DNA of 42,469 nt from Prolixibacteraceae bacterium (lineage in GTDB: Bacteria > Bacteroidota > Bacteroidia > Bacteroidales > Prolixibacteraceae), in the NCBI GenBank assembly GCA_016930735.1, contig JAFGGF010000109.1, positions 1 through 42,469 on the forward strand. Reading direction: 5' to 3'. A program made the translations under genes and the position numbers. Shown here in pieces: positions 1 through 42,469 of the stretch. Numbering within the stretch: position 1 is the first letter of the stretch; every line of letters begins with the position of its first letter. The notes beneath the pieces were generated by a model. That model did not search any database and was not told the DNA's origin. It worked only from the letters and a program-made list of their open reading frames with translations.

Positions 1-2654
1 CCTTTCAGCATAATCATTGTGTAGGTACAGTTATCATAAACATTGTTAGTGATTTGCCAGACTGATCCAACCAAATCCTGTAATCCAAACGGATTGGCAC
101 CTTCAGGATAAGAGCCAACCGGATCAAGCCTTCCATTACCCGGATTACAAAAAGTTGAATCGATCCCGGTAAGTTTTTCCACAGTCAGGGTACCGGTTAT
201 TTCGGTTTTTTCACTCGATATTTTTGCCTTGTCACCCCATGGCCATTCATTCATTTCAGAAGTTTGAGCTGCGTATTGCCATTCCATTTCAGTTGGGAGG
301 CGTTTGCCAGCCCAGGCTGCATAAGATTTGGCATCTTCATAACTTACAAAAACAACCGGTTTGTTTTCGTCTCCCGGTTTTATATTTCCATCTTCCCAAT
401 GATTCAGGAAGTTCTCAGGATCATCAGGCAAATAACCGCTTTTATCCAAAAATTCTTTGAACTGTTTATTGGTAACAGGAAATTGATCCATATAAAACGA
501 AGGTATTTGAACCTCCTTTTTAGTCAGCAATTCAGGATAAGAAATAAATTCATCACCGTTTTCAGTTTCCCATTTAAATTTTCCTGCCGGAATTTTTACC
601 ATTCCTTCAGGAGCGCCGGTATAAATTTTTGTTTTTTTAACCGAACTTATTAATCGTGCCGAAGCAGGAAGGAAATCAATAATATTTTCATCCAATAAAA
701 TTCCATCTTTAAAAAGCTGAATAACAAATTTTCCTTCTTCCCTGCCAAATTCATTTAACAGTCTGATTGTTTGTTCCTGAATCGAAAAATCTTTGTATTT
801 CCCTTCATATCCGGGCAATCCTGCCCAAACTCTGATTTGATCCCCTTCATTTGCAAAAAAAGTCAATTCATCAGCAGGAAGGTTAAACATAACATTTAAT
901 AAATCCGGCAATTCAGCAATTACTCCCACTGCTCCTTCATTGTTTGTCCCTATAAATTTTTCAGGAAAAGCATCAATATCTGCAATTGCATACAATTTCC
1001 CATTTATAGTATCGATCTGTACAGGTTTATGATTCCACAAATCGATAAAATGAGAATCTTTTTGAGATTGAACTTCAAAAAGCGGTTTGTTAAATCCTTC
1101 CGGGATCAGGCTGAAAATTGTATAAACTGTTTTCTTTTCAGAAGGCCATTTATTTACATAAATATCATCTGAAAGTGTTTGAATCAATGGTTCCCAGTTT
1201 TTCTGAAGAAAAGATAGGCTGTTTTCACGTTGGATCATTAAAATTTTTCCGAGGAATTTCCACTGCTCATCGAGCCAGTATGGACGACCCGGTGAGAAAA
1301 GATTGTTCTCAGTTCCATGGCCATTAAATAACGACAAAGCATATTCTCTTCGGATTCGTTCTTTACCAACCTCAACCACCCTGAAAATGGCAAATTCCGG
1401 TTTGATCAGTTTATTCAGGTTTAACAGCGGGCAATAATAAAGTGCATTATGAACACGCCCGCTGACTATTCCCTGCATGTCTTTGGGCACAGCCATTCCT
1501 TCGCTGTACATTACCACTCCGTCGCCACCGTTATCGGCAGCATTTCTGAGTTGTTCACTCGATGCCCCGGAACAATCCAAAACCACACCATCGGAATTTG
1601 TTTCATTGATAATCTCTGATAAGGCTTCATAGGGATCTTCACTCCGGGTGTCGGTATCCCAGGGTTTAAAAGCAATATAAAAATGTGAATCATTTTGGTG
1701 AGTAACTTCAGCCAAATTTCTGACAGCTTCAATCCCTCCCGGCATGCTTCGATACATATCCCACTGGTTCCGCTGATCCATACCAAGGGCAGGCCAGGTG
1801 GGCCATAATCCGTATATTTCAGCTCCTCCCAGAACCTGATTATTAAATTCCACAAAATCAGGAAAAGTGTATTTATCCTGTTCCGAATCATAAATATTGT
1901 GATCCCACCCCATCATCAACTGGCACAGGTAGGAATGCCGGACCCATTTCAAATCCTCTCTTTCAAACAACGAATTATTAAATTCATCAACATCAAAAAG
2001 TAATTTTTCCTGAAATATTTTTCGCAGGCCATCCTGCCGGTTTCCTTTAAAAGTTTCAATCCAGATATGATAGGTAACTTCACCCTGAGGCAAAAGGTCG
2101 GTCTCAAACCTTCGCCGGGTAGCATTTTCCCAGGATAACCTTTTGGTTAAAGCCGCCATTTGAATATCTCCTGTAACCAATTCCGAGTATCCCAGCTCCC
2201 ATGCATTATCAGGTAAAATAACATTTACAGGTTTAAATCCCGGGCGGAATAAATGTGATCTTGAAAGATAATGATCTCCCAAACCGGTAATATAAACTCT
2301 TTCAGGATTCTCTCCGAAAGGAACTATATTGTGCAATGTCAGGGTATCCGTGGAAATATTTCTGAAAATTATCAGTGCATTCCAACCACCGTTTTTATAT
2401 TCCTGATTTTTTATTTCAATCTGAAGATAATTTCTGAAATTCTTTTCCTGATTTGAAAAAATAGTCTGGTCACCAAGTTTAAATGATATAACTGGAATAT
2501 TTTCAATAACAACCTCTGACTGACCTGTAATTATTTTTTCAATGGATAGCTTTTTCTGATCGATAGAAATTGATTCTATTTGCTGGCTATAAACATTCTG
2601 AGAAAGCACCAAAAAAAATATTACAAGCAGTATTCTTGTTATTATTCCTATCAT
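1..2654 (-). CDS. Secreted multidomain protein with a C-terminal FGE/SUMF1-type (formylglycine-generating enzyme family) domain; partial, 3' end beyond window start
   Basis: Absent from the ORF track because it is edge-truncated. Hand translation of the minus strand from the ATG at 2654-2652 stays open for 884 codons down to position 3. It starts MIGIITRILLVIFFLVLSQNVYSQQ (signal peptide). The C-terminal part carries FGE-sulfatase domain motifs: FYMDQFPVTNKQFKEFL, KPVVFVSYEDAKSYAAWAGKRLPTEMEWQYAA, NPFGLQDLVGSVWQIT. I cannot assign the N-terminal ~640 aa to a family. Confidence 0.8.
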   Translation of the reverse strand, partial: MIGIITRILLVIFFLVLSQNVYSQQIESISIDQKKLSIEKIITGQSEVVIENIPVISFKLGDQTIFSNQEKNFRNYLQIEIKNQEYKNGGWNALIIFRNISTDTLTLHNIVPFGENPERVYITGLGDHYLSRSHLFRPGFKPVNVILPDNAWELGYSELVTGDIQMAALTKRLSWENATRRRFETDLLPQGEVTYHIWIETFKGNRQDGLRKIFQEKLLFDVDEFNNSLFEREDLKWVRHSYLCQLMMGWDHNIYDSEQDKYTFPDFVEFNNQVLGGAEIYGLWPTWPALGMDQRNQWDMYRSMPGGIEAVRNLAEVTHQNDSHFYIAFKPWDTDTRSEDPYEALSEIINETNSDGVVLDCSGASSEQLRNAADNGGDGVVMYSEGMAVPKDMQGIVSGRVHNALYYCPLLNLNKLIKPEFAIFRVVEVGKERIRREYALSLFNGHGTENNLFSPGRPYWLDEQWKFLGKILMIQRENSLSFLQKNWEPLIQTLSDDIYVNKWPSEKKTVYTIFSLIPEGFNKPLFEVQSQKDSHFIDLWNHKPVQIDTINGKLYAIADIDAFPEKFIGTNNEGAVGVIAELPDLLNVMFNLPADELTFFANEGDQIRVWAGLPGYEGKYKDFSIQEQTIRLLNEFGREEGKFVIQLFKDGILLDENIIDFLPASARLISSVKKTKIYTGAPEGMVKIPAGKFKWETENGDEFISYPELLTKKEVQIPSFYMDQFPVTNKQFKEFLDKSGYLPDDPENFLNHWEDGNIKPGDENKPVVFVSYEDAKSYAAWAGKRLPTEMEWQYAAQTSEMNEWPWGDKAKISSEKTEITGTLTVEKLTGIDSTFCNPGNGRLDPVGSYPEGANPFGLQDLVGSVWQITNNVYDNCTYTMIMLK

Positions 2655-2701
2655 TTTCAGTTTCACTTTTTTGGAAAACGCAACATACGACTTACTACTT
2701 C

Positions 2702-5098
2702 TTACTCAACAGTCCATTCATGAATTCCCGACGAGTTATTTTCAGGAAGTTTAACTTCCAGTTTCAGAGCAGAAGTTTTTACCGGGTCAAATTCAACATT
2801 ATTTAGTTTATCCTTTTCTATCCCATAGTTTCCTTTAATTTTTACCGGTAACCAACTATTTCCTGATTTGTAAAGGATTTTCCAGTCTGCCGGTAAATCG
2901 CATCCGCCGTTTGGCACATCCACAAACCAGTAAATGCCTGAAGAGGATACAACTTCCGGTTTTTGAAAATTATAGACTATCCAGTGGGTAACGTTTTCAT
3001 CGGGCCACCAGTGGTAGAAAATATTGGACTCATCAGCTGAATTTTTTGGAAGTATACCGTCGCTGATCCCAAATAAACCAGATGATTCATGTGAAGCCTC
3101 CACTTTACTTGTGTTGGCAATTGTAGGAGCAGGCTTCGGCCGTGTTGCCTCTTTTTTTACCGGTATCCAAACCATCATCTGCCCCTTGCCCCGATGTGCC
3201 CAGGCATAATATGGAATAGCTTTAAATTTCCGCGGGTAAGTTTCCAAACCATTTTCAGTCTGCCTTGTACCAAATCCGTCAGCAGAAAGTGTCATAATAC
3301 CGTCAAGCTTTTCAGCTTCATACGATGTAATGATTCCTGATTCAGGATCAACATACATACTTAAAATATCCGGATCTTCATAATCAGCCCATTCGGCACA
3401 ATACACCAACGGGCCCATTTGTAATGCCATTTTATCCACATCATCTTCAATATTTGGGTTTGCTTTAATTTTTCTGACTTCAAGTGGAAACAGAATTTCA
3501 ACTTTATCTTTCTTTTTCCACTTCCTTGAAATAGTCACATAACCCTTTTCTGTTTTTAATGATACTTCCTTGCCATTAACCGTAATTAATGGATTTTTGG
3601 AAGGTTCACTCATAAATGAATAAAGGTTGCCTGGGACAGGCGAGTCGGAAGCCCACCCGGGAATCCTTATTTTTAAATCCGCAGATACAATTTCATACGG
3701 ATTGACTTCAATAATTATTTTCCCATCCCATGGCATGTTGCTTTTTTGTTTTATATCAAACGATTTTCCATTAATATCAAACGATGTGGAACTTGAAACA
3801 AAAAGGTTTATATATATACTGCTATGATCCTGAGCATAAATATAATTTGGCATCGAAGGAATAAATCTGGAAATATTGGACGGGCAACAGGCACATCCAA
3901 ACCATTGGCTTCGCTGGTGCTGACCAAACGATTCAAGCGGATTAGGATAGAAAAAATGGTCTCCTGAAAGTGAAACTCCCGAAAGGACATTGTTATACAA
4001 CGAACGTTCGAGCACATCGATGTATTTTGCATCGCCACTCATCAGGAACATCCGATAATTCCAGAAAACATTGGCAATAGCAGCACAGGTTTCGCAATAT
4101 GCACGCATATTCGGCAATTCATATGGACCGCCAAAACCTTCATATCCTCCGGCTGCCCCAATACCACCGGTAATATAAAGCTTCTTATAAACAACATCCT
4201 CCCAAATTTTTGAAATAGCATTAACATATGCCTGATCGCCTGTAAGTGCAGCTACATCAGCCATACCAGTCCACATATATGCGCCTCTGACTGAATGCCC
4301 GACTGCTTCGGTTTGTTCAACAACAGGAAGATGCGATTGGTTATAAGTTGTTTTTTCACCCAATTCACCTTTGCCCCTGATATCAAGGAAAAATTTAGCC
4401 AGGTCGAGGTAACGTTTTTCCCCTGTGATCCGGTAAAGTTTAACAAGCCCGATTTCAATTTCCTGATGCCCGGGGTAATTTTCAATTTTTCCGTAACCAA
4501 ATTCACGGTCAACAAGGTCGGCACTTTTAATGGCAATATCGAGTATTTTTTTCTTTCCGGTAGCCTGGTAATATGCCACTGCTGCTTCATAAAAATGCCC
4601 CAGGTTATACAACTCATGACTGAGTTTATCAACGTTCACCCATCTTTCTTTTCCGATCCACTCATGCCCGTTTTCACCCATGATTGTGCGGTTTGTATAA
4701 AGATAGCCATCGTCTTCCTGAGCCAGTTCAATCAGGTCGACCAGAGAATCAACAGTTGCTTCCATTTCAGGGTCAGGAAACATCTGCAATGAATAAGCTG
4801 CACCTTCAATAATTTTATAAATATCTGAATCATCAAAAGGATAAGGTGAACAGAATTCACCCTCGGCAAGGCCACCGGCAATTTCAAAATTTTTAATCCT
4901 TCCAGTTTCCCGGCTTTTTTGAATGGCAATAGGAATTGTAACATCATGATTGGTTTTGATCCGGTTTGCCCAGAAATTGTCGGTAACTTTTACTTCTGTA
5001 AATGGTTTTGGAGAAATCAGATATTCATTTTCTTTAATTTGCTTTTGTGTACAGGAAGTAATAAATAAGATAAATAAAAAAACAGCCGCAATTTTCAT
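2702..5098 (-). CDS. Glycoside hydrolase family 127 (beta-L-arabinofuranosidase-like, DUF1680) lipoprotein with extra C-terminal beta-sandwich region
   Basis: Motifs HELYNLGHFYEAAVAYY and YPGHQEIEIGLVKLY, plus the GH127 Cys/Glu cluster YCETCA and GCACCPSN. The track start at 5128 is a TTG. The ATG at 5098 gives MKIAAVFLFILFITSC, a lipoprotein signal. Confidence 0.85.
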   Translation of the reverse strand: MKIAAVFLFILFITSCTQKQIKENEYLISPKPFTEVKVTDNFWANRIKTNHDVTIPIAIQKSRETGRIKNFEIAGGLAEGEFCSPYPFDDSDIYKIIEGAAYSLQMFPDPEMEATVDSLVDLIELAQEDDGYLYTNRTIMGENGHEWIGKERWVNVDKLSHELYNLGHFYEAAVAYYQATGKKKILDIAIKSADLVDREFGYGKIENYPGHQEIEIGLVKLYRITGEKRYLDLAKFFLDIRGKGELGEKTTYNQSHLPVVEQTEAVGHSVRGAYMWTGMADVAALTGDQAYVNAISKIWEDVVYKKLYITGGIGAAGGYEGFGGPYELPNMRAYCETCAAIANVFWNYRMFLMSGDAKYIDVLERSLYNNVLSGVSLSGDHFFYPNPLESFGQHQRSQWFGCACCPSNISRFIPSMPNYIYAQDHSSIYINLFVSSSTSFDINGKSFDIKQKSNMPWDGKIIIEVNPYEIVSADLKIRIPGWASDSPVPGNLYSFMSEPSKNPLITVNGKEVSLKTEKGYVTISRKWKKKDKVEILFPLEVRKIKANPNIEDDVDKMALQMGPLVYCAEWADYEDPDILSMYVDPESGIITSYEAEKLDGIMTLSADGFGTRQTENGLETYPRKFKAIPYYAWAHRGKGQMMVWIPVKKEATRPKPAPTIANTSKVEASHESSGLFGISDGILPKNSADESNIFYHWWPDENVTHWIVYNFQKPEVVSSSGIYWFVDVPNGGCDLPADWKILYKSGNSWLPVKIKGNYGIEKDKLNNVEFDPVKTSALKLEVKLPENNSSGIHEWTVE

Positions 5099-5175
5099 AG
5101 AAGTAATAAGTATGTTAGAATAAAACAACCTCTAAATTACTTAAAATATATTTTTTGTGATGTTTTTACAAGTAG

Positions 5176-6333
5176 TTATTTACCAGAAAGCTTTTCTTCC
5201 AGCTCTTTTACCTTATCTTTTAATTCCTTGATCCGGAATTCACGTCCAACAAACAACTCATTAAATTTTTGAAGCTCAAAATTTTTTAATTCAAGTTCTT
5301 TTGTCCTTTCTGCTACTCTTTTTTCAAGTTCATTGTAGAGTTCTTTAAACTTTTCTTCCCATTTTTTCCTTTCGGAAATATCGGAATGAATACCAATTAC
5401 ACGCAAAGGACTACCATCTTCCAAGCGGGAAATAACCTTACCCCGGTCAAGAATCCATTTATAGGAACCATCTTTACAAAGCAGGCGATGTTCATTAATA
5501 TAGACAGATGTTTCACCGGAAAAATGCCGGTTAAGATCGCTGTAAGTTTTTTCTTTATCATCAGGATGAACACGTTTGTCCCATTCATCCAGATTATTAT
5601 TAATTTCATGATCCTCATATCCTAACATTTTTTTCCATTGCTTTGAAAAGAACACCTCACTGGTTTTAGTATTCCAATCCCATAAGCCATCACCTGCCCC
5701 CTCCAATGCAAACTGCCAGCGTTCTTCACTCTCCTGCAATTCTTTTTTTGTCCGCCACAATCTTATGCGGTTTAACATTAGCAATCCAATCAACATGGTA
5801 CCTGCCGGATAAATTATTAAAACAGGTAAAGCAATTGTTTTAAATGTATCAATAAATAATTTTCCGGGCAACAAAGCTGTACAGCCAAGCATGGTTATAT
5901 GCACAAGTAAACCCATTAAAATCAGTTCGATCGTATACTTCCTGTTTTGCCAATTTGGCCTTAGGTTCCTCCAAAGGATACCAATTAATCCGGAAGAGAT
6001 AATAACAGCAATCCCCATCCACGTACCATCACCACCTTCAAATACCCTGAAAATTCCTGTTAACAGAATTGCAATCAATGTTGGTATCAAACCAAAAAAC
6101 AATCCTGAAATAGAAAGGATAACTGATCTTGTATCAAATACAATTCCCGGAACATATGTCCATGGAGTTAACATTACGACAATTCCCAGCCCACCGATAA
6201 TAATACCATTTATTATTTTAATCAGAATCCCTTGCCCCCATCTCCTGTTAATCAAAATGTAATCATAAAGCAAAGTGATTGTTAAAAGAATCGCTACATT
6301 TTGAATTAATCCAAGAATAATTGAATTTCCCAT
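5176..6333 (-). CDS. Membrane sensor: LytS/YhcK-type 5TM-like domain + PAS domain + C-terminal coiled coil, with no recognisable output domain
   Basis: About 6-7 N-terminal TM helices including FDTRSVILSISGLFFG (5TMR-LYT-like). PAS region WQFALEGAGDGLWDWNTKTSEVFFSKQW...YKWILDRGKVISR. The protein ends in the heptad-rich ELELKNFELQKFNELFVGREFRIKELKDKVKELEEKL. No HisKA/HATPase, GGDEF or other effector motif is visible. Confidence 0.7.
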   Translation of the reverse strand: MGNSIILGLIQNVAILLTITLLYDYILINRRWGQGILIKIINGIIIGGLGIVVMLTPWTYVPGIVFDTRSVILSISGLFFGLIPTLIAILLTGIFRVFEGGDGTWMGIAVIISSGLIGILWRNLRPNWQNRKYTIELILMGLLVHITMLGCTALLPGKLFIDTFKTIALPVLIIYPAGTMLIGLLMLNRIRLWRTKKELQESEERWQFALEGAGDGLWDWNTKTSEVFFSKQWKKMLGYEDHEINNNLDEWDKRVHPDDKEKTYSDLNRHFSGETSVYINEHRLLCKDGSYKWILDRGKVISRLEDGSPLRVIGIHSDISERKKWEEKFKELYNELEKRVAERTKELELKNFELQKFNELFVGREFRIKELKDKVKELEEKLSGK

Positions 6334-6436
6334 TATTTCTTCAAACTATACATTAATCCAATTAAAGTTAATGAATTATAAGCGAAAGTCAGATAATTTT
6401 ACTAAGAAAGATAACAGGGATAATTGCCAATTACTT

Positions 6437-7654
6437 TTAAAGATTTGACGTTTTTAAAATTCCTTCTTCCAGGCCTGCTATTTCTGACAGCCCTTTTAAA
6501 CGGCCAATAAACGGGTAACCGGGAAATGCATTTATATTGAATTCGTCAAAAAATTTAATACCATGGTCAGGGCGCATGGGAATTTGTGCATCTTTCCTGC
6601 CTTCGTTATTTCTTTTTTGCATTTCTGACAAAAGGATATTTACAAGTTCAGCCATATCAACCCAACCCTTCAAATGACCAGATTCATAAAAACTTCCGTC
6701 TTCCAGAAATTCTGTATTCCGCAGGTGGGCAAAATGAATCCGGTGGCTGAATTTTTTTATCATTTCCGGCAATTTATTATCCCTTCGTGCCGAAAATGAA
6801 CCCGTACAAAAAGTAATGCCGTTACGCAGTGAAGGATTTACTTTTTCCAGCCATTCCATGTCTTCTCTTGTACTGAAAATTCTGGGCAGCCCTAAAACCG
6901 GGAATGGGGGATCATCCGGGTGGATGGCCATGTTAATTCCACATTCTTCAGCTACTGGAATTATTTCGCCCAGGAAAAAGGCAAGATTTTTACGGAGTTC
7001 CTCTTTCCCGATCAGTTTGTACTTTTCAAGATATGATAAAAAAGCTGTTTTGTAATCTTCTATTGAATCGTATTTTAAACCACTTATAAAACCTTGAGTT
7101 TTAACTATTATATTATGGGCAAGTTCTTCTGATTCTGTTTCTGTCATCTCCAGAAATACTTTTTTCGCTTTTAAAACTAATTCCGGTGAATAATCCTTTT
7201 GAGAACCGGGACGTTTCAATATATAAATATCAAAAGCTGCAAACGTCTGGAAATCAAACAACATGGACTCACCACCTTCGGGCAAAACATAATGAAGATC
7301 GGTCCTGATCCAATCAAGAACTGGCATAAAATTATAAACAATGGTTTTAATCCCAAATTCAGACAAATTCTTCAACGACTGTTTATAGTTTTGAATATGC
7401 TGGTCACGAAATTCATTCCCAAGCTTAATGGCTTCTGAAACAGGAAGGCTTTCCACAATCTCCCAGTCGAGACCGGCATCCTCAACCACTTTTTTCCTTT
7501 TCAGAATTTCTTCTGCCGGCCAGACTTCACCTGATGGGATATGGTGCAGTGATGTAACAATTCCTTCAATTCCAAGTTGTTTCAGCCATGAAATCTGCAC
7601 CGAGTCATTTTCGCCAAACCAGCGCCAGGTTTTTTTAAGACGTATATTAGACAT
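6437..7654 (-). CDS. uxuA: Mannonate dehydratase
   Basis: N-terminus MSNIRLKKTWRWFGENDSVQISWLKQLGIEGIVTSLHHIPSGEVW matches the UxuA signature, and the length is typical. The track start at 7678 (MTKGDLII) falls inside the palindromic repeat arm, so I prefer the ATG at 7654. Confidence 0.9.
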   Translation of the reverse strand: MSNIRLKKTWRWFGENDSVQISWLKQLGIEGIVTSLHHIPSGEVWPAEEILKRKKVVEDAGLDWEIVESLPVSEAIKLGNEFRDQHIQNYKQSLKNLSEFGIKTIVYNFMPVLDWIRTDLHYVLPEGGESMLFDFQTFAAFDIYILKRPGSQKDYSPELVLKAKKVFLEMTETESEELAHNIIVKTQGFISGLKYDSIEDYKTAFLSYLEKYKLIGKEELRKNLAFFLGEIIPVAEECGINMAIHPDDPPFPVLGLPRIFSTREDMEWLEKVNPSLRNGITFCTGSFSARRDNKLPEMIKKFSHRIHFAHLRNTEFLEDGSFYESGHLKGWVDMAELVNILLSEMQKRNNEGRKDAQIPMRPDHGIKFFDEFNINAFPGYPFIGRLKGLSEIAGLEEGILKTSNL

Positions 7655-7672
7655 GATTATTAGATCACCTTT

Positions 7673-7743
7673 TGTCATCCTGAGCGCCTGTCGAAGGATG
7701 ATTTATTAATAATTGGCATGGCTCGACAGGCCCACCATGACAG
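7673..7743. repeat. Palindromic intergenic element, copy 1 (GTCATcCTGAGCgccTGTCGAAGG ... CTCGACAGGcccacCATGACAG)
   Basis: Imperfect inverted repeat with a ~19-nt AT-rich loop. It lies 4 nt after the SDR stop and 18 nt before the uxuA ATG. Its arms are clearly related to the element at 14322..14382. Confidence 0.75.
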
Positions 7744-7747
7744 CAAT

Positions 7748-8563
7748 CTATACTCCGCTAAAAGAACTAAATCCACCATCGACAGGAATGATTGTACCAG
7801 TTACAAAACTTGCTGCTTCTGAACAAAGAAAATGAATGGTACCATTTAATTCATCGATGTCTCCAAACCGCCCCATGGGTGTTTTTGCAATTACCTTCAG
7901 ACTCCGTTCAGTATAAGAACCATCCGTATTGATCAAAACAGCTTTGTTTTGAGTGCTGATAAAAAATCCGGGAGCCAATGCATTTACCCTGATCTTTTCG
8001 GAGAACTTGGTAGCCATTTCCATTGCAAGCCACTTGGTGAAAATCTCAACTCCCGATTTTGCCACAGAATAGCCTGGTACACGTGTGATTGAGGAATAAG
8101 TTGCCATGGAAGAAATATTAATAATCGATCCTGATTTGGTTTGTGCCATAGCTTCACCAAACACAAGACATGGAAAAACTGTTCCGTTCAGATTCAGATC
8201 AGTGACTTTTTTATAGTCATCGATTTTCATATCAAAAACTGTTTGTTCTTCGGTTAATGTTGCGCCAGGAAGATTACCCCCGGCAGTATTAACCAGAATA
8301 TCAATTTTACCCCATTTATCCAAAATAGCTTTTCTGGCTTCACGCAACTCTTCAACATTTAATACATCCACAACCAGCCCGATACCGGTTCCACCCTCTT
8401 CTTTAATTTTATTAAGCCGAAGGTCAACGTTTTCCTGGGTTCGCCCTATAACTGCAACATTAACACCGTTTTTTGCCAGGTAAGCAGAAATACTTCCTCC
8501 CAGGGTTCCCGATCCACCGGTTACAACGGCCACCTTTCCGATAAGGTCAAATAATTCATTCAT
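7748..8563 (-). CDS. Short-chain dehydrogenase/reductase (SDR), possibly a hexuronate-pathway oxidoreductase (UxuB-like role inferred from uxuA adjacency)
   Basis: VAVVTGGSGTLGG (TGxxxGxG Rossmann motif), IINISSMA, and the YSVAKSG (YxxxK) catalytic motif. The ATG at 8563 (MNELFDL) is preferred over the TTG at 8569. Confidence 0.8.
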   Translation of the reverse strand: MNELFDLIGKVAVVTGGSGTLGGSISAYLAKNGVNVAVIGRTQENVDLRLNKIKEEGGTGIGLVVDVLNVEELREARKAILDKWGKIDILVNTAGGNLPGATLTEEQTVFDMKIDDYKKVTDLNLNGTVFPCLVFGEAMAQTKSGSIINISSMATYSSITRVPGYSVAKSGVEIFTKWLAMEMATKFSEKIRVNALAPGFFISTQNKAVLINTDGSYTERSLKVIAKTPMGRFGDIDELNGTIHFLCSEAASFVTGTIIPVDGGFSSFSGV

Positions 8564-8699
8564 CCCCAAAATTTTAATCTCCCAATAGTACGCTGAAACT
8601 CAGAAATTGTTCAATACTTTATTCACTGGTGCTTGTACTATTTCAACAAAATGAGTTTTCAGGATTATTATTACAATTAACTACCAGCTTATCTTTAAC

Positions 8700-8733
8700 A
8701 AAAATGCCTTCACAAAATGTGAAGGCATTTTTC
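8700..8733 (-). terminator. Rho-independent terminator after the GH10 gene (symmetric, potentially bidirectional)
   Basis: aaaaatgccttcaca-aaa-tgtgaaggcattttt forms a perfect ~15-bp stem with a GC core (gccttcaca/tgtgaaggc). It has A/T runs on both sides and lies 11 nt downstream of the GH10 stop. Confidence 0.75.
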
Positions 8734-8743
8734 CTTAACTATA

Positions 8744-9868
8744 TCACTTTTTCAGTTTCACCAATGCATCATAGCAGAGTTTGGGTTTATGCTCCCTGTC
8801 GAAAAGAAGCGGATAATCGGTCCGTCCTCTCATTGGAAAATTATTTTTCCACGACATATCATCACTTATCCCCCAGAAAGTTACCCGTTCCACACTTTCT
8901 TTATATTTCAGAAGTACTTTAAATAAATCGACATACCTTTTAGCCAGTTGTTTTGCTACTTTTTTCGGCATACCATCTTTATATGGATTTAAAGATTCTG
9001 CATATTCCCTGTTTGTTGAAATTTCTGCAGTTCTTCCCCAGTCGTATGGAAGAACAGAAATATCCAATTCCGTAACATGAACTTTCATACCTTCATCGGC
9101 ATAAGCTTTAACGCTGGCTTCGAACTCACTCATTTCCGGATTATCGAGTGCAATATGCCCCTGCAATCCAATTCCATGGATAGGAACGCCTCTCTTTTTA
9201 AAATCGCGGATCATTTCAACTACCTGATCCCTTTTCCCTTTCTGATCCATGTTGTAATCGTTATAAATCAAATGTGCATCTGGATCAGCTTCATGAGCCA
9301 GGTGGAAAGCACGTTCCACAAATTCTTTACCGATAATTCGTGTCCATGGAGAATTTCTCCATGCTTTTTCCTCGATGGCCTCATTCACTACATCCCAGGC
9401 CTGTACCTTTCCTTTATACCTTCCAACAAGGGTTCCTATATGATTTTCCATCCTTTTCAGCAATCCTTCCTTGCTGATTTCATTGCCGTCGGCATCCCTG
9501 AAAATACTTCTTGGAACCTGACTGTGCCAAACAAGGCAATGCCCCAACATATACATGTTGTTTTCCAATCCGAACTCGACAAATTTATCCGGAATATCAA
9601 ATCTCCATGTATCGTCATCAGGTTGTATACTCGACCATTTGAATTCATTTTCAGCAGTTATGGAATTAAATTCCCTTTTTACTAATTCCAATAGTTCACC
9701 GCCATTATTCAGAAGTCGTCCGCTAATTGCAGTTCCGATATAAAAATCGTCTTTGTAATATTCTGCTATTCCCATTTCTTTTACTGCTGCAGCAAATGCC
9801 TGTGTTTTTAATGCTGTAATTCCTGCCACTGCCAATGATGTTGTTCCGATAAAATTTCTACGATTCAT
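8744..9868 (-). CDS. Glycoside hydrolase family 10 endo-1,4-beta-xylanase, exported
   Basis: GH10 catalytic Glu motifs WDVVNEA (acid/base) and HVTELDIS (nucleophile). The N-terminus MNRRNFIGTTSLAVAGITALK is twin-arginine-like. Confidence 0.88.
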   Translation of the reverse strand: MNRRNFIGTTSLAVAGITALKTQAFAAAVKEMGIAEYYKDDFYIGTAISGRLLNNGGELLELVKREFNSITAENEFKWSSIQPDDDTWRFDIPDKFVEFGLENNMYMLGHCLVWHSQVPRSIFRDADGNEISKEGLLKRMENHIGTLVGRYKGKVQAWDVVNEAIEEKAWRNSPWTRIIGKEFVERAFHLAHEADPDAHLIYNDYNMDQKGKRDQVVEMIRDFKKRGVPIHGIGLQGHIALDNPEMSEFEASVKAYADEGMKVHVTELDISVLPYDWGRTAEISTNREYAESLNPYKDGMPKKVAKQLAKRYVDLFKVLLKYKESVERVTFWGISDDMSWKNNFPMRGRTDYPLLFDREHKPKLCYDALVKLKK

Positions 9869-10003
9869 AATTTACTGGTTTACTGGTTTTAGATTATTAT
9901 TATTATTAAAGAAGTTGTATTTATGCAAAATTGTTTAGTAGCTATTTTGCTAACCTTTGACAACTTCATAATTAAAAGGTGTAATATACTTATTTTTTAT
10001 AAT

Positions 10004-10747
10004 TCATTTTAACATATATGATTTCAAATTGAATAGTTCCAGTATAAACACCTTATCAAAATCCGACAAAAACTTATTTTTCCTCAGGATATTGGATATA
10101 TTAACCGGCTTCTGCTGACAAAGGTGGTCGGTTGTAATTAACAGCCAGTATTGGCTAAGATGCTTTCTCTCATATAATTTCAATTTATCATCTTTTTTAT
10201 TTATTGAATGTTGAATATCTTCCGGTAAGTTGGATGAAATTCCCAGATTGTTCGACCGTTCCCAAACCGAATAGTTTAATCCGGGATGTGCAAATACCAG
10301 CAATGACCGTATTCCATCTGGAAGTTCCTTTGTAATTATTAATTGTCCAGGTTTTCCTTTTTTAAATATAACTGTAGCGTCAATAATTAAACGTGAAATC
10401 CTTACAGATAAGGAAAGTATCCTTTCCAAAGTTACCGGTATTGATTCATCAAACTGTATTTTAACAAAACAATTTAATGAGCTTTTCCCTTCAAACTGTT
10501 CACGGATTTTATCAATCAACTCATCCTGAATTTCATATTGTTTTATTCTTCCCTGATCTGAAACCACCTGACTTTCAGGATACAAACGGGTTAATTCTAT
10601 TCCAACAGAAAATTTAACCGACCTTTCAACAATAAAATCGGGCGATTCTGATTCAATTATTTTACCTTTTGGAAAATCGGGATAATTTTCCTTAAAAAGG
10701 TCAATAAGTAATCTTTCCAGTTGTTTCTTCTGTTGATGCTGATCCAT
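10004..10747 (-). CDS. Hypothetical protein; N-terminus weakly resembles a PD-(D/E)xK / Hjc-like nuclease core
   Basis: 247-aa ORF, 56 nt downstream of the MutS-like gene on the same strand. The pattern LERLLIDLF ... ESPDFIVERSVKFSVGIELTR resembles E...PD...(D/E)xK, but Thr replaces Lys. I recognised no other family motif. Confidence 0.55.
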   Translation of the reverse strand: MDQHQQKKQLERLLIDLFKENYPDFPKGKIIESESPDFIVERSVKFSVGIELTRLYPESQVVSDQGRIKQYEIQDELIDKIREQFEGKSSLNCFVKIQFDESIPVTLERILSLSVRISRLIIDATVIFKKGKPGQLIITKELPDGIRSLLVFAHPGLNYSVWERSNNLGISSNLPEDIQHSINKKDDKLKLYERKHLSQYWLLITTDHLCQQKPVNISNILRKNKFLSDFDKVFILELFNLKSYMLK

Positions 10748-10803
10748 ACAAATTACTGATAGACTGAATGAGTGATTTACTGAAACGTTTAGTCATTCAA
10801 TCA

Positions 10804-12594
10804 TTAAATTATTCCCATTTTCTTCATCAGGAATGTTGCGTTCATGGTATTAGTAACTCCATCCGAAAGCTTATAATCGAATATTAATTCATCATCGATT
10901 ATTTTAATTTCAAAACATTTATTGCTTACATTTCCGGGTAATTCTTTTTCCATTTCGCTTAATTTCAGGTCGTGTGTTGCAATCAGTGCAACGGCTTTGA
11001 ATTGTATCAGTTTCCTGATCAGTTCCCTTGACCCGTTTAATTTATCGATCGAATTGGTACCTTTTAACATTTCATCAAGGATCACAAAAAGCTCCCTGCC
11101 TCTTTTCAGATCTTCCAGAATAAAACCCAACCTTTTTAATTCAGCATAAAAATACGATTCGTCATTAAACAACGAATCGGTTGTCCGCATATTGGTAAAA
11201 AGCTCAACAGGTTTAAAAAGAAACTCGCTGGCGCAAACCGGTGCTCCCAGTCGGGCCAGGATAAGGTTCACTCCCACAGCCCTTAAAAACGTACTTTTCC
11301 CGGCCATATTTGCACCGGTAACTATGATTGCTTTTGACCATCCATCAATCTGAAAATCACTGCAAACTCTTTTTTCGGGATGCAGAAGGGGATGCCCCAG
11401 ATTTGAAGCTTTAAAACCAAATTCGCCTTCAACAGGAATTGGATATTTATACTCAGGATGGTTGTCGGCAAAATTAGCAAGGCTGATTAAGGCATCCAGA
11501 TTTTCAATTACCTCAAGCCATTCCGGAAGTTTCACATGATTTTTTTTATGCCATTTCTGCAAGTGAAAAACACACCTGACATCCCATAAAAAAAACGAGT
11601 TTAAAATAAATCCAACCAAAATATTCTGGCGGTATTCAAATTCGCGAACCAGTTTTCCCAGTGTGCCGATAATAATTTCTGCCGGTTCAGGCTTTGATAT
11701 AATTTCCTGTTTTTGAATCAGCCAAGATGACTTAAATCCGGATTCAGAGATTTTTTTCAACAGCAAAACATATTTTTCAATTAGCTGTGCTTTTTGCCCG
11801 AAAAACCGGAAATACTCCTTTATCCGTTTTCGGTAGAAATACATAAAAAGCCACTGGATTCCAACACACAGATAAAGTGGCACAAACCGGTTTATCCAAA
11901 CGGCTGGCACCAACATTAAAATAGTTAAAACAGGTAAAACTAATTTTAACCATTTAATCAGGTTATAATTCTTAAAAATGAGGCTTTTTTTACTCCAGCC
12001 AACTACTTCATCGTGTTGAGAAACAGATTCGTCAAACACTCTGCCGTCAGCCAGAAAATCGAGCCTCCAGTCACGGCAAACAGCAATTTCCTTTACAGCT
12101 TCTTGTCTGTCAATTATTTCTTTTTCCTCCAAAAATGGCTTTTGTATCCATTTTGCCAGCACTCTTTTCCCACTTATGGTTGATGTACGGTTCAGGTACT
12201 GAAAAAGTGATCCCTCACCAAAAACATCCAGATCGTATGAATAATGATGTGACGGATCTTTAAATTCTTCCCCATTTTCAAATTGTGTGAATTGATGTGA
12301 CAATGCCTGAATTTCGTTCTTACAGATTTGAATCAGGACCTTGGTTTTTTTCCTTTCTTTATTTAAAAGAATATGTTTTTTAACCAGAAAAAGAAAAACA
12401 ATTAGTGAGGCGACTGTCGGCAAAACTCCCGACAAAAGCGAAAATCCGGTAAGATAAATCAAAAAAAACGGAATTGTTATAAACGATAAAAACCTAAAAA
12501 GAGAAATGAGCCGGATGCTTTTATCCAGATTCTCTTTTTTAAGTGTAAATTCTTGCTTTTTGTCCTTATAAAATTGTTGAATTCCGGTTTTCAT
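10804..12594 (-). CDS. Membrane-anchored MutS-related ATPase (MutS domain V only, no mismatch-recognition domain)
   Basis: Walker A VTGANMAGKSTFLRAVG, Walker B FVILDEMLKGTN, and the IATHD motif typical of MutS ABC-type ATPases. The N-terminal ~260 aa contain about 4 hydrophobic helices (FLSFITIPFFLIYLTGFSLL, VASLIVFLFLV, LVLPVLTILMLVPAVW, LYLCVGIQWLFMYF). The start codon directly abuts the PAP2 stop. Confidence 0.8.
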   Translation of the reverse strand: MKTGIQQFYKDKKQEFTLKKENLDKSIRLISLFRFLSFITIPFFLIYLTGFSLLSGVLPTVASLIVFLFLVKKHILLNKERKKTKVLIQICKNEIQALSHQFTQFENGEEFKDPSHHYSYDLDVFGEGSLFQYLNRTSTISGKRVLAKWIQKPFLEEKEIIDRQEAVKEIAVCRDWRLDFLADGRVFDESVSQHDEVVGWSKKSLIFKNYNLIKWLKLVLPVLTILMLVPAVWINRFVPLYLCVGIQWLFMYFYRKRIKEYFRFFGQKAQLIEKYVLLLKKISESGFKSSWLIQKQEIISKPEPAEIIIGTLGKLVREFEYRQNILVGFILNSFFLWDVRCVFHLQKWHKKNHVKLPEWLEVIENLDALISLANFADNHPEYKYPIPVEGEFGFKASNLGHPLLHPEKRVCSDFQIDGWSKAIIVTGANMAGKSTFLRAVGVNLILARLGAPVCASEFLFKPVELFTNMRTTDSLFNDESYFYAELKRLGFILEDLKRGRELFVILDEMLKGTNSIDKLNGSRELIRKLIQFKAVALIATHDLKLSEMEKELPGNVSNKCFEIKIIDDELIFDYKLSDGVTNTMNATFLMKKMGII

Positions 12595-13287
12595 TTACAG
12601 ATACTGATAATGGTATAAATGTCTTGTTAGTATCAGCATGGTTCCTGTAATTACGATAAAAATCAGGAAAACAACAGCAGCACCACCGTTTGAAAGATTT
12701 GTTTTTCTGAAATTTGGAGGCCGGGTAACAAAAAAATGGTCTTCAATAAACATGACAATCCTGTAAAAAAGCCAGCCGAGAAAAATCCCGAAAATCATTC
12801 CTGCGATAATATCCAGCGGGTAATGTTGTCCCAGGTAGATCCTGGAATAACACACAAGCAAAGCCCATAAAATCAATGAATATTTATAAATCCGGTTTTT
12901 GAAAAACCAGGATGTAAAAGCAACCATAAAAAAAGTATTTGAAGCATGAGAAGAGAAGAATCCATAAAATCCTCCCTTCCTGAAATAATTGTGAACCATG
13001 TGCTGAATATCGGGTTCATAAACCGGACGCCATCGCTGCACAATTTCTTTAATTATCCCTGAAAGCTGGTCGCTTAGAACAACTCCAATCAGTAAAAAAA
13101 TAAGGATAATAAATCCTTTGTTACGATAGGTTTTAAATAAATAAAAAACAACAATTAGGTAAAGAGGAAGCCAGGATTCTTTTCGTGTGACAAAAAAATA
13201 GAAAGTATCGCGGAAATCATTATAAAAGCCATTCAGGAATAAAAACAATTCCTTGTCAATATTGATTATTCCATTTAACCACTCCAT
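12595..13287 (-). CDS. PAP2-family membrane phosphatase (undecaprenyl-diphosphate / lipid phosphatase type)
   Basis: The three PAP2 motifs are present: KEIVQRWRP (KxxxxxxRP), FSSHASN (SxH) and SRIYLGQHYPLD (SRxxxxxHxxxD). Multiple TM helices. Confidence 0.85.
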   Translation of the reverse strand: MEWLNGIINIDKELFLFLNGFYNDFRDTFYFFVTRKESWLPLYLIVVFYLFKTYRNKGFIILIFLLIGVVLSDQLSGIIKEIVQRWRPVYEPDIQHMVHNYFRKGGFYGFFSSHASNTFFMVAFTSWFFKNRIYKYSLILWALLVCYSRIYLGQHYPLDIIAGMIFGIFLGWLFYRIVMFIEDHFFVTRPPNFRKTNLSNGGAAVVFLIFIVITGTMLILTRHLYHYQYL

Positions 13288-13290
13288 TTT

Positions 13291-14280
13291 TCAGTTGTTC
13301 AGAATTTCCCAAATTTTATCCTTTAATTTCTGAATATTTAATCCGGTTACCGAAGATATAAATATATGGGGAACATCGGTAAATTCATTACTGATTTCAT
13401 TCATTAATTCTTCATCGAGCATGTCTGATTTACTGATAACCAGAAATCGCTCCTTGTCAAGTAATTCAGGATTGTATTTCTCAAGTTCATTCATTAGTAT
13501 AAAATATTCCTTTCTATGGTCTTTGCTGTCGGCAGGAACCATAAAAAGCAACATTGAATTTCGTTCGATATGACGAAGGAAACGGATCCCGAGGCCTTTC
13601 CCCAGATGGGCACCTTCAATAATTCCGGGAATATCGGCCATCACAAATGAATTCTCGCCCCGGTAGTTGACCATTCCAAGGTTAGGAACAAGAGTTGTAA
13701 AATGGTACTCAGCTATTTTAGGTTTTGCAGCTGATACTACCGACAATAAAGTAGATTTTCCTGCACTGGGATGCCCAACCAATCCAACATCGGCCAGGAT
13801 TTTGAGTTCGAGGATAAACCATCCTTCCTGCCCTTCTTCTCCCGGTTGTGCGAAGCGGGGTGTCTGGTTTGTGGCCGATTTGAAATGGACATTCCCCTGC
13901 CCTCCCCGGCCACCTTTTACAAGTACCGCTGATTCATTTTCATGTGTAATCTCAAAAATAAAATCTCCGGTTTCAGCATCGCGTGCAACAGTTCCCAGGG
14001 GGACTTCAATTATAATATCTTCACCGTCGGCGCCGGTACTCTGTTGTTTTCCTCCGGCTTCACCATGTCCTGCCTTAAAATGCCGCTGATATTTTAAATG
14101 CAGCAAGGTCCATTTTTGAGCATTCCCTTTCAGGATTATATGCCCGCCACGGCCACCGTCGCCCCCATCAGGCCCCCCTTTGGGCTCAAATTTTTCACGA
14201 CGAAGATGGGCTGAGCCTGCGCCCCCGTTTCCGGAAGCACAAAATATTTTTACGTAATCAACAAAATTCCCCTCAGCCAT
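13291..14280 (-). CDS. obg: GTPase Obg/CgtA
   Basis: [41 protein letters not shown] is the Obg fold glycine-rich N-domain. G1 motif [10 protein letters not shown]3 motif DIPG, G4-like motif SKSD. Confidence 0.95.
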
Positions 14281-14321
14281 TCTTCGTGTTTTAATATATA
14301 CAACTATCAGGTGAAGAAAAA

Positions 14322-14382
14322 TGTCATACTGAGCTTGTCGAAGTATTTAATGATCAGTCTTCGACAAGGCTCAGACTGACAG
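14322..14382. repeat. Palindromic intergenic element, copy 2 (TGTCATaCTGAGCtTGTCGAAGta ... TCTTCGACAAgGCTCAGacTGACAG)
   Basis: About 20 of 24 arm positions pair, around a ~12-nt loop. It lies between the adk stop (14423) and the obg start (14280). The arms are homologous to 7673..7743. Confidence 0.8.
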
Positions 14383-14422
14383 TTATTCATGATAAAAATT
14401 AAATAGCATAACAAGTAATAAT

Positions 14423-14995
14423 TTATAAACTATCAACTACTGCTTTCAGCCGTCCTGCTATATCTTCAATAGTACCCATTCCCTGAATACCATGGTGTTT
14501 ATTTTGCCCTTTATAATAATTGATCAGAGGTGAGGTTTTTTCATGGTATGTTTTGATACGGTTCTCAATGACTGATTCATCCTGATCATCAGCACGCCCT
14601 GAATCTTTCCCGCGATTTAACAATCTCTTAATCAATTCTTCTTTTTCAACTTCAAGGCTTAACATTCCGGAAATAGGGATATTGTTTTCATTCAGTACCT
14701 CATCCAGTGCTTCGGCCTGATCCACTGTGCGCGGGAAACCATCGAAAATAAATCCCTTGGCATCGGTAACAGAAGCAATTTTATTTTTGATCATTCCGAT
14801 AACAACTGCATCGGGAACCAATTCGCCTTTTTCCATAAATTTTTTTGCTTCAAGCCCGAGTTCGGTTTCGGCAGCCAGTTCACTGCGTAATAAGTCGCCG
14901 GTTGATAAATGAACAAGGTCGTATGATTTTACCAAGAATTCTGCTTGTGTCCCTTTTCCCGCTCCAGGAGGGCCAAATAGTACTAAGTTTAGCAT
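14423..14995 (-). CDS. adk: Adenylate kinase (short lid type)
   Basis: P-loop LFGPPGAGKGTQA, STGDLLR, GFIFDGFPRT, and a typical length of 190 aa. Confidence 0.95.
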   Translation of the reverse strand: MLNLVLFGPPGAGKGTQAEFLVKSYDLVHLSTGDLLRSELAAETELGLEAKKFMEKGELVPDAVVIGMIKNKIASVTDAKGFIFDGFPRTVDQAEALDEVLNENNIPISGMLSLEVEKEELIKRLLNRGKDSGRADDQDESVIENRIKTYHEKTSPLINYYKGQNKHHGIQGMGTIEDIAGRLKAVVDSL

Positions 14996-15008
14996 AATGA
15001 TTGATTTT

Positions 15009-15548
15009 TTAATTTATAACTTTATATATATCGATCAGGTTCCTTCCCTGCCCGTTGTAATCAAGCCCGTACCCGACAATAAAATCATTTGGTATTTCCA
15101 GCCCCACGTAATCAAGCTGAACTTCTTTTTGTAAAGCATCGGGTTTTAAAAGCAAAGTTGAAATAATAATTTCTTTTGGCTCCAGCCCGTTTAACTGATT
15201 CAGGATATTATCAATGGTGATACCTGTATCAACAATGTCTTCAAGAATTACAACAGTCCTGCCTTTGATATCTTCATTCAGACCTATCAGTTGTTTTACT
15301 TTTCCTGTAGTTTTATCTCCCTCGTACGAAGCCAGTTTTACAAAAGTAATTTCGGAATCAAAAATGGCTATCCGTTTATAAAGTTCGGCAGCAAACATAA
15401 ACGAACCGTTCAGAATACAAACAAACAAAGGATGTTTCCCCTGAAGATCATCATTCATACTATCTGCAATTTTTTCAACTGCCGACCGGATTCTTTCATA
15501 AGGTATAAAAACCTCAAACTCCCTGTCCTGAATTATTATTTTTTTCAT
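15009..15548 (-). CDS. hpt: Hypoxanthine(-guanine) phosphoribosyltransferase
   Basis: PRPP-binding motif VVILEDIVDTGIT and the C-terminal FIVGYGLDY motif. 179 aa. Confidence 0.9.
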   Translation of the reverse strand: MKKIIIQDREFEVFIPYERIRSAVEKIADSMNDDLQGKHPLFVCILNGSFMFAAELYKRIAIFDSEITFVKLASYEGDKTTGKVKQLIGLNEDIKGRTVVILEDIVDTGITIDNILNQLNGLEPKEIIISTLLLKPDALQKEVQLDYVGLEIPNDFIVGYGLDYNGQGRNLIDIYKVIN

Positions 15549-15671
15549 ACGGAATATTAAAGCCGGGCTTTCGATTTTTATTACTTTTGAAATAAGTGTA
15601 TTTTCGCCCTTGTTAAATGGCTACAAAATAACAAAACAATTTTGTCAGAAAAAATATAAGCATATAAAAAG

Positions 15672-16178
15672 ATGGAACCTAAAGTAAGTATTATCATGGG
15701 CAGCACTTCCGACCTGGAAGTTATGGATAAAGCAGCCAAACTGCTGGATGAATTTGAGATACCGTTTGAGATGAATGCCCTCTCAGCACACCGTACTCCG
15801 GATGAGGTTGAAAAGTTTGCCAAAACTGCAAAAGACAGGGGAATACAAGTTATCATTGCCGGTGCCGGCATGGCAGCTCATTTGCCGGGTGTGATCGCAG
15901 CAATGACACCACTCCCGGTAATTGGCGTACCCATTAAAGCTTCTCTGGAAGGACTGGATTCAATCCTTGCCATTTTACAAATGCCTCCCGGAATCCCGGT
16001 AGCAACAGTAGCTTTGAATGGTGCCCAGAATGCGGGGATACTGGCTGTTCAGATGATGGCAACAGGCAATAAAGAATTAATGAAAAAACTCATTCAGTAT
16101 AAGGAAGACCTGAAACAAAAAATTGTTAATGCCAATAAAGACCTTTCAGAAATAAAATATAAGTTTAAAACAAACTGA
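15672..16178 (+). CDS. purE: 5-(carboxyamino)imidazole ribonucleotide mutase
   Basis: VSIIMGSTSDLEVM, SAHRTPD, IIAGAGMAAHLPGV and GVPI motifs. 168 aa. Confidence 0.93.
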   Translation: MEPKVSIIMGSTSDLEVMDKAAKLLDEFEIPFEMNALSAHRTPDEVEKFAKTAKDRGIQVIIAGAGMAAHLPGVIAAMTPLPVIGVPIKASLEGLDSILAILQMPPGIPVATVALNGAQNAGILAVQMMATGNKELMKKLIQYKEDLKQKIVNANKDLSEIKYKFKTN

Positions 16179-16278
16179 TTATTTGAAAGTAATTGGAAAT
16201 CATTTTATTTTTTGTTTCTTATTTTTTTCGTAATTTGCAGAAACGGTTCAATTTCTCAAACAGCCGTTTTTTCAGGTT

Positions 16279-17094
16279 ATGAATAAATTTGGAACCCTGT
16301 TTATAGTTATTCTATTCTCTTTCAGTGTATTGGCTATTGAAAATCCCAAAGGAGGAGCCAGGTCTTTGGCAATGTCAAATGCGTTTATTTCAATTACTGA
16401 TATTTGGGGGACTTTTCATAATCAGGCCGGAATAGCTGAATTACAAAATATTTCTGTATCGGTTTATTACACTTCAAAATTTAATTTAAAGGAGTTATCG
16501 CAGATTTCAGGAACCGCTGTGCTTCCAACCAAATCAGGAAACTTTGGCTTTTGTTTTTCGCAATTTGGTACAGGGCAGTTTAAGGAAACAAAACTGGGTT
16601 TGGCTTTTTCAAAACAATTGGGAGAAAAAATATTCACAGGAATCCAGATCGACTACCTTTCGTCTCTTTTCCCAGAAAACAGCAGAGCAAGGGGCGTGCC
16701 TACGTTTGAAGGAGGATTGATTTATAAAATCAATGAAAAATGGAGATTGGGAGCCCATATTTTTAATCCGTTGCATGTAAAATTCAAATCTTTTTCAGGA
16801 GAAGAAAAAATGCCGTTTATTATTCGGGCAGGTTCATCTTTTAATATTTCAGAAACTTTCCTTTTCAGTGCAGAGATTGAAAAAGTTACGGAACTAAAGG
16901 TTCTTATAAAATCGGGAGCCGAATTTTTTGTTGCTGAAAACTTTGTACTTCGTTTTGGAGTATCAGGGGAGCCATTTGCCTACACTTCCGGGATTGGTTA
17001 TACTTTTGGGAAAATTACCACCGATATTGCATTTCATTATCACGGGAACCTTGGATTAACACCAGCCATTTCAATACAGTTTAACCTGAAATGA
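16279..17094 (+). CDS. Outer-membrane beta-barrel protein (PorV/UPF0164-like N-terminal motif), function unknown
   Basis: Signal peptide MNKFGTLFIVILFSFSVLA. GGARSLAMSNAFISITD...HNQAGIA resembles the motif seen in PorV/PorQ-type barrels. The rest alternates hydrophobic and polar residues like beta strands. It overlaps the next gene by 4 nt (ATGA). Confidence 0.55.
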   Translation: MNKFGTLFIVILFSFSVLAIENPKGGARSLAMSNAFISITDIWGTFHNQAGIAELQNISVSVYYTSKFNLKELSQISGTAVLPTKSGNFGFCFSQFGTGQFKETKLGLAFSKQLGEKIFTGIQIDYLSSLFPENSRARGVPTFEGGLIYKINEKWRLGAHIFNPLHVKFKSFSGEEKMPFIIRAGSSFNISETFLFSAEIEKVTELKVLIKSGAEFFVAENFVLRFGVSGEPFAYTSGIGYTFGKITTDIAFHYHGNLGLTPAISIQFNLK

Positions 17095-19124
17095 AAAAGT
17101 ATTTTTTCCATATAATCCTCCTTTTTTTGTTCCTGATATCAATCCGTTTGCAGGCACAGGAAATCGATCCACTTTATTCTTTCGATGATATTATTGAAAC
17201 CATAATGGATGGTTTGGATGAAGAAACTGATTTTTCATCGGTTTTGGAAGACCTTGAAAATTTCTACAGGAATCCATTGCCGATAAACTCAGCAACCGAT
17301 GAAGACCTGAGAAAACTGCACCTTTTAAATGATTTTCAGATTAATCAGATTTTAACATACCGTAAAAAAACAGGTTCTGTTTTTACAATTTATGAATTAA
17401 ATTCGCTGGAAGGTTTTGACAGGGCTTTGCTGGAAAAACTTATTCCTTTTATTTCTTTTGAAATTCCTTCGGAAGAAAACCGGAACTTAAAACCAGATTT
17501 TATAAGGCAAAACCTTTTAGTCCGTTCAAACAGAGTATTACAAAAACAGGAAGGTTATAAAGAAGATGAGGAATCTAATTCTGCTTATGCAGGTTCGCAG
17601 GAAAAAATCTATTCCCGTTACCGGTTTGAACTGGGTGAAAAAATCGAAGCTGGCTTTACTGCAGAAAAAGATCCGGGCGAAGCATTTTTCGGCGGTTCGA
17701 ATAAAACTGGTTTTGACTACTATTCAGGACATATCAGTTTAAACCTGAACTCAGTTTTAAAAAATATTACAGTTGGCGATTTCTGGATTCAATCAGGCCA
17801 GGGGCTGGTTTTATGGCAGGGATTTGCCCAACGAAAATCAGATGATCCTATGCAGATTATTAAATCGGGGAATGGTTTCAGGCCTTATTCCTCAACTGAC
17901 GAAAACCGGTTTTTCAGGGGAATCGGGACCAAATTTGAATTCAACAATCTTGAAATTCAGGTCTTCACATCTATGAAAAAAAGAGATGCAAACCTGGAAT
18001 TTTCTGAAGACGCAACATATTTTACAAGCCTCCAGACATCCGGGTACCATCGAACTGAAAACGAAATTGAAGATGAAAGAAGTATAAATGAAACATCTTC
18101 CGGATTTTTGCTTTCTTTCAGGAAAAACAGGTTAAAGCTTGGAGCTACATTCCTTTACCAGAAATTTAATTATCCTCTGATCCGTGATGAACAGCCTTAT
18201 AACAGGTTTCGTCTTTCAGGTGATGTTAACTTAAATGCGGGAATAGACTACTATTTTGTTACCGGCAAATACCAGTTTTTTGGTGAAGCAGCAATATCCA
18301 AATCAGGGGGAACAGCCATTTTACAGGGATTGCAGGCACATATCCACAACCAGGCAGAATTGTCATTCCTTTTCCGGCATTTTAATAAAAACTACCATAG
18401 CCTTACAGGGAATGCATTTGCCGAAAATTCGGATATGGCAAATGAAACAGGTTTTTATGCAGGGCTTAAACTTCTTCCCGTAAAAAAAATCAGAGTGCTG
18501 ACTTATTCCGACTATTTCCGTTTCCCCTGGATCACATATACAACCATGGCTCCTTCAAATGGATTTGATTTTGCTGCGCGAATTGATTACATCTTTTCTC
18601 CAGGGCTACAGTTTTATATTCGGTATAAAAAAGAAAAAAAAGAGGTTAAAATTACAGAAGGAAACAGTTATGTGAATTCAGATTTAGTTTCTGACAAAAT
18701 AAGAGTAAATATGGATTACCGGTTATCAGAAAATTGGAAATTTAAAAGCCGTTTGGAATTTTCAAGCTATAAAAAGTATGAAAAAGAAAATGGATTTATG
18801 GTTTTTCAGGATGTAAATTATACAGCTGTAAAAATTCCATTCAGGGCACAACTGCGTTTGGCATATACCAACACTGAAAGCTTCAACACTCGTATTTATG
18901 CATACGAGAACGACTTACTTTACAATTATTCATTGCCCGCCTACTATAGCGAAAATGTAAGAGTCTACCTGAACATGAATTATGAAATCAATAAAAAATG
19001 GGAATGGTGGTTTAAGGTTTCCAACACTCATTATTTATCAGAAAACACTATCGGTTCAGGTTATAATGAGATAACCGGGAAAAATATAACAGAAGTTAAA
19101 ATACAGACAAGATTAAAATTTTAG
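17091..19124 (+). CDS. Large outer-membrane protein with an N-terminal ComEA-like (degenerate) helix-hairpin-helix module and a C-terminal beta-barrel
   Basis: Signal peptide MKKYFFHIILLFLFLISIRLQAQ. INSATDEDLRKLHLLNDFQINQILTYRKKTGSVFTIYELNSLEGFDRALLEKLIPFISF aligns with the ComEA HhH pattern, but both GIG hairpins are replaced (NDF, GFD). A long beta-rich region ends in ...KIQTRLKF, with the C-terminal Phe typical of OMPs. Confidence 0.6.
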   Translation: MKKYFFHIILLFLFLISIRLQAQEIDPLYSFDDIIETIMDGLDEETDFSSVLEDLENFYRNPLPINSATDEDLRKLHLLNDFQINQILTYRKKTGSVFTIYELNSLEGFDRALLEKLIPFISFEIPSEENRNLKPDFIRQNLLVRSNRVLQKQEGYKEDEESNSAYAGSQEKIYSRYRFELGEKIEAGFTAEKDPGEAFFGGSNKTGFDYYSGHISLNLNSVLKNITVGDFWIQSGQGLVLWQGFAQRKSDDPMQIIKSGNGFRPYSSTDENRFFRGIGTKFEFNNLEIQVFTSMKKRDANLEFSEDATYFTSLQTSGYHRTENEIEDERSINETSSGFLLSFRKNRLKLGATFLYQKFNYPLIRDEQPYNRFRLSGDVNLNAGIDYYFVTGKYQFFGEAAISKSGGTAILQGLQAHIHNQAELSFLFRHFNKNYHSLTGNAFAENSDMANETGFYAGLKLLPVKKIRVLTYSDYFRFPWITYTTMAPSNGFDFAARIDYIFSPGLQFYIRYKKEKKEVKITEGNSYVNSDLVSDKIRVNMDYRLSENWKFKSRLEFSSYKKYEKENGFMVFQDVNYTAVKIPFRAQLRLAYTNTESFNTRIYAYENDLLYNYSLPAYYSENVRVYLNMNYEINKKWEWWFKVSNTHYLSENTIGSGYNEITGKNITEVKIQTRLKF

Positions 19125-19168
19125 CAGTAATTTTTGTTAATTTGCCCCCGAAACCAAATAAAAACCGG

Positions 19169-20302
19169 ATGGAATTTCAAAATTTCGAAGACATCAGGCC
19201 CTACAACAACAACGAAGTTGAAGAAAAAATGAAACTGTTACTGGCCGACCCGGTTTTTGACAGAGTCCTTTTGCATATTTATCCCGATGAACAGAAAATC
19301 AGGGAAGTAAAATACCTGCTTTCAACTTTTAAAACCATTGATGATATCCAGTTCAAATTCATATACGAATTGCTGAAAATGGTTATTGCTACCACAACCG
19401 ATGGATTAACTGCTGATGGTTTGGAACACCTTGAAAAAGATAAACCCTATTTATTTATTTCAAACCACCGCGATATAATACTTGATTCTGCACTGTTGAA
19501 TTACCACATTTATAAAAATGGGATGAATACCACGCAGATAGCCATTGGCAGCAACCTGCTCATCCTCGACTGGATTATTCATGCAGTAAAACTGAACAGG
19601 ACTTTTATTATTAACAGGGATGCCACCTCGCGTGAATTACTGGCTGCTTCTCAGAAAGTTTCGGAATATATCAGGTACTCAATTACAAATGAAAATATTT
19701 CTATCTGGATTGCCCAGCGTGAAGGGAGGACAAAAGACGGCTCGGATATGACTCAGATCAGCCTGTTGAAAATGCTGAATATGAGCAATAAAAAATCGTT
19801 TATTGAAGGTTTTTCAGAACTTAATGTTGTGCCGGTTTCCATATCGTATGAGATTGAACCGTGTGGAATAGGAAAAATCAGGGAACTGATGAAAAAGGAA
19901 GTAGATACCGGCTATGTTAAAAGAAGCAAGGATGATTTAAAAAGTATGGCTCGCGGCATGTTCGGTAAAAAGGGGCATATTCATTTTTCTTTTGGCAAAC
20001 CATTAAATACCGAATTGGCAGGATATAATGAAAAAGAACGCCCTAATGAACTTTTCCAGCAACTGGCTGGCAGTATCGACGATCATATTCATAAGCAGTT
20101 TAAACTCTGGCCCAATAACTTTGTTGCATACGATTTACTGAACGATAGCAATATCTATTTTGATAAATATTCTGAAGAAAACAAAAAAACCTTTGAAAAA
20201 TTAATTACGCAGGCCCAGGCTGAAATTGAAGGTAACAAAGAAGACATACGAAATCGTTTCCTGAAAATGTATGCAAATCCCGTAATCAATGCCAATGCCT
20301 GA
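19169..20302 (+). CDS. PlsC-family glycerolipid/lysophospholipid acyltransferase
   Basis: HX4D acyltransferase motif FISNHRDIILDS and the second block WIAQREGRTKDG. The track start at 19142 is a TTG. The ATG at 19169 (MEFQNF) is preferred, though the start remains uncertain. Confidence 0.7.
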   Translation: MEFQNFEDIRPYNNNEVEEKMKLLLADPVFDRVLLHIYPDEQKIREVKYLLSTFKTIDDIQFKFIYELLKMVIATTTDGLTADGLEHLEKDKPYLFISNHRDIILDSALLNYHIYKNGMNTTQIAIGSNLLILDWIIHAVKLNRTFIINRDATSRELLAASQKVSEYIRYSITNENISIWIAQREGRTKDGSDMTQISLLKMLNMSNKKSFIEGFSELNVVPVSISYEIEPCGIGKIRELMKKEVDTGYVKRSKDDLKSMARGMFGKKGHIHFSFGKPLNTELAGYNEKERPNELFQQLAGSIDDHIHKQFKLWPNNFVAYDLLNDSNIYFDKYSEENKKTFEKLITQAQAEIEGNKEDIRNRFLKMYANPVINANA

Positions 20303-20954
20303 AAATCAAAAAAACTTTTGTTATAAAAACATTATCTGGGATTGGAACGGAACTCTCCTGAATGACCTCGATTTATGTGTTGGCACGATCAATATTCTTT
20401 TAGCAGATAGAAAACTTCCGTTGTTAACAAACGGAAGATACAAGGAAGTTTTTTCATTTCCTGTAAAACAATATTATGAAAAAGCCGGATTTGATTTTAC
20501 CAAAGAAGATTTTGCAATTCCTGCCAGAGAATTTATTGAAAAATACAATGCTAAAGTAAACAATTGCAATTTACATTTTACGGCAAATGCGGTTCTTGAA
20601 AAATTTAGAATAAAGAAAGTCAGACAGTTTGTGCTTTCAGCTATGAAACAGGATATGCTGGAAGCTACTATCCGTTATCATAGAATTTTTGATTACTTTG
20701 AAAAAATTACCGGATTGGATGACCACTATGCTGTTTCAAAAATTGAACTGGGCATACTTCTGCTTAAAGAATCACGATTAAATAAAAATGAAACATGTAT
20801 AATTGGTGACACATTACATGACTATGAGGTTGCTGAAGAATTGGGCGTTGATTGCATTTTAATAGCCGATGGGCATCAGTCTAAAGATCGTCTGTTAACA
20901 TCCGGTGTTAAAGTCCTGAATTCGTTGGAAGAGTTGGCTCTTTATTCTGGTTAA
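20289..20954 (+). CDS. HAD-superfamily hydrolase (phosphoglycolate-phosphatase-like subfamily)
   Basis: Motif I IIWDWNGTLLND (DxNGT rather than DxDGT), motif II VLSAM, motif IV IIGDTLHDYEVA. Overlaps the acyltransferase gene by 14 nt. Confidence 0.7.
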   Translation: MPMPENQKNFCYKNIIWDWNGTLLNDLDLCVGTINILLADRKLPLLTNGRYKEVFSFPVKQYYEKAGFDFTKEDFAIPAREFIEKYNAKVNNCNLHFTANAVLEKFRIKKVRQFVLSAMKQDMLEATIRYHRIFDYFEKITGLDDHYAVSKIELGILLLKESRLNKNETCIIGDTLHDYEVAEELGVDCILIADGHQSKDRLLTSGVKVLNSLEELALYSG

Positions 20955-22672
20955 ATTGGTTTATGCCTTATATCGCGGATATAAAGCTGAAGTGTTTTTT
21001 TCCCCCTGAATTCGTTTTCAACAATCGAATAACAAATATCAAAAGGTAATCCGGAAGTTACGATATCGAATTTATCGGAATGATTAAAAGCAATCCCAGC
21101 GAAAACTTCTGAATTAAAATCAGGTTCAACAAGATCGAGTTTTATATGTTCATCGTTTTTGCCTACCAGCCTGCTCGAACCCGGATCAAGGACATCTTCG
21201 GAAACAAATACAGGAAGCATGTTGTGTGGCCCGAAAGGAGCAAACTGTTTTAAAACCCTGTAGAATTTGGGGTTGATTTCACTCAGCATAATTTTTGCAT
21301 CCACATCGATGGTGTGAATTTGCTGGTCTTTGGTTAAGTTATTTGTTACAATCTCTTCAAACCGTTCCGAGAAAGGAGCAATATTGTCGATTTTCATGGT
21401 TAATCCGGCGGCATACATATGCCCTCCGTATGATTCGAGCAGATCGCTGCATGACCCAATGGCTTCATACAGGTCAAAATCTTTTACAGAGCGTGCTGAA
21501 CCGGTTGCCAGACCATTCGATTCGGTTAATATTACAGTAGGCCTGTAATAATATTCCGTAAGCCTTGAAGCAACAATTCCAACCACACCCTTATGCCAGT
21601 CGCGGTTATACAAAACCGTGCTTTTCCGTTCCTGTAAAAACTCACTGTTCTGTATCATATCCAGGGCTTCCTGGGTAATATCCCTGTCAAGGGTTTTCCT
21701 GATTTCGTTATACGAATTTATTTCTTCGCCCAGATTTGATGCTTCCGACTCATTGTTAGCAACCAGTATTTCAACCGATTTTTTTCCATGCTCGATCCTT
21801 CCGGACGCATTTAAGCGCGGACCTATTTTAAAAACAATATCACTGATGGAAATCCCATCACTGTTCAGACCAGAATGCTGAATAATAGTTTTTAATCCAA
21901 TCCCCGGATTTGAATTCAGTTTCCTTAAGCCATAATAAGCCAGAACCCTGTTTTCACCCGTAACCGGAACAATATCGGAAGCTATGCTAACAACAACCAG
22001 ATCGAGAAGGTCATATAATTCAGGCAAAGGAACTTCATTTTTTTCACAATAAGCCTGTAAATATTTAAACCCGACACCACAACCCGAAAGCTCCTTGTAG
22101 GGGTAATTACAATCGGGCCTCTTCGGGTCGAGTACAGCATAAGCATCAGGAATGATATCATCCGGATTATGATGGTCACAAATAACAAAATCGAGCCCCC
22201 TGCTTTTGGCATAAGCAATTTTTTCAGCCGCTTTAATACCGCAGTCCAGTACAATTACAAGTGAAACGTTTTCTTTTATGGCATATTCAATGCTAACCGG
22301 TGAAATCCCGTAACCTTCTGAATACCTGTCAGGAATATAAAAATCAAGTTCTTTAATGCGGCTTTTCAGGAATTGGTACATCAAAGCAACCGAAGTAGTT
22401 CCATCCACATCATAATCGCCGTAGATCAGAACTTTTTCGCCATTTTGGATAGCCCTTTCCAGCCTTTCAACAGCTTTATCCATATCCTTCATCAGGAATG
22501 GGTCATGCAGGTCGCTTAACCGGGGCCGGAAAAATGCTTTGGCTTCGTTATATGTTTTAATATTTCTTTGAACCAGCAAATTGGCAATAACCATATCAAC
22601 GCTCAGAGCAGCCGAAAGATGCTTTATCTCGTTGATGTCGCCCTGTGGTTTGATATTCCAGATTCTTTCCAT
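20951..22672 (-). CDS. recJ: Single-stranded-DNA-specific exonuclease RecJ
   Basis: DHH family motifs IYGDYDVDGTTS, LDCG and FVICDHH. DHHA1 motif GGHMYAAG. 573 aa. Confidence 0.93.
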   Translation of the reverse strand: MERIWNIKPQGDINEIKHLSAALSVDMVIANLLVQRNIKTYNEAKAFFRPRLSDLHDPFLMKDMDKAVERLERAIQNGEKVLIYGDYDVDGTTSVALMYQFLKSRIKELDFYIPDRYSEGYGISPVSIEYAIKENVSLVIVLDCGIKAAEKIAYAKSRGLDFVICDHHNPDDIIPDAYAVLDPKRPDCNYPYKELSGCGVGFKYLQAYCEKNEVPLPELYDLLDLVVVSIASDIVPVTGENRVLAYYGLRKLNSNPGIGLKTIIQHSGLNSDGISISDIVFKIGPRLNASGRIEHGKKSVEILVANNESEASNLGEEINSYNEIRKTLDRDITQEALDMIQNSEFLQERKSTVLYNRDWHKGVVGIVASRLTEYYYRPTVILTESNGLATGSARSVKDFDLYEAIGSCSDLLESYGGHMYAAGLTMKIDNIAPFSERFEEIVTNNLTKDQQIHTIDVDAKIMLSEINPKFYRVLKQFAPFGPHNMLPVFVSEDVLDPGSSRLVGKNDEHIKLDLVEPDFNSEVFAGIAFNHSDKFDIVTSGLPFDICYSIVENEFRGKKTLQLYIRDIRHKPI

Positions 22673-22708
22673 TCGGTACCTTTGTTATTGCCTTTTACTC
22701 AAATCTGC

Positions 22709-22716
22709 CAAAGATA
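22709..22716 (-). promoter_or_regulatory. Bacteroidota-type -7 promoter box (TATCTTTG = TAnnTTTG) upstream of recJ
   Basis: The plus strand reads caaagata, so the minus strand reads TATCTTTG, 36 nt upstream of the recJ ATG. The identical octamer lies upstream of lysS. Confidence 0.45.
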
Positions 22717-22825
22717 CAAAATGCTGTACGATAAATAAAACAAATAAACGTTTACACACCTTATTTATAAACGGCGCGAATCGTGAATCTTTTATGTTCA
22801 AAGAGTTAACAGCTAAATAGTATTT

Positions 22826-24100
22826 TTACATAATAATGATCATACCACCGCCACCTCCATTCCGGAATCGTGGATTTACTACATTATTATATATCGATCC
22901 AAAAGTATAAGTCAATCCAAAACTGGTAAAGTAAGAATAACTTGTTTCCAGTTCCTTTTGCCTTGTAAGTATCTCTTCAGCTGTTGCACCGGCTTTTTCA
23001 AGTGAAATCTGATCGTGAATTAATGATACGCTGCCACCAAGGTTAAACGACAATCCTTTTGCAATCCTGAACTCCATATTACCTGATAAAGACAAATTAT
23101 TCAATTTCCAGTCATGTAAATAATTGCTCCATTCAACACCCATATTTATTGAACCCCACTTTTGAATAATGTTGTAAGTAACATCCATTGAATGTTCCCA
23201 TAAACTTTCTTCCATTTTATTGTATACAGTTGTATCGTTATAATTGTGGTAACGATAACCCAACTCGTATAAAAATGAAAGTTGCCTCCTGGTTGATTCA
23301 GAATATGGAAAGACATTGTATTCTATACCCGGCATAATTGAAAAAATCATTCTATGATTTCTGTAAATTGATGAACTTACTTCAGCTTCTCCTCCAACCG
23401 ACCAATGGTCATTAAGACTTTTAACAACCAAAGCTTCAAACGATTTGGAATTTGACTCGCTTTTTATAATATCATCTTCAATTTCAAATTTATCCAATCC
23501 ATAATCATAGCCTAAATCAAAAATCAATTTCCAGTCTTTTGTAATCCTGCTTGCAGAAAAGCTTCCAAATAAATTTGTTGATTTTAATGTTTTTTGTCCG
23601 TTCATAAATCCATTAATTCTTGATCTGAAGACCCAGCTATCCCATTTATCTGTGGTGACTTCTTCCTGAATTGGTTTGGTGAAGACTATATTTATGTGTT
23701 TCGATAAAGGAGTTTTCGCCACATAACGCATTAACGCCATTTTCAAAATTGAAACCTGTTTTTGCCTCCTCATATCATCAGAATCATCGGGTAAAGTGGC
23801 AACCGATACTGTATCACTCATCCCGTTAAATTCATGCTGCCCTTCCAGGAAATATGTATATACCCAGCCGCCTGAACCGGATCTTTCCTGTGTGTCGATA
23901 ATATAAATCTGGGCATCTTTTAAATCTCTCACATAATTGATAAACGGGATTTCCCTTTTTATATAATCATTGGCATCCATATATACTTTCAAAGCATCTT
24001 TCCGAAGTGAATCCGGGGTTTCAGTGTTAACCGTAAATTCCTGAGCTGAAAGTGTTAACGAGAGAAATACAATAAAAAGGACTGAACAAAGTGTTTTCAT
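22826..24100 (-). CDS. Exported protein, probable outer-membrane beta-barrel, function unknown
   Basis: Signal peptide MKTLCSVLFIVFLSLTLSAQ. The C-terminal two thirds show an alternating beta pattern ending ...GLTYTFGSIYNNVVNPRF, followed by an odd tail RNGGGGGMIIIM. Confidence 0.55.
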   Translation of the reverse strand: MKTLCSVLFIVFLSLTLSAQEFTVNTETPDSLRKDALKVYMDANDYIKREIPFINYVRDLKDAQIYIIDTQERSGSGGWVYTYFLEGQHEFNGMSDTVSVATLPDDSDDMRRQKQVSILKMALMRYVAKTPLSKHINIVFTKPIQEEVTTDKWDSWVFRSRINGFMNGQKTLKSTNLFGSFSASRITKDWKLIFDLGYDYGLDKFEIEDDIIKSESNSKSFEALVVKSLNDHWSVGGEAEVSSSIYRNHRMIFSIMPGIEYNVFPYSESTRRQLSFLYELGYRYHNYNDTTVYNKMEESLWEHSMDVTYNIIQKWGSINMGVEWSNYLHDWKLNNLSLSGNMEFRIAKGLSFNLGGSVSLIHDQISLEKAGATAEEILTRQKELETSYSYFTSFGLTYTFGSIYNNVVNPRFRNGGGGGMIIIM

Positions 24101-24341
24101 ACTGGATTTAGTTGGTTTATAGCTTTCTTATCTGGTTTTAAAAATCCGGCCTAAAATAATATTTCTTTTTTAAACCGGCGCTTTGCTCACAACAAATATG
24201 CCAATTGTTTAACCATTCTTTTTATACCGATTAGCTTTAAAATGTGGCATATCTTCATTTCATTCAATTTGCAATTTTTTCAGTCTATCGGCATTAACCA
24301 ATGAAATTCAAATTCAATATTATATTTTCAAAATGGTATTA

Positions 24342-24349
24342 TATCTTTG
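24342..24349 (+). promoter_or_regulatory. Bacteroidota-type -7 promoter box (TATCTTTG) upstream of lysS
   Basis: tatctttg lies 26 nt upstream of the lysS ATG in an AT-rich divergent intergenic region. It matches the TAnnTTTG consensus. Confidence 0.5.
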
Positions 24350-24375
24350 CAGCAAATTAAATACAGCTAAAAAAA

Positions 24376-26088
24376 ATGAATAATCCGGCTTTAAGCGAAC
24401 AGGAACAGATCAGAAGGAATTCACTTCAGAAATTACGTGAATTAGGGATTGACCCGTACCCGGCAGCTCAATATCATGTGAATATTACAGCATCTGAAAT
24501 AATTAATAATTTCAACGATGAAAAAAACAATTTTCAGGATGTTTGCCTGGCCGGCAGGATGATGAGCCGCAGGATCATGGGGAAAGCATCGTTTGCAGAG
24601 CTTCAGGACCATACCGGACGGATTCAGATTTATGTAAACCGCGACGAACTTTGTCCGGGTGAAGATAAAACAATGTACAATGATGTATTTAAAAAACACC
24701 TTGATATTGGAGACATCATTGGTGTTAAAGGTTTTGTTTTCAGGACACAGATGGGTGAAATATCCATTCATGTGAAGGAAATGACCGTGCTGAACAAATC
24801 GTTGCACCCCTTACCCATTGTAAAAGAAAAGGATGGGAAAACTTACGATGCTTTTACCGATCCTGAGCAACGTTACCGGATGCGTTATGTCGACCTGATT
24901 GTCAACCCTCAGGTAAAGGATGTTTTTGTTAAACGCACCAAAATCATCAATACCATGCGCGAAATGTTTAACGGGTATGGTTATTTCGAAGTTGAAACAC
25001 CTATCCTTCAACCCATCCCCGGAGGTGCTGCTGCCAGGCCCTTTATTACTCATCATAATTCACTCGACATCCCGCTTTACCTGCGCATTGCAAATGAGTT
25101 GTATTTAAAACGCCTGATCGTAGGAGGATTTGAAGGAGTTTACGAATTTTCCAAAGATTTCAGGAACGAAGGGATGGACCGCACTCATAATCCTGAATTT
25201 ACCGTAATGGAAATTTATGTGGCCTACAAAGATTATAAATGGATGATGAGTTTTACCGAGGAAATCTGTGAACGTGTTGCACTTGCACTTCACGGTACCA
25301 CAAAAGTGAAACTTGGCAACAACATAATCGATTATAAAACTCCCTACCCCAGGGTAACCATGTATGAAGCGATAAAAGAACATACCGGTTATGATATATC
25401 AGGGAAAACAGAAGATGAACTGCGGGAAATCAGTGACAAACTTGGAATTGAAACCGATCCGACCATGGGAAAAGGGAAACTGATTGATGAAATTTTCGGT
25501 GAAAAATGCGAGCACCATTACATACAGCCAACCTTTATTACCGATTACCCGATAGAAATGTCGCCGCTGACTAAAAAACACCGCGACAACCCGGAACTGA
25601 CCGAACGTTTTGAGTTGATGGTAAACGGGAAAGAACTGGCAAATGCCTATTCGGAATTAAACGACCCGATTGACCAGCGCGAACGCTTTCAGGAACAATT
25701 GAGGCTTTCGGAAAAAGGCGATAACGAAGCCATGTTTATCGACCAGGATTTCCTGCGTGCGCTGGAATATGGCATGCCTCCAACTTCAGGCATGGGAATG
25801 GGAATCGACCGGCTGACCATGTTTATGACCGACAGCCCCTCTATTCAGGATGTGCTCTTTTTCCCGCAAATGAAACCGGAAGTTAAAAAACCAAAGGTGG
25901 AACTGAATGAGGATGAAAAACTGATTCTTGAACTTCTGAAGGCAAACTCACCCATCGATTTAAATGAACTTAAAAACCTAACCGGGCTCAGTAATAAAAA
26001 GTGGGATAAAGCCATTAAGGGGCTGACTGGCCTGAAGCTGGCAAAGGTGGAGAAAAAGGATGAGGGATTAGTCGTGAGTATTGAGTAG
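24376..26088 (+). CDS. lysS: Lysine--tRNA ligase (class II) with a ~70-aa C-terminal extension
   Basis: OB-fold N-domain ([26 protein letters not shown]). Class II motifs [17 protein letters not shown] and GMGMGIDRL. The tail [35 protein letters not shown] looks like a winged helix. Confidence 0.95.
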
Positions 26089-26159
26089 TTAGTAGTGAGT
26101 AAAAAGTCCTTTGTCCAACGAAGTTTTAACGAAGTTGGTGTAAGACAAAAGATAAATCA

Positions 26160-26187
26160 AGCCTTGGTATTTCCTGGGCTTTTTTTA
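26160..26187 (+). terminator. Rho-independent terminator after lysS
   Basis: agccttgg-tattt-cctgggct has 7 of 8 positions pairing (one G-U), followed by ttttttt. It closely resembles the hairpin at 36918..36946. Confidence 0.55.
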
Positions 26188-26375
26188 TTACCCTCTCGGT
26201 CAACATTGATGCCCACTCTTCCGCCATCTGGCGTGGAGAATTTTAGAGGGGTCAATAAAACCCAAATCTCAAATATTAAAATTTAAAAAACTCGCAACTC
26301 GTAACTCAAGGCTAATAGCTCAAATCAGGCTTATCGAATTCGACTTTTAAATCGAAATTTTTGTAATTTTAATTT

Positions 26376-27482
26376 ATGGGATTTCCTTTTCCGTATAATA
26401 AAAAATTACCGGCTTTTCTTGTATCAGTCCTTTTCTTCTTGCAGGTGTGTAATGCACAGGAAGCAATCAGTTATTCGTACAACCGAGGAAAAATTGCAGA
26501 ACATAATCGGGCAATTGCAACCCTTTCATCGGGAACCGTTAACGGAATTACAGTTAATTATACCTTGCCGGGAAATCCGGGAAAATTGTGGCGTGGATTT
26601 TACAATTACCCCGATTTAGGGATCAGTTTTAACATGGAATCGTTTAACAGCCCCCGAATTGTTGGAAATTCTTATGCCTTAAGGGGATTCCTTTTTTTTT
26701 CATTTATTAAGCAAAAAAAGGTTTTTGACCTTGGATTAAAAACAGCCGTCGGACTGGGTTATTTATCGAAAATATCCGATCCGTTAACAAATCCCTTAAA
26801 CCAGGTCATTGGTTCACATCTCAATATTAACGGAGAAGCAAGGCTTTATACCAGATTAATTGCCAAACATTTTTATTTTGAATATTCTTTTGGATTTAAT
26901 CATTTTTCAAACGGACTTTTAAAAGCACCAAACCTTGGTATTAACCTGATGAACAGCAATTTTACCGTTGGAGGAAAACTGCTGAACCCGAAAGAACAAA
27001 ACATTCAGGTTCAGCCTGAAAAACTTCCGTTAATAAAAAATGAATACTGGGCATTTGTTTCGACCGGAATAAAAGAAATTGAAGGAGGCAATAAAAAATA
27101 TTCTTTTTCAGGATTATCGGTCAATTATTCAAAACAGGTTTCCAGGATCAATAAACTGGGTTTGGGATTCGATTTTTCTAATAATACTTCATTAACAACA
27201 TTAGCCAGGGAATTTCAGAATTATACAGGACAGAGAAACCTGAATTTCCGTTACGGTATTAATATTCACAATGAATTTTTGTTTGGAAATTTCGCTGCAT
27301 TCGGAGCATACGGACTTTACCTCGGAAGCACAGAATATTATTCTTCGAGGAGGTATTACAAAACCGGATTTAAATATTATTTCAAAAACATCGTCGGGAT
27401 TATTGTTATAAGGGCAATTCCTTTGTTTCGGGCTGAAGTAATTGAATTTGGAATCGGATACCGGCTTTTTGAGTCAAAATGA
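26376..27482 (+). CDS. Acyloxyacyl hydrolase / PagL-like lipid A deacylase family outer-membrane protein
   Basis: Signal peptide LPAFLVSVLFFLQVCNAQE. GFNHFSNGLLKAPNLGINL matches the H-x-S-N-G catalytic block of PagL-like proteins. Beta-barrel-like composition. Confidence 0.6.
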   Translation: MGFPFPYNKKLPAFLVSVLFFLQVCNAQEAISYSYNRGKIAEHNRAIATLSSGTVNGITVNYTLPGNPGKLWRGFYNYPDLGISFNMESFNSPRIVGNSYALRGFLFFSFIKQKKVFDLGLKTAVGLGYLSKISDPLTNPLNQVIGSHLNINGEARLYTRLIAKHFYFEYSFGFNHFSNGLLKAPNLGINLMNSNFTVGGKLLNPKEQNIQVQPEKLPLIKNEYWAFVSTGIKEIEGGNKKYSFSGLSVNYSKQVSRINKLGLGFDFSNNTSLTTLAREFQNYTGQRNLNFRYGINIHNEFLFGNFAAFGAYGLYLGSTEYYSSRRYYKTGFKYYFKNIVGIIVIRAIPLFRAEVIEFGIGYRLFESK

Positions 27483-27507
27483 TTCTCTTAAAATATGATT
27501 GGTATTC

Positions 27508-27570
27508 AATTCTGATGAATAGAAGTTTTGAAGAGCTCACCAAATAACATCAGAATTTTTTTTGTTTTTT
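27508..27570 (+). terminator. Possible terminator after the PagL-like gene
   Basis: A 10-bp stem aattctgatg / catcagaatt encloses a long 30-nt loop and is followed by tttttttgttttttt. The large loop lowers confidence. Confidence 0.4.
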
Positions 27571-27893
27571 TAGAACAAGTTAAAAAATTGTAAATCTAAA
27601 CCAACAATATATAATCTATGCAAGTCTTTGCTTTAAAGAGTATAAAATAAATCCAACCAAGAAGTAACGAAAAGTAAATGTATTTTATCGGTGCACCCTC
27701 ATAGGAACATGTATATTTTTTCTGTATTTTTAATTGTACTGTAAAATAACGATCGTTTTTATCATTGTACCTTTATAATACCAATTTATATGAAACAAAC
27801 ATAATAAACATTCACACACACAATACTCTAATTCCGTCACCTATCAGCATGCGAATTATTTATAATATTTCTAAAAACAAACAATTTTACCAA

Positions 27894-28943
27894 ATGAAAA
27901 AACCGGTTTTTAAAACATTGGGGAAATTGAGGTCCGGGTTGACACTTCTCCCTGTCCTTTTTTTCGTTCTTTCACAAATGACAAATTGCCGTTCCTCTGT
28001 TCAGGCAGAATCAGCATTAAAGAAAAAACAGGAAGAATTCAGTAGCTGGAAATATGGCATGTTCCTCCATTTTAATATGGCAACCTATATTGACAGGGAA
28101 TGGGCCACCGGGTATGAAGATCCGATGCTGTTTAATCCGGTTAACCTCGATTGCGGGCAGTGGACCGAAGTGATCAAATCGGCAGGAATGAAATATGCAG
28201 TTTTTACAGCCAAACACACCGGCGGCTGGTGTTTGTGGGACAGCAAATACACTACCCACGATATTACCGCATTCAGGAACTATAAAAACGGAAAGGGAGA
28301 TATTGTAAAGGAATTTGTCGATGCCTGCCGCGAAAAAGGTATAAAAGTCGGTTTATATTACTGCCTGCCAGGCGATTATTCCTATTCCTACGGGAATTCA
28401 CTCGAACCCGGACAAAAAGATTTCCACGGCCTGCCACCGGAAGCCGAAGGTGATTTTGAAGGATTTATTGAGAAACAGGTAACTGAGTTGCTGACCGGCT
28501 ATGGAAAGATCGATTTAATGTGGTTCGACCAGTATTCAAATAAATATACCGGAAACAATTGGCTGCAATTAAAAACACTGGTACATAAACTGCAGCCCGA
28601 ATGTATTGTAATTGCAAATAATGCCGATAATTATACAGATTCAGATATTATCGGGTATGAATATCCCTGGAGGATTCAGGCCAATCCTGAGACTGCCATT
28701 CCACCTCAGGAGAATACAAATGTTTCAGAGTTGTGTGACTGTATCGATGCAAACGGAATCTGGTTCTGGCATACCGGTGAAATAAAACTCCTGGAAGCAG
28801 AAGATGTTGCTGCAAGATTAAAACAGTTCAATGAAAGGAAAACAAACCTTCTGCTTGATGTTCCACCTGACAGAAATGGATTAATTGATTCCGTTTATAT
28901 TAAACACTTGGCTACCATTAAACAATTAGCTTTAAATTTTTAA
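27894..28943 (+). CDS. Glycoside hydrolase family 29 alpha-L-fucosidase, lipoprotein
   Basis: WKYGMFLHFNMATY, FTAKHTGGWCLWDS (the KHHDGF-LW-S-like block) and IDLMWFD (nucleophile Asp region). The ATG at 27894 gives MKKPVFKTLGKLRSGLTLLPVLFFVLSQMTNC (lipobox). The track start at 27765 is unlikely. Confidence 0.72.
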   Translation: MKKPVFKTLGKLRSGLTLLPVLFFVLSQMTNCRSSVQAESALKKKQEEFSSWKYGMFLHFNMATYIDREWATGYEDPMLFNPVNLDCGQWTEVIKSAGMKYAVFTAKHTGGWCLWDSKYTTHDITAFRNYKNGKGDIVKEFVDACREKGIKVGLYYCLPGDYSYSYGNSLEPGQKDFHGLPPEAEGDFEGFIEKQVTELLTGYGKIDLMWFDQYSNKYTGNNWLQLKTLVHKLQPECIVIANNADNYTDSDIIGYEYPWRIQANPETAIPPQENTNVSELCDCIDANGIWFWHTGEIKLLEAEDVAARLKQFNERKTNLLLDVPPDRNGLIDSVYIKHLATIKQLALNF

Positions 28944-29154
28944 TTGATTATCGAAAGAATAAACAGGCTGATTTTTTTGTAGTTTCCTGAATCATAAAAA
29001 CTTGATGCTCATACTTAAATCCACGCCAATCCGATTGCTATTGGGTTATTATTAATGTACTGAAAGATTTGAAGAAAAATAATTCCACATCCTCTTGACT
29101 GATTTGTCAACTCCCCACTATTTTAAGAGAATTAAATGGAGATTGGATAAACAA

Positions 29155-31257
29155 TCAATCAATCTGATTGCTAATCCCTCCGTATTTTTTCAGGTTTCTT
29201 TGGTATATTTCCTTTTGCTGAGCCAATAATTCACGAAACCGGGTATCTGAACGTAAAAAATTATAAATTGGATTATACATCATTTCGATATAATTAGACC
29301 TTTCAGAATCTTTAACACGTTCAAAATAATTTTCCATTAAATTAACAGCCATATTATTCATCTGTAAAATCAGGCAAATCCTCATTCTATTTTCAGAATG
29401 GAGATTTACTGCCAGGGCTTTTTCTTTTTCATTGCCATAGGCTAAAAATACTGCCTTTAAAAACTGATTATCCTGTGTTGCCGGGAAATACTGATTATAA
29501 AGGGCACCCCATTTTAGAGCTTCTTTATTTTCTTTCATCTGAAGCAACAACAAAATATAATTCAGCAGATATTTCGGATCGTTTGGCTCCAGATTTAATG
29601 CTTCTCTGTAATATGTTTTGGATTTTTCCATTTGCCCTAAATGATTGTAGATATTTGCCACATAATAATAATTTTTGGCATCGTACGGATCCAGTTTAAT
29701 ACACCGGTCATAATAACCCAGGGCAATTTCTTTTAATCCAATGTTGTCGAAACAAATTCCCATGGCACTGATGTTTTCCGGATCGTTATTATCAAGTTCC
29801 ACCGCCTTTTTTATGTATTCAAATTTTTTATCGATCTGATTTCTTGCACCGTAAATCCAGCCTAAAACCCTGTTGACATCAGCAGAATTTTTATCCAGAT
29901 CATATGCAATATTAATATATTTTTCCTGGAGATTTAAACATCTCATTCTTTCAACATCGCTTAAAACCTGCGTATTCCAATATGTATTGTACAAATCTGC
30001 CAGCCCTGCATATGCCGGCGCATAAGTTGAATCAAGCTCAATTGCTTTTAAAAACATACTTTCCGATTCTTTAAAATCCATAATATTTGCAGATGACCAG
30101 AATTTGTTTCTGTGTATAAACTGGGCTTTCAAAAAATATTCATATGCTTTAATATCAGGAGTACTCTTTGATTTAATAAGATTCTCTTCATCCAGCGAAA
30201 GCTTTTTATACAAAGTGTCTGCGATCGATTTTGCTATGTCATCCTGAATAATAAATAATTCTTTGTCTTCCCTGTCGTATTCTTCAGCCCAGATGTGAGA
30301 TCCATCCAGGGTTTTTACCAATTGGGCTGTAATCCTTATCCTGTTTCCATATTTTCTTATGCTGCCTTCAAGAATATTATTAACATTCAGTTCTTTCCCG
30401 ATTTCAGGTATTGTTTTATCAGATCCCTTAAATTTCATTGTCGATGTTCTGGCAATCACTTTTAAAGTACCTAACCGGGCCAGGTTTGTAATGATCTGCT
30501 CTGTGGTCCCGTCGCAAAAATATTCCTGATCGCCTTCTGAACTTAAATCAACAAACGGAAGTACTGCAACCGAATTAGCCCATTCCTGATTTTCAACCTG
30601 AATTTTATTTTCACTAAAAAATCTGTCTGAAAATTTTATTCCAAGAAAAACAGAGGTTATTACAAACAGTATCAAAACAATGAAAAGAATATAATTTTTA
30701 AAGACCTTAAATGATTTTTTCAATGGGCTAACTTCAAGCCACTCAAATTCGACAATATAAATTGTGACTCGCTTTTTAATGTTTTTAAGTTTTTTCTTTT
30801 CAATTTTTGCCAGAGAAAAATCAATTTTATTCTGAACCTGTCTTGCAACATCTTCGGAAACACAAATACCACCAATCGGAGCATATGCTTCAATCCTTGA
30901 AGCAATATTTACTCCATCGCCAAGTACATTTTTGCCTTTGGGCACAACATCGCTTAAGTGAATACCGATCCTTATTTTAATTTGATTTTTTTCAGGGACT
31001 TTCAGATTTCTTTTCCAGAGCCCTTTCTGGATTTCAATAGCACAATTAACAGCGTCCAGGACACTTGCAAATTCAACCAAAAAAGCATCTCCAACGGTTT
31101 CAACTTCACGCCCGTCGTGCTGTTGGAAAAAAAACCGCAATATTTGCCTGTGTTCCTCCAGCAAATCAAGTGCAAATGCCTCGTCTTCCTGAGTCAGGGC
31201 ACTGTAGCCTACCATATCGGTAAACATAATTGCTGCCAATCGACGTTTTTCCTGCAT
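29155..31257 (-). CDS. Class III adenylate/guanylate cyclase (N-terminal catalytic domain) - TM - TolB-N-like domain - TPR repeats
   Basis: RLAAIMFTDMVGYS and ETVGDAFLVEF carry the metal-binding Asp residues. IRIGIHLSDVV and GDGVNIASRIE carry the Asn/Arg. One TM helix, ILFIVLILFVITSVFLGI. SVAVLPFVDLSSEGDQEYFCDGTTEQIITNLARL is the TolB-like module. Multiple TPR-like repeats follow in the C-terminal 300 aa. Confidence 0.85.
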   Translation of the reverse strand: MQEKRRLAAIMFTDMVGYSALTQEDEAFALDLLEEHRQILRFFFQQHDGREVETVGDAFLVEFASVLDAVNCAIEIQKGLWKRNLKVPEKNQIKIRIGIHLSDVVPKGKNVLGDGVNIASRIEAYAPIGGICVSEDVARQVQNKIDFSLAKIEKKKLKNIKKRVTIYIVEFEWLEVSPLKKSFKVFKNYILFIVLILFVITSVFLGIKFSDRFFSENKIQVENQEWANSVAVLPFVDLSSEGDQEYFCDGTTEQIITNLARLGTLKVIARTSTMKFKGSDKTIPEIGKELNVNNILEGSIRKYGNRIRITAQLVKTLDGSHIWAEEYDREDKELFIIQDDIAKSIADTLYKKLSLDEENLIKSKSTPDIKAYEYFLKAQFIHRNKFWSSANIMDFKESESMFLKAIELDSTYAPAYAGLADLYNTYWNTQVLSDVERMRCLNLQEKYINIAYDLDKNSADVNRVLGWIYGARNQIDKKFEYIKKAVELDNNDPENISAMGICFDNIGLKEIALGYYDRCIKLDPYDAKNYYYVANIYNHLGQMEKSKTYYREALNLEPNDPKYLLNYILLLLQMKENKEALKWGALYNQYFPATQDNQFLKAVFLAYGNEKEKALAVNLHSENRMRICLILQMNNMAVNLMENYFERVKDSERSNYIEMMYNPIYNFLRSDTRFRELLAQQKEIYQRNLKKYGGISNQID

Positions 31258-31510
31258 TTGCCTGATTATTAATAACTAAACTACTCTTTTAATATTGATC
31301 TTACACAAATAATGTTCTGCTAAATTAAATATTATTTCTAAATCATTTAAAAGAATTGAAATACTGAACCAATAATAAACAGGGATTATTTTAAAATGAT
31401 TAATATAAAAGAATAAATCTCCCCATTATTCATTTTTACCCAAAATAAAATTCATTCCCCGTTTTTTCTACTATTTTTAACCAATAATGAATTGTGCCTA
31501 ACCAGCTAAA

Positions 31511-34138
31511 ATGAAAAAACTAATAACTTTCACTTTATTAATTATTAGCCTGACATCCTTTTCTCAGGAAATAAAATTTCGTGAATACACAACCCAAAAA
31601 CAGGAAAATGCCAATATTACTATCGACGGGCAATTTAACGAACCGGCCTGGCAATTGGCAAACTGGGACGGCGATTTTATCCAGTACAGTCCATACGAAG
31701 GGAAACCACCTTACCAGCAAACCGAATTTGCCATAATCTACGATAAAAACAACATTTATTTAGCTATTAAAGCGCTGGATAATAATCCCGACAGCATTGT
31801 TACCAGGATGACCCGACGCGATTATGCCGAAGGTGATATCCTGAGCATCAACCTCGATTCGTATAACGACAAACGTACAGCCTTTGGTTTTAACGTTTCG
31901 GCTGCCGGTGTTAAAACTGATGTAACCCACAGCGATAATGTTACAGAAGACAATACCTGGGATCCGATCTGGTTTGTTAAAACTGCATTTACTGAAGAAG
32001 GCTGGAATGCCGAAATAGCCATCCCCCTGACTCAATTGCGGTTTGATGAAAGCGAGAATCAAACCTGGGGAATGCAGATCACAAGGTATATTTTCCGGAA
32101 CGATGAGATTTCAATCTGGCAACCCATGAAACGTGATCAGGCTGCCTATATCGCTAATTTTGGAAAACTGAAAGGAATTTCCGGCATAAAACCTAAAAAT
32201 GTCCTCGATATAATACCTTACGCTGTTGCCCGATTGGAAACATTTGAAAAAAATCCTGAAAATCCTTTCCGGTCGGAAGGATTTAAAACAGGTTTCAACG
32301 CCGGACTTGATGCCAAGGTCGGATTGACCAATTATCTTACAATGGATTTAACAATCAATCCTGATTTTGGACAGGTTGAAGCCGATCCTTCGGTTATAAA
32401 TCTTTCAACCTATGAGACTTACTATCAGGAGAAGAGGCCTTTTTTTATTGAAGGGAAAAATATTCTTAATTACAAACTCGATATTGGTGATGGAGAATGG
32501 ATAAGAGATATGCTTTTTTATTCCAGAAGAATTGGACGCCGGCCGAATTACGAACCGGTACTGAACCAGGATGAATATAATGAAGCACCTGAATTTACCC
32601 GAATCCTCGGAGCAGCCAAGATTTCCGGCAAAACAAAAAACGGGTGGTCAATCGGTTTGCTTGAAAGTGTCATATCGGAAGAAAATGCCGAAATACGCAG
32701 CATCAACGAAAGTCGGACACAGGTAGTTGAACCGATGACTAATTACCTGATTGGACGGATTCAAAAAGATTTTAATGATGGAAATTCTTATATAGGAGGA
32801 ATAGCAACTGCTGTAAACCGCGACATTAATGATCCTCTTCTCGATTTTTTACATAAAAGTGCCTTTAGCGGGGGAGTTGACTGGATGCACCGCTGGAACA
32901 ATCAAAAATGGCGGATGATCGGTGGGCTTTATTTCAGCCGGGTGAATGGCAGTACAAATGCCATCTCTCTCACACAAAAAGCTTATATCAGAAACTTCCA
33001 ACGGCCCGATGCCGATTACCTTGAATATGATTCCACAAGAACTTCGCTGAGTGGATATGGTGGAAAATTTGATATAAGTAAAATCGGGGGTAAACTTAAA
33101 TTCGGAGCTTCTCTTACATGGAAATCACCGGGGCTGGAAATAAACGATGTGGGATTTGCCCAGCAGGTCGATCGTATAACTGAGTCAACCTGGATCAATT
33201 ATCAGATTTATAATCCCTTTTTTATCTTCAGAACCGTTACTTTAAATGCCAGTGAATTTGTACTCTGGGATTTTGGTGGAAATAAAAACATGCTCGGAGT
33301 TGTAGCAAACGGAAGTGTCCAGTTTAAAAATTACTGGAATGCCTCTGCATCTTTTCAGTACAATGGTGAGCAACTGTTCAGCACAACGATGAGAGGAGGG
33401 CCTGCATTAAAAAATCCCGCTTACAATACTTTGCAAATGAGTCTTTTAACTAATCCACAAAAAAAATTAACGTTTCAAATATTTGGTGAAGGAAATATCA
33501 GTTTAGAAAAAGATTACAGTAAAAGTGTGAGCACAAGCCTGAATATTGGTTTCCGACCAATCGATGCATTACGTTTTGATATAACTCCGGGGATGTATTT
33601 GTCAAATAACGAACTTCAGTATGTAACGCAAAAAAATTACAACAGCGATATGCGTTATATTTTTGCACGCATCAGGCAAAATACACTGAACATGTCTTTC
33701 AGGATCGATTGCAGCATAACTCCCGATTTTTCAATCCAGTACTGGGGGCAACCTTTTATTGCAACGGGTAAATATTCCGATTATAAATTTATAATCGACA
33801 GTAAGGCCAAAAAAACATATGACCGCTTTCAGTTTTACAACCAGCAGCAAATCGGTTTTAATAATCAATGGAATGTTTTTACCATAGATGATAATATTGA
33901 TGGAATTACGGATTATTATATAAATAAACCAGACTTTAATGTAAAAACTTTTCTTTCGAATATGGTGTTACGCTGGGAGTATCTCCCCGGATCAACTCTT
34001 TACCTGGTCTGGTCGCAATCGCGTAATGCTTATGTCAACAACGGATCGTTTGATTTTACCAGAGATATTAAAAGCCTGTATCATCAGCCGGCTGATAATA
34101 TTTTCCTTGTCAAGCTTTCCTATCGGTTCGGAAGATAA
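31511..34138 (+). CDS. Large exported protein with an N-terminal CBM9/DOMON-like domain and a DUF5916-type beta-barrel
   Basis: Signal peptide MKKLITFTLLIISLTSFSQ. ITIDGQFNEPAWQLANW...FIQYSPYEGK, then a long beta-rich region ending VKLSYRFGR. The size (875 aa) and layout fit the Bacteroidota 'carbohydrate binding family 9 domain-containing protein' class. Recognised from memory only. Confidence 0.55.
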   Translation: MKKLITFTLLIISLTSFSQEIKFREYTTQKQENANITIDGQFNEPAWQLANWDGDFIQYSPYEGKPPYQQTEFAIIYDKNNIYLAIKALDNNPDSIVTRMTRRDYAEGDILSINLDSYNDKRTAFGFNVSAAGVKTDVTHSDNVTEDNTWDPIWFVKTAFTEEGWNAEIAIPLTQLRFDESENQTWGMQITRYIFRNDEISIWQPMKRDQAAYIANFGKLKGISGIKPKNVLDIIPYAVARLETFEKNPENPFRSEGFKTGFNAGLDAKVGLTNYLTMDLTINPDFGQVEADPSVINLSTYETYYQEKRPFFIEGKNILNYKLDIGDGEWIRDMLFYSRRIGRRPNYEPVLNQDEYNEAPEFTRILGAAKISGKTKNGWSIGLLESVISEENAEIRSINESRTQVVEPMTNYLIGRIQKDFNDGNSYIGGIATAVNRDINDPLLDFLHKSAFSGGVDWMHRWNNQKWRMIGGLYFSRVNGSTNAISLTQKAYIRNFQRPDADYLEYDSTRTSLSGYGGKFDISKIGGKLKFGASLTWKSPGLEINDVGFAQQVDRITESTWINYQIYNPFFIFRTVTLNASEFVLWDFGGNKNMLGVVANGSVQFKNYWNASASFQYNGEQLFSTTMRGGPALKNPAYNTLQMSLLTNPQKKLTFQIFGEGNISLEKDYSKSVSTSLNIGFRPIDALRFDITPGMYLSNNELQYVTQKNYNSDMRYIFARIRQNTLNMSFRIDCSITPDFSIQYWGQPFIATGKYSDYKFIIDSKAKKTYDRFQFYNQQQIGFNNQWNVFTIDDNIDGITDYYINKPDFNVKTFLSNMVLRWEYLPGSTLYLVWSQSRNAYVNNGSFDFTRDIKSLYHQPADNIFLVKLSYRFGR

Positions 34139-34150
34139 ATAATTCAGATT

Positions 34151-35122
34151 TTACAACCGGAATGTCCTGGAAACGATAAACGTTAATCCAACACCTGCCC
34201 CCAATTGTGTACCTTTAAAATATTGATAAACGGGAACATCGGTCATTGCCGATAAATACCATTTTTCTTTTATTACATAGTTGATTTGCGGAGTAATAAA
34301 AAACAGGTTGCTCCCTGAAGATTCCTTTTTGACTCCTTCAATTTTATCAACTCCCCTGAACTCATTCCGCACCTGCAGGATGGTAGTCCAGTCGCCTTTC
34401 AACCTCGGGAACATCAGGTGCTTTGAAATATATACCGAGGTAAATACTGCAGTTCCCAGGCGATAGTCTTTTTTATTCGGAGCATTGGATTCAACCCGGC
34501 TGGTAAAAAAATACCGCATCCCGGTACCTGAGTTTTCTTTCACAAAAATGGCATTCATTACTGTACCATATGCCCCGATAGTTGGTTGTACCTCTACAGG
34601 CAATTGTACATTTTTTACATACTGAGGATTTCGTGAACCGGGGATTTTCAGACCCAGCCCGCCTGTTAAATAAATCCTTTTAACCGGGTCGGTAAAAAGG
34701 CTGTGTTTTGCCAGTAAAACAAAATTGGAAATCCCTTTCCCGGTTAATTTGTAAATTGGATCCAGATTATATTCCTGGCTTTTATTAAAAAAATACCCGG
34801 TTTCAAGTTCAAGAGTAAGTTTATAAGTTAATCCATAACCAATTGATGTCGAGACATAATTATAGAATGCCCTGTTTATCAGATTAAAGTCGGCATGTTT
34901 ATTCTTCTCATAGTATCGGTTCCCCTGCCCGAACTTATAAAAAGTAATGACCCTAAGTGATTTTTTTTCCAGCACCAGGAGATTATCAGTCCCACCCACC
35001 GGATTTACAGAACTTAAACATTGTGACCTTGTCAATACAGGGAAAAGGACGAATACGATTATAGCAATATATTTTCTATTCAATAACAACAATATCAATG
35101 GTTTTAGTTTCTGACTGATCAT
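34151..35122 (-). CDS. Outer-membrane beta-barrel protein, function unknown (third gene of the FISUMP operon)
   Basis: Signal-like N-terminus ...NRKYIAIIVFVLFPVLTRSQ. Alternating beta pattern with a C-terminal ...GLTFIVSRTFRL. The ATG at 35122 overlaps the upstream gene by 47 nt. An alternative TTG at 35083 (MNRKYIAII...) would overlap by 8 nt. Confidence 0.6.
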   Translation of the reverse strand: MISQKLKPLILLLLNRKYIAIIVFVLFPVLTRSQCLSSVNPVGGTDNLLVLEKKSLRVITFYKFGQGNRYYEKNKHADFNLINRAFYNYVSTSIGYGLTYKLTLELETGYFFNKSQEYNLDPIYKLTGKGISNFVLLAKHSLFTDPVKRIYLTGGLGLKIPGSRNPQYVKNVQLPVEVQPTIGAYGTVMNAIFVKENSGTGMRYFFTSRVESNAPNKKDYRLGTAVFTSVYISKHLMFPRLKGDWTTILQVRNEFRGVDKIEGVKKESSGSNLFFITPQINYVIKEKWYLSAMTDVPVYQYFKGTQLGAGVGLTFIVSRTFRL

Positions 35123-35429
35123 TTTTATCGATTACCTCACATGTAACCTGGTTAGTTCCCACATGGCAACGTGAAGATGCATAAATCACTTCTGACCCGG
35201 AACCCAGCAGGTCGCCTTTTGTAGCTGACCATAAAAACTCAAGGTCCGAACCGGTGGCTATAGCTTTTATTAAAGTAGTATCGCCTGAAAAAAGTGTGTC
35301 TTTTTCTGCTTCAAGCGATATAAAATTCAATTCCTGAACAGGGCCTGTTTCTTCCGGATCATTTTCACCACAACCGAAGTGGAGGATTAACAGAAATAAT
35401 CCAATTCCATATAAAATCTTTTTATTCAT
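35076..35429 (-). CDS. Small lipoprotein with an Ig-like/all-beta domain, function unknown
   Basis: MNKKILYGIGLFLLILHFGC has a lipobox. The rest (ISLEAEKDTLFSGDTTLIKAIATGSDLEFLWSATKGDL...VTCEVIDKNDQSETKTIDIVV) reads like a single Ig/PKD-like beta sandwich. It overlaps the upstream gene by 8 nt. Confidence 0.6.
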   Translation of the reverse strand: MNKKILYGIGLFLLILHFGCGENDPEETGPVQELNFISLEAEKDTLFSGDTTLIKAIATGSDLEFLWSATKGDLLGSGSEVIYASSRCHVGTNQVTCEVIDKNDQSETKTIDIVVIE

Positions 35430-36525
35430 CTTTTATACATCTTACTGAAAAACCATAATTTTTAGTGAATGTATTCCATCTCCCTACATCATTTGCATTG
35501 ATATCGAGGCACCTTCTCCATGCATAATTGCCGTATTCAGTCGAAGTCCATAGATATTCCACCTGCCCTATTAAACTGTAACCTCCTGAAGGCAACCTCC
35601 TTCCTGACAACATGGCGTCGAAACCGGTACTGCCGCCTTCTTTTAATTTTGTTCCAACATCGGTACCCCTCCACTTATTTATCATCTGAGCTTCTTCCTC
35701 CGTCATTCCCAGATACATTTCCAGTACCATGTATTCTTCATCGCTGGGAATATGCCATCCATCAGGGCATATGCCCTGTGCTCTCTCCTCAACAGATCCA
35801 TTCATTGCAACATTCCAGTCGTAAAGCCTTCCATAGGTTCTTACAAACGAAGTATCATTCCTGTATGAATAACCATCTATTTCAGAGCTATCCGGGGCAC
35901 AGGTTACCCTTAAGTTTTCCTTCATCCAGGTTTGGGTACCAATTCGGACTGTTGCATATACATTCCCGCTAACATCGGTTAAACGATCGGTTAAAATAAT
36001 GGTGTCCATTTTTGTATTCCCAGCATCATCAGTAACTGTTAGTATATAAGTACCGGCCATTAATCCTGAAATATTTTGCGTTGTTTCACCATTCGACCAT
36101 AAAAAACTCAGCGGCAAATATCCTCCGGTAACAGTTGTGTTGATGCTACCGTCGGAAGCACCGGTTTCCGATGGGTTGTTTGTTTCAAATTGAACCTCTA
36201 TGTCTTCCGGGGCAGGTTCAATAACGACAAAAGTATCTTTTGCCTGTTGCCCCACAGAATCGATTACCGAAACATAATAAAAGCCTAAACTCAATCCATC
36301 TATATCTTCTGTTGTTTGATTATTTGACCACAAAAAAGCATAAGGCTTTAAGCCACCTGTTACGATTAAATCGATTGCACCATCATTCCCACCATAAACA
36401 CTTACATGTGTTACAGTACCACTTAAAACCAAAGGTGGATATGTTTCAAACAGTTCTTCCTGACATCTGATAAAAATGATTATCGTTATCAGAATTATTC
36501 CTGTAAGGATAATTTTATTTCTCAT
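35422..36525 (-). CDS. Lipoprotein with two SprB-type repeats and a C-terminal FISUMP domain (Fibrobacter succinogenes major paralogous domain)
   Basis: The ATG at 36525 gives MRNKIILTGIILITIIIFIRC (lipobox). SprB repeats: GGNDGAIDLIVTGGLKPYAFLWSNNQTTEDIDGLSLGFYYVSV and GASDGSINTTVTGGYLPLSFLWSNGETTQNISGLMAGTYILTV. FISUMP motifs: IGTQTWMKENL, YGRLYDW, CPDGWHIPS, LWTSTE, GFSVRCIKD. Confidence 0.8.
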   Translation of the reverse strand: MRNKIILTGIILITIIIFIRCQEELFETYPPLVLSGTVTHVSVYGGNDGAIDLIVTGGLKPYAFLWSNNQTTEDIDGLSLGFYYVSVIDSVGQQAKDTFVVIEPAPEDIEVQFETNNPSETGASDGSINTTVTGGYLPLSFLWSNGETTQNISGLMAGTYILTVTDDAGNTKMDTIILTDRLTDVSGNVYATVRIGTQTWMKENLRVTCAPDSSEIDGYSYRNDTSFVRTYGRLYDWNVAMNGSVEERAQGICPDGWHIPSDEEYMVLEMYLGMTEEEAQMINKWRGTDVGTKLKEGGSTGFDAMLSGRRLPSGGYSLIGQVEYLWTSTEYGNYAWRRCLDINANDVGRWNTFTKNYGFSVRCIKDE

Positions 36526-36917
36526 GGCAGAACTTTTAAAATTTACATATGTACAGCATATACCAACAGTAAATCTTAAACCTGTTTTTTTAAAATGGTT
36601 TGAGTTTGCATTTACCTGGGTTTTTATCAAATCAATAACCAAATTTATGACAAAAAGCTCAGAAAATCAAATTGATATTGTTTCTTTTTTCAAACTTTTG
36701 TTCATAATGTCAAGAGGCGGAATGTCTATTCTCAAAAAACAAGAGAAGGTTGTTTATAACAGATCAATTAGATATTGCTAGGTTAGCTTTATTATTGCCA
36801 GATGGAAGACATTTTACAGCATATGATGTTCATGGAGTTATTGATTCTGATGGATATGTAACTGTTGTCATTAACTGGCAATTTTTTGAAGAAGATTTAA
36901 CTAATTGTTATTTTAAT

Positions 36918-36946
36918 AGCCTTGGAAATTTCCGGGGCTTTTTTAT
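36918..36946 (+). terminator. Plus-strand rho-independent terminator-like hairpin with no annotated plus-strand gene upstream
   Basis: agccttgg-aaattt-ccggggct forms an 8-bp stem that includes two G-U pairs only when read as plus-strand RNA, followed by tttttt. Read on the minus strand, the two wobbles become C-A mismatches and no U-run follows. Confidence 0.5.
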
Positions 36947-36958
36947 TCTGATTTCTTC

Positions 36959-38629
36959 TCAATTTTTATTCTGAACCATCAGTTTACCTAAACCAAATTC
37001 CCCTACTGAATTTTCCAGTTTAAAAAAGTAGAGACCTGGTTCAAGCCGATTCCTGTTAAAGGTAATGTTATGATTACCTGAAGGTAAATCACCCAACCGG
37101 TCAAACACTACCTGCTGTCCTCCAATGTTAAATACTGACAAGCTGATTTCTGAACTTTTCTTCAGGTTAAACCGGATTGTAGTAGATTCTGAGAATGGAT
37201 TCGGAAAATTTGATACATTCAGGAAATCTTCTTGTTTGTGAATAATTTCAGCTGCAGTATTTATTTTAGACAAACGTAAGTCAACTGTATTAACCGATTT
37301 GGGAGGTACAACCAAAAGGGTGTCGGCAAGGTAATTTGTTGATTTGAAATTTTCATTTTCCGAAGTGGAATAGGAAACAGCTTCTTCAATTTTATAATCC
37401 GGTATATCCAACTGAATTTTAAAAGTATCTGTTTCAGAACGATTAATTACAACAAACGATGCAGAATCGGAAGAATTACTGATAAATGCAGCCGATTTCA
37501 GGTTATTATTTATACTAGTTGTACCAATACGTTTCCAGTCTGGATGAATAAATGCTGAATAATGTTTGAATACATAAAAAAACTTTGTGCGCCTGTATCC
37601 TTTTGTATTGCCCCAGCTGTTTCTGTCCCAGGGATTATCAATACTTACCAGCCCTCCGCCATTGACCCAAACCAGGTCCCAGTATAAAAAAGCAGTTGCA
37701 CTTTCCTCAACCAGGGTTTGATACATCATTGCAGCAACCGAAAACCAATCGGCCCTTGAATATTCGGTTTGGAAATGGGGCACTTCCGGATGGAAATTGC
37801 CCACTGTCCTATAATAGGAGGATGTAAACGGATCGCCCTCCACAGTTCCGCTTTCAGCACCGTGATACAGATGGTGCCCTATTCCGTAGAGTTTTGAAAG
37901 GTCGAGTGCGTTAATATAATTCTGTAAGGTTCCATAACCAATTCCCACACATTCAGGTCCAAGGAAATAAGGGACGCTGTCGCGCTGAGAAACAACATCA
38001 TAAACCGCATCCAACGCCTTGTTATAACCGGCAATGGTATCTGTGGAATTAATTGTCTCTGAAGGCTTCAACAGACACGACTCCCATGAAGCACTGAAAT
38101 CCGGTTCATTTTGAATACCGATGTACCTGGGATAAATTCCGTTGGCATTATAATTATCCAGTGATTCGTTCCACCAGTTGGCAAATGCACCATAATCAAA
38201 TACTACTTTATTTTCCTCAACAGAATATTTGATTGTACCACCGTTAACTCTTTCATTGTTACTTTTTAACGAAGCAGGTGGTCCCCAGGAAGTAACTAAT
38301 ATATCAATAGGATGCCCCAGTTGTATATTAGCCGCGGTGGCAAATTGTTTTACACGCCCGACCATTCCATTATCATAACCATAAGCATTTCTCACCCTGA
38401 GGATATCAAGGCTTAATTCCTTAAAAATAATGTTATAAATTTCATTCCTGTTCGGATGGGCTGTCAGCCAGTTCTCATAAAATGCCAGGGAAGCACCAAA
38501 ACCCGTAATTTCCTGAAAAGTTTCTTTGGTATCTATTTGAATTAGTTTAGTTTCAACCGACTGGGCAAATCCGGTAGAAAATCCTAATAAAGAGAAAATT
38601 ATTATCAGTATAATTTTTTTAACCTGCAT
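36959..38629 (-). CDS. Glycoside hydrolase family 30-like enzyme with a T9SS C-terminal sorting domain
   Basis: GFGASLAFYENW, VTSWGPPASLKSN and YIGIQNEPD (acid/base Glu block) fit GH30. The C-terminal FPNPFSESTTIRFNLKKSSEISLSVFNIGGQQV...GLYFFKLE is a Por_Secre_tail. The ATG at 38629 gives MQVKKIILIIIFSLLGFSTGFAQS. Confidence 0.65.
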   Translation of the reverse strand: MQVKKIILIIIFSLLGFSTGFAQSVETKLIQIDTKETFQEITGFGASLAFYENWLTAHPNRNEIYNIIFKELSLDILRVRNAYGYDNGMVGRVKQFATAANIQLGHPIDILVTSWGPPASLKSNNERVNGGTIKYSVEENKVVFDYGAFANWWNESLDNYNANGIYPRYIGIQNEPDFSASWESCLLKPSETINSTDTIAGYNKALDAVYDVVSQRDSVPYFLGPECVGIGYGTLQNYINALDLSKLYGIGHHLYHGAESGTVEGDPFTSSYYRTVGNFHPEVPHFQTEYSRADWFSVAAMMYQTLVEESATAFLYWDLVWVNGGGLVSIDNPWDRNSWGNTKGYRRTKFFYVFKHYSAFIHPDWKRIGTTSINNNLKSAAFISNSSDSASFVVINRSETDTFKIQLDIPDYKIEEAVSYSTSENENFKSTNYLADTLLVVPPKSVNTVDLRLSKINTAAEIIHKQEDFLNVSNFPNPFSESTTIRFNLKKSSEISLSVFNIGGQQVVFDRLGDLPSGNHNITFNRNRLEPGLYFFKLENSVGEFGLGKLMVQNKN

Positions 38630-38775
38630 CTTCGTTGATTTAAGTTTTACAGTTAATTTCGGATAAAAATAGTATAATTTGCCGGCATTCATCGATTATA
38701 AATTTTTTACAGGAATTTTTTCAATTTTCTTAAAGTTTAAATAATTCACTGCTATTTATAACTAAACTGAACCTT

Positions 38776-39750
38776 ATGAAAGAGCAAACTGAATTTAAAA
38801 ACAGATTTTTCCCCGTCCTTTCCCTGGTATTTATTTCAACCTTTATTCCCGAAATATTAATGGGATCAACTCCGTTAAGCAGGGCAAATGAATGGCCTGT
38901 TGAGTTTGTTTTTTACGGATCGGCTGCACTTCTTATCCGGGAAATGGCTTTCAGGTATAAAACAGGCTGGGTGGGTGTATTCCTGGCTGGAATAGCATTT
39001 GGTTTATTTGAAGAAGGATTTGTGCTTCAATCGATATTTAATCCTGAATTTCTGGGCAATAACCTCACTTTCGGAAGGGTATTTGGTACCAATGTTGTAT
39101 GGGCTCAGTTTATTGTTGGTTACCATGCTATTTTCAGTATAACAATTCCAATCCTTTTTACAGAAATAATTTTTCCGAAACAGAAATTCACACCCTGGCT
39201 TTCAAAAACAGGATTATGGATTTTTACGGTTCTGTTTGTCCTGAGCAGTATTTTTCTTTATCTGGTATTGAATTCTTTTTCCGGATTCAATTCCTTATTT
39301 TTATTAAAACTTATCGTTCTCATTATAATTGCTTTAATTATTTTCCTGACATTTAAGTTTAAGCCAGGCTTTCCTACAGGGAATAATACCATATCTGTTT
39401 CACCAGTTATTTCCGGATTAGCTTCGTTTATTGCCTGTCTTTTATGGTTGGCCGGATTGTATCCTGTTTTTATGGAAACAAAATTTTTACCTCCCTGGTC
39501 GGTTCATCTCGCTGGACTGGCTGTTCTGGTTTTTGCTGTAATTATTGCAAAATCATGGCTTAACCATAAATGGACAAAAATGAACCAGTTTGCATTTATT
39601 TCTGGTGGACTGGTTGCAGGGATGATTCATGGCAGTAATATCGTTTTTCAATCAGGAAACAGAATGGATATTTATTTTCAGATAATCTTTATTACAGTAA
39701 CAGTTTTATTCCTGTCTATTTCAGGTATTAAGATTTGGGAAAGTGAATAA
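38776..39750 (+). CDS. Polytopic inner-membrane protein (~8 TM), function unknown; faint CPBP/YhfC-like intramembrane protease motifs
   Basis: Highly hydrophobic 324-aa ORF. GLFEEGFVLQS (an EE motif on a TM helix), VGYHAIFS and MIHGSNIV loosely resemble the EExxxR / FxxxH / HxxxN pattern, but the Arg is missing. Confidence 0.6.
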   Translation: MKEQTEFKNRFFPVLSLVFISTFIPEILMGSTPLSRANEWPVEFVFYGSAALLIREMAFRYKTGWVGVFLAGIAFGLFEEGFVLQSIFNPEFLGNNLTFGRVFGTNVVWAQFIVGYHAIFSITIPILFTEIIFPKQKFTPWLSKTGLWIFTVLFVLSSIFLYLVLNSFSGFNSLFLLKLIVLIIIALIIFLTFKFKPGFPTGNNTISVSPVISGLASFIACLLWLAGLYPVFMETKFLPPWSVHLAGLAVLVFAVIIAKSWLNHKWTKMNQFAFISGGLVAGMIHGSNIVFQSGNRMDIYFQIIFITVTVLFLSISGIKIWESE

Positions 39751-39885
39751 AATAAAAATAAAATAGTAATGCAATTTCTAATTTAACCTTAAAAATCCCT
39801 GTTAAAAATCAGTAAAATCGTTAACAGAAAATAAAATAATTTTTCTATCTTGTATAACATCATTGGAAACCAAAGGATATACAAA

Positions 39886-40092
39886 GTGGAACTTTCGGCA
39901 AAACGGCTTCAGTTATACGGATTAATAAGGGAATGCCCTATGGGTAAACCACTTTCCGACTGCCCTGTTAATGAATACAGGAACCTTTCGCTTATTGAAC
40001 AATATCAGGTAGCTGAATCCCTCGAATACGAATTACTTTGCAGCATTCTTTTTTATCATGAAGTTTGCCTGTCGTTAAGGGAGACCAGGTAA
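39886..40092 (+). CDS. Small Cys/His protein, paralogue 1 (68 aa from the GTG; 80 aa if the TTG at 39850 is used), family unknown
   Basis: VELSAKRLQLYGLIRECPMGKPLSDCPVNEYRNLSLIEQYQVAESLEYELLCSILFYHEVCLSLRETR. It aligns ungapped with the next ORF from the GTG onward, at 23 of 68 identical positions including C-x8-C and H-x2-C. Confidence 0.6.
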   Translation: MELSAKRLQLYGLIRECPMGKPLSDCPVNEYRNLSLIEQYQVAESLEYELLCSILFYHEVCLSLRETR

Positions 40093-40189
40093 ATTTTCCA
40101 ATTTTCTTAATTAATATTAAGGGAAATCCCTATTTATCAGATAACATTTAAACCCTTACCTTGCCCTTGAATTGGAATGATAAATAAAA

Positions 40190-40447
40190 ATGAAATTAAA
40201 TGACCAGAAACTTTGGTTATTTGGATTAATGCTAGAATGTCCGTTTGGAGTAAGGTCAGAAAATTGTCCGGCAGGTGATTTTCAGAATAATTCTGTTACA
40301 GAAAAACTTGATATCATTGATTCCCTCAACATAGAAAAAATACATATTTTGATTGAGCAACATGAAGCATGTCTTGAACGCAGGGAGAATTTAATGATAC
40401 AAAATTTTCCGAATCAAATTAAAAACGATCAAACAGCTGTTCCATAA
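40190..40447 (+). CDS. Small Cys/His protein, paralogue 2 (85 aa), family unknown
   Basis: MKLNDQKLWLFGLMLECPFGVRSENCPAGDFQNNSVTEKLDIIDSLNIEKIHILIEQHEACLERRENL... It has an ATG start. The conserved Cys/Pro/Gly codons differ from paralogue 1 only at synonymous third positions. The 3' end overlaps the convergent peptidase gene by 29 nt. Confidence 0.65.
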   Translation: MKLNDQKLWLFGLMLECPFGVRSENCPAGDFQNNSVTEKLDIIDSLNIEKIHILIEQHEACLERRENLMIQNFPNQIKNDQTAVP

Positions 40448-41654
40448 TTATGTAGGTGTCGTTCATAATTTTACTCCTCCAGGGTTCAGATGTAGGATAA
40501 TACATTTCAACAAAATTCTCCAATACTTTTAAACTATCCCTTTCTGATTGATAACCAAATCTTTTCCCCTCGTTTTCAAGGATCATATTATGAATTGATT
40601 TTACCGATCCAATAGTAGTCTGCGAATTCAAAGTTCCGTATTCAAATGTCATCGGGAGGTAAAATTTATCAGGGATTAATTTCCCGATATAATCACTGAA
40701 TGAACCATTGATGGTATAAAAGTCGTCTGAATCACCCCAGTCGATCTGATAGCCGGTAAAAATTTCTTCCATCTTCTGTTTCACATTCAAGTCTTCTACC
40801 GGATTTGGGAATAAATGCAAAACACCCCTTGCGCCGTAACCCGTATGCAGGTCGATATTTAATATCGTATCATAATCAGCTGATTTCTCACTTATCACTT
40901 CACCGATTATTGAAAGTTGCGGTTCAAAATTATTTCCTCCGTAATACAGTCCTTCGGGATATTCATATTGACCTTGCAAAACTGCCTGCCTTAAAGCAGA
41001 CATTGATTCCTGCATCAATTTATTTATTGCAACCAACATGAAAAATTTATTTTTCAGGCTGCCTGAAATAACTTTCCCCTTTGGGTTTAACATATCGTAA
41101 AGATCGGTATAACCTGCATTTTCGCTTGAAAACAGTGTCATTTCAGTATCGCAGTTCCGGTTAAAGTCAATATTGTTTTCCGTTACTCTTCTGGTATATT
41201 TAAATCCATAAGGATTGATCCCGTGTATAAATAAAACTCCCAGATCATCCGGCATTCCTGTTTTAAGATACTGGTCGATTATCATCTGCTGAACCGCACT
41301 TCCGACAAAACCTTCAATTCCGTGAACACCTGAAGTTAAGATTAAAAGTTTTTTACTTTCTTTTTGGGCCGGCACGTAACAAAAATCAATTTTTAGAGTT
41401 GAATCAACTCCTGAAGGTACTGCTTTTGAAAAAATTTCAACTTTAAAAAATCTTTCACAACACATATCAGCAGAATTGATAAAAGATTCACGGCAGGATT
41501 CATAAGAATCCTCAAAATATTTCATTTTCGACTGGTCGACTTCGTATTCTACCTTGCCTGGCGAATAGGAATTAAAACTGATATATGTATAACCAAGGAT
41601 ACCAACAATAATTATCAGGATAACAATGCCCAGAATTTTCAGGAACTTTTTCAT
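40419..41654 (-). CDS. Membrane-anchored M14-like zinc carboxypeptidase superfamily protein (DUF2817-type)
   Basis: LLILTSGVHGIEGFVGS (HxxE zinc ligands), LFIHGINPYGFKYTRRVTENNIDFNRN and NIDLHTGYG (third His) fit the DUF2817 branch of M14/succinylglutamate-desuccinylase-like proteins. The ATG at 41654 gives MKKFLKILGIVILIIIVGILG (N-terminal anchor). Confidence 0.7.
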   Translation of the reverse strand: MKKFLKILGIVILIIIVGILGYTYISFNSYSPGKVEYEVDQSKMKYFEDSYESCRESFINSADMCCERFFKVEIFSKAVPSGVDSTLKIDFCYVPAQKESKKLLILTSGVHGIEGFVGSAVQQMIIDQYLKTGMPDDLGVLFIHGINPYGFKYTRRVTENNIDFNRNCDTEMTLFSSENAGYTDLYDMLNPKGKVISGSLKNKFFMLVAINKLMQESMSALRQAVLQGQYEYPEGLYYGGNNFEPQLSIIGEVISEKSADYDTILNIDLHTGYGARGVLHLFPNPVEDLNVKQKMEEIFTGYQIDWGDSDDFYTINGSFSDYIGKLIPDKFYLPMTFEYGTLNSQTTIGSVKSIHNMILENEGKRFGYQSERDSLKVLENFVEMYYPTSEPWRSKIMNDTYIIMEQLFDRF

Positions 41655-41728
41655 AGTTTTTGAATTGAAAGTAATTTCAAAGGTACAATCCTCATAGATC
41701 AAAAACAATTACAATTGACATAAAGCAC

Positions 41729-41755
41729 AAAAAAACCACCCTGAAAAGAGCGGTT
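41729..41755 (-). terminator. Rho-independent terminator after the partial lipoprotein gene
   Basis: The minus strand reads aaccgctc-ttttca-gggtggtt (8-bp stem with two G-U pairs) followed by ttttttt. It begins 26 nt downstream of the stop at 41781. Confidence 0.6.
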
Positions 41756-41780
41756 TCATTAATATTTATTTCATTATATT

Positions 41781-42469
41781 TTACCAGCCACCTAATCCTG
41801 TATGATCTAATCCTTTATAAAGCAAACCATGATCATCAACTCCACTGCCTCCTTGCACTTCCTGAATAATAGCAAATTCTCCCCAAATAACCGGCCCTAT
41901 TTCAACACCATCTGAAGTATACCACACTCCTCCGTCAGCAACTGCATCAGAAGGTGCTGCAACAATCTTGCATTTATATGTATAACCATCCGGCCCACCC
42001 ATTTTTTCAGAATACATTTCCCATGCACCGGAACCGATATAAGAAGGTAATCTATAATGCCTGTCTAAACTTTCATCTCCATGGCAATCAGTATTTGCAA
42101 GCCAGGCATCATTCCATTTCATATCAATTTCATACATCCTGTAAGGCCACGCCCAATGATTTACAACTGCAGGATTTTCTGCGAAGTAAGCATCATCATC
42201 ACCTTCATAAGGTGGAAATCCAGCTGCACCCAAATAAGCATTGACATAAGAACCTTTGAACAAGTGAGCTTGGTAATTGTATCCAAAAATATCGTATCCT
42301 GTTGTTAATGGTTCCCCCGCAAGAAAGTGAGCCGCAGAATAAGTTAAAATACCATCCTGAATTGATACACAGGTATTGGCAACTTCAGTTTTTACTTTTT
42401 TACCTCCTTTGAGCATTACATCATCATCTAAAGCAGAATCAGAACATCCGGCAATAAAAATAATTGCCA
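41781..42469 (-). CDS. Lipoprotein of unknown function; partial, 5' end beyond window end
   Basis: The track ORF starts at 42416, but the frame stays open upstream to the window edge and reads ...AIIFIAGCSDSALDDDVMLKGG. IAGC is a lipobox, so the true start lies outside the window. I recognised no family. Confidence 0.6.
   Translation of the reverse strand, partial: AIIFIAGCSDSALDDDVMLKGGKKVKTEVANTCVSIQDGILTYSAAHFLAGEPLTTGYDIFGYNYQAHLFKGSYVNAYLGAAGFPPYEGDDDAYFAENPAVVNHWAWPYRMYEIDMKWNDAWLANTDCHGDESLDRHYRLPSYIGSGAWEMYSEKMGGPDGYTYKCKIVAAPSDAVADGGVWYTSDGVEIGPVIWGEFAIIQEVQGGSGVDDHGLLYKGLDHTGLGGW

Follow-up and report, generated by a model that had tools for sequence, protein, structure and literature searches.

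The 42,469-nt contig of a Prolixibacteraceae bacterium that we analysed (JAFGGF010000109.1, forward strand; the whole stretch is referred to as the window) carries two adjacent small genes, here named orfA and orfB (Table 1), which are real coding genes under purifying selection. They belong to a widespread, previously unmodelled and unnamed family of helical proteins of about 70 residues, whose invariant Cys-Cys-His-Cys residues probably bind a metal ion. We lean, by a little, towards the view that orfA and orfB encode stand-alone cytoplasmic Cys3His metalloproteins that would act as regulatory or adaptor modules by binding a partner. What is new is a family of hundreds of clusters with four invariant putative ligand residues, purifying selection and a confident predicted fold without a match in the PDB. 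Proteins this small are under-annotated, and many prove to be regulators. The family is usable now, with a defined profile and a cultured host, Maribellus maritimus (WP_238767500.1).

Table 1. Positions in the window of the two genes, their putative ligand residues and the upstream elements.
Feature	Position	Strand	Description and basis
orfA	39886..40092	+	68 aa, GTG start, stop 40090-40092 included; member of the Cys3His small-protein family
orfB	40190..40447	+	85 aa, ATG 40190, stop 40445-40447 included; same Cys3His family as orfA
orfA Cys17-Pro18-x-Gly20-x5-Cys26-Pro27	39934..39966	+	helix 1-helix 2 loop, putative metal-binding; family conservation, local hhalign to the CueR Cu(I) loop
orfA His58-x2-Cys61	40057..40068	+	helix 4, putative third and fourth ligands; conservation, covariation
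orfB loop Cys17-Pro18-x-Gly20-x5-Cys26-Pro27	40238..40270	+	sequence, family conservation
orfB His58-x2-Cys61	40361..40372	+	helix 4; sequence, family conservation
TAtcTTG	39846..39852	+	partial match to the Bacteroidota -7 element, 33 nt ahead of the orfA GTG; weak evidence
TAccTTG	40157..40163	+	partial, -7-like, 26 nt ahead of the orfB ATG; weak evidence
AAATCCCTGTTAAAAATCAG	39793..39812	+	upstream motif, copy 1; pattern match, significance doubtful
AAATCCCTATTTATCAG	40124..40140	+	upstream motif, copy 2; pattern match, significance doubtful

BLASTP aligned the two products without gaps, with 24 identities and 41 positives over 67 positions (E = 9e-17). The first-pass annotation, made from the sequence alone, had counted 23 identities in 68 ungapped positions, and the two counts differ only by the inclusion of the start codon. 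The skeleton of conserved residues that it drew from the pair is correct on the alignment, and the synonymous-only codon changes that it described at these residues can be read directly off the DNA: tgc/tgt at both loop Cys and at the helix-4 Cys, cct/ccg at both Pro, ggt/gga at Gly20 and ctg/ctt at Leu62. At the nucleotide level, the alignment of orfA with orfB does not rise above chance (local score 10.0 versus 8.9 +/- 1.2 for shuffles, p = 0.20), and therefore the similarity has been retained in the protein only. Together with dN/dS values of 0.06 to 0.35 for orthologous pairs at 72% to 86% nucleotide identity, this agrees with the earlier proposal of selection on a protein as opposed to a recent duplication of DNA. 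Both products match the family HMM (E = 1.7e-24 for orfA and 8.1e-28 for orfB), with residues 68 to 85 of orfB forming a tail without conservation. Within the family, neither is the nearest relative of the other, and a near-copy of orfB, 98% identical, is present in the Prolixibacteraceae MAG GCA_016937755.1. For orfA, an alternative start exists at TTG 39850, which would leave 28 residues ahead of the first Cys, compared with 16 from GTG 39886; most members have 14 to 20 in the family alignment, which favours the GTG.

An exhaustive profile search among 1.84 billion proteins, using a profile of orfA and orfB, recovered many homologues: 503 cluster representatives at E<=1e-3, 25 of them at E<=1e-10, most being 65 to 90 aa long and matched end to end. 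Word-indexed searches with single sequences returned a near-identical MAG copy as the sole match, and a word-indexed search with a profile of 79 sequences returned 7 proteins only. A degenerate DNA pattern applied to metagenome contigs located 99 loci, 89 of which are true members by HMM. In the aligned family, the three Cys and one His, whose invariance the first-pass annotation had put forward as a check, are essentially invariant, each being present in at least 155 of 156 to 158 sequences (Cys17 in 156/156, Cys26 in 157/158, His58 in 157/157 and Cys61 in 155/157); Pro18 (151/156), Pro27 (145/158) and Arg65 (also above 90%) follow, and the number of Cys is exactly three in 97 of 158 members. 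The core has a pI of 4.8 in both orfA and orfB and the family median is 6.5, a profile unlike that of a DNA-binding protein. Two members look like real fusions: P0015 carries an MshEN-like c-di-GMP-binding motif, and P0106 an N-terminal domain lacking assignment. Other apparent fusions in long ORFs of GC-rich loci were discarded as stop-to-stop artefacts, in which an internal Met start closely precedes the domain. Taken together, the two genes belong almost certainly to a real conserved protein family. The opposite reading, that orfA and orfB are chance ORFs or non-coding DNA, could appeal to their small size and to an annotation that says "hypothetical protein" and nothing else; its likelihood is practically nil, since hundreds of homologues share the invariant residues, dN/dS is well under 1 and Rfam, run on the window and three related loci, returned tRNAs only. 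The family evidence rules this reading out.

The first-pass annotation could not assign the pair to any family, and the collections that we searched gave the same answer. Neither orfA nor orfB had a match in Pfam or NCBIfam at E<=10. Among 79 members, Pfam gave scattered single matches only, with E>0.008, and NCBIfam and PADLOC gave no family in common. PHROGs yielded a single match, at E = 0.09. Two profile searches of PDB sequences had best E values of 0.038 and 0.96. Foldseek with both AlphaFold2 models reached at best E = 3.8 (TM<=0.45) against the PDB and E = 0.9 against BFVD. Two candidates were taken as chance matches: Peptidase_M24_C, seen in 4 of 79 members with a best E of 0.019 and with PDB 3ctz at E = 0.96, and the Kelch structure 6ryv, the best match of the PDB-sequence profile searches at E = 0.038. 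A mobile-element origin was likewise set aside, as tblastn detected no copies in plasmids or phages; the degenerate DNA pattern had 0 matches on viral contigs, and no copies were found in IMG/VR. Every source labels family members "hypothetical", and literature searches that covered the spacing of the motif and heme motifs of the Cys-Pro type turned up nothing on this family.

AlphaFold2 predicted four helices for orfA with a pLDDT of 96 and a pTM of 0.81, and the same four helices for orfB with a pLDDT of 89 (about 65 in the tail). In the models, Cys17 ends helix 1, Cys26 starts helix 2, and His58 and Cys61 lie one turn apart on helix 4. Covariation was assessed by mean-field DCA, restricted to couplings between variable positions, after MI-APC had been set aside because it was swamped by artefacts of the invariant columns. 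Couplings connect helix 1 with helix 4 (5-49, 6-52, 9-55 and 10-51) and the loop with helix 4 (19-66), and these couplings between variable positions would place Cys17 beside His58 and Cys61. The putative geometry of the ligands derives indirectly, from secondary-structure positions and covariation. The four residues quite likely form one metal or cofactor site. As for the nature of the metal, we give zinc an even chance.

Sets of three Cys and one His can hold an Fe-S cluster too, and a Cys-Pro pair followed by a hydrophobic residue is the heme regulatory motif. The proteins could accordingly be redox, Fe-S or heme sensors, from which a partner would receive a signal of oxygen, NO, heme or redox state. 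The Cys3His set would then hold an Fe-S cluster, as in the three-Cys, one-His sites of IscR or mitoNEET, or heme would be bound through the two Cys-Pro-hydrophobic motifs in the manner of heme regulatory motifs, His58 providing the second axial ligand; a thiol/disulfide switch formed by these motifs is a further option. Consistent with this, a near-invariant Pro and then a hydrophobic residue come directly after each of the invariant Cys17 and Cys26, the members that could be named come from Prolixibacteraceae, Nitrospirota and Neomarinimicrobiota, and some tightly linked neighbours encode a flavodoxin, a molybdopterin oxidoreductase or cytochrome c-like proteins. Two papers give background on heme regulatory motifs that form redox switches (PMC2742820, PMC2652392). 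However, nothing among our results points directly to Fe-S or heme, and zinc knuckles and the CueR loop commonly have a Pro behind a Cys ligand as well. Each of the redox neighbours was seen once only, and in a helical protein of 65 aa whose four invariant ligands are spaced in this way a zinc site is the simplest interpretation. We therefore regard a redox or heme sensor as unlikely.

A different function is suggested by the loop itself, which is similar to the loop with which CueR and MerR bind metal. The proteins might be thiophilic-metal handlers or sensors without a DNA-binding domain, in which this loop, together with His58 and Cys61, would bind Cu(I), Zn(II), Cd(II) or Hg(II), with the protein then serving to buffer the metal, hand it over or alert a partner to it; the metal would be the sensed ligand and not a structural element. 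By hhalign, helix 1 and the loop aligned with CueR residues 98-124 with a score of 26.0 (P = 8e-4), above all 600 unrelated ORF-product controls (maximum 19.3), and Cys117-x8-Cys126-Pro of Tn501 MerR aligned on both Cys. In addition, CDF, ArsR, ArsP and arsenate-reductase-like genes are found 3-8 kb away from the family gene in Maribellus. Against these points, CueR was picked for its motif, which biases its score upward; the hhalign probability was 24% only, and the MerR match had P = 0.065. Among the neighbours there is no recurrent metal transporter, chaperone or metalloregulator, and the MerR-type HTH is missing. A metal handler of this kind seems to us as improbable as the redox or heme sensor.

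The gene neighbourhood varies from locus to locus. Upstream of orfA lies a gene for a membrane-like protein of 324 aa without a Pfam match, and downstream of orfB a convergent DUF2817 gene is followed by genes for proteins with T9SS tails; none of these window neighbours has a homologue at any other family locus. The 103 flanking genes of other loci hold 134 Pfam families. The largest BLAST cluster of neighbours consists of PAS histidine kinases, found at 10 of about 85 loci in all orientations, and Response_reg and HATPase_c occur in 8 of the 103 flanking genes by Pfam counts; these numbers may simply be the background frequency of histidine kinases and response regulators. Same-strand neighbours at 16 nt or less include genes for DinB, a flavodoxin, a response regulator, a molybdopterin oxidoreductase, DUF4386, a metallopeptidase, an integrase and a histidine kinase. 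Tight operon partners differ at every locus examined, and a conserved gene neighbourhood is contradicted by this diversity. The first-pass annotation had asked whether the tandem arrangement and its neighbours are conserved, and the answer is largely negative: tandem copies occur at 3 of about 85 distinct loci, and only one other lineage (loci L050 and L108) retains an orthologous tandem pair.

Small tandem paralogues that contain Cys could also be precursor peptides of a ribosomally made natural product or a bacteriocin. The earlier remark that the locus lacks such a context was upheld, since no RiPP or radical-SAM enzyme lies near orfA and orfB, and neither the window neighbours nor the top families of the 103 flanking genes include a maturase. 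A precursor role is very improbable: no maturase, protease or transporter was found near the two genes or across the flanking genes elsewhere, conservation extends over the full length with a predicted fold at pLDDT 89-96, and the products have neither a signal peptide nor a division into leader and core.

Two signals had been proposed upstream of each gene. TAnnTTG (-7-like) elements are indeed present at 39846 and 40157; neither fits the full Bacteroidota -7 consensus, TAnnTTTG, and TAnnTTG occurs in the window at 0.87 per kb, with 4.6% of 60-nt stretches holding one. The shared motif AAATCCCTRTT...ATCAG was also confirmed as a sequence, being found in the whole window at 39793 and 40124 only. 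Its significance is doubtful, as the alignment of the two upstream regions had p = 0.11 with both sequences shuffled and p = 0.04 with one shuffled, and other family members lack the motif in their upstream DNA; a shared upstream operator is thus unsupported. A sigma-70 promoter scan was at chance level, no intrinsic terminator was found, and the inverted and direct repeats in 39740-40200 are all short. Separately, a sigma-54-like promoter was seen upstream of the homologue at locus L004, a pattern that does not recur in the window or at loci L002 and L003.

We return to the reading of orfA and orfB as stand-alone Cys3His metalloproteins. They would be two expressed and independently promoted genes whose products, cytoplasmic proteins of about 8 kDa, each fold into a compact four-helix bundle. 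In each, the Cys-Pro-x-Gly-x5-Cys-Pro loop would be clamped to the His-x2-Cys of helix 4 by one metal ion, most likely Zn(II), in a tetrahedral Cys3His site that pins the small fold together. The protein would work as a small regulatory or adaptor module that binds another macromolecule, its activity depending on the metal site. We arrive at binding of a macromolecule because a consistently basic surface, a pocket large enough for an enzyme and a fixed operon partner are all lacking. This regulatory or adaptor role, taken by itself, is a tentative proposal with clearly less than an even chance. The tandem copies may act jointly, for instance as a heterodimer; given how few loci have tandem copies (3 of about 85), a heterodimer cannot be the general mode of the family.

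A bolder version, possible and yet rather unlikely, is a new class of stand-alone sensor, a four-helix module without a PDB counterpart that would bind a metal, an Fe-S cluster or heme reversibly and signal to varying partners. A CueR-like Cys-Pro...Cys-Pro loop would be closed by the His-x2-Cys, partners might include kinases, polymerases or the transcription machinery, and tandem copies would form heterodimers. Such a class, spread over Bacteroidota, Nitrospirota, Marinimicrobia and other phyla, would parallel WhiB-like or ZAS proteins in function. Reversible metal binding by the CueR-like loop would show that MerR-type regulators have a metal-sensing loop which also occurs as a free-standing module; were the site just a structural zinc site in an adaptor, the family would be one more domain of unknown function, a routine find.

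Among known systems, E. coli CueR (PDB 1Q05, against which our query sequence was verified) and MerR share with the family a helix that ends in Cys-Pro, a short loop with Asp or Asn just before the second Cys, and a second Cys-Pro that opens the next short helix. The aligned CueR segment comprises the end of the dimerisation helix and Cys112-Pro-Gly-x5-Cys120-Pro, 27 columns in the local hhalign alignment. The Cys spacing is C-x7-C in CueR and C-x8-C in both MerR and the family, so the C-terminal metal-loop pattern of MerR/CueR proteins, with 7-8 residues between the Cys, is found here. In contrast, the N-terminal winged HTH DNA-binding domain is absent from the family, whose proteins start 14-20 residues before the first Cys. 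The family also lacks the long coiled-coil dimerisation helix, has two extra helices bearing the His-x2-Cys, and measures 68-85 aa against about 135 aa. No Pfam match to MerR was obtained in orfA, orfB or the 79 members. From the sequences compared, the family resembles CueR locally, in a motif recognised post hoc, and homology is not implied.

Heme regulatory motifs, as in HO-2, Rev-erb beta and Irr, are likewise matched at the level of sequence by Cys17-Pro18-(F/L/M) and Cys26-Pro27-(L/A/F/V), with the invariant His as a candidate axial ligand, which makes heme a candidate only; such motifs usually lie in flexible parts of larger proteins, whereas here they frame a confidently folded loop. 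CsoR/RcnR proteins (PF02583) are also small and all-helical, with a Cys/His/Cys metal site between helices. Their ligand fingerprint is x-C-H-C, they differ in ligand spacing, the four-helix topology of the family has no Foldseek match in the PDB, and PF02583 had no match at E<=1 in the 79 members. ZAS anti-sigma factors (RsrA and ChrR; zf-HC2) offer a further likeness, as small all-helical domains with a Cys/His zinc site between helices that pins the fold; they work through a partner protein to which they bind, and can respond to redox state. Their H-x3-C-x2-C is missing from the family, which has C-x8-C and H-x2-C in its place; zf-HC2 had no match in the 79 members, and sigma factor genes do not recur beside family genes. 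Finally, WhiB-like (Wbl) proteins use four Cys (C-xn-C-x2-C-x5-C) and a [4Fe-4S] cluster, belong to other taxa (Actinobacteria) and have no sequence or Pfam match to the family; they are nonetheless comparable in size (about 80 aa), in standing alone as helical proteins, in having four invariant ligands for a cofactor and in a variable gene context, and they act by binding the transcription machinery.

Homologues were sought of orfA and orfB, the two neighbouring small forward-strand genes of the window that the first-pass annotation had described as divergent paralogues encoding proteins that could not be assigned to any family. By BLASTP the two products align without gaps (24/67 identities, 41/67 positives, E 9e-17), confirming their paralogy, and the conserved skeleton drawn up in that annotation is correct on this alignment. 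Where Cys, Pro, Gly and Leu are conserved, the codons of the two genes show third-position differences, as read from the sequence. Compared with dinucleotide shuffles, the DNA alignment of the genes does not exceed chance (p 0.20), indicating that the likeness has been kept at the protein level only. Searches relying on shared exact words gave a near-identical MAG copy as their sole match. An exhaustive HMMER search of 1.84 billion cluster representatives, with a profile built from the two paralogues, was far more productive: at E<=1e-3 it recovered 503 proteins, 25 of which reach E<=1e-10, and almost all of the 503 have 65-90 aa and align end to end. When all six-frame ORFs of at least 40 aa in the 42-kb window were scanned with an HMM, no third copy appeared.

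The residues Cys17, Cys26, His58 and Cys61 (family alignment numbering) are invariant columns in an alignment of 79 sequences, in which Pro18, Pro27 and Arg65 exceed 90%. When 158 sequences were aligned to the family HMM, the suggested set of three Cys and one His held (Cys17 in 156/156 aligned, Cys26 in 157/158, His58 in 157/157, Cys61 in 155/157), followed by Pro18 (151/156), Arg65 (146/153), Pro27 (145/158), Gly12 (128/156) and Arg32 (128/158); exactly three Cys are present in 97/158 members. Orthologous pairs with 72-86% nucleotide identity gave dN/dS values of 0.06-0.35, in agreement with the proposed purifying selection on a protein, and a chance ORF is excluded by the homologue family, the invariant residues and dN/dS. 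A degenerate DNA motif pattern detected 99 metagenome loci, 89 of which contain a true member by HMM; the family loci span 29-66% G+C. Members with a named source come from Prolixibacteraceae, Maribellus maritimus (WP_238767500.1), a Nitrospirota MAG and a Neomarinimicrobiota MAG, and are all annotated as 'hypothetical protein'. The family had no tblastn match in plasmids or phages, and its DNA pattern had none in IMG/VR.

The family is new to curated databases. Neither orfA nor orfB matched Pfam or NCBIfam at E<=10, the 79 members had no common match in Pfam, NCBIfam or PADLOC, PHROGs gave nothing meaningful, and profile searches of PDB sequences gave nothing below E 0.038. AlphaFold2 models built with the family alignment (orfA, pLDDT 96, pTM 0.81; orfB, pLDDT 89, pTM 0.69) have the same four helices, at about 3-15, 27-32, 36-45 and 48-67/71, and this predicted fold is without a PDB match (best Foldseek E 3.8 in PDB and 0.9 in BFVD). 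Two longer members were also observed: in P0015 (153 aa, on an ENA contig of 2.2 kb) an MshEN-like c-di-GMP-binding motif (NF053729, E 2.7e-10) is fused in front of the family domain, and P0106 (187 aa) has an additional N-terminal domain of about 110 aa.

In the models and alignment, Cys17 lies at the end of helix 1, helix 2 opens with Cys26 after an Asp/Asn cap, and His58 and Cys61 are one turn apart on helix 4. Mean-field DCA of 223 distinct sequences, which reports couplings between variable positions, gave helix 1-helix 4 couplings in parallel register (5-49, 6-52, 9-55, 10-51) and a coupling of loop residue 19 with residue 66, which together would place Cys17 beside His58 and Cys61. The simplest reading of the four residues is that one metal ion, bound by Cys3His, would staple the loop to helix 4, with Zn(II) as the default for such a site. 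Alternatively, an Fe-S cluster could occupy the Cys3His set, or the two Cys-Pro-hydrophobic motifs and the His could bind heme or act as a thiol switch, in the way of heme regulatory motifs (PMC2742820, PMC2652392). The core of the protein is not consistently basic (pI 4.8 in both window copies, family median 6.5), which, considered with the MshEN-like fusion and the lack of a fixed operon partner, suggests a small partner-binding module that may be regulatory or sensing, and argues against enzymatic activity or DNA binding.

Coordinates of orfA, orfB, other genes of the window and selected family loci
Feature	Coordinates	Strand	Description
orfA	start GTG 39886 or TTG 39850; stop 40090-40092	+	68 aa (GTG) or 80 aa (TTG)
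orfB	40190-40447	+	ATG start, 85 aa
Gene upstream of orfA	38776-39750	+	324-aa hydrophobic protein; sizeable ORF without Pfam match
Gene downstream of orfB	40419-41708	-	DUF2817
Cyclase-domain gene	29155-31257	-	700-aa protein, class III adenylate/guanylate cyclase domain and TPR repeats
Two adjoining genes	35422-38692	-	T9SS C-terminal sorting domains; one product also with SprB repeats and Fibrobacter succinogenes major domain
Sizeable ORF	41781-42416	-	without Pfam match
Sizeable ORF	22826-24100	-	without Pfam match
Sizeable ORF	34151-35122	-	without Pfam match
L050 tandem pair	654-1562	-	genes 3-15 nt apart in L050/L108 lineage
L108 tandem pair	13364-13828	-	same GC-rich lineage as L050
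L002	10132-16204		Maribellus maritimus locus
L004	8001-9404		family gene and DinB/IMS gene

Most members have 14-20 residues between the start and the first Cys; the GTG start of orfA gives 16 and the TTG start 28, so GTG appears the better start. An AGGA precedes this start codon by 8 nt. At their 3' ends, orfB and the convergent gene for DUF2817 (M14-like) share 29 nt (40419-40447), and the overlapped tail (residues 68-85) has no family conservation and a low-confidence prediction.

Of the regulatory signals first suggested for the two genes, the motif AAATCCCTRTT...ATCAG is indeed present at both sites, and only there in the window (39793 and 40124), but the upstream regions align with p 0.11 (both shuffled) or p 0.04 (one shuffled), and the motif is not upstream of other members; a loose resemblance occurs about 300 nt upstream in Maribellus. 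The -7-like TAnnTTG occurs ahead of both start codons, at a distance of 33 nt for orfA and 26 nt for orfB (chance 4.6% each per 60-nt stretch), and neither element matches the full TAnnTTTG consensus. A sigma-70 scan stayed at background level and no terminator was found. These elements are candidate signals. A 19-nt stretch within orfA (39923-39941, codons 13-19, Glu-Cys-Pro) is 84% identical to 40115-40133, just upstream of orfB and taking in the shared motif (local alignment p 0.009, a single test among six), which may be what is left of an earlier gene copy or may be coincidental.

The tandem arrangement is rare: of about 85 distinct loci, 3 have it. Neither orfA nor orfB has the other as its nearest relative (ranks 24th and 43rd; the closest to orfA is a metagenomic fragment with 61% identity, and to orfB the Maribellus protein with 48%), so the pair is old or was put together from two lineages. 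An orthologous pair is retained in one GC-rich lineage (L050 and L108), where copy 1 is 64% and copy 2 62% identical between loci, against 40-44% within pairs, compatible with two copies acting together; the second copy there has Cys-Ser, not Cys-Pro, at the first ligand. A 2.8-kb contig of another Prolixibacteraceae MAG (GCA_016937755.1), 99.7% identical to the window over 2572 nt, has both genes, with two substitutions in orfB (E24A and A83T) at variable positions. The remainder of the window looks like ordinary Bacteroidota chromosome, encoding glycoside hydrolases GH127 and GH10, a fucosidase, UxuA, RecJ, a MutS-like protein, a class II aminoacyl-tRNA synthetase and proteins with T9SS sorting tails.

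Conserved neighbours were not found either: as many as 134 Pfam families are represented among 103 immediate neighbours, and homologues of the genes flanking orfA and orfB are beside no other member. As a rule the family gene stands by itself and has an upstream region of its own, and neighbours on three more long contigs were again unrelated. Same-strand genes within 16 nt include those for DinB, flavodoxin, a response regulator, molybdopterin oxidoreductase, DUF4386, metallopeptidase, integrase and, in two loci (L076 and L104), a histidine kinase. The commonest neighbour families are Response_reg (8), HATPase_c (8) and HisKA (6), and PAS histidine kinases form a BLAST cluster in 10 loci, in every orientation, a weak lead and possibly background. 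In one metagenomic lineage (L004-L007) the family gene lies 10-13 nt upstream of a DinB/IMS (Y-family DNA polymerase) gene and is preceded by a sigma-54-like GG-N10-GC element. A convergent gamma-glutamyltranspeptidase gene ends 8-20 nt past it in five loci (L045, L052, L096, L120, L121), probably synteny within one lineage. At L002, which holds the closest named orfB homologue, the family gene and a gene for a large PAS hybrid histidine kinase are divergently oriented, and hemerythrin, CDF cation efflux, ArsR-type regulator, arsenate-reductase-like, thioredoxin, DGC-domain and ArsP genes lie 2-8 kb away. No locus examined contained RiPP machinery, in line with the earlier view that this is not a standard precursor-peptide locus; a RiPP precursor is excluded by this context, the family conservation and the folded models. 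In conclusion, the analysis confirms the first-pass observation and supports its interpretation: orfA and orfB are genuine genes under selection and belong to a Cys3His small-protein family that has yet to be assigned, with a function that we infer.

Among known systems, CueR has a Cu(I) loop, Cys112-Pro-Gly-x5-Cys120-Pro, that resembles the family loop Cys-Pro-x-Gly-x5-Cys-Pro. By hhalign, family helix 1 and loop aligned with CueR 98-124 (sequence identical to PDB 1Q05) with score 26.0, P 8e-4 and probability 24%, against a maximum score of 19.3 among 600 unrelated ORF products. Tn501 MerR (Cys117-x8-Cys126-Pro) aligns on both Cys, at only P 0.065. With such a loop as its basis, the protein could be a stand-alone thiophilic-metal sensor or carrier, the metal being a signal and not a staple. 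As CueR was picked after the motif was seen, the alignment shows a common local architecture, not homology. In kind, the family probably belongs with the small metal-stabilised helical modules, which are familiar.
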